DNA from: Nemertoderma westbladi
Lineage: Eukaryota; Animalia; Xenacoelomorpha
Assembly: GCA_032718475.1 (NCBI GenBank)
Contig: JAUCBJ010004427.1
Span: 6,252-70,251, forward strand
Direction of reading: 5' to 3'
Length of the DNA: 64,000 nucleotides
Part shown: positions 1-64,000 of the stretch, piece after piece
How positions within the stretch are numbered: the first letter of the stretch is position 1
Layout of the letters: each line of letters starts with the position of its first letter
Notes under the pieces: model-generated
What the model was told of the DNA's origin: nothing
The model's input: the letters and a program-made list of their open reading frames with translations, nothing else
Database searches by the model: none
Translations under genes and position numbers: made by a program

Positions 1-222
1 ATTTATATGAGGTAGTAGGTATATTTGGTATTATGTATCAAAGTTATGATTAATTAAAAAATAGGTACTACAATAAAATGGCAATGTTTAGCCTAACCTA
101 AACTACCAGACTACTGTATAATTAAGCTAATTTTTAAACTACCCAAGTAAACTGGAAACAATTAAAAAAGTAATGCCATTTAAATGGAAGTTCAGTCCAA
201 AATTAAGGATGTAAACGTTAAG

Positions 223-685
223 CAGACAGTGGTGCAGACACCTGGTGCGGACAGTGGTGCAGACACTGGTGCAGACGGTGGTGCAGCGTGCAGACAGAGG
301 TGCAGACACTGGTGCAGACAGTGGTGCAGACACTGGTGCAGAGTGCAGACAGTGGTGCAGACACTGACTGACTGGTGCAGGCAGACAGTGGCTCAGACAG
401 TGGTGCAGCGTGCAGACACTGGTGCAGAGAGTGGTGCAGACACTGGCAACTGGTGCAGACAGTGGTGCAGACACTCTGGTGCAGACAGTGGTGCAGACAG
501 TGATGCAGACACTGGTGCAGACAATGGTGCAGACAGTGGTTCAGACAGTGGTGCAGAAAGTGGTGCAGACACTGGTGCAGGCAGTGGTGCACACTGGTGC
601 AGACACTGGTGCAGACAGTGATGCAGACACCTGGTGCGGACAGTGGTGCAGACAGTGGTGCAGAAAGTGGTGCAGACACCTGGTG
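223..685 (+). repeat. 12-bp minisatellite (CAGACAGTGGTG)n, left arm of the foldback element
   Basis: Directly visible tandem array with CACT/CAGT/CACCT variants. Confidence 0.97.
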
Positions 686-1344
686 AAAATACTGAAATAC
701 CAGAGTACCACAAAACACAATACCACCAGGCACTATTATATTATATTTTATCATAAAATTTATTATCTACAAATACTGAAATATGCGAGTAACTACTGAA
801 AGGTTCTACATGAAGTAGGGAGGACGTATGTAGTACATGAGGGGCTGAGGGGTGCGTGGGGGTGAATGTGCCCTAATTAAAAATAATTATAAGTGGTGTG
901 TACCGTACGAAAGTAATTAATCGGTATTCCCGTTTTCATATAAACAATAATGTCTATAAATTGTAAGCAGCAATGTCTCCAAGGAATAAGGTTTAAGCGA
1001 CAGTGTTTGATTGTTTATACATGACCTACCTTATACAGAGTATGTTTAATTTGTTTACCTTTACTGGAGCCACTATGCTTATTACTGTATAATAAAACGA
1101 GCTCATTAAGTTATTGTCTCATGCTGGGGATATACATTCACTGTAAGGTTTCACAGTCTCACAGGTCTACAGTAAGGTCTCAGGAATTCTTAGCCCGCGA
1201 GTATTCTTAGCCTGCGAGTATTATTGGCCCTTGGGTATTCTTAGCCCGCATAACAATAACGTTTATTGTTTTGGTTCCCCCAATACTCCTCAGAAACCTG
1301 CTCCTTTACTAAACTGCTCCTTTACTAACCTGCTCGCCCCTTTA

Positions 1345-1937
1345 CTGTCTGCAACAGTGTCTGCACCACTGTCTGCACTAGTGTCTGCACCACTGTCTGC
1401 ACCACTGTCTGCACCAGTGTCTGCACCACTGTCTACACCACTGCCTGCACCAGTGTCTGCACCACTGTCTGCACCAGGTGTCTGCACCACTGTCTGCACC
1501 ACTGTCTGTACCAGTGTCTGCACCACTGTCTGCACCAGTGTCTGCACTACTGTCTGCACCAGTGTCTGCACCACTGTCTGCACCACTGTCTGCACCAATG
1601 TCTGCACCACTGTCTGCACCAGTGTCTGCACCACTGTCTGCACCACTGGCTGCACCACTGTCTGCACCTCTGTCTGCACAAGTGTCTGCACCACTGTCTG
1701 CACCACTGTCTGCACCACTGTCTGCACCAGGTGTCTGCACGACTGTCTGCACCAGGTGTCTGCACCAGTGTCTGCACCACTGTCTGCACCAGTGTCTGCA
1801 CCACTGTCTGCACCAATGTCTGCACAGCTGTCTGCACCACTGTCTGCACCACTGTCTGCACCAGGTGTCTGCACCACTGACTGCATCACTGTCTGCACCA
1901 CTGTCTGCACCACTGTCTGCTCTGCACCAGTGTCTGC
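1345..1937 (-). repeat. 12-bp minisatellite (CACCACTGTCTG)n, right arm, inverted relative to 223-685
   Basis: The unit is the reverse complement of the left array unit. Confidence 0.97.
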
Positions 1938-2087
1938 TTAACGTTTACACCCCAAAATTAATTAGTACAACGATGGACAGATTGATTAGTCTTACTGTCT
2001 TCTGGTCTTAGCTCAATCAGTCAATGTAATACTTGGCAGCTTGGAATATTTAGCAAAGTTTGCTCCGGGCTTCTGCAGTATCAATTG

Positions 2088-2162
2088 CAGAAGCCGAACC
2101 GAACCGAAATTGCCAAACTTCGGCCCGAACCGAACCGAAGCCGAAGCTTCTGTTGAGCCCTA
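2088..2162. mobile_element. Isolated end of a hAT-like MITE
   Basis: CCGAA subterminal repeats end in ...TTCTGTTGAGCCCTA (TAGGGCTC terminus), resembling the TIR of the 2919-3672 element. No partner end was found. Confidence 0.5.
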
Positions 2163-2194
2163 ACTATTACAATATAACAGTATAACAATACGTT

Positions 2195-4140
2195 TAAATT
2201 CGAATTATAAATCAAAACAGCCAGACAAACAAAATATAATTAGTTTTTGATGTTAAGTAATAGTAGGTGAAATAATAATTAAAATTAATTAAAAATGCCG
2301 CAATACGGCAAGTTTTGGTAAACAGATACATTTTTCAAATGATGTAATAATGACAAAAATACTTCGTAATATAAAACAACAACAGCCAGACACATATATT
2401 ATTAGTTCGGATTAGTATAAGAAATTAATTAGGCCCCTAGTATAAAAATCACAGCTGCTCATTGGCCCAGAGCCGAATGCCTGTATGACGAGGCCTACTC
2501 TACTATGCTAAGTTAAGTGGGGCATCACAATAAAAAAATATTAAATTCGAATAGTACAGTACATATAAATTTATCCGAACAGTATAAGGCCTTAATGAAC
2601 TATACAATTGTCTAGTGTGACCTTCATTTATGAACTGATCAACAGTACTGGTATATAAATTTTGGTCGGTTATTGCACAACAATACTGATAGTTTTTGTA
2701 ACATGTACATATATTTTTCAATGATATACGGTAATTAATACATAAAAAATTACAATTTTCAAAATATAACAATAAAACTAGTTCGGCTTAAGAGTAGTTA
2801 AGAAAATTATCACCGTATTATTTACCGTATATCATTGAAAAATATATGTACATGTTACAAAAGCTATCAGTATTGTTGTGCAATAACCGACCAAAATTTA
2901 TATACCAGTACTGTTGATTAGGGCTCGATCGGAGTTGGGATTTGGCCGGAGCCGGAGCAGGAGCCGGAGTTGGACAATTTGGCCGGAGCCGGAGCAGGAG
3001 CCGGAGTTTTTCAAAAATTTAAAAATTTAATTATTTATTTAAAAAAAAATAAAGTATGGTTATCGTTCGCCAATCGCTCATAATCAATCATACTGTAGGT
3101 CTAATTAATTTCATAATTTATAGATTTACGAATTTTCAATTTAAAATTTAAGTAATTAATTTATCACGGACAGACGACGCGGCTGACGCTGACGGCTAAA
3201 AATTACCTACAGTACCTAACTCACTAACTGTCTAACTGTGGTAGAGGTGTGTACTGTAGGTAGCCTACCGTACGTGTACCAGTACTGCAGTACAGTATGC
3301 TGGCATGACAGCAGTAAATGGCTGCAGTGGTACAGTCTGACAGTGTACAATCATAGCATTTACAATTTTTTACAGTAGGGCCTATCTGTAATAGTCTGCT
3401 AGTCAGCCAGCTGGCCAGTACCAGTACTGCAGTACAGTCAGTCAGTCATTGACTTTAAGTAAATACTGCAGTATTATCAGATTATACTTGATATTGAAGC
3501 TGTACTACAGTACTTATAGTGTAAATAATTGTTCAGATTAGAATATGCACGAAATATAATACTTTATTAAAAAATTAACTCCGGCAATATTTTTACCGGA
3601 GCCGGAGCAGGAGCCGGAGGTGCCAAAATGGCCGGAGCCGGAGCCGGAGGCCGGAGCTCCGATCGAGCCCTACTGTTGATCAGTTCATAAATGAAGGTCA
3701 CACTAGAGAATTGTGTAGTTCATTAAGGCCTTATACTATTTGGATAAATTTATATGTACTGTACTATTCGAATTTAATATTTTTTTTATTGTGAAACCCC
3801 ACTTAAGGTCTCGTCATACGTTAGGTCCCGCCTTGTCATACAGGCATTCGGCTCTGGGCCAATGAGCAGCTGTGATTTTTATACTAGGGGCCTAATTAAT
3901 TTCTTATACTAATCCGAACTAATAATATATGTCAGTATGTGTCTGGCTGTTGTTGTTTTATATTACGAAGTATTTTTGTCATTATTGCATCGTTTGAAAA
4001 ATGTATCCGTTTACCAAGAAAACTTGCCGTATTGCGGCATTATTAATTAATTATAATTATTACTTGGCCTACTATTACTTAACATCAAAAACGAATTATA
4101 TTATGTTTGTCTGGCTGTTTTGATTTATATTTCGAATTAA
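2195..4140. repeat. Long imperfect palindrome (~550-bp arms, ~80-bp spacer) interrupted by a MITE
   Basis: 2195-2738 is the reverse complement of 2818-2918 plus 3681-4140 (e.g. ATCACAGCTGCTCATTGGCCCAGAGCCGAATGCCTGTATGAC vs GTCATACAGGCATTCGGCTCTGGGCCAATGAGCAGCTGTGAT). Confidence 0.9.
2919..3672. mobile_element. hAT-superfamily MITE
   Basis: 16-bp TIR TAGGGCTCGATCGGAG / CTCCGATCGAGCCCTA, 8-bp TSD CTGTTGAT (2911-2918, 3673-3680), and GCCGGA subterminal repeats at both ends. Confidence 0.92.
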
Positions 4141-5575
4141 TGTATCTTAATGTAATTATTCTTCTAACTAACTTGTAACTATCTATCTTAATGTAATTAT
4201 TATATCGAGCGAACGAGAATTCGAGCAGTACGTGATCAGATACTTACTCGAAATAACTCAATAGTAGGTCAGATAATGGGTCTGACTGTTAGTTTTTGCT
4301 TTAAATTTTGAAATATAGTCTTCTGCCCGGATATCGTTTGAAAAAATGTATTTTTATCAAAAAACTAATTGTCAGACCACCTTGAGGACCATTTAAAATT
4401 TTAATTTATTAGAATTTTAAAATGAGTCCTACACGCTCTAGAACATCTAGTTTACTCTTCAAATTTTGACATGTCGCTCATTTTGTGTCAAAGATGTCAG
4501 GTAAAAAAGCTCAAGAACATAGCTATAATCAGAGCTCTCCACCAGAGCCTCCAATATTGCATTTTTTGACATTTTTCAGATTCTTCACCCAGATATTCAG
4601 TCATACAGACTATCTGATTATCAGTTTACCTACTAAAGTTATATGATTCAAATCATTATGAGTCACTCTAACCGGGAAAACTAAAATAACAGATAAACTA
4701 GTTGTCAGACTAATGTACTGAGGTCTCAAATGTTGACATTTTTCAAAAATTCGCATTTTTGAGGCAACTTTGAAATCGTCTGACAACTTTCTGATTAATA
4801 GTATATTCATTTAGTAATAAAAATATTGAAGTTCAGGCATCGTTTATTTAGAATCACATACAATTAACATTAAACTGATAATCAGATCAACTGTAGACAC
4901 CACTTCAAATAATGTACTTCACTGGTTTTTGGAATTTCGCCAAATTTAAAACATCAATATTTCGAGAACGGCTAAACCAAATCGGCTGAAATTTTCACCA
5001 CATCGTTTTTTCACTAGAATTGATAAGTGGTTAAAATTTCGTCAAAAATTTCCGACCCTTGCCACACCGATTGGTCGAATTAGCATGGAATGACCCCTAC
5101 AATAGGGGCCCACCGGTGTAGCAGATAATTTCCGACCCCCTAAAAATTCACCCCCGGTTAAAATTACGTATTTTCACCCCCTGGTTAGAATTCACCAGGG
5201 TTGGCAACCAATGTTTTTTCTCACCATTGGTTTTTTATGGTTTTTTGGTTTAACCAACTTTTAAAAAAGGCGAAGAAATTGGTTTTTTAGGGTGACAGAC
5301 CGAACGTAATCAGGAACGAATGTAACGTATTTTTTACGAAGCGAGCGTAACCTCAATTATGTTACATTGGATCCTATAACTATGTTACATTCGATCTACA
5401 AATTACTAAGCTCGAATGTGGAATGTAACATACAATTACTTCAGTTGTGTCTTGATTTTAGGAGTTGAGGAGTTTGAGGGAAAGGAACAGGTTACAGAGG
5501 CAGGCTTTTCTAACTAAAACAATAAACGGCCACTTTTGACTTTACCAATTGAAGGAGCCCTATCACCTCACCACA

Positions 5576-5797
5576 TACTACTACTACAATCGGCATGCTG
5601 CATTGCAGCTGCATTATATATATAGGCCCTATTGAGAATGCTGTGCCGGCTTGTTGACAAAAGTGCGCCTCCACATCTCCCTTACACTCTTACAGCCTTA
5701 TCACTCATAACATTTGCTAGATCATCCGCATCTTAAACGCCAGTGTCCTTTTAAGACAGTAAGAAAGATGCGTCTCAACTCTCATGAAAGTCATGGG
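5576..5797 (-). mobile_element. 3' end of an RTE-clade LINE with (TAG)n tail; continues at 6704-7058
   Basis: Homologous to 16240-16410 and 16872-17040. A CTACTACTAC tract marks the 3' terminus on the + strand. Confidence 0.8.
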
Positions 5798-6703
5798 CCA
5801 GGTTGGAATTCATGCATGAGCGCGCAGGTACGCTTTGTTGTTTTGAAATCACCGCGCACCTGAAATTGGCTCGTCGCGCACCTCATCATATGTCATAATC
5901 CAAACAAAATCGCGCAGCTCATGTCATGCATATCTCAAAAAATCGCACAGTTCATAAGAACAATTTTACATTCCTATTTTACAAGTTTGAGCGTTTTAAG
6001 CTTATCTTTACGTCTGTCTGTCTGTACGTTGAATCTAGGCTTACATAATAAATGTAATTTTTGCAACATCAAAATTGTTAATATTAAAAAATATTTTTTT
6101 AATCCACTACTATGGTGGCCCATCGGGCTCACTGCTTTTATAACAGAAAATATTATTTTAGATTACAAACAAAACATGTACCGGTAATTTCAAAAAAACG
6201 AATATTGAATACTGTAGGTACCAGTCTGCCAATAATACTTTGTATAGGCCTACCTAACAATTAGGCTTAAACATACAGTTGGCTTATAATTAAGTCATAC
6301 TTATAATACATTGTTACTTTCTGACTTTACCTGTTTACTAACGTAACATCGGCATAGCATAGACCTAATAACAATACAACAATAGAGTACTGTAGTTAAA
6401 ATAAATAGACAAATTCAGCTCCGGTTGCCGGTATTACAGTATTATGGTGAAGTGATTTGACTGTTTGAAGAATTGGAAATGAGAAACTAATGCGAGCGTA
6501 GCGAGCGAAATTTTTTTGTGTATTTTCGTGATTTCAATTAATTTGTGGTGCGCATCAGAGGCAGAGCTGCGCGCTGAGGCGCAACGCGCACCTGTCTCAC
6601 ACCCGAACGCGCACCTGTCTCACCCAAACGCGCAACGCGCATCTGGTTTGCGGTCATTCGCGCAGGTACGCGTCCGAGTTTTGCAGCATGAATTCCAACC
6701 TGG
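5798..6703. mobile_element. Non-autonomous TIR element with 8-bp TSD (hAT or P-like), inserted in the RTE fragment
   Basis: TIR CCAGGTTGGAATTCATGC / GCATGAATTCCAACCTGG, TSD GTCATGGG at 5790-5797 and 6704-6711, and CGCGCA subterminal motifs. Confidence 0.9.
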
Positions 6704-7058
6704 GTCATGGGCTGTCCACCATCCATGCTTATTCACTCCATGAGGTGCACTGGCTGGTCCTCACGGCTTAAAGCGATGTCCTGCAAAGCGGAGGCGGCTT
6801 TGTTCTAGTGTCAAGCTTGGGGGAACCAATGACTGAATGAGACACCTCCAACTCTAATGTTATATAGTGTCTGGTTGGAGATGCAGAGATGCCAATCTGC
6901 TAAGTAGGGCATGTACGCCGAACGCGTTCGGCGCACAATTTTTTCCAGAATTTGGAGCAAGCGCAGAAAATTGAGAGCGCAGCGCAGCGCCGTGCAGCGC
7001 GCAGGCGCAGAAAATTGTACGCGTGTAGATGTGTGCATTGTACTTGACACAGTGAACC
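6704..7058 (-). mobile_element. RTE LINE fragment (continuation), with a ~140-bp GCGCA-rich insert at ~6887-7026
   Basis: Colinear with 17031-17238 on both sides of the insert. Confidence 0.75.
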
Positions 7059-8274
7059 TACAGACCTAATCAAAACAATTAGTCAATAAACATTAACTTA
7101 ATAACATAATAGGTTACAGTTTACAGTAGTCTTATTTTTGCCATACGAAAATACCACAGGCAGACAGGTATGGGTATGAATGAAATGAACTATACAGCTA
7201 TAACTCAACTACCGCTACCGAGGTATACACCGCTAAGGCAGTAAGGCTACCGCAAAACTATACCACTACCGCAAAAAGTAACTACTGATGTCTGACTGTA
7301 CGTGTGTGGTGTGCGATCCCTGCTTATAATACTTATAATACCGGTAATTAATTTGATCATTAATATAATGTTGCATTGTAATTATGTAATATATATGTAC
7401 TGATACGGGATGCAGTTTTGATTTAAATACCGATATACAGTACGGCAGCATGGGTACACTTGGAGTTGTACTAAAGTCCAATATTGGACTTTGGAGTCCA
7501 AAATTGGACTTGAAGTCTAAAATTGGACTTGAAGTCAAATTTTTGACTTCTCACCGACTGACTGGTTACACTGGTGACTGGTCACCCATTATCACCAAGC
7601 TCTATAAGCACTACGCAGCAAAGCCTACTGCTACACCCTACTGCTGGCAGGCTGGTGATGTTGTAAAGACTGGCGAAATTTGAGGTTTTATCTCAAATTT
7701 GAGGTTTAACCTCAAATTTCAATTTTCGCCCCCAATAAAAGCATGTTTGCATCGGTGAAATATTTTATTGCATCGATGAAAGTTCTTATTTTACATTATA
7801 TTTTCACATATTAAAAGTAGAAGTTGCTCCAACAGTTTCTCTAAGTCGCAGCAACACTCGATATTATGAGCCTAAAAATACCTCAAATTTGAACAAAAAA
7901 CCCCAATTTTCGACAGCCTATTACTGTATTACGGGTTTGACTAAATACGCCACCGACAACCACCGACACCTTTCGCATACCACCGACAACAAAAGACACA
8001 AAACCGACACAAACCGACAGGTAAAATCACAAACCGACAACTTCGGCAATGTTAGTAAACTATTTCAGCAGTTCAGTCAGTCAGTACATGATTATACAAT
8101 TTTTATTTCTAGTCCAAATATGACTACTAATACTACAAATATGTATAACTACGGGTGGGGGGGGGGGGGGGGGGGTGCCTACATACATACTGTAGTTCCC
8201 TAAGTTACTGCAGTAGTTTTATGTTGTCATTTTATTTATCTCACCTAACCTACAGTACATTGTAATACATTGTA

Positions 8275-8788
8275 AACGAATATTGAAATAGGTACCAGTC
8301 TGCCAGTAATACTTTGTATTGGCCTACCTAACAATTAGGCTTAAACATATAGTTGGCTTATAATTAAGTCATACTTATAATACATTGTTACTTTCTAACT
8401 TTACCTGTTTACTAACGTAACATCGGCATAGCATAGACCTAATAACAATACAACATACACATACAATAGAGTACTGTAGTTAAAATAAATAGACAAATTC
8501 AGCTCCGGTTGCCGGTATTATTACAGTATTATGGTGAAGTGATTTGACTGTTTGAAGAATTGGAAATGAGAAACTAATGCGAGCGAAGCGAGCTAAATTT
8601 TTTTGTGTATTTTCGTGATTTCAATTAATTTGTGGTGCGCATCAGAGGCAGAGCTGCGCGCTGAGGCGCAACGCGCACCTGTCTCACCCGAACGCGCACC
8701 TGTCTCACCCAAACGCGCAACGCGCATCTGGTTTGCGGTCATTCGCGCAGGTACGCGTCCGAGTTTTGCAGCATGAATTCCAACCTGG
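8275..8788. mobile_element. Second, truncated copy of the 5798-6703 element
   Basis: Near-identical to ~6197-6703 and ends at the same TIR GCATGAATTCCAACCTGG. Confidence 0.88.
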
Positions 8789-9399
8789 CGTACCGGTATT
8801 TGTCAAATACAGAAATACGCGGAAGAAACCTCAGAGTTTCATGTACACCGGTCAGCCGGTCTGCCGGTAGCAATTCCAGCCTGGGATGCCGCCATTCTAG
8901 CTAGACTGTCTGCCTGCAGTGCCTGGACTGATCAGTCTGTCAGTTAGACAATCACATCCACAGGTTGGTTTGGTTTAGTTTAGCCAGTTGCCAGTGTCCC
9001 AGCCAGACCCAGAGCAGCAGACAAGCAGAGTCATGTCACACTGTCACAGTCCTGCTCCTGCCTGCCTGCAGTCAGTATTTCAGTATACTAAAGCTAATTG
9101 GCTACAGAACTGCAGCTGACAGCCTGAGTAGCCTACCAAGCAGCCAAGTACCGTACTTTGTACTTGCTTTGAGTATGGTTATTTATGGTAGGTTGTAGCT
9201 TGTAGGTACTGAGGTAGGTAGGTAGGTACCGGTACCCCTAGCTAGAGGTACACCAACAGAGAACAGACCAAACAACACTTTCCAGTTTCCACACTGACAT
9301 GTGGCAGACAGAGTGACCATACAACAAAACAAATCAGTGACTAATAATGACTCATGTTTAAGCAAAACATTAACAATTTGACTAATTTATGACATTATG

Positions 9400-9640
9400 T
9401 TCAAGATTATTTAATAAATTTACAATGTCAATAGTAATTTCGCAAACTTGAGAAGGTTTTCAAATTATATGCTTAGATAATTTAATAAATTTAAGAGTTT
9501 ATCCAAACTTCGCAAATGTGAGAAGTTTTTCAAATTATATGCTGAGATGATTTTAATAACATTTACAAGTTTAATAAAACTTCATAAACATGATAAGTTT
9601 TGAAGGTAATACTAACATTTTAACAAATTCTTAATAATTT
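9400..9640. repeat. Degenerate ~70-bp AT-rich tandem repeat (3-4 units)
   Basis: The motif AGATxATTTAATAAATTT...TTCGCAAA..TGAGAAG.TTTTCAAATTATATGC recurs at ~9405, ~9475 and ~9546. Confidence 0.65.
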
Positions 9641-9700
9641 TAAATCTGTTAGTACAATAATTTTCAAGTTCTACCAAATGAGATAAGTTCTATCACCAGG

Positions 9701-12700
9701 GCGAATTCACCTCACTCGACGCCGCCCTTACTGAATGTTTTTAAAAAATGTTTCTTCCCACCAAGGTGGACCCAAAATGAAGTTATACTTAAAGAAAGAC
9801 CACGAGGTAAAGGGAAAAGCGTGGACGGGGGGGGGGGGGGGGTGGTATGCGTCGAATGACACGAGGGGAGACGAACTGGACTCGTTAATTTTATATTACT
9901 CGAAATTGTATGTAATATATTTTCGCTCCCAGTCTACACTCGTTCTATATACCGGTAACCCATTAATATTAATATATACTACTCAGTCGTTTGTACATAA
10001 TACGAAGTCTGTAAGTTATAGTCACCGAAACATTGCAGCTCGGAAATTATAATATATGAATCAAGGATGTCTCTCTTATGATCTACATAGAATAGATATG
10101 GTTATTGATACTGTTACATTGTGATAATGGATTCTAGGTTTCTTTCACTGGTAAATCCGTATAAATGTTGAAGTAATAAAATTTAATTACAGAACCATAG
10201 TTCGAAGATCAGCATTATTCATACCAGTCATTGCTTAGAAATTTTACAGGATATATTGTTAATCTGACTTAAGTTGTTTAGGTTGAACAAAGTCTACATA
10301 GTAAACAACAGGTCCTCCAAAGAGTGTGTCTTTGGTATATTATATCATGAAGGGGGAAGTTAGATTCACTGCATAAATGCAGTTTATCTAACTTCCCCCA
10401 AATATCCACTGTTGAATAAAATTGAAGCCATATATTAAGTCCGAAAAGGTTCGAGTTTTTTAATAAATTGTGTGGTCCATTTGTTATCTTATCTCTATTT
10501 ATTGTTTAAAGTTCATTTAAGATCACACTGGTTTTTAGAATATTACAACCTTATTTATTATTAATTTATACAATCGAACCCTTATAAGGACCGGTTATTT
10601 GTACACATACTCCTAATGCGCTCAGTAAGGTCCATACAACATATTAATATGAAAATAAATTATCTGCAACGAAAAGAACCCAATAATACACCATTTGACC
10701 TTATTAAAAAAAATTGCACATTTGCACACATATTTGCACAAGTGCACTTTAGCGGATCCTAAAGGTGGTTCCTATTTAACACACTTATGTCTATTCTCTA
10801 CTGATCTACGATGGTGCATGATCAAGTGTCAGTCGCTAAAAGTGTCAAAAATCCAATTTAATAAATCGCGACATTCGCGATTTTGGACCATATTCATGGA
10901 CATTTTAAGTCACTTTATAGACATAAAAAGATAAACAAATGTTAAGATTATAGTTAGAAATCATTCCAAACTACATTTTAATCCAAAAAATAACATTCTA
11001 CGATGAATAGAACTGGAAATAATAGTGTTTGAAATATCGAAAAAATGTCGAATATTTAAGTGCATTTTGCACTAAGTGCACATGCGTCTTTTCTCAAGTT
11101 GTATCCTATTTCAAACACTACAATCTATCCTCTATCCATTGAAAAAAGTTTCAGATCAAACGGCCCAGTAAAACCGAAGTTATTGATGTTTAAACATAGT
11201 CACTCGAAAATTTCAAATTCTCTTGGTCACATAGTCTAGTGGTTATCAATCACGTTATTGAAACCTAAGGTCGCGGGTACGAAATCCAATATTGGCCATT
11301 CTTAATTTTTTGTAAAAAAAATTTTTTTTATTTTTTCACTAAAATCGCTCTAACTTCGGTTCTGGTGGTCCAAATTCAATAAAATTGGTATATTCTTTGC
11401 CGTAATTTTTTTTTCTATCTTTTGAGAGGGGGTCATTTTTGGCCCCAAAAAAAATGAAAAAAAAGGGCCAAAATTACGCGATATTTTTCGACCCTTAAAA
11501 TTGTTAATTTTAATTATATATGTTAAGAAAAAAGATAGCGGAGGTAATTTGCTACATTTTAAATGTACTTTTGGCGCAATACGCTAAATTATAATGGAGT
11601 AGTGATTTATTAGAAAAAAAAAATTTTTCGTCCCTTTTTATAAATATTTTATTTCACACGATCGTCTGCCGCACCAGTTGTATATAAGCTACGGCGCTCT
11701 AATTAACGCTGTTAGATAGATAATTTAAAGCTCTATAAGTCTGTGTAAACAAATCTCCCGTAAGTTAAGTAGTTTGCGAGCTGGACGAGTTCCCGCGCAG
11801 TGAGTTTGAAACGCGAAATTTTAATAATGGCCCTCATTTTTTTTATATCATTTGCGCAGCAAAACCGATAGCATATTTGAATTCCCCGTATCGATATTGA
11901 CCGTATAAAATGTACCTTAACCAACTAAAGTGAAAAATAAAAAAATATTCGATAAAAACTATTTTTCATATTCTGGCCCTTTTTGGCCCCTATTGTCGAC
12001 ATATTTGTTGTACCCCCACTCGATACGAACGTAGCCCCAATGGTCTCCTACGAGTTTCAAAAAAGAATTAGTGGAATCCGACCCGCGTTGTCAAATTAAA
12101 CATTTCGGAAATAAAATTTCGAAAAAAGACGGACAAAAACGTACAAATTTACGGCCCCTTTTTCCACCCGAAATTTTAATAAATCTCTTACCCCCATTCG
12201 ATACGAAGGTAGACCCACTCGTCATCATTCCAACCGCGTTACTTTCGTTCCCGTACGATAAATAGTAGCCGAGTTATTACGGATCCCGCAAAGTCATTTT
12301 GTCCGTTTTTTCAACTTTGACGGACAATAGCCGGAAAACAAGCCCGGAGGCGGGGTATTCCAAGAAGTGGAAACGTCTAATTTAGACCCCCTCTTTCGAT
12401 TCCCGGTGTCTCTGGATGCGTCAAATAGAGGTTTTTTAAGAGTCCTAGTGAAAAAAAGACAAAAAAACCAGACAATTGTCCGTCATGTCCGTCAAAACGA
12501 TAGATTCGCTAAAAGCTCTGAAGAATCTTATTTTTTTGGCATTACGCGTCTCCCCTCGAAAAATCGAGAAAATCGTACCTCTGGAAATAGGTCGAATGGG
12601 GGGGGGACACCGTTTTCGCAGTAACTACGCGTCCAGCATGTAGACTGCGTCCTTTAGAGGGGCGGCGAATTCACCTCACTCGACGCCGCCCTTACTGAAT

Positions 12701-15696
12701 GTTTTTAAAAGATATTTCTTCCCACCAAGGTGGGCCCCTCAATGAAAATATACTTTACGAAAGACCACGAGGTAAAGGGAAAAGTGATGGAGGGAAGAGG
12801 AAAGATATGGGGTATGGGTCGAAAGACATGATGAGGGAAGAAAAGCTGAACTCGTTAATTATATATTACTTTTTATTTTAAGTAATATATTTTTACTCCG
12901 ACTGAATGCTTGCTCTATAGTCTATATACTGGTTACCCATGAATATTAATATATACTACATTATCGTTTGTACATAATACGAAGTCTGTAAGTTATAGTT
13001 ACTGAAACATTTCAGCTCTGAAATTATAATATATGAATCAAGGCTGTCTCTGTTACGATCTACATTGAATAGATACGGTTATTGAAACCGTTATATTGTG
13101 ATAATGGATTCTAGGTTTCTTTCACTGGTAAATCCCTATAGATGTTGAAGTAATAAAATTTAATTCCAGAACCATAGTTCGAAGGTCTGCATTTTATACC
13201 ACTCATAGCTTAGAAATTGTACAATGTATTGTCAATCTGAGTGAAGTCGTATAGGTTCAACGAACCATGCGTAGTAAACAACAGGTCCTCCAAAGCGTGT
13301 GCCTTTGGTAAATTATATCTTGAAGGGGGAAGTTAGATTCACTGCATAAATGCAGTTCATCTAACTTCCCCCAAATATCCACTATTGTATAAATTTGAAG
13401 GGATATTATTAAGTCCAAAATTGTGAGAGTTTTTAATTGTGTGGTCCAATTGTTATTTGATCTCTATTTATTGTTTAAAGTGGATTTAATATCATACTGG
13501 TTTTTTAGAATATTATAACCTTATATTTTATTAATTTACCCAATCGAACCCTTATATGGACCATTTATTTGTACACATGTCCGTAATGCGCTCAGTAAGG
13601 TCCAAACAACATATTAATATGAAAATAAAGTATCTGCAACGAAAAGAACCCAATACTATACTATTTGATCTCATTAAAAATTTGCACTTTTGCACACTTA
13701 TTTGCACAAGTGCACTTTAGCAGATCCTAATGGTGGATCTTATTTAACAAACTTATGTTTATCCTCTACCGATCTACGATGGTGCATGATCAAGTGTCTG
13801 TTGCTAAAAGTGTCAAAAATGAAATTTAATAAATCGCGACATTTGCGATTTTGGACCATATTCATGGACATTTTAAATCACTTTATAGACATAAAAAGAT
13901 AAACAAATGTTAAGATTATAGTTAGAAATCACTCCAAACTACATTTTAATCCAAAAAATAGCATTCTACGATGAATAGAACTGGAAATAATAGTGTTTGA
14001 AATATCGAAAAAATGTCGAATATTTAAGTGCATTTTGCACTAAGTGCACATGCGTCTTTTCCAAAGTTGTATCCTATTTCAAACACCACAATCTATCCTC
14101 TATCCATTGAAAAAAGATTCAGATCAAACGGCCCAGTAGAACCGAAGTTATTGATGTTTAAAAATAGTCACCCGAAAATTTCAAATTCTCTTGGTCACAT
14201 AGTCTAGTGGTTATCAATCATGTTAATGAAACCTAAGTTCGCGGGTACGAAATCCAATATTGGCCATTCTTAATTTTTTGTAAAAAATTTTTTTTTATTT
14301 TTTCACTAAAATCGCTCTAACTTCGGTTCTGGTGGTCCAAATTCAATAAAATTGGTATATTCTTTGCCGTAATTTTTTTTTCTATCTTTTGAGAGGGGGT
14401 CATTTTTGGCCCCAAAAAAAATGAAAAAAAAGGGCCAAAATTACGCGATATTTTTCGACCCTTAAAATTGTTAATTTTAATTATATATGTTAAGAAAAAA
14501 GATAGCGGAGGTAATTTGCTACATTTTAAATGTACTTTTGGCGCAATACGCTAAATTATAATGGAGTAGTGATTTATTAGAAAAAAAAAATTTTTCGTCC
14601 CTTTTTATAAATATTTTATTTCACACGATCGTCTGCCGCACCAGTTGTATATAAGCTACGGCGCTCTAATTAACGCTGTTAGATAGATAATTTAAAGCTC
14701 TATAAGTCTGTGTAAACAAATCTCCCGTAAGTTAAGTAGTTTGCGAGCTGGACGAGTTCCCGCGCAGTGAGTTTGAAACGCGAAATTTTAATAATGGCCC
14801 TCATTTTTTTTATATCATTTGCGCAGCAAAACCGATAGCATATTTGAATTCCCCGTATCGATATTGACCGTATAAAATGTACCTTAACCAACTAAAGTGA
14901 AAAATAAAAAAATATTCGATAAAAACTATTTTTCATATTCTGGCCCTTTTTGGCCCCTATTGTCGACATATTTGTTGTACCCCCACTCGATACGAACGTA
15001 GCCCCAATGGTCTCCTACGAGTTTCAAAAAATAATTAGTGGAATCCGACCCGCGTTGTCAAATTAAACATTTCGGAAATAAAATTTCGAAAAAAGACGGA
15101 CAAAAACGTACAAATTTACGGCCCCTTTTTCCACCCGAAATTTTAATAAATCTCTTACCCCCATTCGATACGAAGGTAGACCCACTCGTCATCATTCCAA
15201 CCGCGTTACTTTCGTTCCCGTACGATAAATAGTAGCCGAGTTATTACGGATCCCGCAAAGTCATTTTGTCCGTTTTTTCAACTTTGACGGACAATAGCCG
15301 GAAAACAAGCCCGGAGGCGGGGTATTCCAAGAAGTGGAAACGTCTAATTTAGACCCCCTCTTTCGATTCCCGGTGTCTCTGGATGCGTCAAATAGAGGTT
15401 TTTTAAGAGTCCTAGTGAAAAAAAGACAAAAAAACCAGACAATTGTCCGTCATGTCCGTCAAAACGATAGATTCGCTAAAAGCTCTGAAGAATCTTATTT
15501 TTTTGGCATTACGCGTCTCCCCTCGAAAAATCGAGAAAATCGTACCTCTGGAAATAGGTCGAATGGGGGGGGGGACACCGTTTTCGCAGTAACTACGCGT
15601 CCAGCATGTAGACTGCGTCCTTTAGAGGGGCGGCGAATTCACCTCACTCAACGCCGCCCTTACTGAATGTTTTTAAAAGATATTTCTTCCCACCAA
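9701..15696. repeat. Head-to-tail duplication of a ~2.96-kb non-coding unit (2 copies plus 64 bp); probable non-autonomous transposon
   Basis: GCGAATTCACCTCACTC starts at 9701, 12665 and 15633. The distal parts of the two units are nearly identical and the proximal ~1 kb is diverged. Confidence 0.92.
11225..11298 (+). pseudogene. tRNA-like (pseudo-tRNA / SINE-head) sequence; second copy at 14193-14266
   Basis: 74 nt with an A-box-like TAGTCTAGTGG, a degenerate B box GGTACGAAATCC and a partial acceptor stem GGTCA/TGGCC+A. The anticodon arm does not fold. Confidence 0.5.
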
Positions 15697-15835
15697 GTAC
15701 AAGTAGAGGGATTTGACAGTGGCCTGACACTACCCAATCTGCTGAACCCCAATCAATGCATGAAATTATTTAACAAACTACGAGAGAGGCCAAGTTCAAC
15801 AAACAAAGTGTGACACTGAGACTCGAATCATATTC

Positions 15836-16129
15836 ATGGAAAATATCCCCCAGTGTACCACCAGTCAACCACTTACAGATATTGATATTGTGAACAATAT
15901 ATGCAGCAACATAGTTGATCACAGCGATATTGTAATAGAGCATGTATCTCGAGTTGGTCCCATAAATACATCCATGAGTACCAAACCATCTACACTCCAT
16001 GTGATTTTCAAGACGCTAATTGATAGAAACCAAGTCTGTAGGAATAAACATAGACTCCGACAAAGTGATAAACCTTGGATCCGAAAAGTATTCATCCGAC
16101 CATTACTTCCAGCAGAAGTGCAGCTATGA
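15836..16129 (+). pseudogene. Fragment of a CR1/L2-group LINE ORF1-like protein
   Basis: The pattern I..VSRVG...KP..L.V.F....R..V..NK..LR......VFI is typical of the C-terminal half of CR1/L2 ORF1p. This is a motif recollection only. Confidence 0.55.
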
Positions 16130-16239
16130 GATCTAACCTGTATCATATTACTAGACTGAGGAATGGACTCCGCAACAATGAACCTGGGGCTTATAAGGAT
16201 GTGCGAAATTATTTCCTAGTTTGGTTTAACCCACATAAC

Positions 16240-16870
16240 TACTAGGATCGGCATGCTGCATTGCAGCTGCATTTTTAAGAATGCTGTGCCGGCTTGTCGA
16301 CAAAATTGCGCCGCCACAACTCCCTATCTATCACCCATGACATTTGCTAGAAAATCCGCAGCTTCAAGGCCAGTGTCCTTTAAGATGCGTCTCAAAAGTC
16401 ATGGGCTGTCCACCATGCTTATTCACTCCATGAGGCTGCCTGCCACAGTACAAGATTATGCACTGGCTGGTCCTCACGGCGAAAGCAATGTCCTGCAAAG
16501 AGAGGCGATTTTGTTCTAGTGTCAAGTTTGGGGGAACCAATGAGATACCTCGAATGTTATATAGTGTCTGGTTGGAGGTGTGTGCATTGTACTTGACACT
16601 ATGAACTCGGCGTAGCATTCTTGTGAATGTGCCATCAATAGATTTGGTGTCATCAGCAGTTAGAGCCCAGCATGGACTCCCAAGAGGAGTACTGGAACTA
16701 CTGCTGCTCTAAATAATCGGACCTTAAGTTTCCGATTAATTCTCGGTTACTTCCAAATCCTGGAAAGCCTATTCAAGGCTGCCCATGCCTTTCCCTTACG
16801 TATTCGAAGGTCCTCACCTGATTTCCGGATCCATGATCCCAGGTAACAGAAGTCGTCCACATGCTCAAGC
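16240..16870 (-). mobile_element. Frameshifted duplicate of the RTE LINE 3' ~630 bp
   Basis: Tandem diverged copy of 16872-17503 (the YLGSWI...RKGKAW segment is in ORF 16747-16974). Confidence 0.85.
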
Positions 16871-16871
16871 A

Positions 16872-17626
16872 TACTACTAGGATCAGCATGCTGCATTGTA
16901 GCTCCATTTTTAAGAATGCTGTGCCGGCTTGTCGACAAAATTGCGCCGCCACAACTCCCTATCACCCATGACATTTTCTAGATCATCCACATCTTCAAGG
17001 CCAGTGTCCTTTAAGATGTGTCTCAAGAAAGTCATGGGCTGTCCACCATGCTTATTCACTCCATGAGGCTGCCAAAGTACAAGATTATGCACTGGCTGGT
17101 CTTCACGGCGAAAGCAATGTCCTGCAAAGCGGAGACGATTTTGTTCTAGTGTCAAGCTTGGGGGAACCAATGAGACACCTCCAATGTTATATAGTGTCTG
17201 GTTAGAGATGTGTGCATTGTACTTGATACAATGAACCCGGCGTAGCATTCTTGTGAATGTACCATCCAGAGATTTGGTGTCCTCAGCAGTTAGAGCCCAG
17301 CATGGACTCCCATAGAGGAGTACTGGTACTACTGCTGCTCTAAATAATAGGACCTTAAGTTTCCGATTAATTCTCGGTGACTTCCAAATCCTGGAAAGCC
17401 TATTCAAGGCTGCCCATGCCTTTCCCTTACGTATTCGAAGGTCCTCACCTGACTTCCGGATCCATGATCCCAGGTAAAAGACGTCGTCCACATGCTCAAG
17501 CATACCATCCTTTGAGCTTATGCTCATCCGATCAGAGACTTGCTGAGGACTTTCAAAGTTAACAGTCAAAATTTTGGTCTTTCTAGAGTTAATAAAAAGA
17601 CCAACACTAGAAGCAACATGTTCTTA
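16872..17626 (-). pseudogene. RTE-clade LINE, RT C-terminal/thumb region and 3' UTR
   Basis: ORF 16910-17569 has YLGS, R..KAW.A...L.RIWK, LFRA.V.PVLLYG..W.LT and R.RFAGH.FR, which are RTE hallmarks. It is cut from its N-terminal part (37920-38915) by BEL-1. Confidence 0.9.
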
Positions 17627-17631
17627 TGAGC

Positions 17632-18776
17632 TGTTCGCGCTTTCTGACCTTTAGCAGGTTAACCTGCCAAATTTAGGTGTCTTCTAGGTTATAAATCGAC
17701 TTTAGCCTATGACGAGTATTTGATACACTACATTAGCCGAAGCCAGTCTATGCGCGACCATTCACCCGCTGGATATATCCGGGAGACTGGATTCGGAAGC
17801 TCTGACCTTATTGCGGTGTAGGCCTACTGTATTATTCGACTGATCGTTAATATATAATCTCTGACAAATATTATTCACTTTCGGGAAATATTAACAGTTC
17901 CTTTAGGACGTGGCGCTCTAAATATGTAAACAGAGTTATGACTTACACTAGACACAACGGGATGGCTATTGATTCACGTATAAAGCGCATTCTTTAGGAG
18001 ATGCTTTGTTATCTGTCACAATCATGCACACTACCGCACTACGCTGCACACCGATCTGCCGACCTTCACTAATTTTAGTCACATATAAAGAGAACAGCAA
18101 CCGACACATGTAGTGCCCATGAAATAGCATTAGATTCACTCCAAAACCAATATAATGTAAGTCGCAATTGCTATATGTAACCTGTCTCTTACCTTCAGTA
18201 TATCAAGAAGATTGGGGGTTTTATGATTATTTATCGATATTATCCAAATATAATAATATTCCATCAACTGATATAATTAATAACCGACAGTAAATAGCAG
18301 TAAAAATGCTGTGTTTGTAGGTGACAATATGTTTTGTAACAATATGAATTGCGTTGGATTGAATTGATAACAGTTATACGTTTCTATGATCAAAGCCTAC
18401 TAATGTTTGGCTAAAGCGTGAAACATAGAAATTCCAAAGCCGGTGTTCTGGCATCAGGAAAAATACACACTGACTGAATTGCGTGAGTTTCTGTATACAA
18501 TGTCCAACACAGAGTGAAAACCGCTCTGATTGGTCGACCGAACAAAGAACGAACAAAGAACAAAGAAAAAGTTACACGTGGACACAGCTGATAGATGTCG
18601 TCATCTGAGTTCCGATGTTTAGAGTATTTGAGCTTATTGCGGAGAAAAATGGCTTTTTATGTCCGCTAAAGCACACATGCAGACATAGCGGGCAAATCGC
18701 CTGTTATGTCCGCTAAAATACCTACTCGGTATATTGCGGAGAAAAATAGCTTGTTACATCCGCAAAAGCTTTTACA
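17632..18776 (-). repeat. BEL-1 3' LTR
   Basis: TGTTCGCGC...GCTTTTACA; a direct repeat of 36770-37914 with roughly 15 substitutions counted by eye. Confidence 0.96.
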
Positions 18777-18851
18777 CTGCTCCCAGAAAATGGGATTTGC
18801 AAATGGGATATACAAAATCACAGTTTCTAATATACGTAAATACTCTAAACA

Positions 18852-20157
18852 GTTAGTCTTTCTTGCGCGGACAGCGTTTACGCAGTTTTTTTGAGGCTAG
18901 CAAGAGTCCTTTTCTCTTTGGGGCGAGCCACTTTACTAGGAGGGCTATAACTCCTGGGTAAAGGGTGCAATACAATTGCATCGGAAGGTTTAGGGTTACG
19001 GTCGATGTCTCGTCCATTTCGATATGCTTCTCCTCGAGCTGATTTTCCTCCGCTTATCGTTGGATGCGTTCGTCCAAAAACTCTTGCAGAGAATAGGGTC
19101 GTCCAAGTTCGATATCTTCTTAGAGATTCTGGATTTCCTGATCGAACTGAGATAAAGCTAATTCGTTTACCGCTTGGACTTGCTGCTGCAATTTACGTTT
19201 CTCTAAACAATTATAGGTTCCTTTTCCGATCTTTTGACGAATAGTGTCCAACACGTTTCGTACAACTATGACGATATTAGATGTCCGCGTCCCAATCCGG
19301 CAATCGGGTAAGATGGGCGAATATTTAGGGAGCCCACAACCGGAGTGCCACCTACTAACCGTTCGGGTAACACTAGATCTTTGAACAGTGAGTACAGTTC
19401 GGGAGGATCCGTGATACTATTAGGATCAAGAGTCTGAAGTCTAACTAGGGAATGAGGAGGTCTGACCGAGTATTCCGGAACTCTGATCATTGGTTTATTT
19501 AAGGTTCGTTTGAATCGAATGAGCGTAGGTGATACATCGAACAAGTTTCGCTCGAAACTCCCGTAAATATAGCGAGTAAAACCGTGTTTAAAGCAACGTC
19601 TCTACGGATGTTTATGTCTTTCCGTTTGTTGGTTGGGTCTAGGGCATTCATCGCAATAATACCAAAGACGCACGTCTTGTAGGGGAAACGCGGGTGATAT
19701 TTATTCGGTTTTACAACGTTTCTCTCAAGAACTCGAAATATACGTTGGAGTTACCGCGTTTATCCGGTTCTTTAACGTCTTCTCTTTCGATTCGATTTCG
19801 AATAGAATTTTCGCATTCGATTTTCAGTTTATCGTTCCTACTCCGCTGGGTAGGATATTTAAATAGTACCATTTCCCTTTCGGTGTCGACATCGTCCGTA
19901 TCGTGTAAATCGATAGGATGGCCAGTAGTTAAGAAGTCCATATGCGTACCATTACGATGCGTATAGCGAGCAGTGAATTTTCGAGAGTCCAATTCACGCG
20001 TAAGTTGCTCCTGGGACATCGGCGGTTCGATATAACGACCATCGTCCTCCGTAGTAGTTGGACTAGCGTCGCTGCGTATCAAGCTATCAACAAACGCTTG
20101 CAACGTTAGAGTATATTTCTCCCTGATACCAAGATCATCTTCTATCAACTCATTCAT
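18852..20157 (-). pseudogene. BEL-1 3' accessory ORF (fragmented), unknown function
   Basis: ORF pieces 19711-20157 and 19266-19544. The N-terminus M.ELIEDDLGIRE.Y and the basic C-terminus VARPKEKRTLAS..KLRKR.PRKKD are shared with BEL-2 and BEL-3. Confidence 0.7.
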
Positions 20158-21999
20158 AGCTGCTATATGAGTTTATCAATATTATAATTAGTTATAATTA
20201 GGCTAGCGGGCGTCGCTGCCTACCCCTCTCGGCCCCCGGATAGCGCAAGATCCTCAGCGCTGGTGTACTTTCGCCGATGTGCCTATCGTCAATGTAGTAG
20301 CTGCACAACGACTACAACAACCAGCACGAGCCACTCCACCGTCCGTCCCAAAGGCTTAGATATACTTCAGGTTCTTACTGGAGAGTTAGGGCTACTTTCA
20401 CAATTGCGACTCGCTACTGTAAGCACACTTTAGTAGTAACATTCACCTATAAACGCACAAATTCCACACAACTGTCACAAACCGCACACATTCGGGCCAT
20501 TTGTCCGTTAGTCAAGTGCCTTCCAGAATGCCACGTTATTATTATGTATCCTTGGATACTAGCAGTATGCTATTTATTCCGTATGCTATTCAATGGGGCA
20601 AGCCTTTATTGTTCTTTTAACTCACTTCTAATTCTAGCGTGGTTGTTGCCATGGTGACATTATGGAAAGCTAGCAGTAGAATTAGGGTAATTCTCATGTA
20701 TACAGATCTGGGAAGCTATTTAATAGTAATTCTTTAATTGTCAATATTCCCCTTTATACATGATTTTATGAATTTTATCGGCTATTGACTATATTGGAGA
20801 TTCTCGCACAATAATACACTTAATAGGGTGAATCTCCGCTCCCATGATCTATTAATTAATGGAATTTTGGGAATGTTATAAATTGTATGAAAATGACAAT
20901 TTATCAAATTCATTAAAAGATGAATTTAAATTTATTCCCGTAAATTTTATTATTTAATATTAAATAGACACAATTTTATTCCAGAACATGTCTGGGGACT
21001 AGGATCCTTGATTCTAGGAAATTGGTCTTTTTAAGAATATCGGTAAGTGCTACGATATCTTAATAGACTAGAATTTTAAAGGATCTAAAATTTGACAGAT
21101 TTTATAAATATTAATAGTTAATATTTAGGATGGGCACCAGTTTATTCCAGAACTTGTCTGGGGACGTTAACCACTGATTCTAGAATTTTGTCTTTCAAGT
21201 ATATCGGTGGGTGCCGCGATATCTTAATCGACTAGAATTACAGATGGTCAAAGGGTTTAACAGATTTATTTGCGTTATACGCTACTGTTAAAAGGACATC
21301 ACGCTACTATATGTATTATTTAATATACGGTATGAGAGCAATATCGCACGAAGCAATGTCAGTGTGAAGAGGCAAGTCGTTTCCAAGGTCTACCCAGAGT
21401 TTGGTTTAGCCGAGACACGAGGATCTGAACTTTGCATTCCTAATACTCTGCCTACCAATAATACTTGAATATAGTAGGAGCTTTATTGTACTTTAATAAG
21501 TACGGACATTTCATCTTACTGTAGTTACGTATTTGTAATGTAATACGGACAGTAAGGAAAGAGAAAAAGAATTATTTCTCGCCGTCGCTCTAAATATATA
21601 ATATATAAGTAATTAAGCAATAAACACTAATATATATTGCACTAATCTACTAAATAATCGCTAAAATAACCTTCTACTAAATAAAATTAAAGAAAACGAT
21701 TATAATAAAATTACATAATAATACATACATAAGTATAAAAATAATGAAACAAACATAAAATAATATGGTCACACACCCACTCCAGACACTGTTACGTTGG
21801 GGAGTCCCTAGATGTTTGTTGGATTAGGGAGGTGGTCGCGGGAAGAGTATCTTGCCTTCCATAGTTTCCGGAGAGTTCTCTGTCTCTTTCCAGTAAACAT
21901 AAACGACCAACTGGGCGATTGAGCTGCTGTGTCTTGAAGACAATCCCGGTTTCTTAAAGTTACGTCGCATGACGACGAGTTCTACCGATCGCACCAAAC

Positions 22000-22286
22000 T
22001 ATAAGCAGTAGGTAATTATTCTATAACACAATACAATCCTGTAATCCAGTGTATAATATTAGTAGTACAACAATCCAGCAATATTATAATTAGTAATACA
22101 GCGGTACAATAATTAGGCAGAACAACCTCACTCTGCCAGCTTTACATGTAGGCCTAACCCTCCACCTGTCACACTGTACTGTACATCTGTATGTATCTCT
22201 TAACCTCAGTTCAGCCAGTCCGGTACCGGTACAACCCACATTCGTACATCCCTCTATTGGGCCATGGCCTCTTATTTCCCCTTATA
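22000..22286 (-). repeat. Gypsy-like 3' LTR (TATAAG...CTTATA termini)
   Basis: Direct repeat of 26331-26617. Confidence 0.95.
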
Positions 22287-22351
22287 CTCCCCCCAGTTCA
22301 TTAATGAACTAATCTTGAATTGTCACACATGTGGAAATCATAATTTTACTT

Positions 22352-23953
22352 TCAGTTTATATTAATCCCATATCTCATAGGTGGTCTTGACACTCGTCCC
22401 GTACGCAATCTATAGTGCTCTCCTGGTTCTTCAACTGCGTTTGCATTGGTATAATCGACAGTTTCCTCTAAACTTTCATTTGCAACAATATTATCTTCTT
22501 CATTTGAGCTAGATTCACTGTTACTATCACTATAATTCTGGTGTTGTACGGGTACTGTTGTGCAGTACTGAGCAGTACTGAGATTATTTGGGCTTATCTG
22601 CCCACATTCCGCTTTCCTAATGTCTTGTATATGTCGCTTGTATCCACCTGCTATAACTGACCAAGAATCTGGAACCGCCTCAATTATCAGTGGGCCTCTC
22701 CATTTTGTGTGGCACTTTACATGTTGTTTCGGCTTAATATATACAAATTCCCCAATTTTAAACTTATATTCCATTTCCGGTTCTGTTGCAATAACTTCCG
22801 TAACACCTGGTAATTTGGTGATATGATTTGAGGTAAGCAGTTCCCATGGTGACTTATTTCCATGTGATGCAGTCCTGTTATACCAAAAGGCAATTTGCGT
22901 GGGTTCTTTGCCTGTTCTTGCTGCCCATGTCTTAATAGTTCTATGGGATCTTTCAACTATATTCCCTTGTGGTCTATAAGTGCACGAGGTCCGGTGTTTA
23001 ACTTCCCATTTTTCCAAAAATTGTTTTGTTTCTTTACTCCTAAAAGCGGGTCCATTATCAGACAATAACTCTTCTGGGGGCCCCCACTCAACAAATACTT
23101 GCTGCAATTCCTTTATAACTGCCTCTGCAGTTTCTTTATTAACTTTACGCCATATAGTAAACCCGGTAGCGCAATCGACCATTGTCAGATATTGGTTTTT
23201 ATTTTCATCCTCTGTGAAGTCAGTTGATAGTCTTTCCCACCCTCGCTCCATCTTACAAGTTCCTTTTTTCACTGCAGTAACAGGATTTGGATCTATGTAT
23301 TTGCATTTATTACAGCTATTGCACACTTCTTTGACTAATTTCCTTGTCACATTCATTGTCTGTAATTCTCTATTGGCATCACACAATACTAGTGTTCTAT
23401 CCGTCCCAAGATGTGCAATTTCATGTAATTCTTTGACTCTTTGAAATATTTGGGCTTTGGATAGTGGTTTTTCAGTTAATTGTACTCTTTCATCTTTAAC
23501 AAGTGTTTCCATTTCATCACCTCCCACTGTTACAATGGATTTATTCTGGTTAATCAACCATGGTTTGGGAATTCTGGTTAAATAGTCTGCCAGGTTTTTG
23601 CTAGATGATACTAGTTGAATTGTTACTTTTAAATTATATTCATCGACAGTTTTCTTCAATACATCTAGTCGCCTCCTTATCAACATCTTTGATAACCCTG
23701 TATTTCGTAATCTATGTTCATCTTTCAACATCGCACTAATCCACCCATAAACTGAAGCTGAGTCAGTGTATAATTTGATATTTTTCAGTCCCCACTGTAA
23801 TGCCATATTTATTCCTTGTATAACTGCAGTTAATTCAGCTGCATTGATATGTTCCGGGTCACTATCTTTACGAAGCCATGCCCCATCTTCCGATATTCTA
23901 CCCCCAATCTTAACTAATGCACCTGTAGCTATCGCACTAGCATCAGCCCAAAC
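22352..23953 (-). CDS. pol: Pol C-terminal part: RNase H and integrase (in frame with 23954-25528 across one TAG)
   Basis: RNase H motifs WADAS...HINAAEL...YTDS...NLADYLTR. Integrase HHCC (H...HLG...C..C), STDF/SDNG/VER DDE triad, and a KWRGP GPY/F-like motif. Confidence 0.9.
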   Translation of the reverse strand, partial: VWADASAIATGALVKIGGRISEDGAWLRKDSDPEHINAAELTAVIQGINMALQWGLKNIKLYTDSASVYGWISAMLKDEHRLRNTGLSKMLIRRRLDVLKKTVDEYNLKVTIQLVSSSKNLADYLTRIPKPWLINQNKSIVTVGGDEMETLVKDERVQLTEKPLSKAQIFQRVKELHEIAHLGTDRTLVLCDANRELQTMNVTRKLVKEVCNSCNKCKYIDPNPVTAVKKGTCKMERGWERLSTDFTEDENKNQYLTMVDCATGFTIWRKVNKETAEAVIKELQQVFVEWGPPEELLSDNGPAFRSKETKQFLEKWEVKHRTSCTYRPQGNIVERSHRTIKTWAARTGKEPTQIAFWYNRTASHGNKSPWELLTSNHITKLPGVTEVIATEPEMEYKFKIGEFVYIKPKQHVKCHTKWRGPLIIEAVPDSWSVIAGGYKRHIQDIRKAECGQISPNNLSTAQYCTTVPVQHQNYSDSNSESSSNEEDNIVANESLEETVDYTNANAVEEPGEHYRLRTGRVSRPPMRYGININ

Positions 23954-25444
23954 CTAACCCTCATTTGTATCACTGATCGGCCAATAACCCTGTGCTGGAT
24001 CATTTTCATTTGTGCGATTTATAACCTCAATTAATCGTTTCCTTGAGTCATTGCTAATGGGTGAATCCATTGGGATTGCTGCCTCCTGTCTTTGTAACCA
24101 GCTACATACCACACGCAACCAACCCATAATCAAATAATTACCTCTTAATTTCCCAATTATTGCCAGAAGTCTTCTATGTGTTAATGGGTTTTCCACTTCT
24201 TCTAATTTGGGTAATTCACTGTCTCTTTGCCATCTTCCATCTTTTATATATATTCCAAGTAACCGACCACCTTCTATTAATCTTACTGGTTCTTTGGATT
24301 GTAATCCATAGTTTCTTAAATGATTTCGAATTTCCTCTGCTGGTACTTTATCTACATTGACATAAATATCATCTCGGAAGTTGTCAGCTGCTTCTTCAAT
24401 CCTTTTATTTTGTTTTATGACTGTTTCGACAATTGTATCTAGGATTTTAGGAGCTGGACCCAATCCATAACCCAACCTAGTCATGCAATAACGTTTCCCA
24501 TTATGTACTACTACTTGGTATGGGTGTAAACTAGGAGCTATTCCCAGCTGCATGTATGCTGATTTAAGGTCAATCACTGCTGTTTGTTCTCCCATTCTGG
24601 CCCATTTTCTAAGCTTCTCGTTACTGGCAGCAGCATCTGCTCCTGGTTCTTTCACAATGAATGAATTCAGTTCTCTAAAATCCATTATAGGACGTACTCT
24701 ATCCTTTCGAGGTTCGTCCTTATGCATCAAGGGGATCAGCCCTTTGGTCTCTCCCTCAAATTCTTTTAACCAGCCCTTTTCTATCCACTCATTCATCGCT
24801 ATCTGGAATTTTTCTTGTAATTTTTCTGGTATTTTATATTGGGTCACTTTATTATTCAGTTTAGCTGGCGGGTGCCCCGCCTCGAATTTATATTCTGCTT
24901 CCCAATTTTCCCCATCCCACTCTGCAGTAAAATCCCGTCTCTCTATGCGAATCTCTGGATCCACTTTTCCCACTCCTCCAACCAATGAACTATTCTTTTC
25001 AATTTCTCCTAATTTAACAACCATGTTTCCATTCAATTCCTGATGCACTGACATACCGCCCACCTGTTTAATCAGCTCCCAGCCAATAATTATGTCTACA
25101 CCACCCACAATATAATCTACAATATATATTTCATGGTCCACATTACAATCTTTACCATTACCCATTGTAGTGCCATTAAACCAGAGTTTAGTATTAATCT
25201 TCCCTACAATATTATTAGTTTTTGATCCATCCAACATTGTTATTTTCCTTTTTTCCCTTAGTTGTGTAAACCTTCCACTCATTTCAATGCTGGATTTATA
25301 TGTTGTGACTGTATACCCACAACCAGTATCAATCAATCCTTCCATATCTAATCCCCTACATTTCACATTAACATGTGGTAAGTCGCCTAATGAACTAGGG
25401 AAACGGCCACTGGCGCATATGCCGTCCCCCTCTACTAGTTTCCC
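23954..25444 (-). CDS. pol: Pol N-terminal part: aspartic protease and reverse transcriptase
   Basis: Protease LIDTGC. RT motifs RPIMDFRELN, IDLKSAYMQ, RLGYGL..AP, FRDD and LLG. Confidence 0.92.
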   Translation of the reverse strand, partial: GKLVEGDGICASGRFPSSLGDLPHVNVKCRGLDMEGLIDTGCGYTVTTYKSSIEMSGRFTQLREKRKITMLDGSKTNNIVGKINTKLWFNGTTMGNGKDCNVDHEIYIVDYIVGGVDIIIGWELIKQVGGMSVHQELNGNMVVKLGEIEKNSSLVGGVGKVDPEIRIERRDFTAEWDGENWEAEYKFEAGHPPAKLNNKVTQYKIPEKLQEKFQIAMNEWIEKGWLKEFEGETKGLIPLMHKDEPRKDRVRPIMDFRELNSFIVKEPGADAAASNEKLRKWARMGEQTAVIDLKSAYMQLGIAPSLHPYQVVVHNGKRYCMTRLGYGLGPAPKILDTIVETVIKQNKRIEEAADNFRDDIYVNVDKVPAEEIRNHLRNYGLQSKEPVRLIEGGRLLGIYIKDGRWQRDSELPKLEEVENPLTHRRLLAIIGKLRGNYLIMGWLRVVCSWLQRQEAAIPMDSPISNDSRKRLIEVINRTNENDPAQGYWPISDTNEG

Positions 25445-26310
25445 TGGACCTGGGATCCTCCACCTTGCCTCCAAGGTCGATTTAATTCGGCTGTACAACC
25501 TCGTATAAGATGGTCTGTTCCGCCACATCTAAAGCAACCCGATTTAGTTCTGTTCCCAGGTAAATCACTCTCAGCCCAACATTCTCTTGCAAAATGGCCG
25601 ATTTTCCCACACTTAAAACATACCACACCCCTTTCTCTATCTGTAAACCCAAATCCTATACTACTACGCCCTCGTCCAGCTGGTGGTACCGCTGGATTCC
25701 GTCGTTCTGGTTCTAATATTCGACCTGTAGGCCTATTGTATGATCGATTCAAACTTCCCATTCTACCAACCGCACCTACCATCATATCTTCATTTCCCCT
25801 GCTCTTTTCCGACCATAATCTCCTGGCCTGGACTAGAAGTTTATTTAAGTCCAACTCACCTGCCAAAGCTTTTGTATCCTGTGCAATTGTATCTGGAAGT
25901 CCACTAACGAATTGAGCTGCAATCATTTTCTTTGCAGTTTCTGACTCTGTTTCGCCTGTCACTAACCCGCACAGTCTCTTTACATCTGCTAAATAAGTAT
26001 CTGGGGCCTCTCCTACTCTTAACTCCCTTTTTTTAAATAAGTCATAGGCTGTATATTCATTTAGAGCGAATGCAGCAATTAGTACTCTCTCTATTTTCAT
26101 ATAATCTCTTTTATCTTCTTCTGGTATCTGACTGACAACCTCGTAAGCCGGTCCCTCTAATGACAACCTTAGATACGTTGATCTGGATTCCTCTTTATAC
26201 TTGGCTTCAATGATTAACACATCATACGTGTCGTTAAATATTGATAACCAGATGCTAGGGTCACTGAGAACGTCATATTTTTTAACATAGTCAGATATTT
26301 TTGGTGCCAT
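25435..26310 (-). CDS. gag: Gag with two CCHC zinc knuckles
   Basis: CFKCGKIGHFAREC and CFRCGGTDHLIRGC. The ATG is 20 nt downstream of the 5' LTR. Confidence 0.92.
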   Translation of the reverse strand: MAPKISDYVKKYDVLSDPSIWLSIFNDTYDVLIIEAKYKEESRSTYLRLSLEGPAYEVVSQIPEEDKRDYMKIERVLIAAFALNEYTAYDLFKKRELRVGEAPDTYLADVKRLCGLVTGETESETAKKMIAAQFVSGLPDTIAQDTKALAGELDLNKLLVQARRLWSEKSRGNEDMMVGAVGRMGSLNRSYNRPTGRILEPERRNPAVPPAGRGRSSIGFGFTDRERGVVCFKCGKIGHFARECWAESDLPGNRTKSGCFRCGGTDHLIRGCTAELNRPWRQGGGSQVQGN

Positions 26311-26330
26311 CTCTGTCAGCCCGGTTAGCT

Positions 26331-26617
26331 TATAAGCAGTAGGTAATTATTCTATAACACAATACAATCCTGTAATCCAGTGTATAATATTAGTAGTACA
26401 ACAATCCAGCAATATTATAATTAGTAATACAGCGGTACAATAATTAGGCAGAACAACCTCACTCTGCCAGCTTTACATGTAGGCCTAACCCTCCACCTGT
26501 CACACTGTACTGTACATCTGTATGTATCTCTTAACCTCAGTTCAGCCAGTCCGGTACCGGTACAACCCACATTCGTACATCCCTCTATTGGGCCATGGCC
26601 TCTTATTTCCCCTTATA
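26331..26617 (-). repeat. Gypsy-like 5' LTR
   Basis: Direct repeat of 22000-22286. Confidence 0.95.
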
Positions 26618-26622
26618 CAAAC

Positions 26623-29600
26623 CATCATCCGAGATGTGAGTCTCGATGATACGACCTGTCTGCCACCGCTTACGTGGAAGATCTGAATCCACAATAAGGA
26701 CCATGTCTCCAGCGCTGACGTTTTCTTGCTGCGCAAACCACTTAGTTCGAAGTTGTAGCGTGGGCAGATAATGTTTTTCGAAATGGTCAGCGAAACGACG
26801 GGATAACAACTGCATAAGTTGCCAAGTTTGCCAGCAGTATTCGTCTCCGTCTGTGATTTCCGATCGTGGGAGCATGGCTACAGGTTTCTTCAGTAGGAAG
26901 TGCGTGGGTGTTAGCGCTTCCAGGGAATCGGGACTCGATGAGACTGGCATAAGCGGTCTCTCATTGAGATAGGCGGCGATTTCCTCCATTAACATCCGCA
27001 AAAGTTCGTCGGTGAGATACGCACGGCACGGCACTATAAAGTGAAATGCGGTCTTCACGCTCCTGATTAATCTCTCCCAACTTCCTCCCCACCAAGGGGC
27101 GTCGGCGGCGTTGAAGGTCCAGCTAGACGCTGTTACCCTTAGCTGATCGTCCACCTGTCTTTGGTTCCAATCTTTGACGTAAGCCTCGATTTCATTGTTG
27201 GCACCAATGAAGTTTGTTCCCGTATTAGATCTCATCGTGTTACTAGTTCCAAAGCGAGCGATCTGACGTTGTAAGCTCAATAGGAAGCTGTTGGTAGATA
27301 AATCGTTCACCATATCGAGATGGATAGCTCTACAAGTCATACAAACAAAGATGACACACCATCTCTTGACTATAGTCCTAGCACGATATACTTCAATAGG
27401 GCCAAATAAATCTACACCGGTATTAGTAAAGGGTGGTTCATAGAAGCTTACTCGTTCCCTAGGTAATTCTGCCTCTCGCTGTGTTAAAGGCCTACTGAAT
27501 GCTTTCCTACAGGGTATGCAGTTCCTAAGAACTTGGTTCAGAGCTCTACGGGGTTTATAAAAATAATAGCGAGTTCGAATTTCGCTAAGAACTCGTTCTC
27601 TACCAGCATGATAAAGTTTGCTGTGAACATCTACAATCATCTTGATTTGTATTTCAAGATTTCTAATGAGTATGGGAAACTTAGTGTCAAAGGATAATGG
27701 AGCATTAGTTAATCTTCCTCCAACACGTATTAACCCATCTATCATTGTGCTAGAGAAACGATCCCTTAAGCGCATCTGTGGATTTCTCAACAACAGGAAA
27801 TACTTATCGGAATCCTCATAGCATTGCAGGAGTCTCAGCATCTGCTTATTGGTTTCTTCATGCTCCTGATAACTGATCTTCTCCTTCAGAAACCTGTCGG
27901 ATATCTTATATTTGGGAAGATCTTTAACAACATGGACCTGCACAGATGTCAGTGGAGCGGTATCACTATTGGTCTTCGTCCTGGAGTAGTGATGATGAAA
28001 ACATCGCTTTAAATATGTAACGGCCTTACAGAGCCGATTCCAGGAACTGTAGTGATATATCGCTCTCTGCAGGAGAGGTGAGAGTCCTTGTGAGACGTCT
28101 GGTATTCCAGATTTCCAATCCTTCTCTCTGATTTCCACAACAGACTTATTTGTGGCTGTGGGTTTCGGATCCAAAGCGTCGTCTCCGGAAGTGTGTAGTA
28201 CAGACAGATCTACCACGGGTTTAAATAACTTCGATTTACTCGCCCGAGTTTTAGGTTTGACTTTCTCCGCTCCCTTGGCCTGTCTAATCTCCGCCGTAGT
28301 AAGATGAGGAGGCCATTCATCCTCTTCTTTGCTTAGGAAGTTGGGTCCACCTAACCAGTCTGGAGTATCTATCAGTTCTTGTGGAGTTGCTCCCCTGGAG
28401 GCGATGTCTGCTGGATTAATCGTTCCGGGGCAATGTCTCCATTGATCCATCTTCGTACGACTAAGTATAATGGCTACTCTGTTGGTAACGAAGACGCTGA
28501 ACTGACAGACTTCATTGGTTATATACTCCAACACGAGTAGAGCATCGGTCCAATAGACAGTTTTCTCCAGTGGATATTCGATCTGTTCTGTTACATTTCG
28601 GCCGATGGCTGTAGCGTATAGAGCCGCCTTTAACTCCGCTCGAGGAACTTTCAACTTGTTGTTTATCAATGCCTTAGAGGTAACCAAGGCGACTTTGATT
28701 CCATCCGGAGTTTCAACTCTCAGGTAGGCTACTATACCTATTCCCATATTGCTGGCGTCTCCAAACACATGGAGTTGATATGAATACGTAGGGAGAACAT
28801 GACCAAAATATGAACGGGAAATTATAAAGTTCTCGATGGCTGGTAGAGAATCTTCCCATTTCATCCACTTCTTTAATAGTTCTCCCTTAAGTGGATCGTC
28901 CCATGAGTGGTTTTCAAGCCACATTTGTTGTACTAAACTCCGAGCAATCAATATAACTGGGCTAATAAATCCCAATGGATCGAAATAAGTGCTCAGGATA
29001 CTTAAACAAATCCGTTTAGTCCGAACTGGATTATCTCGCTGTTTGAGCTGGAAAAACAGGATATCTCTCTCTGTGTCCCATTTCAAACCAAGTGTCTTGG
29101 TTTCTGGAAGATTGTCTTTGATTAAGTCTAGATCTTTCGCTCCTCGATCTTCTACCGGGATCGATTCCAGAAACTCACGGGAGTTGCTGGTGAATTTAGT
29201 TAATCGAAATCCACCTCTTTTTAAGCACTCTACCGTTCCTTTGGCGACATCAATGGCTTCTTCCACCGATGGAAGGGACTTTAAATTGTCGTCCATGTAT
29301 ATATCTCGTTTGATGTTGTCGATCACCTCTTTTGAGAAGGCATCCCGGTTGTCATCAGCAGTGGTGCGCACCACTGAGCAGGCGTTTGAAGGGCTTGAGA
29401 TGATCCCAAAGGCCTGGATGGTCATCCAATACTCCACCGGTTTCTGGTTGAGGTCTCCTTCCAGCCACCACAGAAATCGTAGGCTATCTCGATCCCTATC
29501 CAGCGCCTTGACTTGTAAGAACATGCCTTCTATATCGGAGGCGAAAGCGATTGAATATTGTCGTAATCTTAAGAGTATTCCCAACAAGGATTGGAGTAAG

Positions 29601-32600
29601 TCGGGTCCTGGTAACAACTCGGAATTAAGGGATTGGCCCATGTAGAGGGCAGAGCCATCAAATACTACCCTTACTTCATGGGGTTTACCGGGTTTGGGAA
29701 TGTAATGATGTGTTAAATAGTACGTTCTCTCAGTTATAGGTGTTTCTTCCGGTACTCGCTCCGCATATCCCTTGTTAATAAATTTCTTCAACTGAGTCTG
29801 ATACATTTCTTTAGCTGAAGCATTTGCCGTAAGGCGTCGATGTAGTTGAGCAATTCTTTTCTCCGCCAAGGGTCGGTTGTTTATGAATTTTGGTTCTCGC
29901 TTTCGGAATGGTAGACCGATTTCATATCTACCTTGATCTTTAAGAAAACGTGTAGTTGTCTCCTGGATCTGCTTGGCTCTTTCTTCTTCTACCGATAGGG
30001 CTTTATCGTAGGAATTGGGCTCTACGGCCTCTTGAGTAAAGAATCGTACGGCGTGTTCATCCCAAGTCTTCGCGTTATAGCGCTCGATTACGTCATTCAG
30101 TTCGTCGTTATAGTCGACTTGTCCTGATGGACGAATGAGTTGGCATAGGTTCACTTGGTTTTGCCAAGTCTCGTTTTCCGTAAGGAGATCGATGGTATTC
30201 TCCTCGTCGAAGAGTTGGTGGATATCGTCATTATCTGAGGAGTATGGTGTTCCCTCAGTTGGGTCGTCTACCTCACTGCTCTCCACTTCCCATTCACTTA
30301 CTTGATATACCTGTTCTTTTGGTAACCTTTCCATGAGAGTTCTACGGGAAGGGCCAGTAAAGTACCAACCCACTCTAGTTCTTCCTGCATAGGCTTGTAG
30401 TGGTTGAGGTTGAGCAGGCCGTTTCTCCAATGTCTCAAGCGCCTCATGCGCATTTTGGCCGATGAGTATTTGTACTCCAGGGTAATCTGTGTTGAATCTA
30501 GGTATATTAAGCCGCTGGGTGAAATCGTCCTCATCCCAGTTATAAGGTTCTACTTGGCTGGTAGCGAAGTTCTTTATCGCTACAATTTTTACTGACCTTA
30601 TGCTGTGTTCTCCTAGTTCATCCTGGGGGTGGACAACGCACCTACATAATAATCCGCTATTACTGTAGATTTCCAAACCTGCATAATTCCTGACATGTTT
30701 AACTTAGTTCGGAACTTGGGTTGTCCAGCAAAGATGTCTTAGTTCTTTAGTTCTTTTGTCTCTAGTTCTTTGTCGATGAATGTTCCTGTGCTACCGGAGT
30801 CAAGGAGGGCATTCACTATATAACTCCTTTTAGGTCCGTGGACCCTCAACTGCACTACGGGAAATTCTCGGATTCCTACATTGGAAGTTGGTGCTTTCCA
30901 AGATGGTTGTCGGTCAGAAGTAGTTAGGGGAAGCTCGCTATCGGTGTCCTTTTCATACGTAAGTGCTCGATACACTGCGGTATTTATCAGGTAACAGGAT
31001 TCGTTTTCATCGGAGAATTCGTCCGTATAGAATCCTTCCATCTCACAACTTTGGTCAGTGTCGTTCACATCACTGAATTGGACATGTAGTTCAGAATCAC
31101 TTACCTGACTCGGGCTGTTTCGTTCGAATTCAGTGTGCAACAAGATATGATGTTTTGCGCCGCACTTCGCACACCTTGCGTCGGAGTAACAGGTTCGCCT
31201 TTGGTGTCCTTGTCTGAGGCAATTATAACACAACCGCTTATCCCACATGACTTCCCGTCTATCCTTTAATGATTTCTTTAGGAATTCATCACACACATTC
31301 AAACGGTGGGGCCCGTCACACAGCGCACATTTCGGTTTGATGTTACTTACCTTATTTTGAGTAACGTTGTGTACACTCGTTCTTTCTTCAGGCTTTCTTA
31401 CATGAATTCTCTTAGGAGACGTAGGAGGAGTTTTTCTTACCTGTTCTCTCCTGTCATTGGTTCGAGACTTGAATTTACTTACGTCTTTAGGCGTTTTGTT
31501 GACATAATAAGATCTTTCAGTGTCTTTCCCGCTGTCTTCTTCTTGAGAAGCCTGGCTTTCGCCGTCGTCGGTATAACACACTGGTGTTACCTTTCTCCTA
31601 GAAACGGGTTTCTCACTTACCTTGTTTTCCGGTGTCTTCTCTCTGGACTGCTTTAGGAGCTGTAATTTCACTTCTCCATTTAAGAATGACATGAGATCAG
31701 CCATGGTAGGATCTCGTCGTTGTTGTTCCATCATATATAACACTTTCTTATCCCAGCGTGTACCTACTCCACCCTTCGGTAAAGTAGAGGCCACGGCTCC
31801 AATAACCATAGAACTCTGATATTCATGAGACTTACCTAGCCAATCTAATTGTCTACAGATCTCCTGAATCTCATCGGAAAACTCTATAATCCCGCTGCTA
31901 ATGAACTTTAGGTGGGCTACCAATTTTGCATACAAATACCTAGCTATGTTATTCCTATTACCATACCTGATGTTTAGGGTATCCCAAACTTGTCTTAGTC
32001 CTTCTGGATGTCCAATAAACTTTAACGCCATTAACTTGGGAGATCCTTCCAAGCACTCGATGAGGAATCTAAGTTTCTCTCCGTTAGATAACACAGAGTT
32101 CTGTATGTTATCCTTGTAATATTCATTAAAAGGTAACCATTTCATCTCATCTCCATTAAACTTGACGATCTCTCCCACCTTTACCGCTTGACGGGCTTCG
32201 GTTCTAGCCATTTGACGCGTAAAACTTTCTTGGGCCATCGTATTATTTAATATCGAGTTATCGGTATATAAATTTCTCGGATTATGATCAGGTCTATATG
32301 GAATATCATTGTCAACAGGTTTATAATTACCCTTAATAGGGTTTACTATAGGAGTTTCTACTTCACTAGCAGTATAGATGCGTGTAGGCTCCACACCTTG
32401 CGCATGAAATACTTCAGACCTAACAGGTTGACACATTGTTACCGGGGTTGGTGGTATACCCTTTTGTATATTTACTAATTTATCGCGTTCTAACGCGATA
32501 TTCTGCTGCACTTCTTGCAACTCTAACCTACTTTCCCTTACTGTTCCCTTGAACTGCTGAACAGTTCCTTCCATCTCCCGGACCTGCTGTGCTGAGAGGA

Positions 32601-34507
32601 GCACTGACGGTGTTCCCTCAGCTTCCCGAGCAGGAGACCCATCTCCCGTCGTCCCTCAGCTACCCACTCTACCGCCGAAGCGGGAGTCGCCAACGTAGTA
32701 GCGGGCGAGCGAGAGACGACGGGCGATAAATTCTTGATATCTCGCTCGGCGTCCAGGACGGGTTCGGACTCGTGAACAGTCCTACTGGGCACAGGTAGTT
32801 TAGTACTGTGCAAAGGGAATTTAGAGGTAGGTTCTGGGAGTACAGGTGTCTCTATCACCGAAGGGGTGGCTTCGAGAACAGGCCTAATTATTTCAGGCTC
32901 ATCTACTATAGTAGGGAGTCTTTCTATTTTAATTATTTGGTCTGTGGGTTCTGTACTACCTAAGTCTGTGTTAGTTAGTTGCCTTCTAACAGCTGGGGGT
33001 AAATTAGGCAATTTCTGACGGTGGGACATTCTTCTACGTCTGCTTAGACGAGATCTAATTCCTCCGCCTTCAGGATCGGTGGTATCGCCTTCATCAGATG
33101 ATGTATATCCCTGTCTTTTGGGAGTAGGTCGACTCATCATCTGCATTTTACTAGCTGTTAACTGTTTATTTATGCGGTCTTGATTCTCTTGAATATTTTC
33201 CAACTCTAGTTGGGTGGTCTCTTCAGATGCTCTTCGTTCTGCTTCTGCCACAGCTCGCTTTCTTTCCGCTTCTGCTGCTGCCTCTGCCACTTTTCTTCCC
33301 GCTTCTGCCTCTGCTGCTGCCGCTGCTGCTATCTTTCTGTCTTCTATACGTTTTTTCTTTACTTGTTCTTCTTGGACTCTAGCGATGCGGAGGCGTTCAT
33401 CAAATTTAGCTTGGTTCGCAGCTAACATATCCGCATCGATTGCGTCCAACACAAGCTTGGCTCCTTCACTATTAGGGCGAAGTCCAGACAGCCGTCTCCT
33501 CAACTCTTCGTCACCTACAAATCGTTGATAGTCTGACAGATAGATGTCAATAGCATCCCTCTTATGCGGTTTTTCTGCTGTCACTTCACTTTCCACTTGG
33601 GAAAAGGTAGCGTCTGTTGATTCTCCATGGGTTGAGCGCTCCGCCAACTGAGATTTCCACGGGGCAGTTCCTTGAACTTTGAGACTCACCCGCTGAAACC
33701 AAGTCTTTACGGCAACTTGCAACGACGTGTCTTGTCTTCTTTTTGAAGCCTCCTCAAAGGCCGATAAGATTAGTCTGATTCTTAGAATTCTTTCTCTAAC
33801 TTGATAAAGCAGCTCTCCCTGCTCTTGAGGTCCTTGGGGTTGTCGAAACAGTTGTTCCTCTAATCGCTCCATAGAGCTGAAGAATCCCTGTACGTATCCT
33901 GCTGCTGACCTCTTCCACACAGCTGGATCGCTGGTTTCTTTTGTCACTCCCATCCTGTGTATGTCTTCCCAGGCAGCTTCCGATAAGTCAAACGGGAGTC
34001 CGGGTCCGGGGAAGTTCCATTGCGACTCGACAATAGACTTCAGTTCTTCCCTTGTGTATCCCGATAACTATCCTTGGTCGATCGCTTACTTCTCGCCCAA
34101 TCAATCTGGTGTTCCTCCACCGCAATCAATACTCTAGTGAGTACGGCTGCAGGAAGGATGAGAAGGGGATCCGAATAAGCCGCATCTGCCATCTTTGCTC
34201 CGCGCTCGGGTGTCAGCTCTACAGTAACCGCACTACTGGAGCTGTCGGGCCGTTGAGAAATAAGTTCTCGGCTCGAGTGTTGCTGCTGTTCTGCTGCTTC
34301 TTGGTCCCGCTTGACCTGAGCTCGAGTGCCTATGATAGACCTACGGTGTTGGACTAGCTTAGGGTCTGATACTACTACTGGAGGGATGATCTTTCTTACG
34401 GTAGGAGGTGAATTGAACTTCGGTCGCACACGTTCCACACTCCTGTCTGGGTCACAGATGGTTGTATCTAGGAGACTGTCTGACAGGTTTGGCTTTGTGT
34501 CAGACAT
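26623..34507 (-). pseudogene. BEL-1 gag-pol polyprotein, disrupted; the C-terminal tail continues at 21792-21994
   Basis: ORF pieces 34040-34507, 32538-33953, 30739-32604 and 26603-30676 are colinear with the intact BEL-3 ORF. Motifs: triple Cys/His gag knuckles, LLDSGS protease, YMDD RT, FGDAS RNase H, GVDLFGP integrase. Frameshifts near 34070, 32600 and 30750; second integrase Asp mutated (RSNTGTNF vs RSDKGTNF). Confidence 0.93.
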
Positions 34508-35849
34508 GTTTGTTTGTACAGTTGAATGCCTACTGCTATATTACAGTTAAAGCAAGTCTAGTAATTCAGTATCACCGTTAGCCTAGTAATTAATTACCGA
34601 TATCGTTACTCTATGTAACGTGATATATATACAATATATTAGAATACCGGTATACACTTATAGTATATATATAAGTATTATTACAGACTAGGTTTGTCAC
34701 AGAATACCGGTATATAATTTCAGCACAGATATATATAAATATATAATAGGCCTATCGTGAATACCGGTATACAGCTTACACTTATAGTATATATAAGTAT
34801 AATTATGGACTAGAATTAATTACAGAATACCGGTATAATTTCAGCCTAAATTTATAGAAATAAATATAATAAGCCTATCGTAAATACCGGTATGTCAATT
34901 ATTTTAGAATAATTGAATTTCTGAATTTTAGGGGTTACTTGTTTACTTTACTTTACTTGATTGCCGTTATTTAAGCAGTAGTCCAACTGACATTAAGACC
35001 TAATTGTTGTAAGACAGGCCTACTATTTTATAAATCGGTTTAAGTTGATTTATAATATATATATACCCGTATAATGGGTTTTGTCAATATTTGAAATAAA
35101 TGTTATTATTTCTGGGAAGGAGTCACTACACAGAAGCTGTGTGCTCTCAGTGAAGTGCTACTTGTTGGACACTAAAAACAAATAATTATAATTTACCTAA
35201 GTTACTTATTACTACAAATTACGTACAATACGGGGTGAGATTACAATCTCTAAATAAACACAAAAATTACACGTACGAATTTTTAGGGTAATTTCACAAG
35301 AAGTCTACAAACCAGCCTAACAAAGGGTCAGAATATCTGGTTATTACAAACAGACAGGATTCTACGGCATTTGAAAATAACAAAGCAGTAGTAAATATAC
35401 TGCGCTGTCCAGATAGGAAAAATACCACCGTCTGACGACTTATAGCCGTATCGCTATAAGTACTACGTTATGTTTCACAGAGTGTTCCTACCTAGAAGTT
35501 AATTACCGCGGCCTATCAGAGCCAACGTGCCTATTAACCACTTTACAACACAAATATACTGCCTACACACTAATTACCTTCGGAAAGCACTGTACACTAA
35601 ACCCTAAATTAGGTACAAGTACTTATACAACAAATAACCAGCAGTTAGAAATACTTGTACAGCTAAAAGAACCACGGTATCTGCTGGAGTGACCGGGGCA
35701 CAAAATCACCAGTCTTTACCTACGCCAAGCAGCCCTGATGTAGTACCGGGGTTAATTTAACTATAACGGTATGTATAACAAGCACAATTACTGTAGGAAT
35801 AAACTTGGGGTTGTGAATGTTGCGAATAATCGCATAAACTCTGAATAAT

Positions 35850-36422
35850 AAATATTACGCTACGCGTACAGACTACACAAACAAAATACAGACCAAACGC
35901 TGGCAGACTACTATCAAGCCTAAACAAACTACAGTATATGCAGACTCCGAAATGGTTAGTTAGTATGCATTCTAACCGAGTAGTACGACTTATTCTTTCG
36001 GGGGGATTTACCTCACAGCACTGGAAGCCCCTACGTTCCTAACTAGTACTCTATCGGACATACACTCTACACACACCGCAATCTCTTCAGATCTAACAAC
36101 AGCCAGGCAACAATCCAGCCTACAAATTATCTAAATAAGAAATATTACGCTACCCGTACAGACTACACAAACAAAATACAGACCAAACGCTGGCAGACTA
36201 CTATCAAGCCTAAACAAACTACAGTATATGCAGACTCCGAAATGGTTAGTTAGTATGCGTTCTAACCGAGTAGTACAACTTATTCTTTCGGGGGGATTTA
36301 CCTCACAGCACTGGAAGCCCCTACATTCCTAACTAGTACTTTATCGGACATACACTCTACACACACTACAATCTCTTCAGACTTAACAACAGTCAGACAA
36401 CAGTCCAGCCTACAAATTATCT
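35850..36422. repeat. 290-bp tandem duplication in the BEL-1 5' leader (homolog at ~50703-51272 in BEL-2)
   Basis: AATATTACGCTAC starts at 35851 and 36141. Confidence 0.9.
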
Positions 36423-36758
36423 GTACAATCTGAGCAGGCTTACACGTCTTCTGCTCAATATTAACCTACAAATAAATAAAACTGACAGAAATAAGTAAAC
36501 CATACAAAGGAATAAGGGGTGATCAATCCCTAATCCCCTAACAGCCTACAATATATAATATATCACAATCGAAATAATACTGGTACCTGTACTGCAGTAA
36601 GTACCGGTTCGGGTGGTTAGGTAGTTAGGCCTACTAGTTACCGGTTGACCGGTACTTCAGCTTTATTGCCTACGTTGCAATACAGAAGCAATAACTGTTA
36701 TTGTTCTTACCAGAACAATAGTAAACTGTATTTATTGCCTACACTGCAATAAGAAATC

Positions 36759-36769
36759 ATAACTGTTAT
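36759..36769 (-). promoter_or_regulatory. Non-tRNA primer-binding site of BEL-1 (ATAACAGTTAT), complementary to LTR-internal 37505-37515
   Basis: It abuts the 5' LTR end and has no TGG. An 11/11 complement exists within the LTR. Confidence 0.7.
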
Positions 36770-37914
36770 TGTTCGCGCTTTCAGACCTTTAGCAGTTTAA
36801 CCTGCCAAATTTAGGTGTCTTCTAGGTTATAAATCGACTTTAGCCTATGACGAGTATTTGATACACTACATTAGCTGAAGCCAGTCTATGCGCGACCATT
36901 CACCCGCTGGATATACCCGGGAGACTGGATTCGGAAGCTCTGACCTTATTGCGGTGTAGGCCTACTGTATTATTCGACTGATCGTTAATATATAATCTCT
37001 GACAAATATTATTCACTTTCGGGAAATATTAACAGTTCCTTTAGGACGTGGCGCTCTAAATATGTAAACAGAATTATGACTTACACTAGACACAACGGGA
37101 TGGCTATTGATTCACGTATAAAGCGCATTCTTTAGAAGATGCTTTGTTATCTGTCACAATCATGCACACTACCGCACTACGCTGCACACCGATCTGCCGA
37201 CCTTCACTAATTTTAGTCACATATAAAGAGAACAGCAACCGACACATGTAGTGCCTATGAAATAGCATTAGATTCACTCCAAAACCAATATAATGTAAGT
37301 CGCAATTGCTATATGTAACCTGTCTCTTACCTTCAGTATATCAAGAAGATTGGGGGTTTTATGATTATTTATCGATATTATCCAAATATAATAATATTCC
37401 ATCAACTGATATAATTAATAACCGACAGTAAATAGCAGTAAAAATGTGGTGTTTGTAGGTGACAATATGTTTTGTAACAATATGAATTGCGTTGGATTGA
37501 ATTGATAACAGTTATACGTTTCTATGATCAAAGCCTACTAATGTTTGGCTAAAGCCTGAAACATAGAAATTCCAAAGCCGGTGTTCTGGCATCAGGAAAA
37601 ATACACACTGACTGAATTGCGAGAGTTTCTGTATACAATGTCCAACACAGAGTGAAAACCGCTCTGATTGGTCGACCGAACAAAGAACGAACAAAGAACA
37701 AAGAAAAAGTTACACGTGGACACAGCTGATAGATGTAGTCATCTGAGTTCCGATGTTTAGAGTATTTGAGCTTATTGCGGAGAAAAATGGCTTTTTATGT
37801 CCGCTAAAGCACACATGCAGACATAGCGAGCAAATCGCCTGATATGTCCGCTAAAATACCTACTCGGTATATTGCAGAGAAAAATAGCTTGTTACATCCG
37901 CAAAAGCTTTTACA
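36770..37914 (-). repeat. BEL-1 5' LTR
   Basis: Direct repeat of 17632-18776. U3 holds a CCAAT box (CTGATTGG on +), E-boxes CACGTG/CAGCTG and ATGTCCGCTAAA repeats. Confidence 0.96.
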
Positions 37915-37919
37915 TGAGC

Positions 37920-38915
37920 TGAGGAGCCGTTGGGCTCCCTCTAGTGATTTCTGAGAGTACTCTTAACTCATCAGCAAAGTCTAGATCAGTTAGGTACTTG
38001 GCAGGATTTCCTCGACTTCTGGAGCCAGTAGGTGGAGTTATCATCACCCCATCATCATTATGATGATCTAAGGACATGAGTAGAACATAGTCAACCACAA
38101 TTATGAACAAGAATGGTGCAAGTGTGTCTCCCTGGAGGACGCCCCATAACACTTCCAATGGTTCTGTGTCACCGTCAACAGTAGACACAAATGTTGTCGA
38201 ACCATCGTATACTGATCCGATTGCTGCAATAATTTCATCAGGAATCACATATAATGAAAGTATGCTGAACATACGTAAGCGAGAGACTGAATCAAAGTCC
38301 TTGAAGAAGTCAACAAAGGTAACAGCCAGATGCATGTCTTTCTTTTTTGATAACTCTTCAATTATCCTTCTAACTGCCAATATGGGCTCCATGGTCCCAC
38401 GACCTTTACAGAACCCATTCTGATTTCCACGGAGCAGTCTCTCAATGGGATCCCTGATGCAATTTAATAGAATTCTATTGTATAGCTTTGCAGCAATCGA
38501 GATCAATAAGATTCCCCCATAAAGACCCATAGAGTGTTAGGTGGCTGAGTACTGGCACCAAATTATTTATTTTCATTTCTTGTGGAACTCTTGTTGTTCG
38601 GTACATGTGGGATAGATGAGCTTTAAACACTCAGGTATTTTAAAGACCTCAGGGGGAACACCATCTACTCCACTGGCACGATTGGTCTTAATGTTGTTTG
38701 CAGCAGCCTTCACTTCTGCAAAGGAGATATTGCCAATAGGAATATCTGGGGGTACAGACTCAGACACTTTTACTTCTATAAAGTTATCAGGCAATACCCT
38801 GTCATTATTGAGGAGCTTTTCAAAGTGGGCCTTCCAACCATTGAGGCGATCGGCTGGTGATTCAGCCTTAACCTTGGTGGTTGGTTGGCTTTACCGCCCA
38901 GTAAGCAAGTTGATC
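37920..38915 (-). pseudogene. RTE LINE RT N-terminal part (5'-truncated)
   Basis: Motifs ASGVDG.P.E, KLYNRILLN, NQNGF..GRGT, FVDF.K.FDSV, GVLQGDTLAPFLF and LDFAD. It rejoins 17626 across the TGAGC TSD. Confidence 0.9.
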
Positions 38916-39199
38916 GATTTTACTAACCCGCATAAGGAGTTTTATGAACTACGTGAGATTCGTGATAGTAAATGGGTACCATCTAATGATGTCCTTCAGG
39001 CAACACCAGGCAAGATCTCGGAGCCAAGCAAACTCATAAAAGGGTTTAGGTCCAGTTCATGGTCCATTGGCACTCACGCCCACAGATCAGAGTCTATTGG
39101 GAGGCAAACTATGGAAACAAACAGAGCCAACACCAACAATCTCACAGTCATTGGGGGATTGCCAGGATTGACTAACCGCTAATAAGTTATTTCCCTGGA

Positions 39200-41400
39200 G
39201 TAAACAATTTCAAACTAGGGGTGTTCATATTGCTCATATTAATATATGCAGACTTCTACCGAAAATTAGTGAACTACGAGTATTGCTTTCAAAGCCGTTT
39301 CTACATTTACTTTTAGTTACTGAAACATGGCTTGACGATTCAACTACAGATGAAAGTGTCAACATACCACATTATAAAATAATAAGAAGAGATAGTGAAG
39401 CGAATAAGGATGGAGGTGGTATTGCTATCTATATTAATGTTAATATTGATTTCGAAAAGATACCAAAATTCTCCCACCCAAAGTCAGAAATAATATTTGG
39501 AGAACTGCTCCTACCTGGGACCAAACCAATACTAATCGGAGTCATATACCACCGACCACAAACTGATGCGACTTTTTTTGAAAACATAGAGGATACTCTT
39601 AGCCCAGGGGGTTATCAACATTACCCGGTGTCATGGCAACTGGAAACCAAGCAACGATAACATTACCAGTAACTAAAGATACTTCTATACCCCATAAACT
39701 AGCATACTTCTGTTCTTGGTCTTAAAGCAAATAATAACTGAGTATACGCTTGTCACAGAATCTATGTACAAGCACCATAATTGATCATGTATTCGTCTCA
39801 AGTGTTATTAAACTAAGAATGAGTGACCACTACCTGATATTCTGTACCTGTAAGAAGGTTAAACTACCCATAAATATGGGTAGTTAACAAAGAAATAATT
39901 TGTCGGAATTATAAAAACTACAATAAGGATATAATGCTGGTAAATACAAGAGCAAACACCTTTACCCAAGGAGTAACTTCTCCGACAGATGTCAATGACG
40001 CAGTAAGGCAGCTATCTGATCAACTCACAAATATAATTGACCGTTTAGCGCAGAGAAGATCAGTGAGATTCAAACACCGAAGTGAGCCATGGATGGATAG
40101 TGAGGTTCGCAATGCGTCAATTATCCAGGAAATTGATTGTGGGATCGATCACCAACAAACTTCAATCTGGATTTCGGCGTGGATATTCGACCGAGACTAC
40201 TCTAATCTATCTAGACAACTTCATCCGAGAAGGTATTGAGAAAGGCCGTCTTACAGGTATGGTCGTAATAGATCTCAGCAAGGTGTTTGACACCATAGAT
40301 CAATCCACACTGCTAGCCAAACTCAGCACTACAAGATGGATGAAATCGTACCTGTTGGGTAGACAACAGTTCGTGAGTATTAATGGTGTAGAATTGGAAA
40401 GGAGCCAAATTGACATTGGAATTCCACAAGGTTAGATTTCGGGGCCCGATTTATTCGGTGACCATACCAATGACATTCCCCAAGCTATAGAAATTCCAGC
40501 CCCAATGTTTGCCGATGATACGAGCTTATTGGACTCCAATGCTGATATGGATGAACTATCTCGCGTCCTGTCAGAGAATATGTATGCTGTGTACGACTGG
40601 TGTAATGATATCACCTCAGCATAAATTTCAAGAAAACCCAGGCGATTTATTTTGGTACACATCAGAGGTTAGCATCAGCTCCGAAACTACAAGTTAAATG
40701 CTGCGGCATTGAAATACCGGTGAAGGATGCGGTCACCTATCTCGAAGCAGAACTCGATGACACTCTTGCAGGTGAGAATATGGCTCAACAAATAATTAAA
40801 AAAGGGAAACAGCAGTCTAAAGTTTCTTCACCACAATGGAGGAGTTCTCGATCGCCATTCCCGTCGACTACTCTGCATGGCGCTCATCCAGCCCCATATG
40901 GACTACGCCTCTAGCTGCTGGTTCTTGACTATCTCTACCAAATTGCGAACTCAGTTGGAGGCTCTCCAACGCAAATGCATTTGTTTCTGCCTGGGTATGG
41001 GGTCTCGTGATCACATCGGCCCGGTCCACTTCAAGGATATATGCTGGCTTCCATTAAGGGAAAGAGGTGCTATTCTAAAATTCTGTCGTATATGTATAAC
41101 GTTCTACACTTGCAAGCTCCATCATACCTCTCAGAGCTACTGTAGTTTATTTCAATCAAGGTGCAATTAATCTTCGGGGGCCACATATACTTGCAGAAAT
41201 CCAACAGAGATACACTGCCCTTCTTGGTCAGCTTACATTCTCGTACTACGTGCCCTTTGTTGTGGAATGATCTACCGTGGTTAATAACTCTAGCGCCATC
41301 TCTTGTCGTATTCCAACACAACCTGAAGAAACACTTTTTAGCTAAATTTACATCCATGGATTTATTATGTTTCAATTACTTATAAACTTTATATTTTATC
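39200..41400 (+). pseudogene. Decayed CR1/L2-group LINE ORF2 (APE endonuclease and RT)
   Basis: APE motifs VTETWL, GGGIAIYI, GVIYHRP, IDH/SDH. RT motifs QSGFRRGYSTET, IDLSKVFDTID, GIPQG, MFADD, then ALIQPHMDYASSCW. There are many frameshifts and an internal deletion. Confidence 0.88.
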
Positions 41401-41511
41401 TACCTTTTATGGTCATACAACCACTGTTTTTGGTTATTATTTTTACAAACAGGATCCCTATGTAAATGATATGCAATTATCTCTGGGATGTAAAGTTAGT
41501 TACTTAGTGTA

Positions 41512-42710
41512 TGTTCGCGCTTTTGAAGACCTTTGGCAGTTTAACCCGCCAAATCTATATGTCTTCTAGGTTATAAATCTACTCCAGCCTATGACAAGTA
41601 TTGAACACCTATAATAATTCTAACATTAGCCAAAGCCAGTCTGTGCGCGACCATTCACCCGCTGGATATACCCGGGAGACTGGATTTGGATGCTTTAATT
41701 TGATTGCGGTGCAGGCCCACCGTACTATTCGATTGATCGTTAATATATAATCTCTGACAAATATTATTCACTTTTGGGAAATATTAGCAGTTCCTTTAGG
41801 ACGTGGCGCTCTATCTATTTAAACAGAGCTATGACTTACACTATACACAACGGTATGTCTTATAGATCACCAAAGTGCATTCTTTAGGAAATGCTTTGTT
41901 ACTCGGTCAAGCACACACAGACTATTGCACACAACTGCACACTGAATTGCCGATATTCACTGATTTTAATCATATATAAAGAGAATAACAACCGACATTT
42001 GTAGGGCCTATTAGGTAGCATTGAATTCACTACAAACCACGATAATGTATGTCGCAAATTGTTATATGTAACCGGTCTCTCTAACCTTAGTGTATCAAGA
42101 AGATTGGGTTTTCGGATCGTTATCAATATTCTTCCCAATAATAATATGTAAACGAACGATTCAATTAACAACACAGTAAATAGCAGTTTACGTCAGGGTG
42201 CTTAATCAGATGCCGAGGTGCAAAACCGTGATAACCATTTGATGATCTTATAATTAAAGACGCTCTAATGTCAGAAAACATTCCCCGGCCGGTGTTCTAG
42301 GCGTGGGGGAAACGTCAGTACTGAACCCTGTAATTCTGCTGTACAGCTTTTACACAAAGAGGGAATCTCTGATTGGTCGAATGGCAAAGAGCTCCACGTG
42401 GACACAGCTGATAGATGTCGTCATTTTGAGCTGAGCAGAACAAAGAACCAAGGCAAGGCTCCGGGCAAGCTACACATGTAAAGCTCAGCCGTTAGCTGTC
42501 GTCATAGTAACGACACTGTTTCAAGAGGATCTAGGGCGTTGCGTCATAGAATTGCTAATTATGTCCTCTTAAGTACACATACAGAAGAAATAGCTTTTAT
42601 GTCCCCTAAAAACACCGGTACAGCAATGACACGGCCTTTTATGCCTGCTAAACCAACTACAGAGTACTTTACGGGGAAAATAACCGGGCAATTCCGCAAA
42701 AGCTTTTACA
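41512..42710 (-). repeat. BEL-2 3' LTR (1199 bp)
   Basis: TGTTCGCGC...GCTTTTACA; the first 424 bp are repeated at 51627-52050. Confidence 0.93.
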
Positions 42711-45700
42711 CCGCTCCCAGAAAATGGGATTTTAGTCTATAAAATATAAAAATCACAGTTTCTAAAATATAAAGATACTCTAAACAGTTAGTTTTTCTTG
42801 CGCAGACGGCGTTTACGCAGTTTCTTGAGACTAGCAAGAGTCCTTTTCTCTTTGGGGCGAGCCACTTTACTAGGAGGGCTATAACTCCTGGGTGAAGGGT
42901 GCAATACAATTGCATCAGAAGGTTTAGGGTTACAGTCAGTGTCTCGTCCATTTCGATCTGCTTCTCCTCGAGCTGATTTTCCTCCGCTTGTCGTTGGACA
43001 CGCTCGTCCAAAACTCTCGCAGAGAATAGGGTTGTCTAAGCTCGATATCTTCTTAGAGATTCAAGATTTCCCAATCGAACTGAGATAAAGCCAATTCGTT
43101 TACCGCTTGGACTTGCTGTTATAACTAGCGTAGGTGATTTGTCGAACAAGTTTCGGTTTCCGTGGATGTTTATGTCTTTCCGTTTATTAGTTGGGTCTAG
43201 GGCATTTATCGTAATAATACCAAAGACGCACGTCTGGTAGGGGAAACGCGGATGATATTTATTTGTTGTTACAATGCTTCTATCAAGAATTCCAAAATAT
43301 ACGTTAGAGTTACCGCGTCCATTTGTCTCTCTAATGTCTTTTCTTTCGAGTCGATTTCGAATAGAATTTTCGCATTCGAATTTCAGTTTATCGTTCCGAC
43401 TCCGCTGGGTAGGATATATGTTCGACATAGTCCGTATCGTGTGAATCGATAGAATGGCCAATGGTTAAGAAGTCCATATCCGTACTATTACGATGCGTGT
43501 AGCGAGCGGTGAATTTTCCATAGTCCAATTCACGCGTAAGTTGCTTCTAGCAAATCGTCGGTTCGATATAACGACCATCGTCCTCCGTAGTAGTTGGACT
43601 AGCATCGCCGCGTATCAAGCTATCAACAAACACTTGTAAAGGTAGAGTATATCGCTCCCCGATACCAAGACCATCTTCTATCAACTCCGTTATATCTGCT
43701 ATATATGAGTTTATTAATATTATAATGAGCTTATAATTAGGCTAGCGAGCGTCGCTGCCTACCCCAATCAGCCCCCGGACAGTGTAAGATGCTCAGCGCA
43801 AATGTATCGTCGTCGCTGTGTTTTCCGCCAACGTGTAGCTACACAATGACAACGACACTAGCACGAGTCACTCCACTGTCCGTCCCAAAGGCTTAGATTC
43901 ACTTCAGGTTCTTACTGGAGAGTTAGGGTTACTTTCACAATTGCGACTCGCTACTGTAAACACACTTTAGTAGCAACATTCGCCTATAAACTCACAAATT
44001 CCACACACACAACTGTCACAAATTACACACACTCGGGCCATTTGTCCGTTAGTCAGTGCCTTCCAGAATGCCACGTTATTATTATGTATCCTTGGATACT
44101 AGCAGTGCGCTATTTATTTCTTACTATGCAATGGGGCAAGCTTTCTATTGTTCTTTTTAACTTGCTTCTAATTCTAGCGTGGGTGTTACTATGGTGACAT
44201 TATGGAAAGCTAGCGGTAGAATTAGGGTAATTCCAATGCATACAGATCTGGGATGCTATTTAATATTAATTCTTTAATGGTCCAATATCTCGTTTATATA
44301 TGATTTTATAAATTTTATCGGCTATTGACTCATACATGGGAGATTCTCACACTCTAACACACTTAATAGGATGAATCTCCGCTCCCGTGATCTATTAATT
44401 AATGGGATTTTGGGAATGTTATAAATTGCACAGAATGACAATTTATCAAATTCATTAAAATATGAATTTAAATTTATTCCCTGAAATTTTATTATTTGAT
44501 AGTACAATTGACACAATTTGATTCCAGAGCAGGTCTGGGGACATAGGATCCTTAATTCTATGAAAATTGTCTTTTAAGAGTATCGGTAAGTGCTACGATA
44601 TCTTAATCGACTAGAATTGTTAAAGGATCTGAATTTTACAGATTTTGATTTATAGATTTGTAAATATTAAATAATTAATATTTGAGATGGGCACCAATTT
44701 ATTCCAGAACTTGTCTGGGGACGTTAACCACTGATTCTAGAATTTGTCTTTCAAGTATATCGGTGGGTGCCGCGATATCTTAATCGACTAGAATTACAGA
44801 TGGTCAAAAGGTTTAACAGATTTATTTGCGTTTCACGCTACTGTTAGAGGGACATCACGCTACTATATGTATTATTATATATGGTATGAGAGCAATATCG
44901 CACGAAGCAATGTCAGTGTGAAGAGGCAAGTCGTTTCCAAGGTCTACCCAGAGCTTGGTTTAGCCGAGACACGAGGATCTGAACTTTGCATTCCTAATAC
45001 TCTGCCTACCAATAATACTTGAATATAGTAATGGCTTTATTGTACTTTAATAAGTACGGACATTTCATCTTACTGTAGTCACGTATTTATAATATGATAC
45101 GGACAGTAAGGAAAGAGAAAAATAATTATTTCTCGCCGTCGCACTAAATATATATTATAAGTAATTACGTACGTAATAGACACTAATATATTGCACTAAT
45201 CTACTAAATAATCACTAAAATAACATTCTACTAAATAAAATTAAAGAAAACGATTATAATAAAATTACATAATAATACATACATAAATATAAAATAAAAA
45301 CAAATATAAAATGATATAGTCACACGCCCACTCCATATGTTATTACGTTATGGAGTCCCTAGATATTTGTCGGATTAGGGAAGTGGTTGTAGGGAGAGTA
45401 TCTTGCCTTCCATAGTTTCCGGACAGTTTTCGGTCTCTTTCCAGTAAACATAAACGACCAGCTGGGCGATTGAGTTGTTGTGTTACTTTCTCCGCTCCCT
45501 TGGCCTGTCTAATCTCCGCCGTGGTAAGATGAGGAGGCCATTCTTCTTCTCCTTTACTTAAGAAGTCGGATCCACCTAACCAGCCTGGAGTATCTATCAG
45601 TTCTTGAGGAGTTGCTCCTCTGGAAGCAATGTCGGCTGGATTAATCGTCTCAAGGCAATGTCTCCATTGATCTATAGTGGAGTTAATATCGTCATTATCT

Positions 45701-45780
45701 GAGGAGTATGGTGTTCCCTCAGTTGGGTCGTCCACCTCACTGCTCTCCACTTCCTATTCCTTTACCTGGTATACCTGTTC

Positions 45781-48700
45781 TTAAGGTAATCTCTCTTTGA
45801 GAGTTCTACGGGAAGGGCCAGTGAAGTACCAACCTACTCTAGTTCTTACCGCATAGGTTTGTAGTGGCTGTGGTTGAGCAGGCCGTTTCTCCAATGTCTC
45901 TAGCGCCTCATGCGCGTTTTGGCCGATGAGTATTTGCACTCCAGGATAATCTGTGTGGAATCGAGGAATCTTAAGCTGCTGGATGCTCTCGTCCTCGTCC
46001 CAGTTATAAGGTTCTACTTGGGTAGTAGCGAAGTTCTTTATAGCCACCATTTTTACTGACCTTATACTTTGTTCTCCTAATTTATCCTGGGGGGTGGACA
46101 ACACACCTACATAGTAATCTGCCGTTATGGTAGATTTCACCTGCATAATTCCTGACATATTCAACTTAGTTCGGAATTTGGGTTGTCCAGCAAAGATGTC
46201 TTCGGCTAGTTCTTGATCGATGAATGTTCCTGTGTTGCCGGAGTCAAGGAGGGCGTTCACTATGTAACTTTTGTTAGGACCGTGAACTCTTACCTGCACC
46301 ACAGGAAATTCTCTGATTCCTACGTTGGAAGTTGGAGGTTTCCAAGATGGTTGTCTGTCAAAGGTAGTTGGGGGGAACTCATTGTCGGTGTCCTTTTCAT
46401 ACGTAAGTGCTCGATACACTGCGGTATTTATTAGGTAACAGGATTCATTGGCGTCGGAGAATTCGTCCGTATACAATCCTTCCATCTCAGATTCTTGATC
46501 AGTGTCATCTACATCACTGAATTGGACATGTAGTTCGGGCTCACTTACCTGACTCGGGTTGTTTCGTTCGAATTCACTGTGTAACAAGATGTGATGTTTC
46601 GCACTGCACTTTGCACACTTTACGTCGGAGTAACAGGTTCGCCGTTGGTGTCCTTTTCTGAGGCAATTATAGCATAACCGCTTATCCCACATGACTTCAC
46701 GTCTGTCTACCAGGGATTTCTTTAGGAATTCAGCACACACACTCAAACGGTGGGGCCCGTCACACAGCGCACATTTTGGTTTGATGTTACTCACTTTACC
46801 TTGGGTAACGTTATGCACTCTCGTTCTTTCTTCGGGCTTTCTTCCGTGAATTCTCTTAGGAGACATAGGAGGAGTTGTTGTTACCTGTTCTCTCCTGTCA
46901 CTGGTTCGAGACTTATATTTACTTACGTCTTTATAGGTCTTGTTGTCATAGTAAGATTTTGCTGTGTCTTTCCCGCTGTCCTCTTCTTGAGAAGCTTGGC
47001 TTTCGCCGTCGTCAGTATAACACACTGGTGTTACCCTTCTCCTAGAAACGGGTTTCTCACTTACCTTATTTTCCGATGTTTTCTCTCTGGACTGCTTTAT
47101 GAGTTGTAATTTTACTTCACTATCTAAGAAGGACATGAGATCAGCCATGGTAGGGCCTCGTCGTTGCTGCTCATTCATATACAACACTTTCTTGTCCCAG
47201 CGTGTACATACTCCACCCTTTGGTAAAGTAGAGACTACGGCTCCAATAACCATGGAACTCTGATATTCATGAGACTTACCTAACCAATCCAATTGTCTAC
47301 AGATCTCCTGAATCTCATCGGAAAACTCTATAATCCCGCTACTAAGGAACTTTCGGGGGGCTACTAATTTTGCATACAAATACTTAGCTATGTTATCCTT
47401 GTTACCATACCTGATGTTTAATGTATCCCAAACTTGTCTTAATCCATCTGGATGTCCAATAAACTTTAACGCCATTAACTTGGGAGGTCCTTCCAAGCAC
47501 TTGATGAGGAATCTAAGTTTCTCTCCGTTAGATAGTACAGAGTTCTGTATGCTATCTTTGTAATATTCATTAAAAGGTAACCATTTCATCTCATCTCCAT
47601 TGAATTTGACGATTTCTCCCACTTTGACCGCTTGGCGGGCTTCTGTTCTAGCCATCTGACGCGTAAAGCTTTCTTGGGCCATCGTGTTATTTAATATCGA
47701 ATTATCGGTATATAAATTTCCCGGATTATTATCAGGTCTATAGGGAATATCATCAACAACAGGTTTATAATCACCCTTAATAGGGTTTGCTATAGGAGTT
47801 TCTACTTCACTAGCAGTATAGATGCATGTAGGCTCCACACCTTGCGCATGTAATACTTCAGACCTAACAGGTTGACACAATGTTACAGGGGGTATTGGTA
47901 TACCCTTTTGTATATTGACTAATTTGTCGCGTTCTAGCGCGATGCTATGCTGCACTTCTTGCAATTCTACCCTACTTTCCCTTAATGTTCCCTTGAGTTG
48001 GTGGACAGTCTCCTGCATCTGTCCGAGCAGGAGATTCATCCCCCGCCGTCCCTCCTCTACCCACTCGACCGTCGAAGCGGGAGTCGCCAACATTGTAGCG
48101 GGCAGACAAATCTTTGATTTCTCTCTCAGCGTCCAGGACAGGGATATTCTCATGGACTGTTCTACCGGGTACAGGCAGTGTAGTACTGTGTAAAGGGGAT
48201 TTAGAGTTAAGCTCTGGAAGTACAGGGGTCTCTAGCACAGGAGTGGCTTTGGGAACGACAGGCCTAATTATTTCAGGCTCATCAACTATCGTAGGGAGTC
48301 TTTTGACCTTAATAATTTGGTCTGTGGGTTCTGTATTACCTAAGTCTGTGCTAGCTAGTTGTCTTCTAACCGCTGGGGGCAAATCAGGCAATTTGTGACG
48401 ATGAGATGTTTTTCTACGCCTGCTTAGACGAGATCTATTTCCTCCGCCTTCAGGATCGGTGGTCTCGCCTTCTTCCGATGATGTGTATTCTTGGCATTTG
48501 GGAGTAGAACGACTCATCATCTGCATTTGACTAGCAGTTAACTGTTTATTTATGTTGTCTTGCGTCTCTTGCAGATTTTCCAACTCCAGTTGGGTAGTCT
48601 CCTCAGACGCTCTCCGTTCTGCTTCTGCCACTGCCTTTGCTGCCTTTCTTTCTGCTTCTGCTTCTGCCATTGCCGCTGCTACTGCTGCTGCCTTTCGGTC

Positions 48701-49375
48701 CTCTATCCGTTTTTTCTTTACTTGTTCTTCTTGGACTCTAGCGAGGCGGAGTTTTTCATCAAATTTAGCTTGGTTTGCAGCTAACATTTCCGCATCGATT
48801 GCGTCCAACACAAGCTTGGTTCCTTCACTATTAGGGCGAAGTCCAGACAGTCGTCTCGTCAACTCTTCGTCTCCTAGGAATCGCTGATAGTCTGACAGAT
48901 AAATATCAATAGCGTCTCTCTTTCGCGGCTCCCCCGCTGTCACTTCGCTTTCTTCTTGAGAAGAAGTGGCGTCGGTTGATTCTTCAAAGGTTGGCCGCTC
49001 ATCATAAACCGTATCCGCCATCTTCGCTCCGCGTTCGGGCGTCCGCTCAACAGTATCTGAACTACTGGAGCTATCGGGCCGCTGAGAACTAGGTTCTTGG
49101 CTAGGAGGTTGCTACTGTTTGATAGCTGCTTCTTGATCCCGCTTGACTTGGGCCCGAGTGCCGATGATAGACCTACGCTGTTCTACTAGCCTAGGGTCTG
49201 ACACTACTACTGTAGGGATGGCCTTTCTTACAATAGTAGGTGACTTAGACTTGGATCTAGGATGTTCTATACTTTGATCTTGGTCACAGATCCTTTTAAT
49301 ACGCTGTCTAAGTCTAATACTCATTCTAACACTTTCTAAGAGACTATCTGACAGTGATTTGGTTGCGTCTGACAT
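45781..49375 (-). pseudogene. BEL-2 Gag-protease region (ORFs 49112-49375, 47972-49021, 45781-48153)
   Basis: Highly similar to the BEL-3 N-terminal half. Knuckles CALC..H..C / CYNC..GH..C / CAKC..HH..LH and LLDSG protease. There is a frameshifting deletion at ~48105 and there are stops. Confidence 0.9.
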
Positions 49376-51615
49376 GTTTGTTTACACAGTTGAATGCCTA
49401 CGGCTATAAATACAGTTAAAGTAAGTCTAGTAATTCAGTATCACTGTTAGCCTAATAATTAATTACCGATACTGCTACTCAGTGTAGCGTGATATATATA
49501 TAATATATTAGAATACCGGTATGCTTATAGTATATATATAAGTATTATTACAGACTAGATTTGTCACAGAGTACCGGTATATAATTTTAGCACAAATATA
49601 TATAAATATATAATAGGCCTATCGTGAATACCGGTATACAGCTGACACTTATAGTATATATAAGTATAATTATTACAGACTAGAATTAATTACAGAATGC
49701 CGGTATGATTTCAGCCATAATTTATAGAATAAATATAATAAGCCTATTGTAAATACCGGTATGTCAATTATTTTAAAAAATAATTGAATTTCTGAATGTT
49801 AGGGGTTACTTGGTTACTTTACTTACTTTATTACCGTTATTTAAGCAGCAGTCCAACTGATATTAAGACCTAAGTGTTGTATAACAGGCCTACTATTTTA
49901 TTAATAGATTTAGTGGATTTATATGTACCCGTATGAGGGGTTTTGTTACAATATTGAAATAGATGTTACTATTTCTGGGAAATAATCACTACACAGAAGA
50001 TATGCGCTCTCAGTGAAGTGCTACTTATTGGACACTAAAACAGATAATTCTACTTCCTAAGTTACTTATCTGCGAATTACTTACGATACGGGTGAGATTA
50101 ATTCTCTAACTAAACACAACAAAAATATTACGTACGAAATTTTAGGGTAATTTTACAGGGAACTACAAACCAGTCTAACAGAGTGTTAGATTTTCTGGTT
50201 ATTACAACGGACAGGATACTACGGTATTTGAAAATAATAAGTAGTAGTAAATACACTGTGTTGTCCAGATAGGAAAATACCACCGTCTGACGACCTATAG
50301 CCGTATCGCTATAGGTACTACGTTATGTATCACGGAGTGTCCCTACCTAGAAGCTAATTACCGCGGTCTACCAGAACCAACGTGCCTATTAACCACTTTA
50401 CAACACAAATATACTGCCTACACACTAATTACCTTCGGAAAGCACTGTACACTAAACCCTAAATTAGGTACAAGTACTGGTACAACAAATAATCAGTAGT
50501 TAAAAATACTTGAACAGCTAAAAGAACCACGGCATCTGCTGGAGTGACCAAAGCACAAAATCTCCGGTCTTTACCTACGCCAAGCAGCCCGTGTAGTACC
50601 GGGGTTAATTTAACTATAACGGTATGTATAACAAGCACAATTACTGTAGGAATAAACTTGGGGACATGAATGTTGCGAATAATCGCATAAACTCTGAATA
50701 ATAAATATTACGCTACCCGTACAGAATACTCAAACAAAATACAAACCAAACGCTGGCAGACTACCATCAAGCCTAAATAAACTACAGTATGTGCAGATTC
50801 CGAAATGGTTAGTTAGTATGCGTTCTAACACGGTAGTACGACTTATTCTTTAGGAGGGGGTTGACCTTACAACTCAAGATGCCCCAACTTACTAACTGGC
50901 ACTTTATCAGACAAACTCTACACACGCAGCAATCTCTTCAGACCTAATAATAGCTAGACAACAATCCAGCCTACAAAATATCTGAGTAATAACTATTACG
51001 GTACCTGAACAGACCACACAAACAAACACAGGCTAAAACGCTGGTAGACTACTATCAAGCCTAAATAAACTACAGTATATGCAGATTCCAAAATGGTTAG
51101 TTAGTATGCGTTCTAACACGGTAGTACGACTTATTCTTTAGGAGGGGGTTGACCTTACAACTCAAGATGCCCCAACTTACTAACTGGCACTTTATCGGAC
51201 AGACTCTACATGCACTGCAATCCGTTCAGACCTAACAACAGTCAGAACAACAGTCCAGCCTACAAATTATCTGTACAATCTGAGCAGGGTTACATGCCTT
51301 CTGCTCAATATTATCCTACTAGTAAATAAAACTGACAGAAATAGACCTAAGTAAAATCCCAATAAAAACCAGGCGTCCCCGATTTAATATCGAGACCTAC
51401 CGGTATATAATTATCAAAATCGAATAATACTGCTGTACCTGTACTGCTGTAAGTACCGGTCCGGATGATCAGGCAGTCAGGCCTACAGATTACCGGTCGA
51501 CCGGTACTTTAGTCTTGATCGCTTACGCCGCAATCAAGATCCTACAAACTGTTATTGTTCTTACCAGAATAATATTAAACTGTATTTATTGCCTACACTG
51601 CAATCAAGAATTTTA

Positions 51616-51626
51616 CAAACGGTTAT
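51616..51626 (-). promoter_or_regulatory. Non-tRNA primer-binding site of BEL-2 (ATAACCGTTTG), complementary to LTR-internal 42231-42241
   Basis: It abuts the 5' LTR and pairs 11/11 (one G-U) with sense CAAATGGTTAT in this element's own LTR. Confidence 0.7.
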
Positions 51627-52050
51627 TGTTTGCGCTTTTGAAGACCTTTGGCAGTTTAACCCGCCAAATCTATATGTCTTCTAGGTTATAAATCTACTCC
51701 AGCCTATGACAAGTATTGAACACCTATAATAATTCTAACATTAGCCAAAGCCAGTCTGTGCGCGACCATTCACCCGCTGGATATACCCGGGAGACTGGAT
51801 TTGGATGCTTTAATTTGATTGCGGTGCAGGCCCACCGTACTATTCGATTGATCGTTAATATATAATCTCTGACAAATATTATTCACTTTTGGGAAATATT
51901 AGCAGTTCCTTTAGGACGTGGCGCTCTATCTATTTAAACAGAGCTATGACTTACACTATACACAACGGTATGTCTTATAGATCACCAAAGTGCATTCTTT
52001 AGGAAATGCTTTGTTACTCGGTCAAGCACACACAGACTATTGCACACAAC
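51627..52050 (-). repeat. BEL-2 5' LTR, U5-side portion (interrupted)
   Basis: Nearly identical to 41512-41935 and stops at ...CACAAC where the BEL-3 LTR starts. Confidence 0.92.
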
Positions 52051-53358
52051 TGTACGCGCTTTTGAAGACCTTTAGCAGTTTAATCTGCCAAAATTTATAT
52101 GTCTTTTTGTTTATAAATATACTTTAGAAGATGACAAATATTTAATACTAATAAACACAACATTAGCAGAAGCCAGCCTAGTGCGCGTCCATTCACCCGC
52201 TGGATAATCCCGGGAGACTGGGTTCTGAGGGCTTAAATTATTATTGCAGTGAAGCTTACTGTATTGTATTATTCGATTGATCGTTAATAATTAATTTCTG
52301 ACTAATATTATTTACTTTCGGGAAATATTAACAGTTCCTTTAGGACGTGGCGCTCTATCTAAGTAAACCGAGATATGACTTATACTAATCACAACGGTAA
52401 GTCGGTAAGGCTTAAGATTCACGTATGAGGCGCATTCTTTAGGAAATGCTTAGTTATCAATCACAATCATGCACACTACCAGTAACACACAATACTGCAC
52501 ACTAATTTGCCGACCGTCAATGAATTTTATCATATATAAAGAGAACAGCAACGGACCAATGTAGTGCTTATCAAATAGCATTAAATTCACTACAAACCAC
52601 AACAATATAAGTCGCAATCGCTATATATAACCCGTCTCTCTAACCTGTAGTGTATCAAGAAAATTGGGAAATTTGGGTTCTTTATATATGTTCTCCAAAT
52701 AATGTTCAACCAAACACAACAGTAAATAGCAGTATAATAATGTATGTTAAACAGTAATAACAACCAAGTATTGAATTTTGAATGGAGTTGTATTGAATTG
52801 AGTTGAATTGGACTGATATGTGAGTTGTTATGAATTGTTAAGAACTGATAACAGTCATACGCTCTATAATTTTAGCCTACTAATGTTTCTTCTAAAAGTA
52901 TGAAACGAATTGATTCTAGAGCCGTTGTTCCTGGCCTAGACAGCAATAACCACAAAGTATCAAGAAAAAACAGTAAGACTGAACACTCTCCTTATGATCG
53001 ACCGAAAAGCTACACGTCGACAGGAAAAATCGCTCTGATTGGCTCAAGCCAAACAAAGAACCATGCGTCCAATGGCTGTTTCCATGTCAGCAACCAGCTG
53101 TTAGATGTCGTAATATGAATCATCACGGCTAAGCTATGAAAGGTATTTGTCGCATTGCAGGTTTTTTGCCTTACCATGTCCGCTAAAACACGTATATAGC
53201 AGAATGACTTTTATGTCCGTTAAAACACCTGTAAAGGTACCTTGCGGGCGAGGGGAATATATATACAGTTAGAGAACCTTTTTAGAGTATTCCAGCGCCT
53301 GGGGGGAAACTGGATTGCGAAGCAAAAGGGCCAGTTATATCCCACAGAAGCTTTTACA
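52051..53358 (-). repeat. BEL-3 3' LTR (1308 bp)
   Basis: Homologous to the BEL-1/2 LTRs, with the same termini and the same CCGCTCCCAGAAAATGGGA flank. Confidence 0.9.
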
Positions 53359-53436
53359 CCGCTCCCAGAAAATGGGATTTGAGTCTATAAAATATACAAA
53401 ATCACAGTTTCTAATATACGTAAATACTCTAAACAG

Positions 53437-54886
53437 TTAGTCTTTCTTGCGCGGACGGCGTTTACGCAGTTTTTTAAAGCTAGCCAGAGTCCTTTTCTCT
53501 TTGGGGCGAGCCACTTTACAAGGAGGGCTATAACTCCTGGGTGAAGGGTGCAATATGATTGCATCAGAGGGTGTAGGATTATGGTCGGTGTATCCGCCAG
53601 TCGAAGTACCGGGTTGATTGACATCAACGTCAGGTGAGAGGGGTCTAACGGCTTTGAGAGCTCGTTTCAAGACAGCCGCTCTTACGGGTCCTTTACGAGT
53701 GGTCTGAACGAGGGCCGTGGGTGGACCATAGGCAGTTAGAAACTTCCGGGGTTTAATGGTCCTTTCCAACTCGCGTTCGCGGGCTCGGTATTCGTAAGGC
53801 CGTCGATATACTTCCTGTAACTCAGGGTGTGAGTTAACAAACAAGTCTCCATAGTCCGGATCCTGACGGATATAATTGATTAAGTTATAGGAATGAAGGT
53901 CGCTAGGATTAACACTCCTGAGAAATTTGCGTACGAATTTGGTTGAAATACATTCTCCGACGCGCTTCAGTAGCTCGTAACTTGATATGCGTGATTTCTG
54001 TTCAACCTAAGCGAATAGATAAGGATGGAACGCATAAACTCCTTCGTAAGCGCGTCCGGGATAATAGCGATGGCGCGAATCACAATGTAAATCAGCGTTC
54101 GCTTCCCAAGCTCTGATGTAACGCAGTGTGATCATTTCATCTACGCTTTCCAAATCGTGATTAAAAGGGCAGTCGAAACTAGCATGTCCCTTTAGTTGAC
54201 AATGGTGACATTGAGTCATAAATTGAGGGCAAACCGCAAAGATATGCAAGTTATTGAGTCTGCAATATGCGCAATAAATCTCCATAGTCGGTTGCTCTTG
54301 GAAATAGGAACAGCGGACGTTGGTGTCCATGGGCGTACCGTGGTCTCTCGATGCGCATAACCGACAACGTTGCCTAGAAACATAGTTGGCATGTCGATAA
54401 TCGTACGCAGTGAGACACTGTGGACCTTGATACCATTCTATGATGTAATCGTTGTCGCTGTTCCGGGGCGCGATAGGCTGAATCTCTTCAGATTCTAGAC
54501 ATATTGGTTCGTCTTCCCAGTCTGTTACGAATAGAATTTTCGTGATCTATTCTCGGTTTATCGTTACGACGCCGCTGGGTATGATATTTAAATAGAACCA
54601 TTTCCCTTTCGGTATCTACATCGTCTGTATCATGTAAATCGATAGGATGGCCGGTCGTTAGGAAGTCCATATACGTACCATTACGATTCGTATAGCGAGT
54701 GGTGAATTTTCGATAGTCCAATTCACGCGCAAGTTGCTCTTGGGACATCGGCGGTTCGATATAACGACCATCGTCCTCCGTAATGGTTGGATCGGCTTCA
54801 CCGCGTATTAAGCTGTCCACAAATGCTTGTAAAGGTAGAGTATATCGCTCCCTAATACCAAGATCATCTTCTATCAACTCCGTCAT
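53437..54886 (-). pseudogene. BEL-3 3' accessory ORF: triple zinc-knuckle protein with basic C-terminus (1 frameshift, 1 in-frame TAG)
   Basis: One frame runs from ~54525 to 53437 with only a TAG at 54007-54009. Knuckles CRLC-x4-H-x9-C, CAYC-x5-H-x4-C and CHHC-x4-H-x4-C. It ends KKLRKRRPRKKD. Confidence 0.75.
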
Positions 54887-56378
54887 ATCTGCTATCTGAG
54901 TTTATTAATATCAAATAAGTTTGTATTTAGGCGAGCGGGCGTCGCTGCCTACTTCTCTTTGCCCCCGGACAGTGGGATTCTCAGCGCCGATGTACCGTCG
55001 TCGGGGTGTTTACGCCAACATGTAGCAACAGCACGACAACGATAACCGGCACAAGTCACTCCACTGTCCGTCCCAAAGGCTTGGATCCACTTAGGTTCTT
55101 TCTATAGGAGAGTTGGGCTATTTTTACAATTGCGACTAGCTACTGTAAACATACTTTAGCAGTAACATTCACCTATAAACGCACAAATTCCACACAACTG
55201 TCACCAACTGCACACATACAGGCCATTTGTCCGTTAGTCAGTGCCTTCCAGAATGTCACGTTATTACTGTGTATCCTTGGATACTAGCAGTGTGCTATAT
55301 TCTCTATGCTATGCAATGTGTCAAGCTTTCTATTGTTCTCTTAACTTGCTTCTAATTCTAGCGTGGGTGTTGCTATGGTGACATTATGGAATGCTAGCGG
55401 TAGAATTAGGGTAATTCTCATGCATACAGATCTGGGATGCTATTTAATAATAATTCTTTAATTGTCAATATCCTCTTTATGCATGATTTTGTTAATTTTA
55501 TCGGCTATTGACTATATGTTGGAGATTCTCGCACTCTAATACACTCAATAGGATGTTAAAATTGACACAATTTGATTCCAGAGCAGGTCTGGGGACATAG
55601 GATCCTTAATTCTATGAAATTTGTCTTTTAAGAGTATCGGGAAGTGCTACGATATCTTAATCGACTAGAATTGTTAACGGATCTGAATTTTACAGATTTT
55701 AATAAATATTAAATTAATATTTAAGATGGGCACCGATTTATTCCAGAACTTGTCTGGGGACGTTAACCATTGATTCTAGAATTTGTCTTTCAAGTATATC
55801 GGTGGGTGCCGCGATATCTTAATCGACTAGAATTACAGAGGTCAAAAGGTTTAACAGATTTATTTGCGTTTTACGCTACTGTTAGAGGGACATCACGCTA
55901 CTATATGTATTATTTAATATAAGGTAGAAGAGCAATATCGCACGAAGCAATGTCAGTGTGAAGAGGCAAGTCGTTTCCAAGGTCTACCCAGAGCTTGGCT
56001 TAGCCGAGACACGAGGATCTGAACTTTGCATTCCTAATACTCTGCCTACCAATAATACTTGAATATAGTAGTGGCTTTATTGTACTTTAAGAAGTACGGA
56101 CATTTCATCTTACTGTAGTCACGTATTTATAATATGATACGGACAGTAAGGAAAGAGAAAAAATTATTTCTCGCCGTCGCACTAAATATATATTATAAGT
56201 AATTACGTACGTAATAAACACTAATATATTGCACTAATCTACTAAATAATCACTAAAATAACATTCTACTAAATAAAATTGAATAAAAACGATTATAATA
56301 AAGTACATAATAAAGTTCGCATATAAAAATATAACAAAATAGATAAAACAATATAGTCATACACCCACTCCAAACGTA

Positions 56379-59300
56379 TCACGTTAGGGAGTCCCTAGAT
56401 GTTTGAGGAATTAGGGAGGTGGTCGTGGGAAGAGTGTCTTGCCTTCCATAGTTCCCGGAGAGTTCTCTGTCTCTTTCCAGTAAACATAAACGACCAACTG
56501 GGCGATTGAGTTGTTGCGTCTCAAAGATGATGCCTGGCTTCTTGAAGTTACGCCGCATGACGATGAGTTCTACCGAGCGTACTAAACCATCATCTGAAAT
56601 GTGTGTCTCGATGATACGACCTGTCTGCCACCGTTTACGTGGGAGGTCTGGATCTACAATAAGCACCATATCTCCGGCGCTGACGTTTTCTTGCTGCGCA
56701 AACCACTTAGTTCGAAGTTGTAGCGTGGGCAGATAATGTTTCTCGAAATGGTCAGCGAAACGACGGGATAGCAACTGCATAAGTTGCCAAGTTCGACGGC
56801 AGTATTCGTCTCCGTCGGCAATCTCCGATCGTGGGAGCATGGCTACAGGTTTCTTCAGTAGGAAGTGCGCGGGTGTTAGCGCTTCCAGGGAATCGGGACT
56901 CGATAAGACTGGCATAAGCGGTCTCTCGTTGAGATAGGCAGCGATTTCCTCCATTAACGTCCGCAAAAGTTCGTCGGTGAGATACGCGCGGCATGGCACT
57001 ATAAAGTGAAATGCGGTTTTGACACTTCGAATTAATCTCTCCCAACTTCCTCCCCACCAAGGGGCGTCGGCAGCGTTGAAGGTCCAGCTAGACGCTGTTA
57101 TCCTTAGCTGGTCATCCACCTGTCTTTGGTTCCAGTCCTTCACGTAAGCCTGTATCTCGTTGTTGGCACCTATGAAGTTCGTTCCTTTATCCGATCTCAT
57201 GGTATTACTCGTCCCGAAGCGAGCGATCTGTCGTCGTAAACTTAAGACGAAGCTGTTAGTAGATAGATCGTTCACCATATCGAGATGGATGGCTCTGCAG
57301 GTCATGCACACGAAGATGACACACCATCTCTTGACTATAGTCCTCGCACGATATACTTCAATAGGGCCAAATAAATCTACACCAGTATTAGTAAAAGGTG
57401 GTTCATAGAAGCTTACTCGTTCCCTAGGTAATTCTGCCTCTCGTTGTGTTAAAGGCCTACTGAATGCTTTCCTACAGGGTATGCAGTTCCTAAGAACTTG
57501 GTTCAGAGCTCTACGGGGTTTATCAAAATAATAGCGAGTTCGAATTTCGCTAAGAATTCGTTCTCTACCAGCATGATAAAGTTTACCGTGAACGTCTACA
57601 ATCATCTTGATTTGTACTTCAAGATTTCTAATAAGTATGGGGAATTTGGTGTCAAAGGATAAGGGCACATTGGTGAGTCTTCCTCCAACACGTATTAACC
57701 CATCTATCATTGTGCTCGAGAATCGATCCCTTAAGCGCATCTGCGGATTTCTCAACAACAGGAAGTACTTTTCGGAATCCTCATAGCATTGCAGGAGTCT
57801 CAGTATCTGCTTATTTGTTTCTTCATACTCCTGGTGACTAATTTTCTCTTTTAGAAAACGATCAGATATTTTATATTTGGGTAAATTCTTAATAACATGA
57901 ACTTGTGCAGATGTCAATGGAGCGTGATCACTAGTGGTCTTCGTCCTGGAGTAGTGATGATGAAAACATCGTCTTAAATATGTGACGGCTTTACAGAGCC
58001 GATTCCAGGAACTGTAATGATGCATTGCTCTCTGCAGCATGGGTGAGATTCCTTGCGAGACGTCTGGTATTCCAGATTTCCAATCTTTATCTCTAATTTC
58101 CACAACAGACTTATTTGTGTTGAGGGATTGTGGATCCGAAGCATCATTCCCGGAAGTATGTAATACAGATAGATCGATAGTCGGTTTAAATAACTTCGAT
58201 TTACTCGCCCGGGTTTTAGGTTTGACTGTCTCCGCTCCCTTGGCTTGTCTAATCTCTGCCGTAGTAAGGTGAGGAGGCCATTCATCCTCTTCCTTGCTCA
58301 GGAAGTCGGGTCCACCCAACCAATCTGGAGTATCTATCAGTTCCTGTGGAGTTGCTCCCCTGGAGGCGATATCGGCTGGATTAATCGTACCAGGGCAATG
58401 TCTCCATTGATCTATCTTTGTGCGACTAAGAATAATAGCTACTCGATTAGTAACAAAAACGCTAAACTGACAGACTTCATTGGTGAGATACTCCAACACG
58501 AGTAAAGCGTCGGTCCAATAAACCGTTTTCTCCAGTGGATAGTCGATTTGTTCCGTTACGTTCCGGCCGATGGCTGTAGCGTATAAAGCCGCCTTTAACT
58601 CCGCTCGAGGAACCTTTAGCTTGTTGTTAATCAATGCCTTAGAGGTAACCAAGGCGACTTTGATTCCATCCGGAGTTTCGACTCGCAGATATGCTACTAT
58701 ACCTATTCCCATGTCGCTGGCGTCTCCAAACACATGGAGTTGATAGGAATACGTAGGAAGAACATGGCCAAAATATGCACGGGAAATTATAAAGTTCTCG
58801 ATGGCAGGTAGAGAATCTTCCCATTTCATCCATTTCTTTAACAATTCCCCTTTAAGCGGATCGTCCCATGAGTGGTTTTCAAGCCACATTTGTTGTACTA
58901 AACTCCGAGCAATCAATATAACTGGGCTAATAAATCCCAATGGGTCGAAATAAGTGCTCAGGATGCTTAAACAAATCCGTTTGGTCCGAACTGGATTATC
59001 TCGCTGTTTTAACTGAAAAAACAGGATGTCTCTTTCAGTGTCCCACTTCAAGCCTAGCGTCTTGGTTTCAGGAAGATCGTCCTTTATTAAGTCTAGATCT
59101 TTCGCTCCGCGGTCTTCTACCGGTATCGCTTCCAGAAACTCACGGGAGTTGCTAGTGAATTTCGTCAGTCGAAATCCACCTCTTTTCAAACACTCTACCG
59201 TTCCTTTCGCGACAGCTATGGCTTCTTCTACTGATGGAAGGGACCTTAAATTGTCGTCCATGTATATATTGCGTTTTATGTTGTCTATCACTTCTTTGGA

Positions 59301-62300
59301 GAAGGAGTCTCGGTTGTCATTCGCAGTGGTTCGCACCACGGAGCAGGCGTTGGAAGGGCTTGATATGATCCCAAAAGCCTGGATGGTCATCCAGTACTCT
59401 ACCGGTTTCTGGTTGAGGTCTCCTTCAGGCCACCACAGAAATCTCAGGCTATCTCTATCTCTATCCAGCGCCTTGACTTGTAAGAACATTCCTTCTATAT
59501 CAGAGGCGAACGCGATGGAATATTGTCTTAATCTTAATAGTATTCCCAACAAAGATTGGAGTAAGTTGGGTCCTGGTAACAACTCGGAATTGAGGGATTG
59601 GCCCATATATAGAGCAGAGCCATCAAATACGACTCGTACTTCATGGGGCTTACCGGGTTTGGGAACGTAATGATGTGTTAAATAATACGTTCTCTCAGTC
59701 ACTGGTGTTCCTTCCGGTACTCTCTCCGCGTATCCCTTTGTTATAAATTTCTTCAGCTGAGTTTGGTACATTTCTTTCGCTGAAGCATTAGCTGTAAGGT
59801 GTCGATATAATTGAGCGATTCTTTTATCTGCCAAGGGTCTGTTATTTATAAATCTAGGTTCTCGTTTTCGAAATGGTAGGCCGATTTCATACCTACCTTG
59901 GTCCTTTAAAAAACGTGTAGTTGTTTCCTGGATTTGCTTGGCTCTTTCTTCTTCTATCGATAGAGCCTTATCATATGAATTGGGTTCTACCAGTTCCTGA
60001 GTAAAGAATCGTACGGCTAGTTCGTCCCGAGTTCTAGCGTTGTAGCGCTCTATCTCATCGTTTAGTTCGTCATTGTAAGCGATGGGTTCCGATGGGTGAA
60101 TCAGTTGACATAGGTTCACCTGACTTTTCCAAGTTTGGTTTTCTGTAAGTAGGTAGATTGTGTTCTCTTCATCGAAGAGTTGGTAGATGTCGTCATTATC
60201 TGAGGAGTATGGTGTTCCCTCAGTTAGTTCGTCCACCTCACTGCTCTCCACTTCCCAATCGTGTACTTGGTATGTTTGATCTTGTGGCATTCTCTCTTCG
60301 AGAGTCCGGCGGGAAGGGCCAGTAAAGTACCAACCTACTCTAGTTCTTACCGCATAGGTTTGCAGTGGCTGCGGTTGAGCAGGCCGTTTCTCTAATGTTT
60401 CGAGCGCCTCGTGCGCGTTTTGGCCGATGAGGATTTGCACTCCAGGATAATCTGTCTGGAATCGAGGTATCTTAAGATGTTGGATGCTCTCATCCTCGTC
60501 CCAATTATAAAGGTCTGCTTGAGTAGTAGCGAAGTTCTTTATAGCCACCATTTTTACCGACCTTATACCTTGTGCTCCTAACTTATCCTGGGGGGTGGAC
60601 AACACACCTACATAGTAATCTGCCGTTAGGGTAGATTTCCAAACCTGCATAATTCCTGACATATTTAATTTAGTCCGGAATTTGGGTTGTCCAGCAAAGA
60701 TATCTTCGGCTAATTCTTGATCGATGAATGTTCCTGTGCTGCCGGAGTCAAGGAGTGCGTTCACTATGTAACTGTGGTTAGGACCGTGAACTCTTACCTG
60801 CACTACAGGAAATTCTCTGATTCCTACGTTGGAAGTTGGAGCTTTCCAAGATGGTTGTTTGGCAAAAGTAGTTGGGGGAAACTCATTGTTGGTGTCCTTT
60901 TCATAAGTAAGTGCTCGATACACTGCGGTATTGATTAGATAACAGGATTCGTTGGCGTCGGAGAATTCGTCAGTATAGAATCCTTCCATCTCAGACTCCT
61001 GATCAGTGTCGTTTACATCACTGAATTGGACATGTAGTTCGGGCTCACTTACCTGACTCTGTTTGTCTCGTTCGAACTCACTGTGTAACAAGATGTGATG
61101 TTTCGCGCCACACTTTGCACACTTTATGTCGGAGTAACAGGTTCGCCGTTGGTGTCCTGGTCTGAGGCAATTATAGCATAACCGCTTGTCCCACACAACT
61201 GCACGTCTGTCTACAAGGGATTTCTTTAGAAATTCAGCACACGCACTCAAACGGTGGGTCCCGTCGCACAGCGCACAGTTAGGTTTTATGTTACTCACTT
61301 TACCTTGGGTAACTTGATGCACTCTCGTTTTTTCTTCGGGTTTTCTTCGGTGCATTCTGTTAGGAGACTGAGGGGGGGTCTTGGCAACCTGTTCTCTCCT
61401 ATCGTTGTTTCGAGCCTTATATTTACTTACATCTTTTGGGGTTTTGTCAACGTAGTAAGATCGGTCAGTGTCTTTCCCGCTGTCCTCTTCTTGAGAAACT
61501 TGGCTTTCGCCGTCGTCAGTGTAACACACTGGTGTTATTCTTCTCCTAGAAGCGGGTTTCTCACTTACCTTATTTTCCGATGTTTTCTCTCTGGACTGCT
61601 TGATGAGTTGTAGTTTTACCTCACCATCTAAGAAGGACATGAGATCAGCCATGGTAGGACTTCGTCGTTGTTGTTCATTCATGTACAACACTTTCTTGTC
61701 CCAGCGTGTACATACTCCACCCTTTGGTAAAGTAGAGACTACGGCTCCAATAACCATTGAACTCTGATATTCATGAGACTTACCTAACCAGTCCAATTGT
61801 CTACAGATCTCCTGAATTTCATCGGAAAACTCTATAATCCCGCTACTAAGGAAGTGTCGGGGGGCTACTAATTTTGCATACAAATACTTAGCTATGTTAT
61901 CCTTGTTACCATACCTGATGTTTAATGTATCCCATACTTGTCTTAATCCTTCTGGATGTCCAATAAACTTTAACGCCATTAACTTGGGAGGTCCTTCCAA
62001 GCACTTGATGAGGAACCTAAGTTTCTCTCCGTTAGATAGCACAGAGTTCTGTATGCTGTCTTTGTAATATTCGTTGAAAGGTAACCATTTCATCTCATCT
62101 CCATTGAATTTGACGATCTCTCCCACTTTGACCGCTTGGCGGGCTTCTGTTCTAGCCATCTGCCGCGTAAAGCTTTCTTGGGCCATCGTGTTATTTAATA
62201 TCGAATTATCGGTATATAAATTTCTCGGATCAGTATCAGGTCTATAGGGAATATCATTAATAACAGGTCTATAATCACCCTTAATAGGGTTTGCTATAGG

Positions 62301-63956
62301 AGTTTCTACTTCACTAGCAGTATAGATGCGTGTAGGCTCCACACCTTGCGCATGTAATACTTCAGACCTAACAGGTTGACACAATGTTACAGGGGGTATT
62401 GGTATGCCCTTTTGTATATTGACTAATTTGTCGCGTTCTAGCGCGATACTTTGCTGCACTTCTTGCAATTCGGCCCTACTTTCCCTTACTGTTCCCTTAA
62501 GCTGGTGGACAGTCTCCTGCATCTGTCCGAGCAGGAGATTCATCCCCCGCCGTCCCTCCTCTACCCACTCGACCGCCGAAGTGGGAGTCGCCAACATTGT
62601 AGCGGGCTGACGTGGGACGACGGGAGACAAATCTTTGATTTCTCTCTCAGCTTCCAGGACAGGGATATTCTCATGGACTGTTCTACCGGGCACAGGCAGT
62701 GTAGTACTGTGTAAAGGGAATTTAGAGTTATGCTCTGGAAGTACAGGGGTCTCTAACACAGGAGTGACTTTGGGAACGACAGGCCTAATTATTTCAGGCT
62801 CATCAACTATAGTAGGGAGTCTTTTGACCTTAATAATTTGGTCTGTAGGTTCTATACTACTTAAGTCTGTGCTAGCTAGTTGTCTTCTAACAGCTGGGGG
62901 CAAATCAGGCAATTTGTGACGGTAAGATGTTTTTCTACGCCTGCTTAGACGAGATCTATTTCCTCCGCCTTCAGGATCGGTGGTTTCGCTTTCCTCCGAT
63001 GACGTATATCCCTGGCGTTTGGGAGTAGATTTTCTCATCATCTGCATGTGACTAGCAGTTAACTGTTTATTTATGTTGTCTTGCGTCTCTTGCAAATTTT
63101 CCAACTCCAGTTGGGCAGTCTCCTCAGAGGCTCTCCGTTCTGCTTCTGCCACTGCCTTTGCTGCTGCCACAGTCGCTTTTCTTTCTGCTTCGGCTTCTGC
63201 CGCCGCTGCCTTTCTTTCTGCTTCTGCTCCTGCCGCCGCTGTTACTCTTTCTGCTTCTGCTTCTGCCGCCGCTGTTACTGCAGCTGCCTTTCTTTCTGCT
63301 TCCACTTCGGCCATTGCCGCTGTTACTGCAGCTGCCTTTCGGTCCTCTATCCGTTTTTTCTTTACTAGTTCTTCTTGGACTCTAGTGAGGCGGAGTTTCT
63401 CATCAAACTCAGCTTGGTTAGCAGCTAACATTTCAGCATCGATTGAATCTAACACACGCTGGGTTCCTTCACTATTGGGGGAAAGTCCAGACAGCCGTCT
63501 CCTCAACTCTTCGTCTCCTAGGAATCGCTGATAGTCGGACAGATAAATGTCGATGGCGTCTCTCGTTCGTGGTTTCTCTGAGGTCTCTTCGCCTTCCACT
63601 TGAGAAAGGGTGGCATCGGTTGGTTCTTCATAAGTTAGTCTCTCAGACAGCTGGGATTTCCACTGGTCTGTTTCTTGTACTTGGAGACCTACCCGCTGGA
63701 ACCAAGTTTTGACAGCAACCTGCAGCGACGTGTCCTGTCTTCTTTTGGAAGTTTCCTCAAAAGCCGATAGGATTAGTCGAATGCGTAGGGTTCTTTCGCG
63801 TACTTGATATAGCAGTTCTTCCTGCTCTTGAGGTCCTTGGGGTTGTCGAAACAGTTGTTCTTCCAATCTCTCTAAGGAGCCGAAGAATCCCTGCACATAT
63901 CCTGCTGCCGACCTCTTCCAAACAGCTGGATCCATCGTATCTTTAGCCACTCCCAT
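56379..63956 (-). CDS. Intact BEL/Pao Gag-Pol polyprotein (>=2525 aa; frame open to the window edge)
   Basis: Coiled-coil N-terminus, DUF1759-like gag (KFNGD...W..F...), three Cys/His knuckles, LLDSGS protease, RVVFDGS/DIEGMF/YMDD RT, Pao RNase H (FGDAS, VPRAEL, WTD, NPADIASRG), integrase H-H-C-C with D-D-E, and a DUF5641-like tail. Confidence 0.97.
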   Translation of the reverse strand: MGVAKDTMDPAVWKRSAAGYVQGFFGSLERLEEQLFRQPQGPQEQEELLYQVRERTLRIRLILSAFEETSKRRQDTSLQVAVKTWFQRVGLQVQETDQWKSQLSERLTYEEPTDATLSQVEGEETSEKPRTRDAIDIYLSDYQRFLGDEELRRRLSGLSPNSEGTQRVLDSIDAEMLAANQAEFDEKLRLTRVQEELVKKKRIEDRKAAAVTAAMAEVEAERKAAAVTAAAEAEAERVTAAAGAEAERKAAAAEAEAERKATVAAAKAVAEAERRASEETAQLELENLQETQDNINKQLTASHMQMMRKSTPKRQGYTSSEESETTDPEGGGNRSRLSRRRKTSYRHKLPDLPPAVRRQLASTDLSSIEPTDQIIKVKRLPTIVDEPEIIRPVVPKVTPVLETPVLPEHNSKFPLHSTTLPVPGRTVHENIPVLEAEREIKDLSPVVPRQPATMLATPTSAVEWVEEGRRGMNLLLGQMQETVHQLKGTVRESRAELQEVQQSIALERDKLVNIQKGIPIPPVTLCQPVRSEVLHAQGVEPTRIYTASEVETPIANPIKGDYRPVINDIPYRPDTDPRNLYTDNSILNNTMAQESFTRQMARTEARQAVKVGEIVKFNGDEMKWLPFNEYYKDSIQNSVLSNGEKLRFLIKCLEGPPKLMALKFIGHPEGLRQVWDTLNIRYGNKDNIAKYLYAKLVAPRHFLSSGIIEFSDEIQEICRQLDWLGKSHEYQSSMVIGAVVSTLPKGGVCTRWDKKVLYMNEQQRRSPTMADLMSFLDGEVKLQLIKQSREKTSENKVSEKPASRRRITPVCYTDDGESQVSQEEDSGKDTDRSYYVDKTPKDVSKYKARNNDRREQVAKTPPQSPNRMHRRKPEEKTRVHQVTQGKVSNIKPNCALCDGTHRLSACAEFLKKSLVDRRAVVWDKRLCYNCLRPGHQRRTCYSDIKCAKCGAKHHILLHSEFERDKQSQVSEPELHVQFSDVNDTDQESEMEGFYTDEFSDANESCYLINTAVYRALTYEKDTNNEFPPTTFAKQPSWKAPTSNVGIREFPVVQVRVHGPNHSYIVNALLDSGSTGTFIDQELAEDIFAGQPKFRTKLNMSGIMQVWKSTLTADYYVGVLSTPQDKLGAQGIRSVKMVAIKNFATTQADLYNWDEDESIQHLKIPRFQTDYPGVQILIGQNAHEALETLEKRPAQPQPLQTYAVRTRVGWYFTGPSRRTLEERMPQDQTYQVHDWEVESSEVDELTEGTPYSSDNDDIYQLFDEENTIYLLTENQTWKSQVNLCQLIHPSEPIAYNDELNDEIERYNARTRDELAVRFFTQELVEPNSYDKALSIEEERAKQIQETTTRFLKDQGRYEIGLPFRKREPRFINNRPLADKRIAQLYRHLTANASAKEMYQTQLKKFITKGYAERVPEGTPVTERTYYLTHHYVPKPGKPHEVRVVFDGSALYMGQSLNSELLPGPNLLQSLLGILLRLRQYSIAFASDIEGMFLQVKALDRDRDSLRFLWWPEGDLNQKPVEYWMTIQAFGIISSPSNACSVVRTTANDNRDSFSKEVIDNIKRNIYMDDNLRSLPSVEEAIAVAKGTVECLKRGGFRLTKFTSNSREFLEAIPVEDRGAKDLDLIKDDLPETKTLGLKWDTERDILFFQLKQRDNPVRTKRICLSILSTYFDPLGFISPVILIARSLVQQMWLENHSWDDPLKGELLKKWMKWEDSLPAIENFIISRAYFGHVLPTYSYQLHVFGDASDMGIGIVAYLRVETPDGIKVALVTSKALINNKLKVPRAELKAALYATAIGRNVTEQIDYPLEKTVYWTDALLVLEYLTNEVCQFSVFVTNRVAIILSRTKIDQWRHCPGTINPADIASRGATPQELIDTPDWLGGPDFLSKEEDEWPPHLTTAEIRQAKGAETVKPKTRASKSKLFKPTIDLSVLHTSGNDASDPQSLNTNKSVVEIRDKDWKSGIPDVSQGISPMLQRAMHHYSSWNRLCKAVTYLRRCFHHHYSRTKTTSDHAPLTSAQVHVIKNLPKYKISDRFLKEKISHQEYEETNKQILRLLQCYEDSEKYFLLLRNPQMRLRDRFSSTMIDGLIRVGGRLTNVPLSFDTKFPILIRNLEVQIKMIVDVHGKLYHAGRERILSEIRTRYYFDKPRRALNQVLRNCIPCRKAFSRPLTQREAELPRERVSFYEPPFTNTGVDLFGPIEVYRARTIVKRWCVIFVCMTCRAIHLDMVNDLSTNSFVLSLRRQIARFGTSNTMRSDKGTNFIGANNEIQAYVKDWNQRQVDDQLRITASSWTFNAADAPWWGGSWERLIRSVKTAFHFIVPCRAYLTDELLRTLMEEIAAYLNERPLMPVLSSPDSLEALTPAHFLLKKPVAMLPRSEIADGDEYCRRTWQLMQLLSRRFADHFEKHYLPTLQLRTKWFAQQENVSAGDMVLIVDPDLPRKRWQTGRIIETHISDDGLVRSVELIVMRRNFKKPGIIFETQQLNRPVGRLCLLERDRELSGNYGRQDTLPTTTSLIPQTSRDSLT

Positions 63957-64000
63957 CCTGTGTATATCTTCCCAAGTAGCCTCGGACAGATCTAACGGGA

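Follow-up and report, generated by a model that had tools for sequence, protein, structure and literature searches.

Pairing between primer-binding sites and their own LTRs points to tRNA-independent self-priming in BEL/Pao retrotransposons

The DNA analysed here, a stretch of 64,000 nucleotides from Nemertoderma westbladi (the window), contains three related BEL/Pao elements, BEL-1, BEL-2 and BEL-3, all of which lie on the minus strand. BEL-1 is flanked by a 5-bp target-site duplication (TGAGC), and its gag region is split over several frames. BEL-2 carries an internal deletion, and its 5' LTR is broken by the insertion of BEL-3 near position 52051. In BEL-3, the YMDD motif of the reverse transcriptase (RT) and four acidic residues of RNase H are present, the residues being assigned by what we take to be the typical BEL motifs. 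The elements are made up of the following parts:

17632-37914, minus strand: BEL-1, whole element, about 15.7 kb without its nested insert
36770-37914, minus strand: BEL-1 5' LTR (TG...CA), 1145 nt, 98.7% identical to the 3' LTR
17632-18776, minus strand: BEL-1 3' LTR, 1145 nt
26603-30703, minus strand: BEL-1 pol frame, sharing 94% identity with BEL-3 across RT-RNase H
51627-52050, minus strand: BEL-2 5' LTR, 3' part, 99.5% identical to the BEL-2 3' LTR over 429 nt
41512-42710, minus strand: BEL-2 3' LTR
52051-53358, minus strand: BEL-3 3' LTR
56379-63998, minus strand: BEL-3 gag-pol open reading frame, 2539 aa, stop-free, open at the window edge

Searches against Pfam identified DUF1759 (PF03564), Peptidase_A17 (PF05380), the integrase zinc finger (PF17921) and DUF5641 (PF18701), so that Pao-type gag-pol domains are present in the order RT-RH-IN, and BEL-1 additionally displays paired TG...CA LTRs together with its target-site duplication. 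By their proteins, the window elements are members of BEL/Pao, despite a primer-binding site (PBS) that is not of the tRNA type. The ICTV profile of Belpaoviridae/Semotivirus, which describes replication as poorly understood and assumes tRNA priming, lists a PBS of 18 nt complementary to the 3' end of tRNA-Arg or tRNA-Gly, with LTR lengths of 0.2-1.2 kb and genome lengths of 4.2-10 kb (PMC8742986). The window elements share with this description the LTRs, the gag-pol order PR-RT-RH-IN, the Pao-specific Pfam domains and the animal host, but they lack the 18-nt tRNA-Arg/tRNA-Gly site, have LTRs of 1.15-1.31 kb and, in the case of BEL-1, considerably exceed the given genome length. Among the 120 matches listed of 281, the nearest proteins are about 40% identical and have the same domains, with the named hosts among these matches including corals, echinoderms, ribbon worms, a brachiopod, crustaceans and fish. 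A collection of viral contigs contained neither a protein relative nor a match to a 22-nt LTR pattern.

The feature that sets these elements apart from the ICTV description is the sequence that follows their 5' LTRs. The original prediction had proposed that it pairs with a stretch inside the LTR itself, and the six 11-mers on which this proposal was built were all found again, on the minus strand, at these positions:

36759-36769, minus strand: BEL-1 PBS, no TGG, directly after the CA of the LTR
37505-37515, minus strand: BEL-1 LTR 11-mer, predicted primer or primer 3' end, complement of the PBS, 11/11 Watson-Crick
18367-18377, minus strand: copy of the 11-mer in the BEL-1 3' LTR, same letters as in the 5' LTR
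51616-51626, minus strand: BEL-2 PBS, no TGG, directly after CA
42231-42241, minus strand: BEL-2 LTR 11-mer, complement of the BEL-2 PBS, 11/11 with one G-U
52848-52858, minus strand: BEL-3 LTR 11-mer, 11/11 (one G-U) with the BEL-1-type PBS

Neither 5' LTR is followed by TGG, and both PBSs begin at offset 0 after the terminal CA. The BEL-1 PBS has a single 11/11 Watson-Crick partner in its own LTR (position 400), and the BEL-2 PBS likewise has one 11/11 partner, including one G-U pair, in its own (position 470); the BEL-1 PBS also finds one such partner, again with one G-U, in the LTR of BEL-3 (position 501). When the pairs are swapped between BEL-1 and BEL-2, by contrast, no more than 9 of the 11 positions pair anywhere in the other LTR. 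The predicted duplex energies follow the same pattern, with -10.1 (BEL-1), -10.9 (BEL-2) and -10.2 (BEL-3) kcal/mol for the matched pairs as opposed to -3.5 and -2.5 kcal/mol for the swapped ones. By chance, the exact BEL-1 site arose in 26 of 20,000 dinucleotide shuffles of the LTR, and sites allowing at most one G-U pair arose in 123 of 20,000 shuffles for BEL-1 and 56 of 20,000 for BEL-2.

The BEL-2 11-mer occupies the homologous position of the LTR, as had been claimed. This result comes from aligning the two LTRs pairwise, with two motifs that they share further upstream as anchors; a four-way MAFFT alignment misplaced the BEL-2 11-mer. In the pairwise alignment, the region around the 11-mer is about 56% identical between BEL-1 and BEL-2. 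The three compensatory changes invoked for this region indeed maintain the pairing, but their independence is less secure, because two of them are next to an indel of the aligned leaders, at the terminus of the helix, and may represent a single event. The further expectation that BEL-3, whose 5' end lies beyond the window, should have a PBS fitting its own LTR was addressed by searching for the BEL-3 LTR end in the contigs of four public runs. One contig of run X1 continues from a BEL-3-type LTR end into a BEL-1-type PBS, which pairs 11/11 with the BEL-3 LTR word, so that the expectation was borne out in a copy other than the BEL-3 of the window. Loose ends at the LTR boundary also end in a BEL-1-type PBS in nine contigs of X1 and 13 contigs of X2, two sets that stem from the same sample, and a PBS variant that is one base longer occurs in X1, X2 and X4.

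This arrangement resembles that of the fission-yeast element Tf1, whose 11-nt PBS pairs with RNA derived from its own LTR and whose primer is released when RNase H cleaves behind base 11 (PMC7175516, PMC4600332). Like Tf1/Tf2, Tj1 and the Tf1/sushi chromoviruses in general (Ty3/Gypsy, Metaviridae), the window elements have no tRNA PBS, and their LTR-adjacent PBS is the complement of an LTR-internal stretch. Unlike them, they encode BEL/Pao proteins and give no chromodomain match, and they are not members of this group; moreover, their primer site is located about 735 nt from the PBS. ARAGORN detected no tRNA within the window. Considering the sequence evidence as a whole, we estimate a probability of roughly 0.8 that the BEL/Pao elements of the window prime reverse transcription without a tRNA, by a self-priming process that works like that of Tf1. 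It is plausible that this process arose independently of Tf1. The first five letters of both PBSs are ATAAC (36765-36769 and 51622-51626, minus strand), as in the PBS of Tf1 (PMC11042837), a similarity that may reflect convergence or chance.

In Tf1, the primer corresponds to the very beginning of the transcript, and the LTRs of the window were inspected for promoter words accordingly placed. In all three LTRs, a canonical TATA box is missing some 30 nt before the 11-mer. The three share a single word in this region, ACATTAG (at -28 to -30), and two of them have TATA-like words at -10/-11. CCAAT is present at -135 to -184 in the window LTRs, and a canonical AATAAA is absent from all three. The promoter words are thus ambiguous as to the transcript start, and the notion that transcription begins at the first paired base, with the 11-mer forming the first 11 nt of the RNA, is a candidate only.

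Both leaders contain two further features that the original prediction had missed, namely a second copy of the LTR end and PBS about 70 nt downstream of the first and a predicted stem of 15-16 bp between U5 and the leader, with a pair probability of about 1 in both families:

36691-36701, minus strand: BEL-1 second copy of the PBS word with 5 nt of the LTR end, in the leader
51545-51555, minus strand: BEL-2 second PBS-like copy in the leader, only 10/11 with the LTR 11-mer
36945-36961, minus strand: BEL-1 U5-leader stem (predicted), arm in U5, 16 bp with a pair probability of about 1
36737-36753, minus strand: BEL-1 leader arm of this stem, just downstream of the PBS

In BEL-2, full pairing with the LTR 11-mer is confined to the LTR-adjacent copy (-10.9 versus -5.0 kcal/mol for the second copy), so that the match follows the copy at which priming must start. 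The U5-leader stem has family-specific letters as well, its energy being -26.8 kcal/mol for either family's own combination of arms and -23.0 and -20.9 kcal/mol for the crossed ones. The tandem duplication as such comprises the LTR end, the PBS and the leader arm of the stem (36660-36770 and 51510-51626, minus strand), and the presence of family-specific letters in both of its copies suggests conversion between the copies or repeated duplication.

More distant BEL elements reveal a different form of the same complementarity. Metagenomes were scanned with an alignment built from BEL-3 plus 35 homologues, which yielded 79 loci (from the best 80 of 543 matches, in 13 of the 64 parts of the collection). 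When their LTRs were read by eye, PBSs other than the TGG type proved to match not a contiguous LTR word but the junction left by the removal of a GT-AG intron from the LTR. The test set consisted of eight families in which the LTR 3' end is fixed independently by a second LTR copy, and in seven of them the PBS is complementary, over 10-15 bp, to a strict GT-AG exon-exon junction of its own LTR, under splice rules that were set after six of the seven had been seen by eye. In a matrix of ten families, strict-junction cross-pairs reach at most 8 bp and are zero in 84 of the 90 off-diagonal cells, and the 11 contiguous pairs of the window families compare with an off-diagonal maximum of 10 (1 of 90 cells). 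If any GT and AG are allowed, 7 of the 90 cross-pairs attain 10-12 bp, which means that the strict result leans on splice sites that look real. The eighth family, L071, has an LTR of 171 nt and a TGG-type PBS and is the only tRNA-type case among the eight defined families; its PBS (within L071 235-425) matches a tRNA-Met-type word that PMC5445492 gives for metazoan GalEa.

A systematic scan for such junctions, applied to the 52 loci with enough sequence upstream of the RT region, gave matches in 16 of them, versus 1 of 52 each for the reverse complement and for coding sequence, and in 22 of 52 if the 3' LTR was searched as well; many of the 30 non-matching loci have short upstream sequence. 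Two families (L043 and L015) were added by eye, a looser scan recovering L043 and contributing L037, and for L020 the match at the LTR end was used, which differs from its top match in the 52-locus scan. The match in L062, with a weak donor and far from any defined LTR, is probably due to chance and was left unlabelled in the tree described below. Contiguous self-complements were found in 6 of the 52 relatives, not above the nulls of 6 and 3. Two loci nevertheless show a possible intron-less self-complementary PBS, L041 (about 205-225 and 448-466), with an AC-then-C end and a second helix, and L060 (about 95-112 and 278-295); they may be intron-less self-priming relatives, their LTR ends not being fixed independently.

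The differing PBS words of these families bear on the idea that a host tRNA fragment or another small RNA acts as the primer, with the match to the LTR arising by chance or as a copied relic. Half-tRNA priming is known from Copia lineages (PMC6317226), and one relative, L071, has a TGG-type PBS. However, a fixed host RNA cannot follow the PBS words of about 20 families, each of which matches its own LTR or junction, and we consider this explanation highly improbable. A PBS complementary to a spliced junction, as predicted for the relatives, needs an RNA partner that the element itself produces.

Across the 19 relative families, BEL-1 and BEL-2, the helix measures 10-15 bp, and in 21 of 21 cases 0-4 nt separate its start from the LTR end. 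The scans required this position, but it also holds in the seven positive families with independently fixed LTR ends. The location of the helix is of interest because the pairing could instead have a structural or regulatory role, in packaging, dimerisation, translation control or masking of the PBS, while something else primes. The PBS of BEL-1 is, as originally noted, a near-palindrome, the leader contains several hairpins and the duplicated PBS word, and fungal GalEa elements have, in place of a PBS, a conserved hairpin whose role is unsettled (PMC5445492). Against this, all tabulated helices begin where priming must start, the BEL-2 PBS is not palindromic, and there is no other primer site at the LTR end, which renders a merely structural or regulatory helix very unlikely in our view.

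The position at which the primer would end is similarly uniform: AC or AT forms the predicted end in 20 of the 21 helices, and C is the next letter in 16 of them, window families included, although kin among these families are not independent. In the relatives, 4-7 nt separate the end of the intron from the predicted cut downstream of it, and there is extra pairing upstream of the main helix (mean -7.0 versus -5.0 +/- 0.5 kcal/mol in permuted combinations, 20 of 100,000), which implies that RNA is present upstream of the helix. The primers of the relatives are thus probably longer 5' fragments. Their TATA boxes, where found, lie 36 to more than 200 nt before the donor, so that the primer often would not consist of the first few bases, and the relatives suggest that it does not have to coincide with the first 11 nt of the RNA. 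Priming by the element's own RNA, the core of the original prediction, is well supported by the family-specific pairing in the window and by seven of the eight relative families, but the equation of the primer with the first 11 nt of the transcript is a candidate for the window families and probably does not extend to the relatives. In the window families, a second upstream helix does not rise above the cross-pairs (ranks 0.7 and 0.5), and no LTR intron makes or extends the window helix, with 0 bp for both families under the strict rules and a relaxed best of 10 bp, short of the contiguous 11.

The geometry of the pairing is less straightforward. The window helix is weak, at about -10 kcal/mol across about 735 nt, and in the relatives the distance from the acceptor to the LTR end is 51-223 nt (16 of 19 families measurable). 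In a pseudoknot-free fold of BEL-1, the 11-mer pairs with the second PBS copy (P 0.68) and avoids the LTR-adjacent one (P 0.0), since the latter pairing and the U5-leader stem cross each other; the helix with the LTR-adjacent PBS forms (P 0.97) only if the leader arm is left out. An element-encoded primer might hence be supplied in trans, either by a short transcript of an LTR, such as a solo or a 3' LTR, or by the other genome copy packaged in the particle. Pairing in cis would create a pseudoknot against the U5-leader stem and span the entire distance, and the LTRs of the family are extremely abundant, in very many variants, in the public contigs of the same organism. On the other hand, a trans primer needs a defined 3' end 4-7 nt past the splice acceptor, for which cleavage within the duplex is the simpler explanation, and the Tf1 precedent acts in cis. 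We therefore regard a primer provided in trans as unlikely and favour self-priming as in Tf1.

The steps of this self-priming process may be envisaged as follows. Transcription would start at or somewhat upstream of the 11-mer, thereby including it in the RNA, and the 11-mer would then anneal to the PBS beside the U5-leader stem. The RNA would be cut just 3' of the helix, after A and a pyrimidine and usually before C, probably by the RNase H of the element, as in Tf1, and RT would synthesise DNA from the cut end across some 735 nt of U5-R. The primer, being retained, would be copied into the plus strand and so rewrite the PBS in each cycle, which would make the PBS track the LTR and also explain why a PBS in DNA mirrors a spliced RNA. 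In most of the distant relatives, splicing of the LTR intron would build the primer across the exon-exon junction, and since the intron lies upstream of the cut, on the side copied from the 3' LTR, it could be inherited. Splicing of the 3' LTR copy could give rise to intron-less progeny resembling the window family, although the direction of this change is inferred. The window family is an intron-less form, either by loss or because it never had an intron, with the same predicted primer end of A and a pyrimidine, usually followed by C.

Self-priming had originally been viewed as a trait of the window family, which turned out not to be special in this respect: the complementarity occurs across a broad range of BEL relatives, predominantly as the splice-junction form, which had not been foreseen. 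A FastTree phylogeny of RT-RNase H sequences was built from 85 rows, which excluded unlabelled loci with short segments. Junction-type loci are dispersed throughout this tree, and the window family forms a long branch of uncertain placement, so that its common descent with the spliced relatives is no more than a possibility. On balance, we lean towards the broader view that a large and old part of BEL/Pao gave up tRNA priming and that most of its members assemble their primer with the help of the host spliceosome across an LTR intron, such that only spliced 5' ends prime. The very abundant family of the window would then be an intron-less derivative with a contiguous primer, converging on Tf1 down to the first five letters of the PBS.

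Another BEL/Pao element, Cer7 of C. elegans, has reportedly been proposed to encode its own primer RNA, from an internal tRNA-like sequence. The window elements differ from it in that their PBS pairs with an LTR 11-mer, and their relatives in that it pairs with a splice junction. Within the accessible parts of PMC6317226, self-priming is predicted from PBS-LTR complementarity for the plant Ty1/Copia TAR lineage (Houba, Osr-1) and for Tcn1 chromoviruses, which places it in more than one superfamily, but in other superfamilies and hosts than those considered here and with no splice-junction primer. The portions of PMC7175516, PMC4600332 and PMC11042837 available to us likewise make no mention of a splice-junction primer for Tf1. 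The literature searched contained no report of self-priming or splice-junction priming in BEL/Pao, with early BEL family papers, Repbase/GyDB and supplements as places that could hold a mention; the main texts of PMC554778 and PMC3118150 do not mention a PBS or tRNA, and BEL priming is not covered in the available part of PMC3601003.

While self-priming itself is known from Tf1, a PBS that is not of the tRNA type and pairs with its own LTR appears, from the literature searched, to be new in BEL/Pao. If this reading is correct, BEL/Pao would be the third superfamily of self-priming LTR elements, beside Gypsy (Tf1/sushi) and Copia (TAR, predicted), and the missing PBS calls in these BEL/Pao elements would be explained. 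The elements would also lie outside the control exerted by tRNA fragments at the PBS, and in the splice-junction form the onset of reverse transcription would be coupled directly to splicing. The proposed mechanism leads to exact predictions for the intron ends, for an RNA 5' end immediately beyond the helix and for the primer letters on the cDNA.

Several additional features of the locus deserve mention. BEL-1 harbours a young nested LTR element (22000-26617, minus strand) of about 4.6 kb, with identical LTRs of about 287 nt, TA...TA ends, frames for a zinc knuckle, RNase H and integrase, and a 5-bp target-site duplication by reading of its flanks. Its PBS has no TGG and no complement of at least 7 bases in its own LTR, and it resembles what we take to be the complement of the 5' end of cytoplasmic tRNA-Lys. 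The 5' leaders of BEL-1 and BEL-2 are more than 2 kb long and contain a tandem duplication of about 290 bp (35840-36422 in BEL-1, 50693-51273 in BEL-2). The region between pol and the 3' LTR (18777-21999, 42711-45480 and 53359-56378), about 3 kb in length, is conserved with short open reading frames only, three of which were tested and gave no Pfam match. The polypurine tract is short and atypical. BEL-1 inserted into another element, of which an RT fragment (PF00078) is left at 37910-38536 (minus strand). Three further stretches of the window, outside the BEL elements (9700-15697, 1334-1944 and 2197-4138), hold a tandem duplication of 3 kb (94%), a minisatellite with a 12-bp unit and inverted repeats that are nested.
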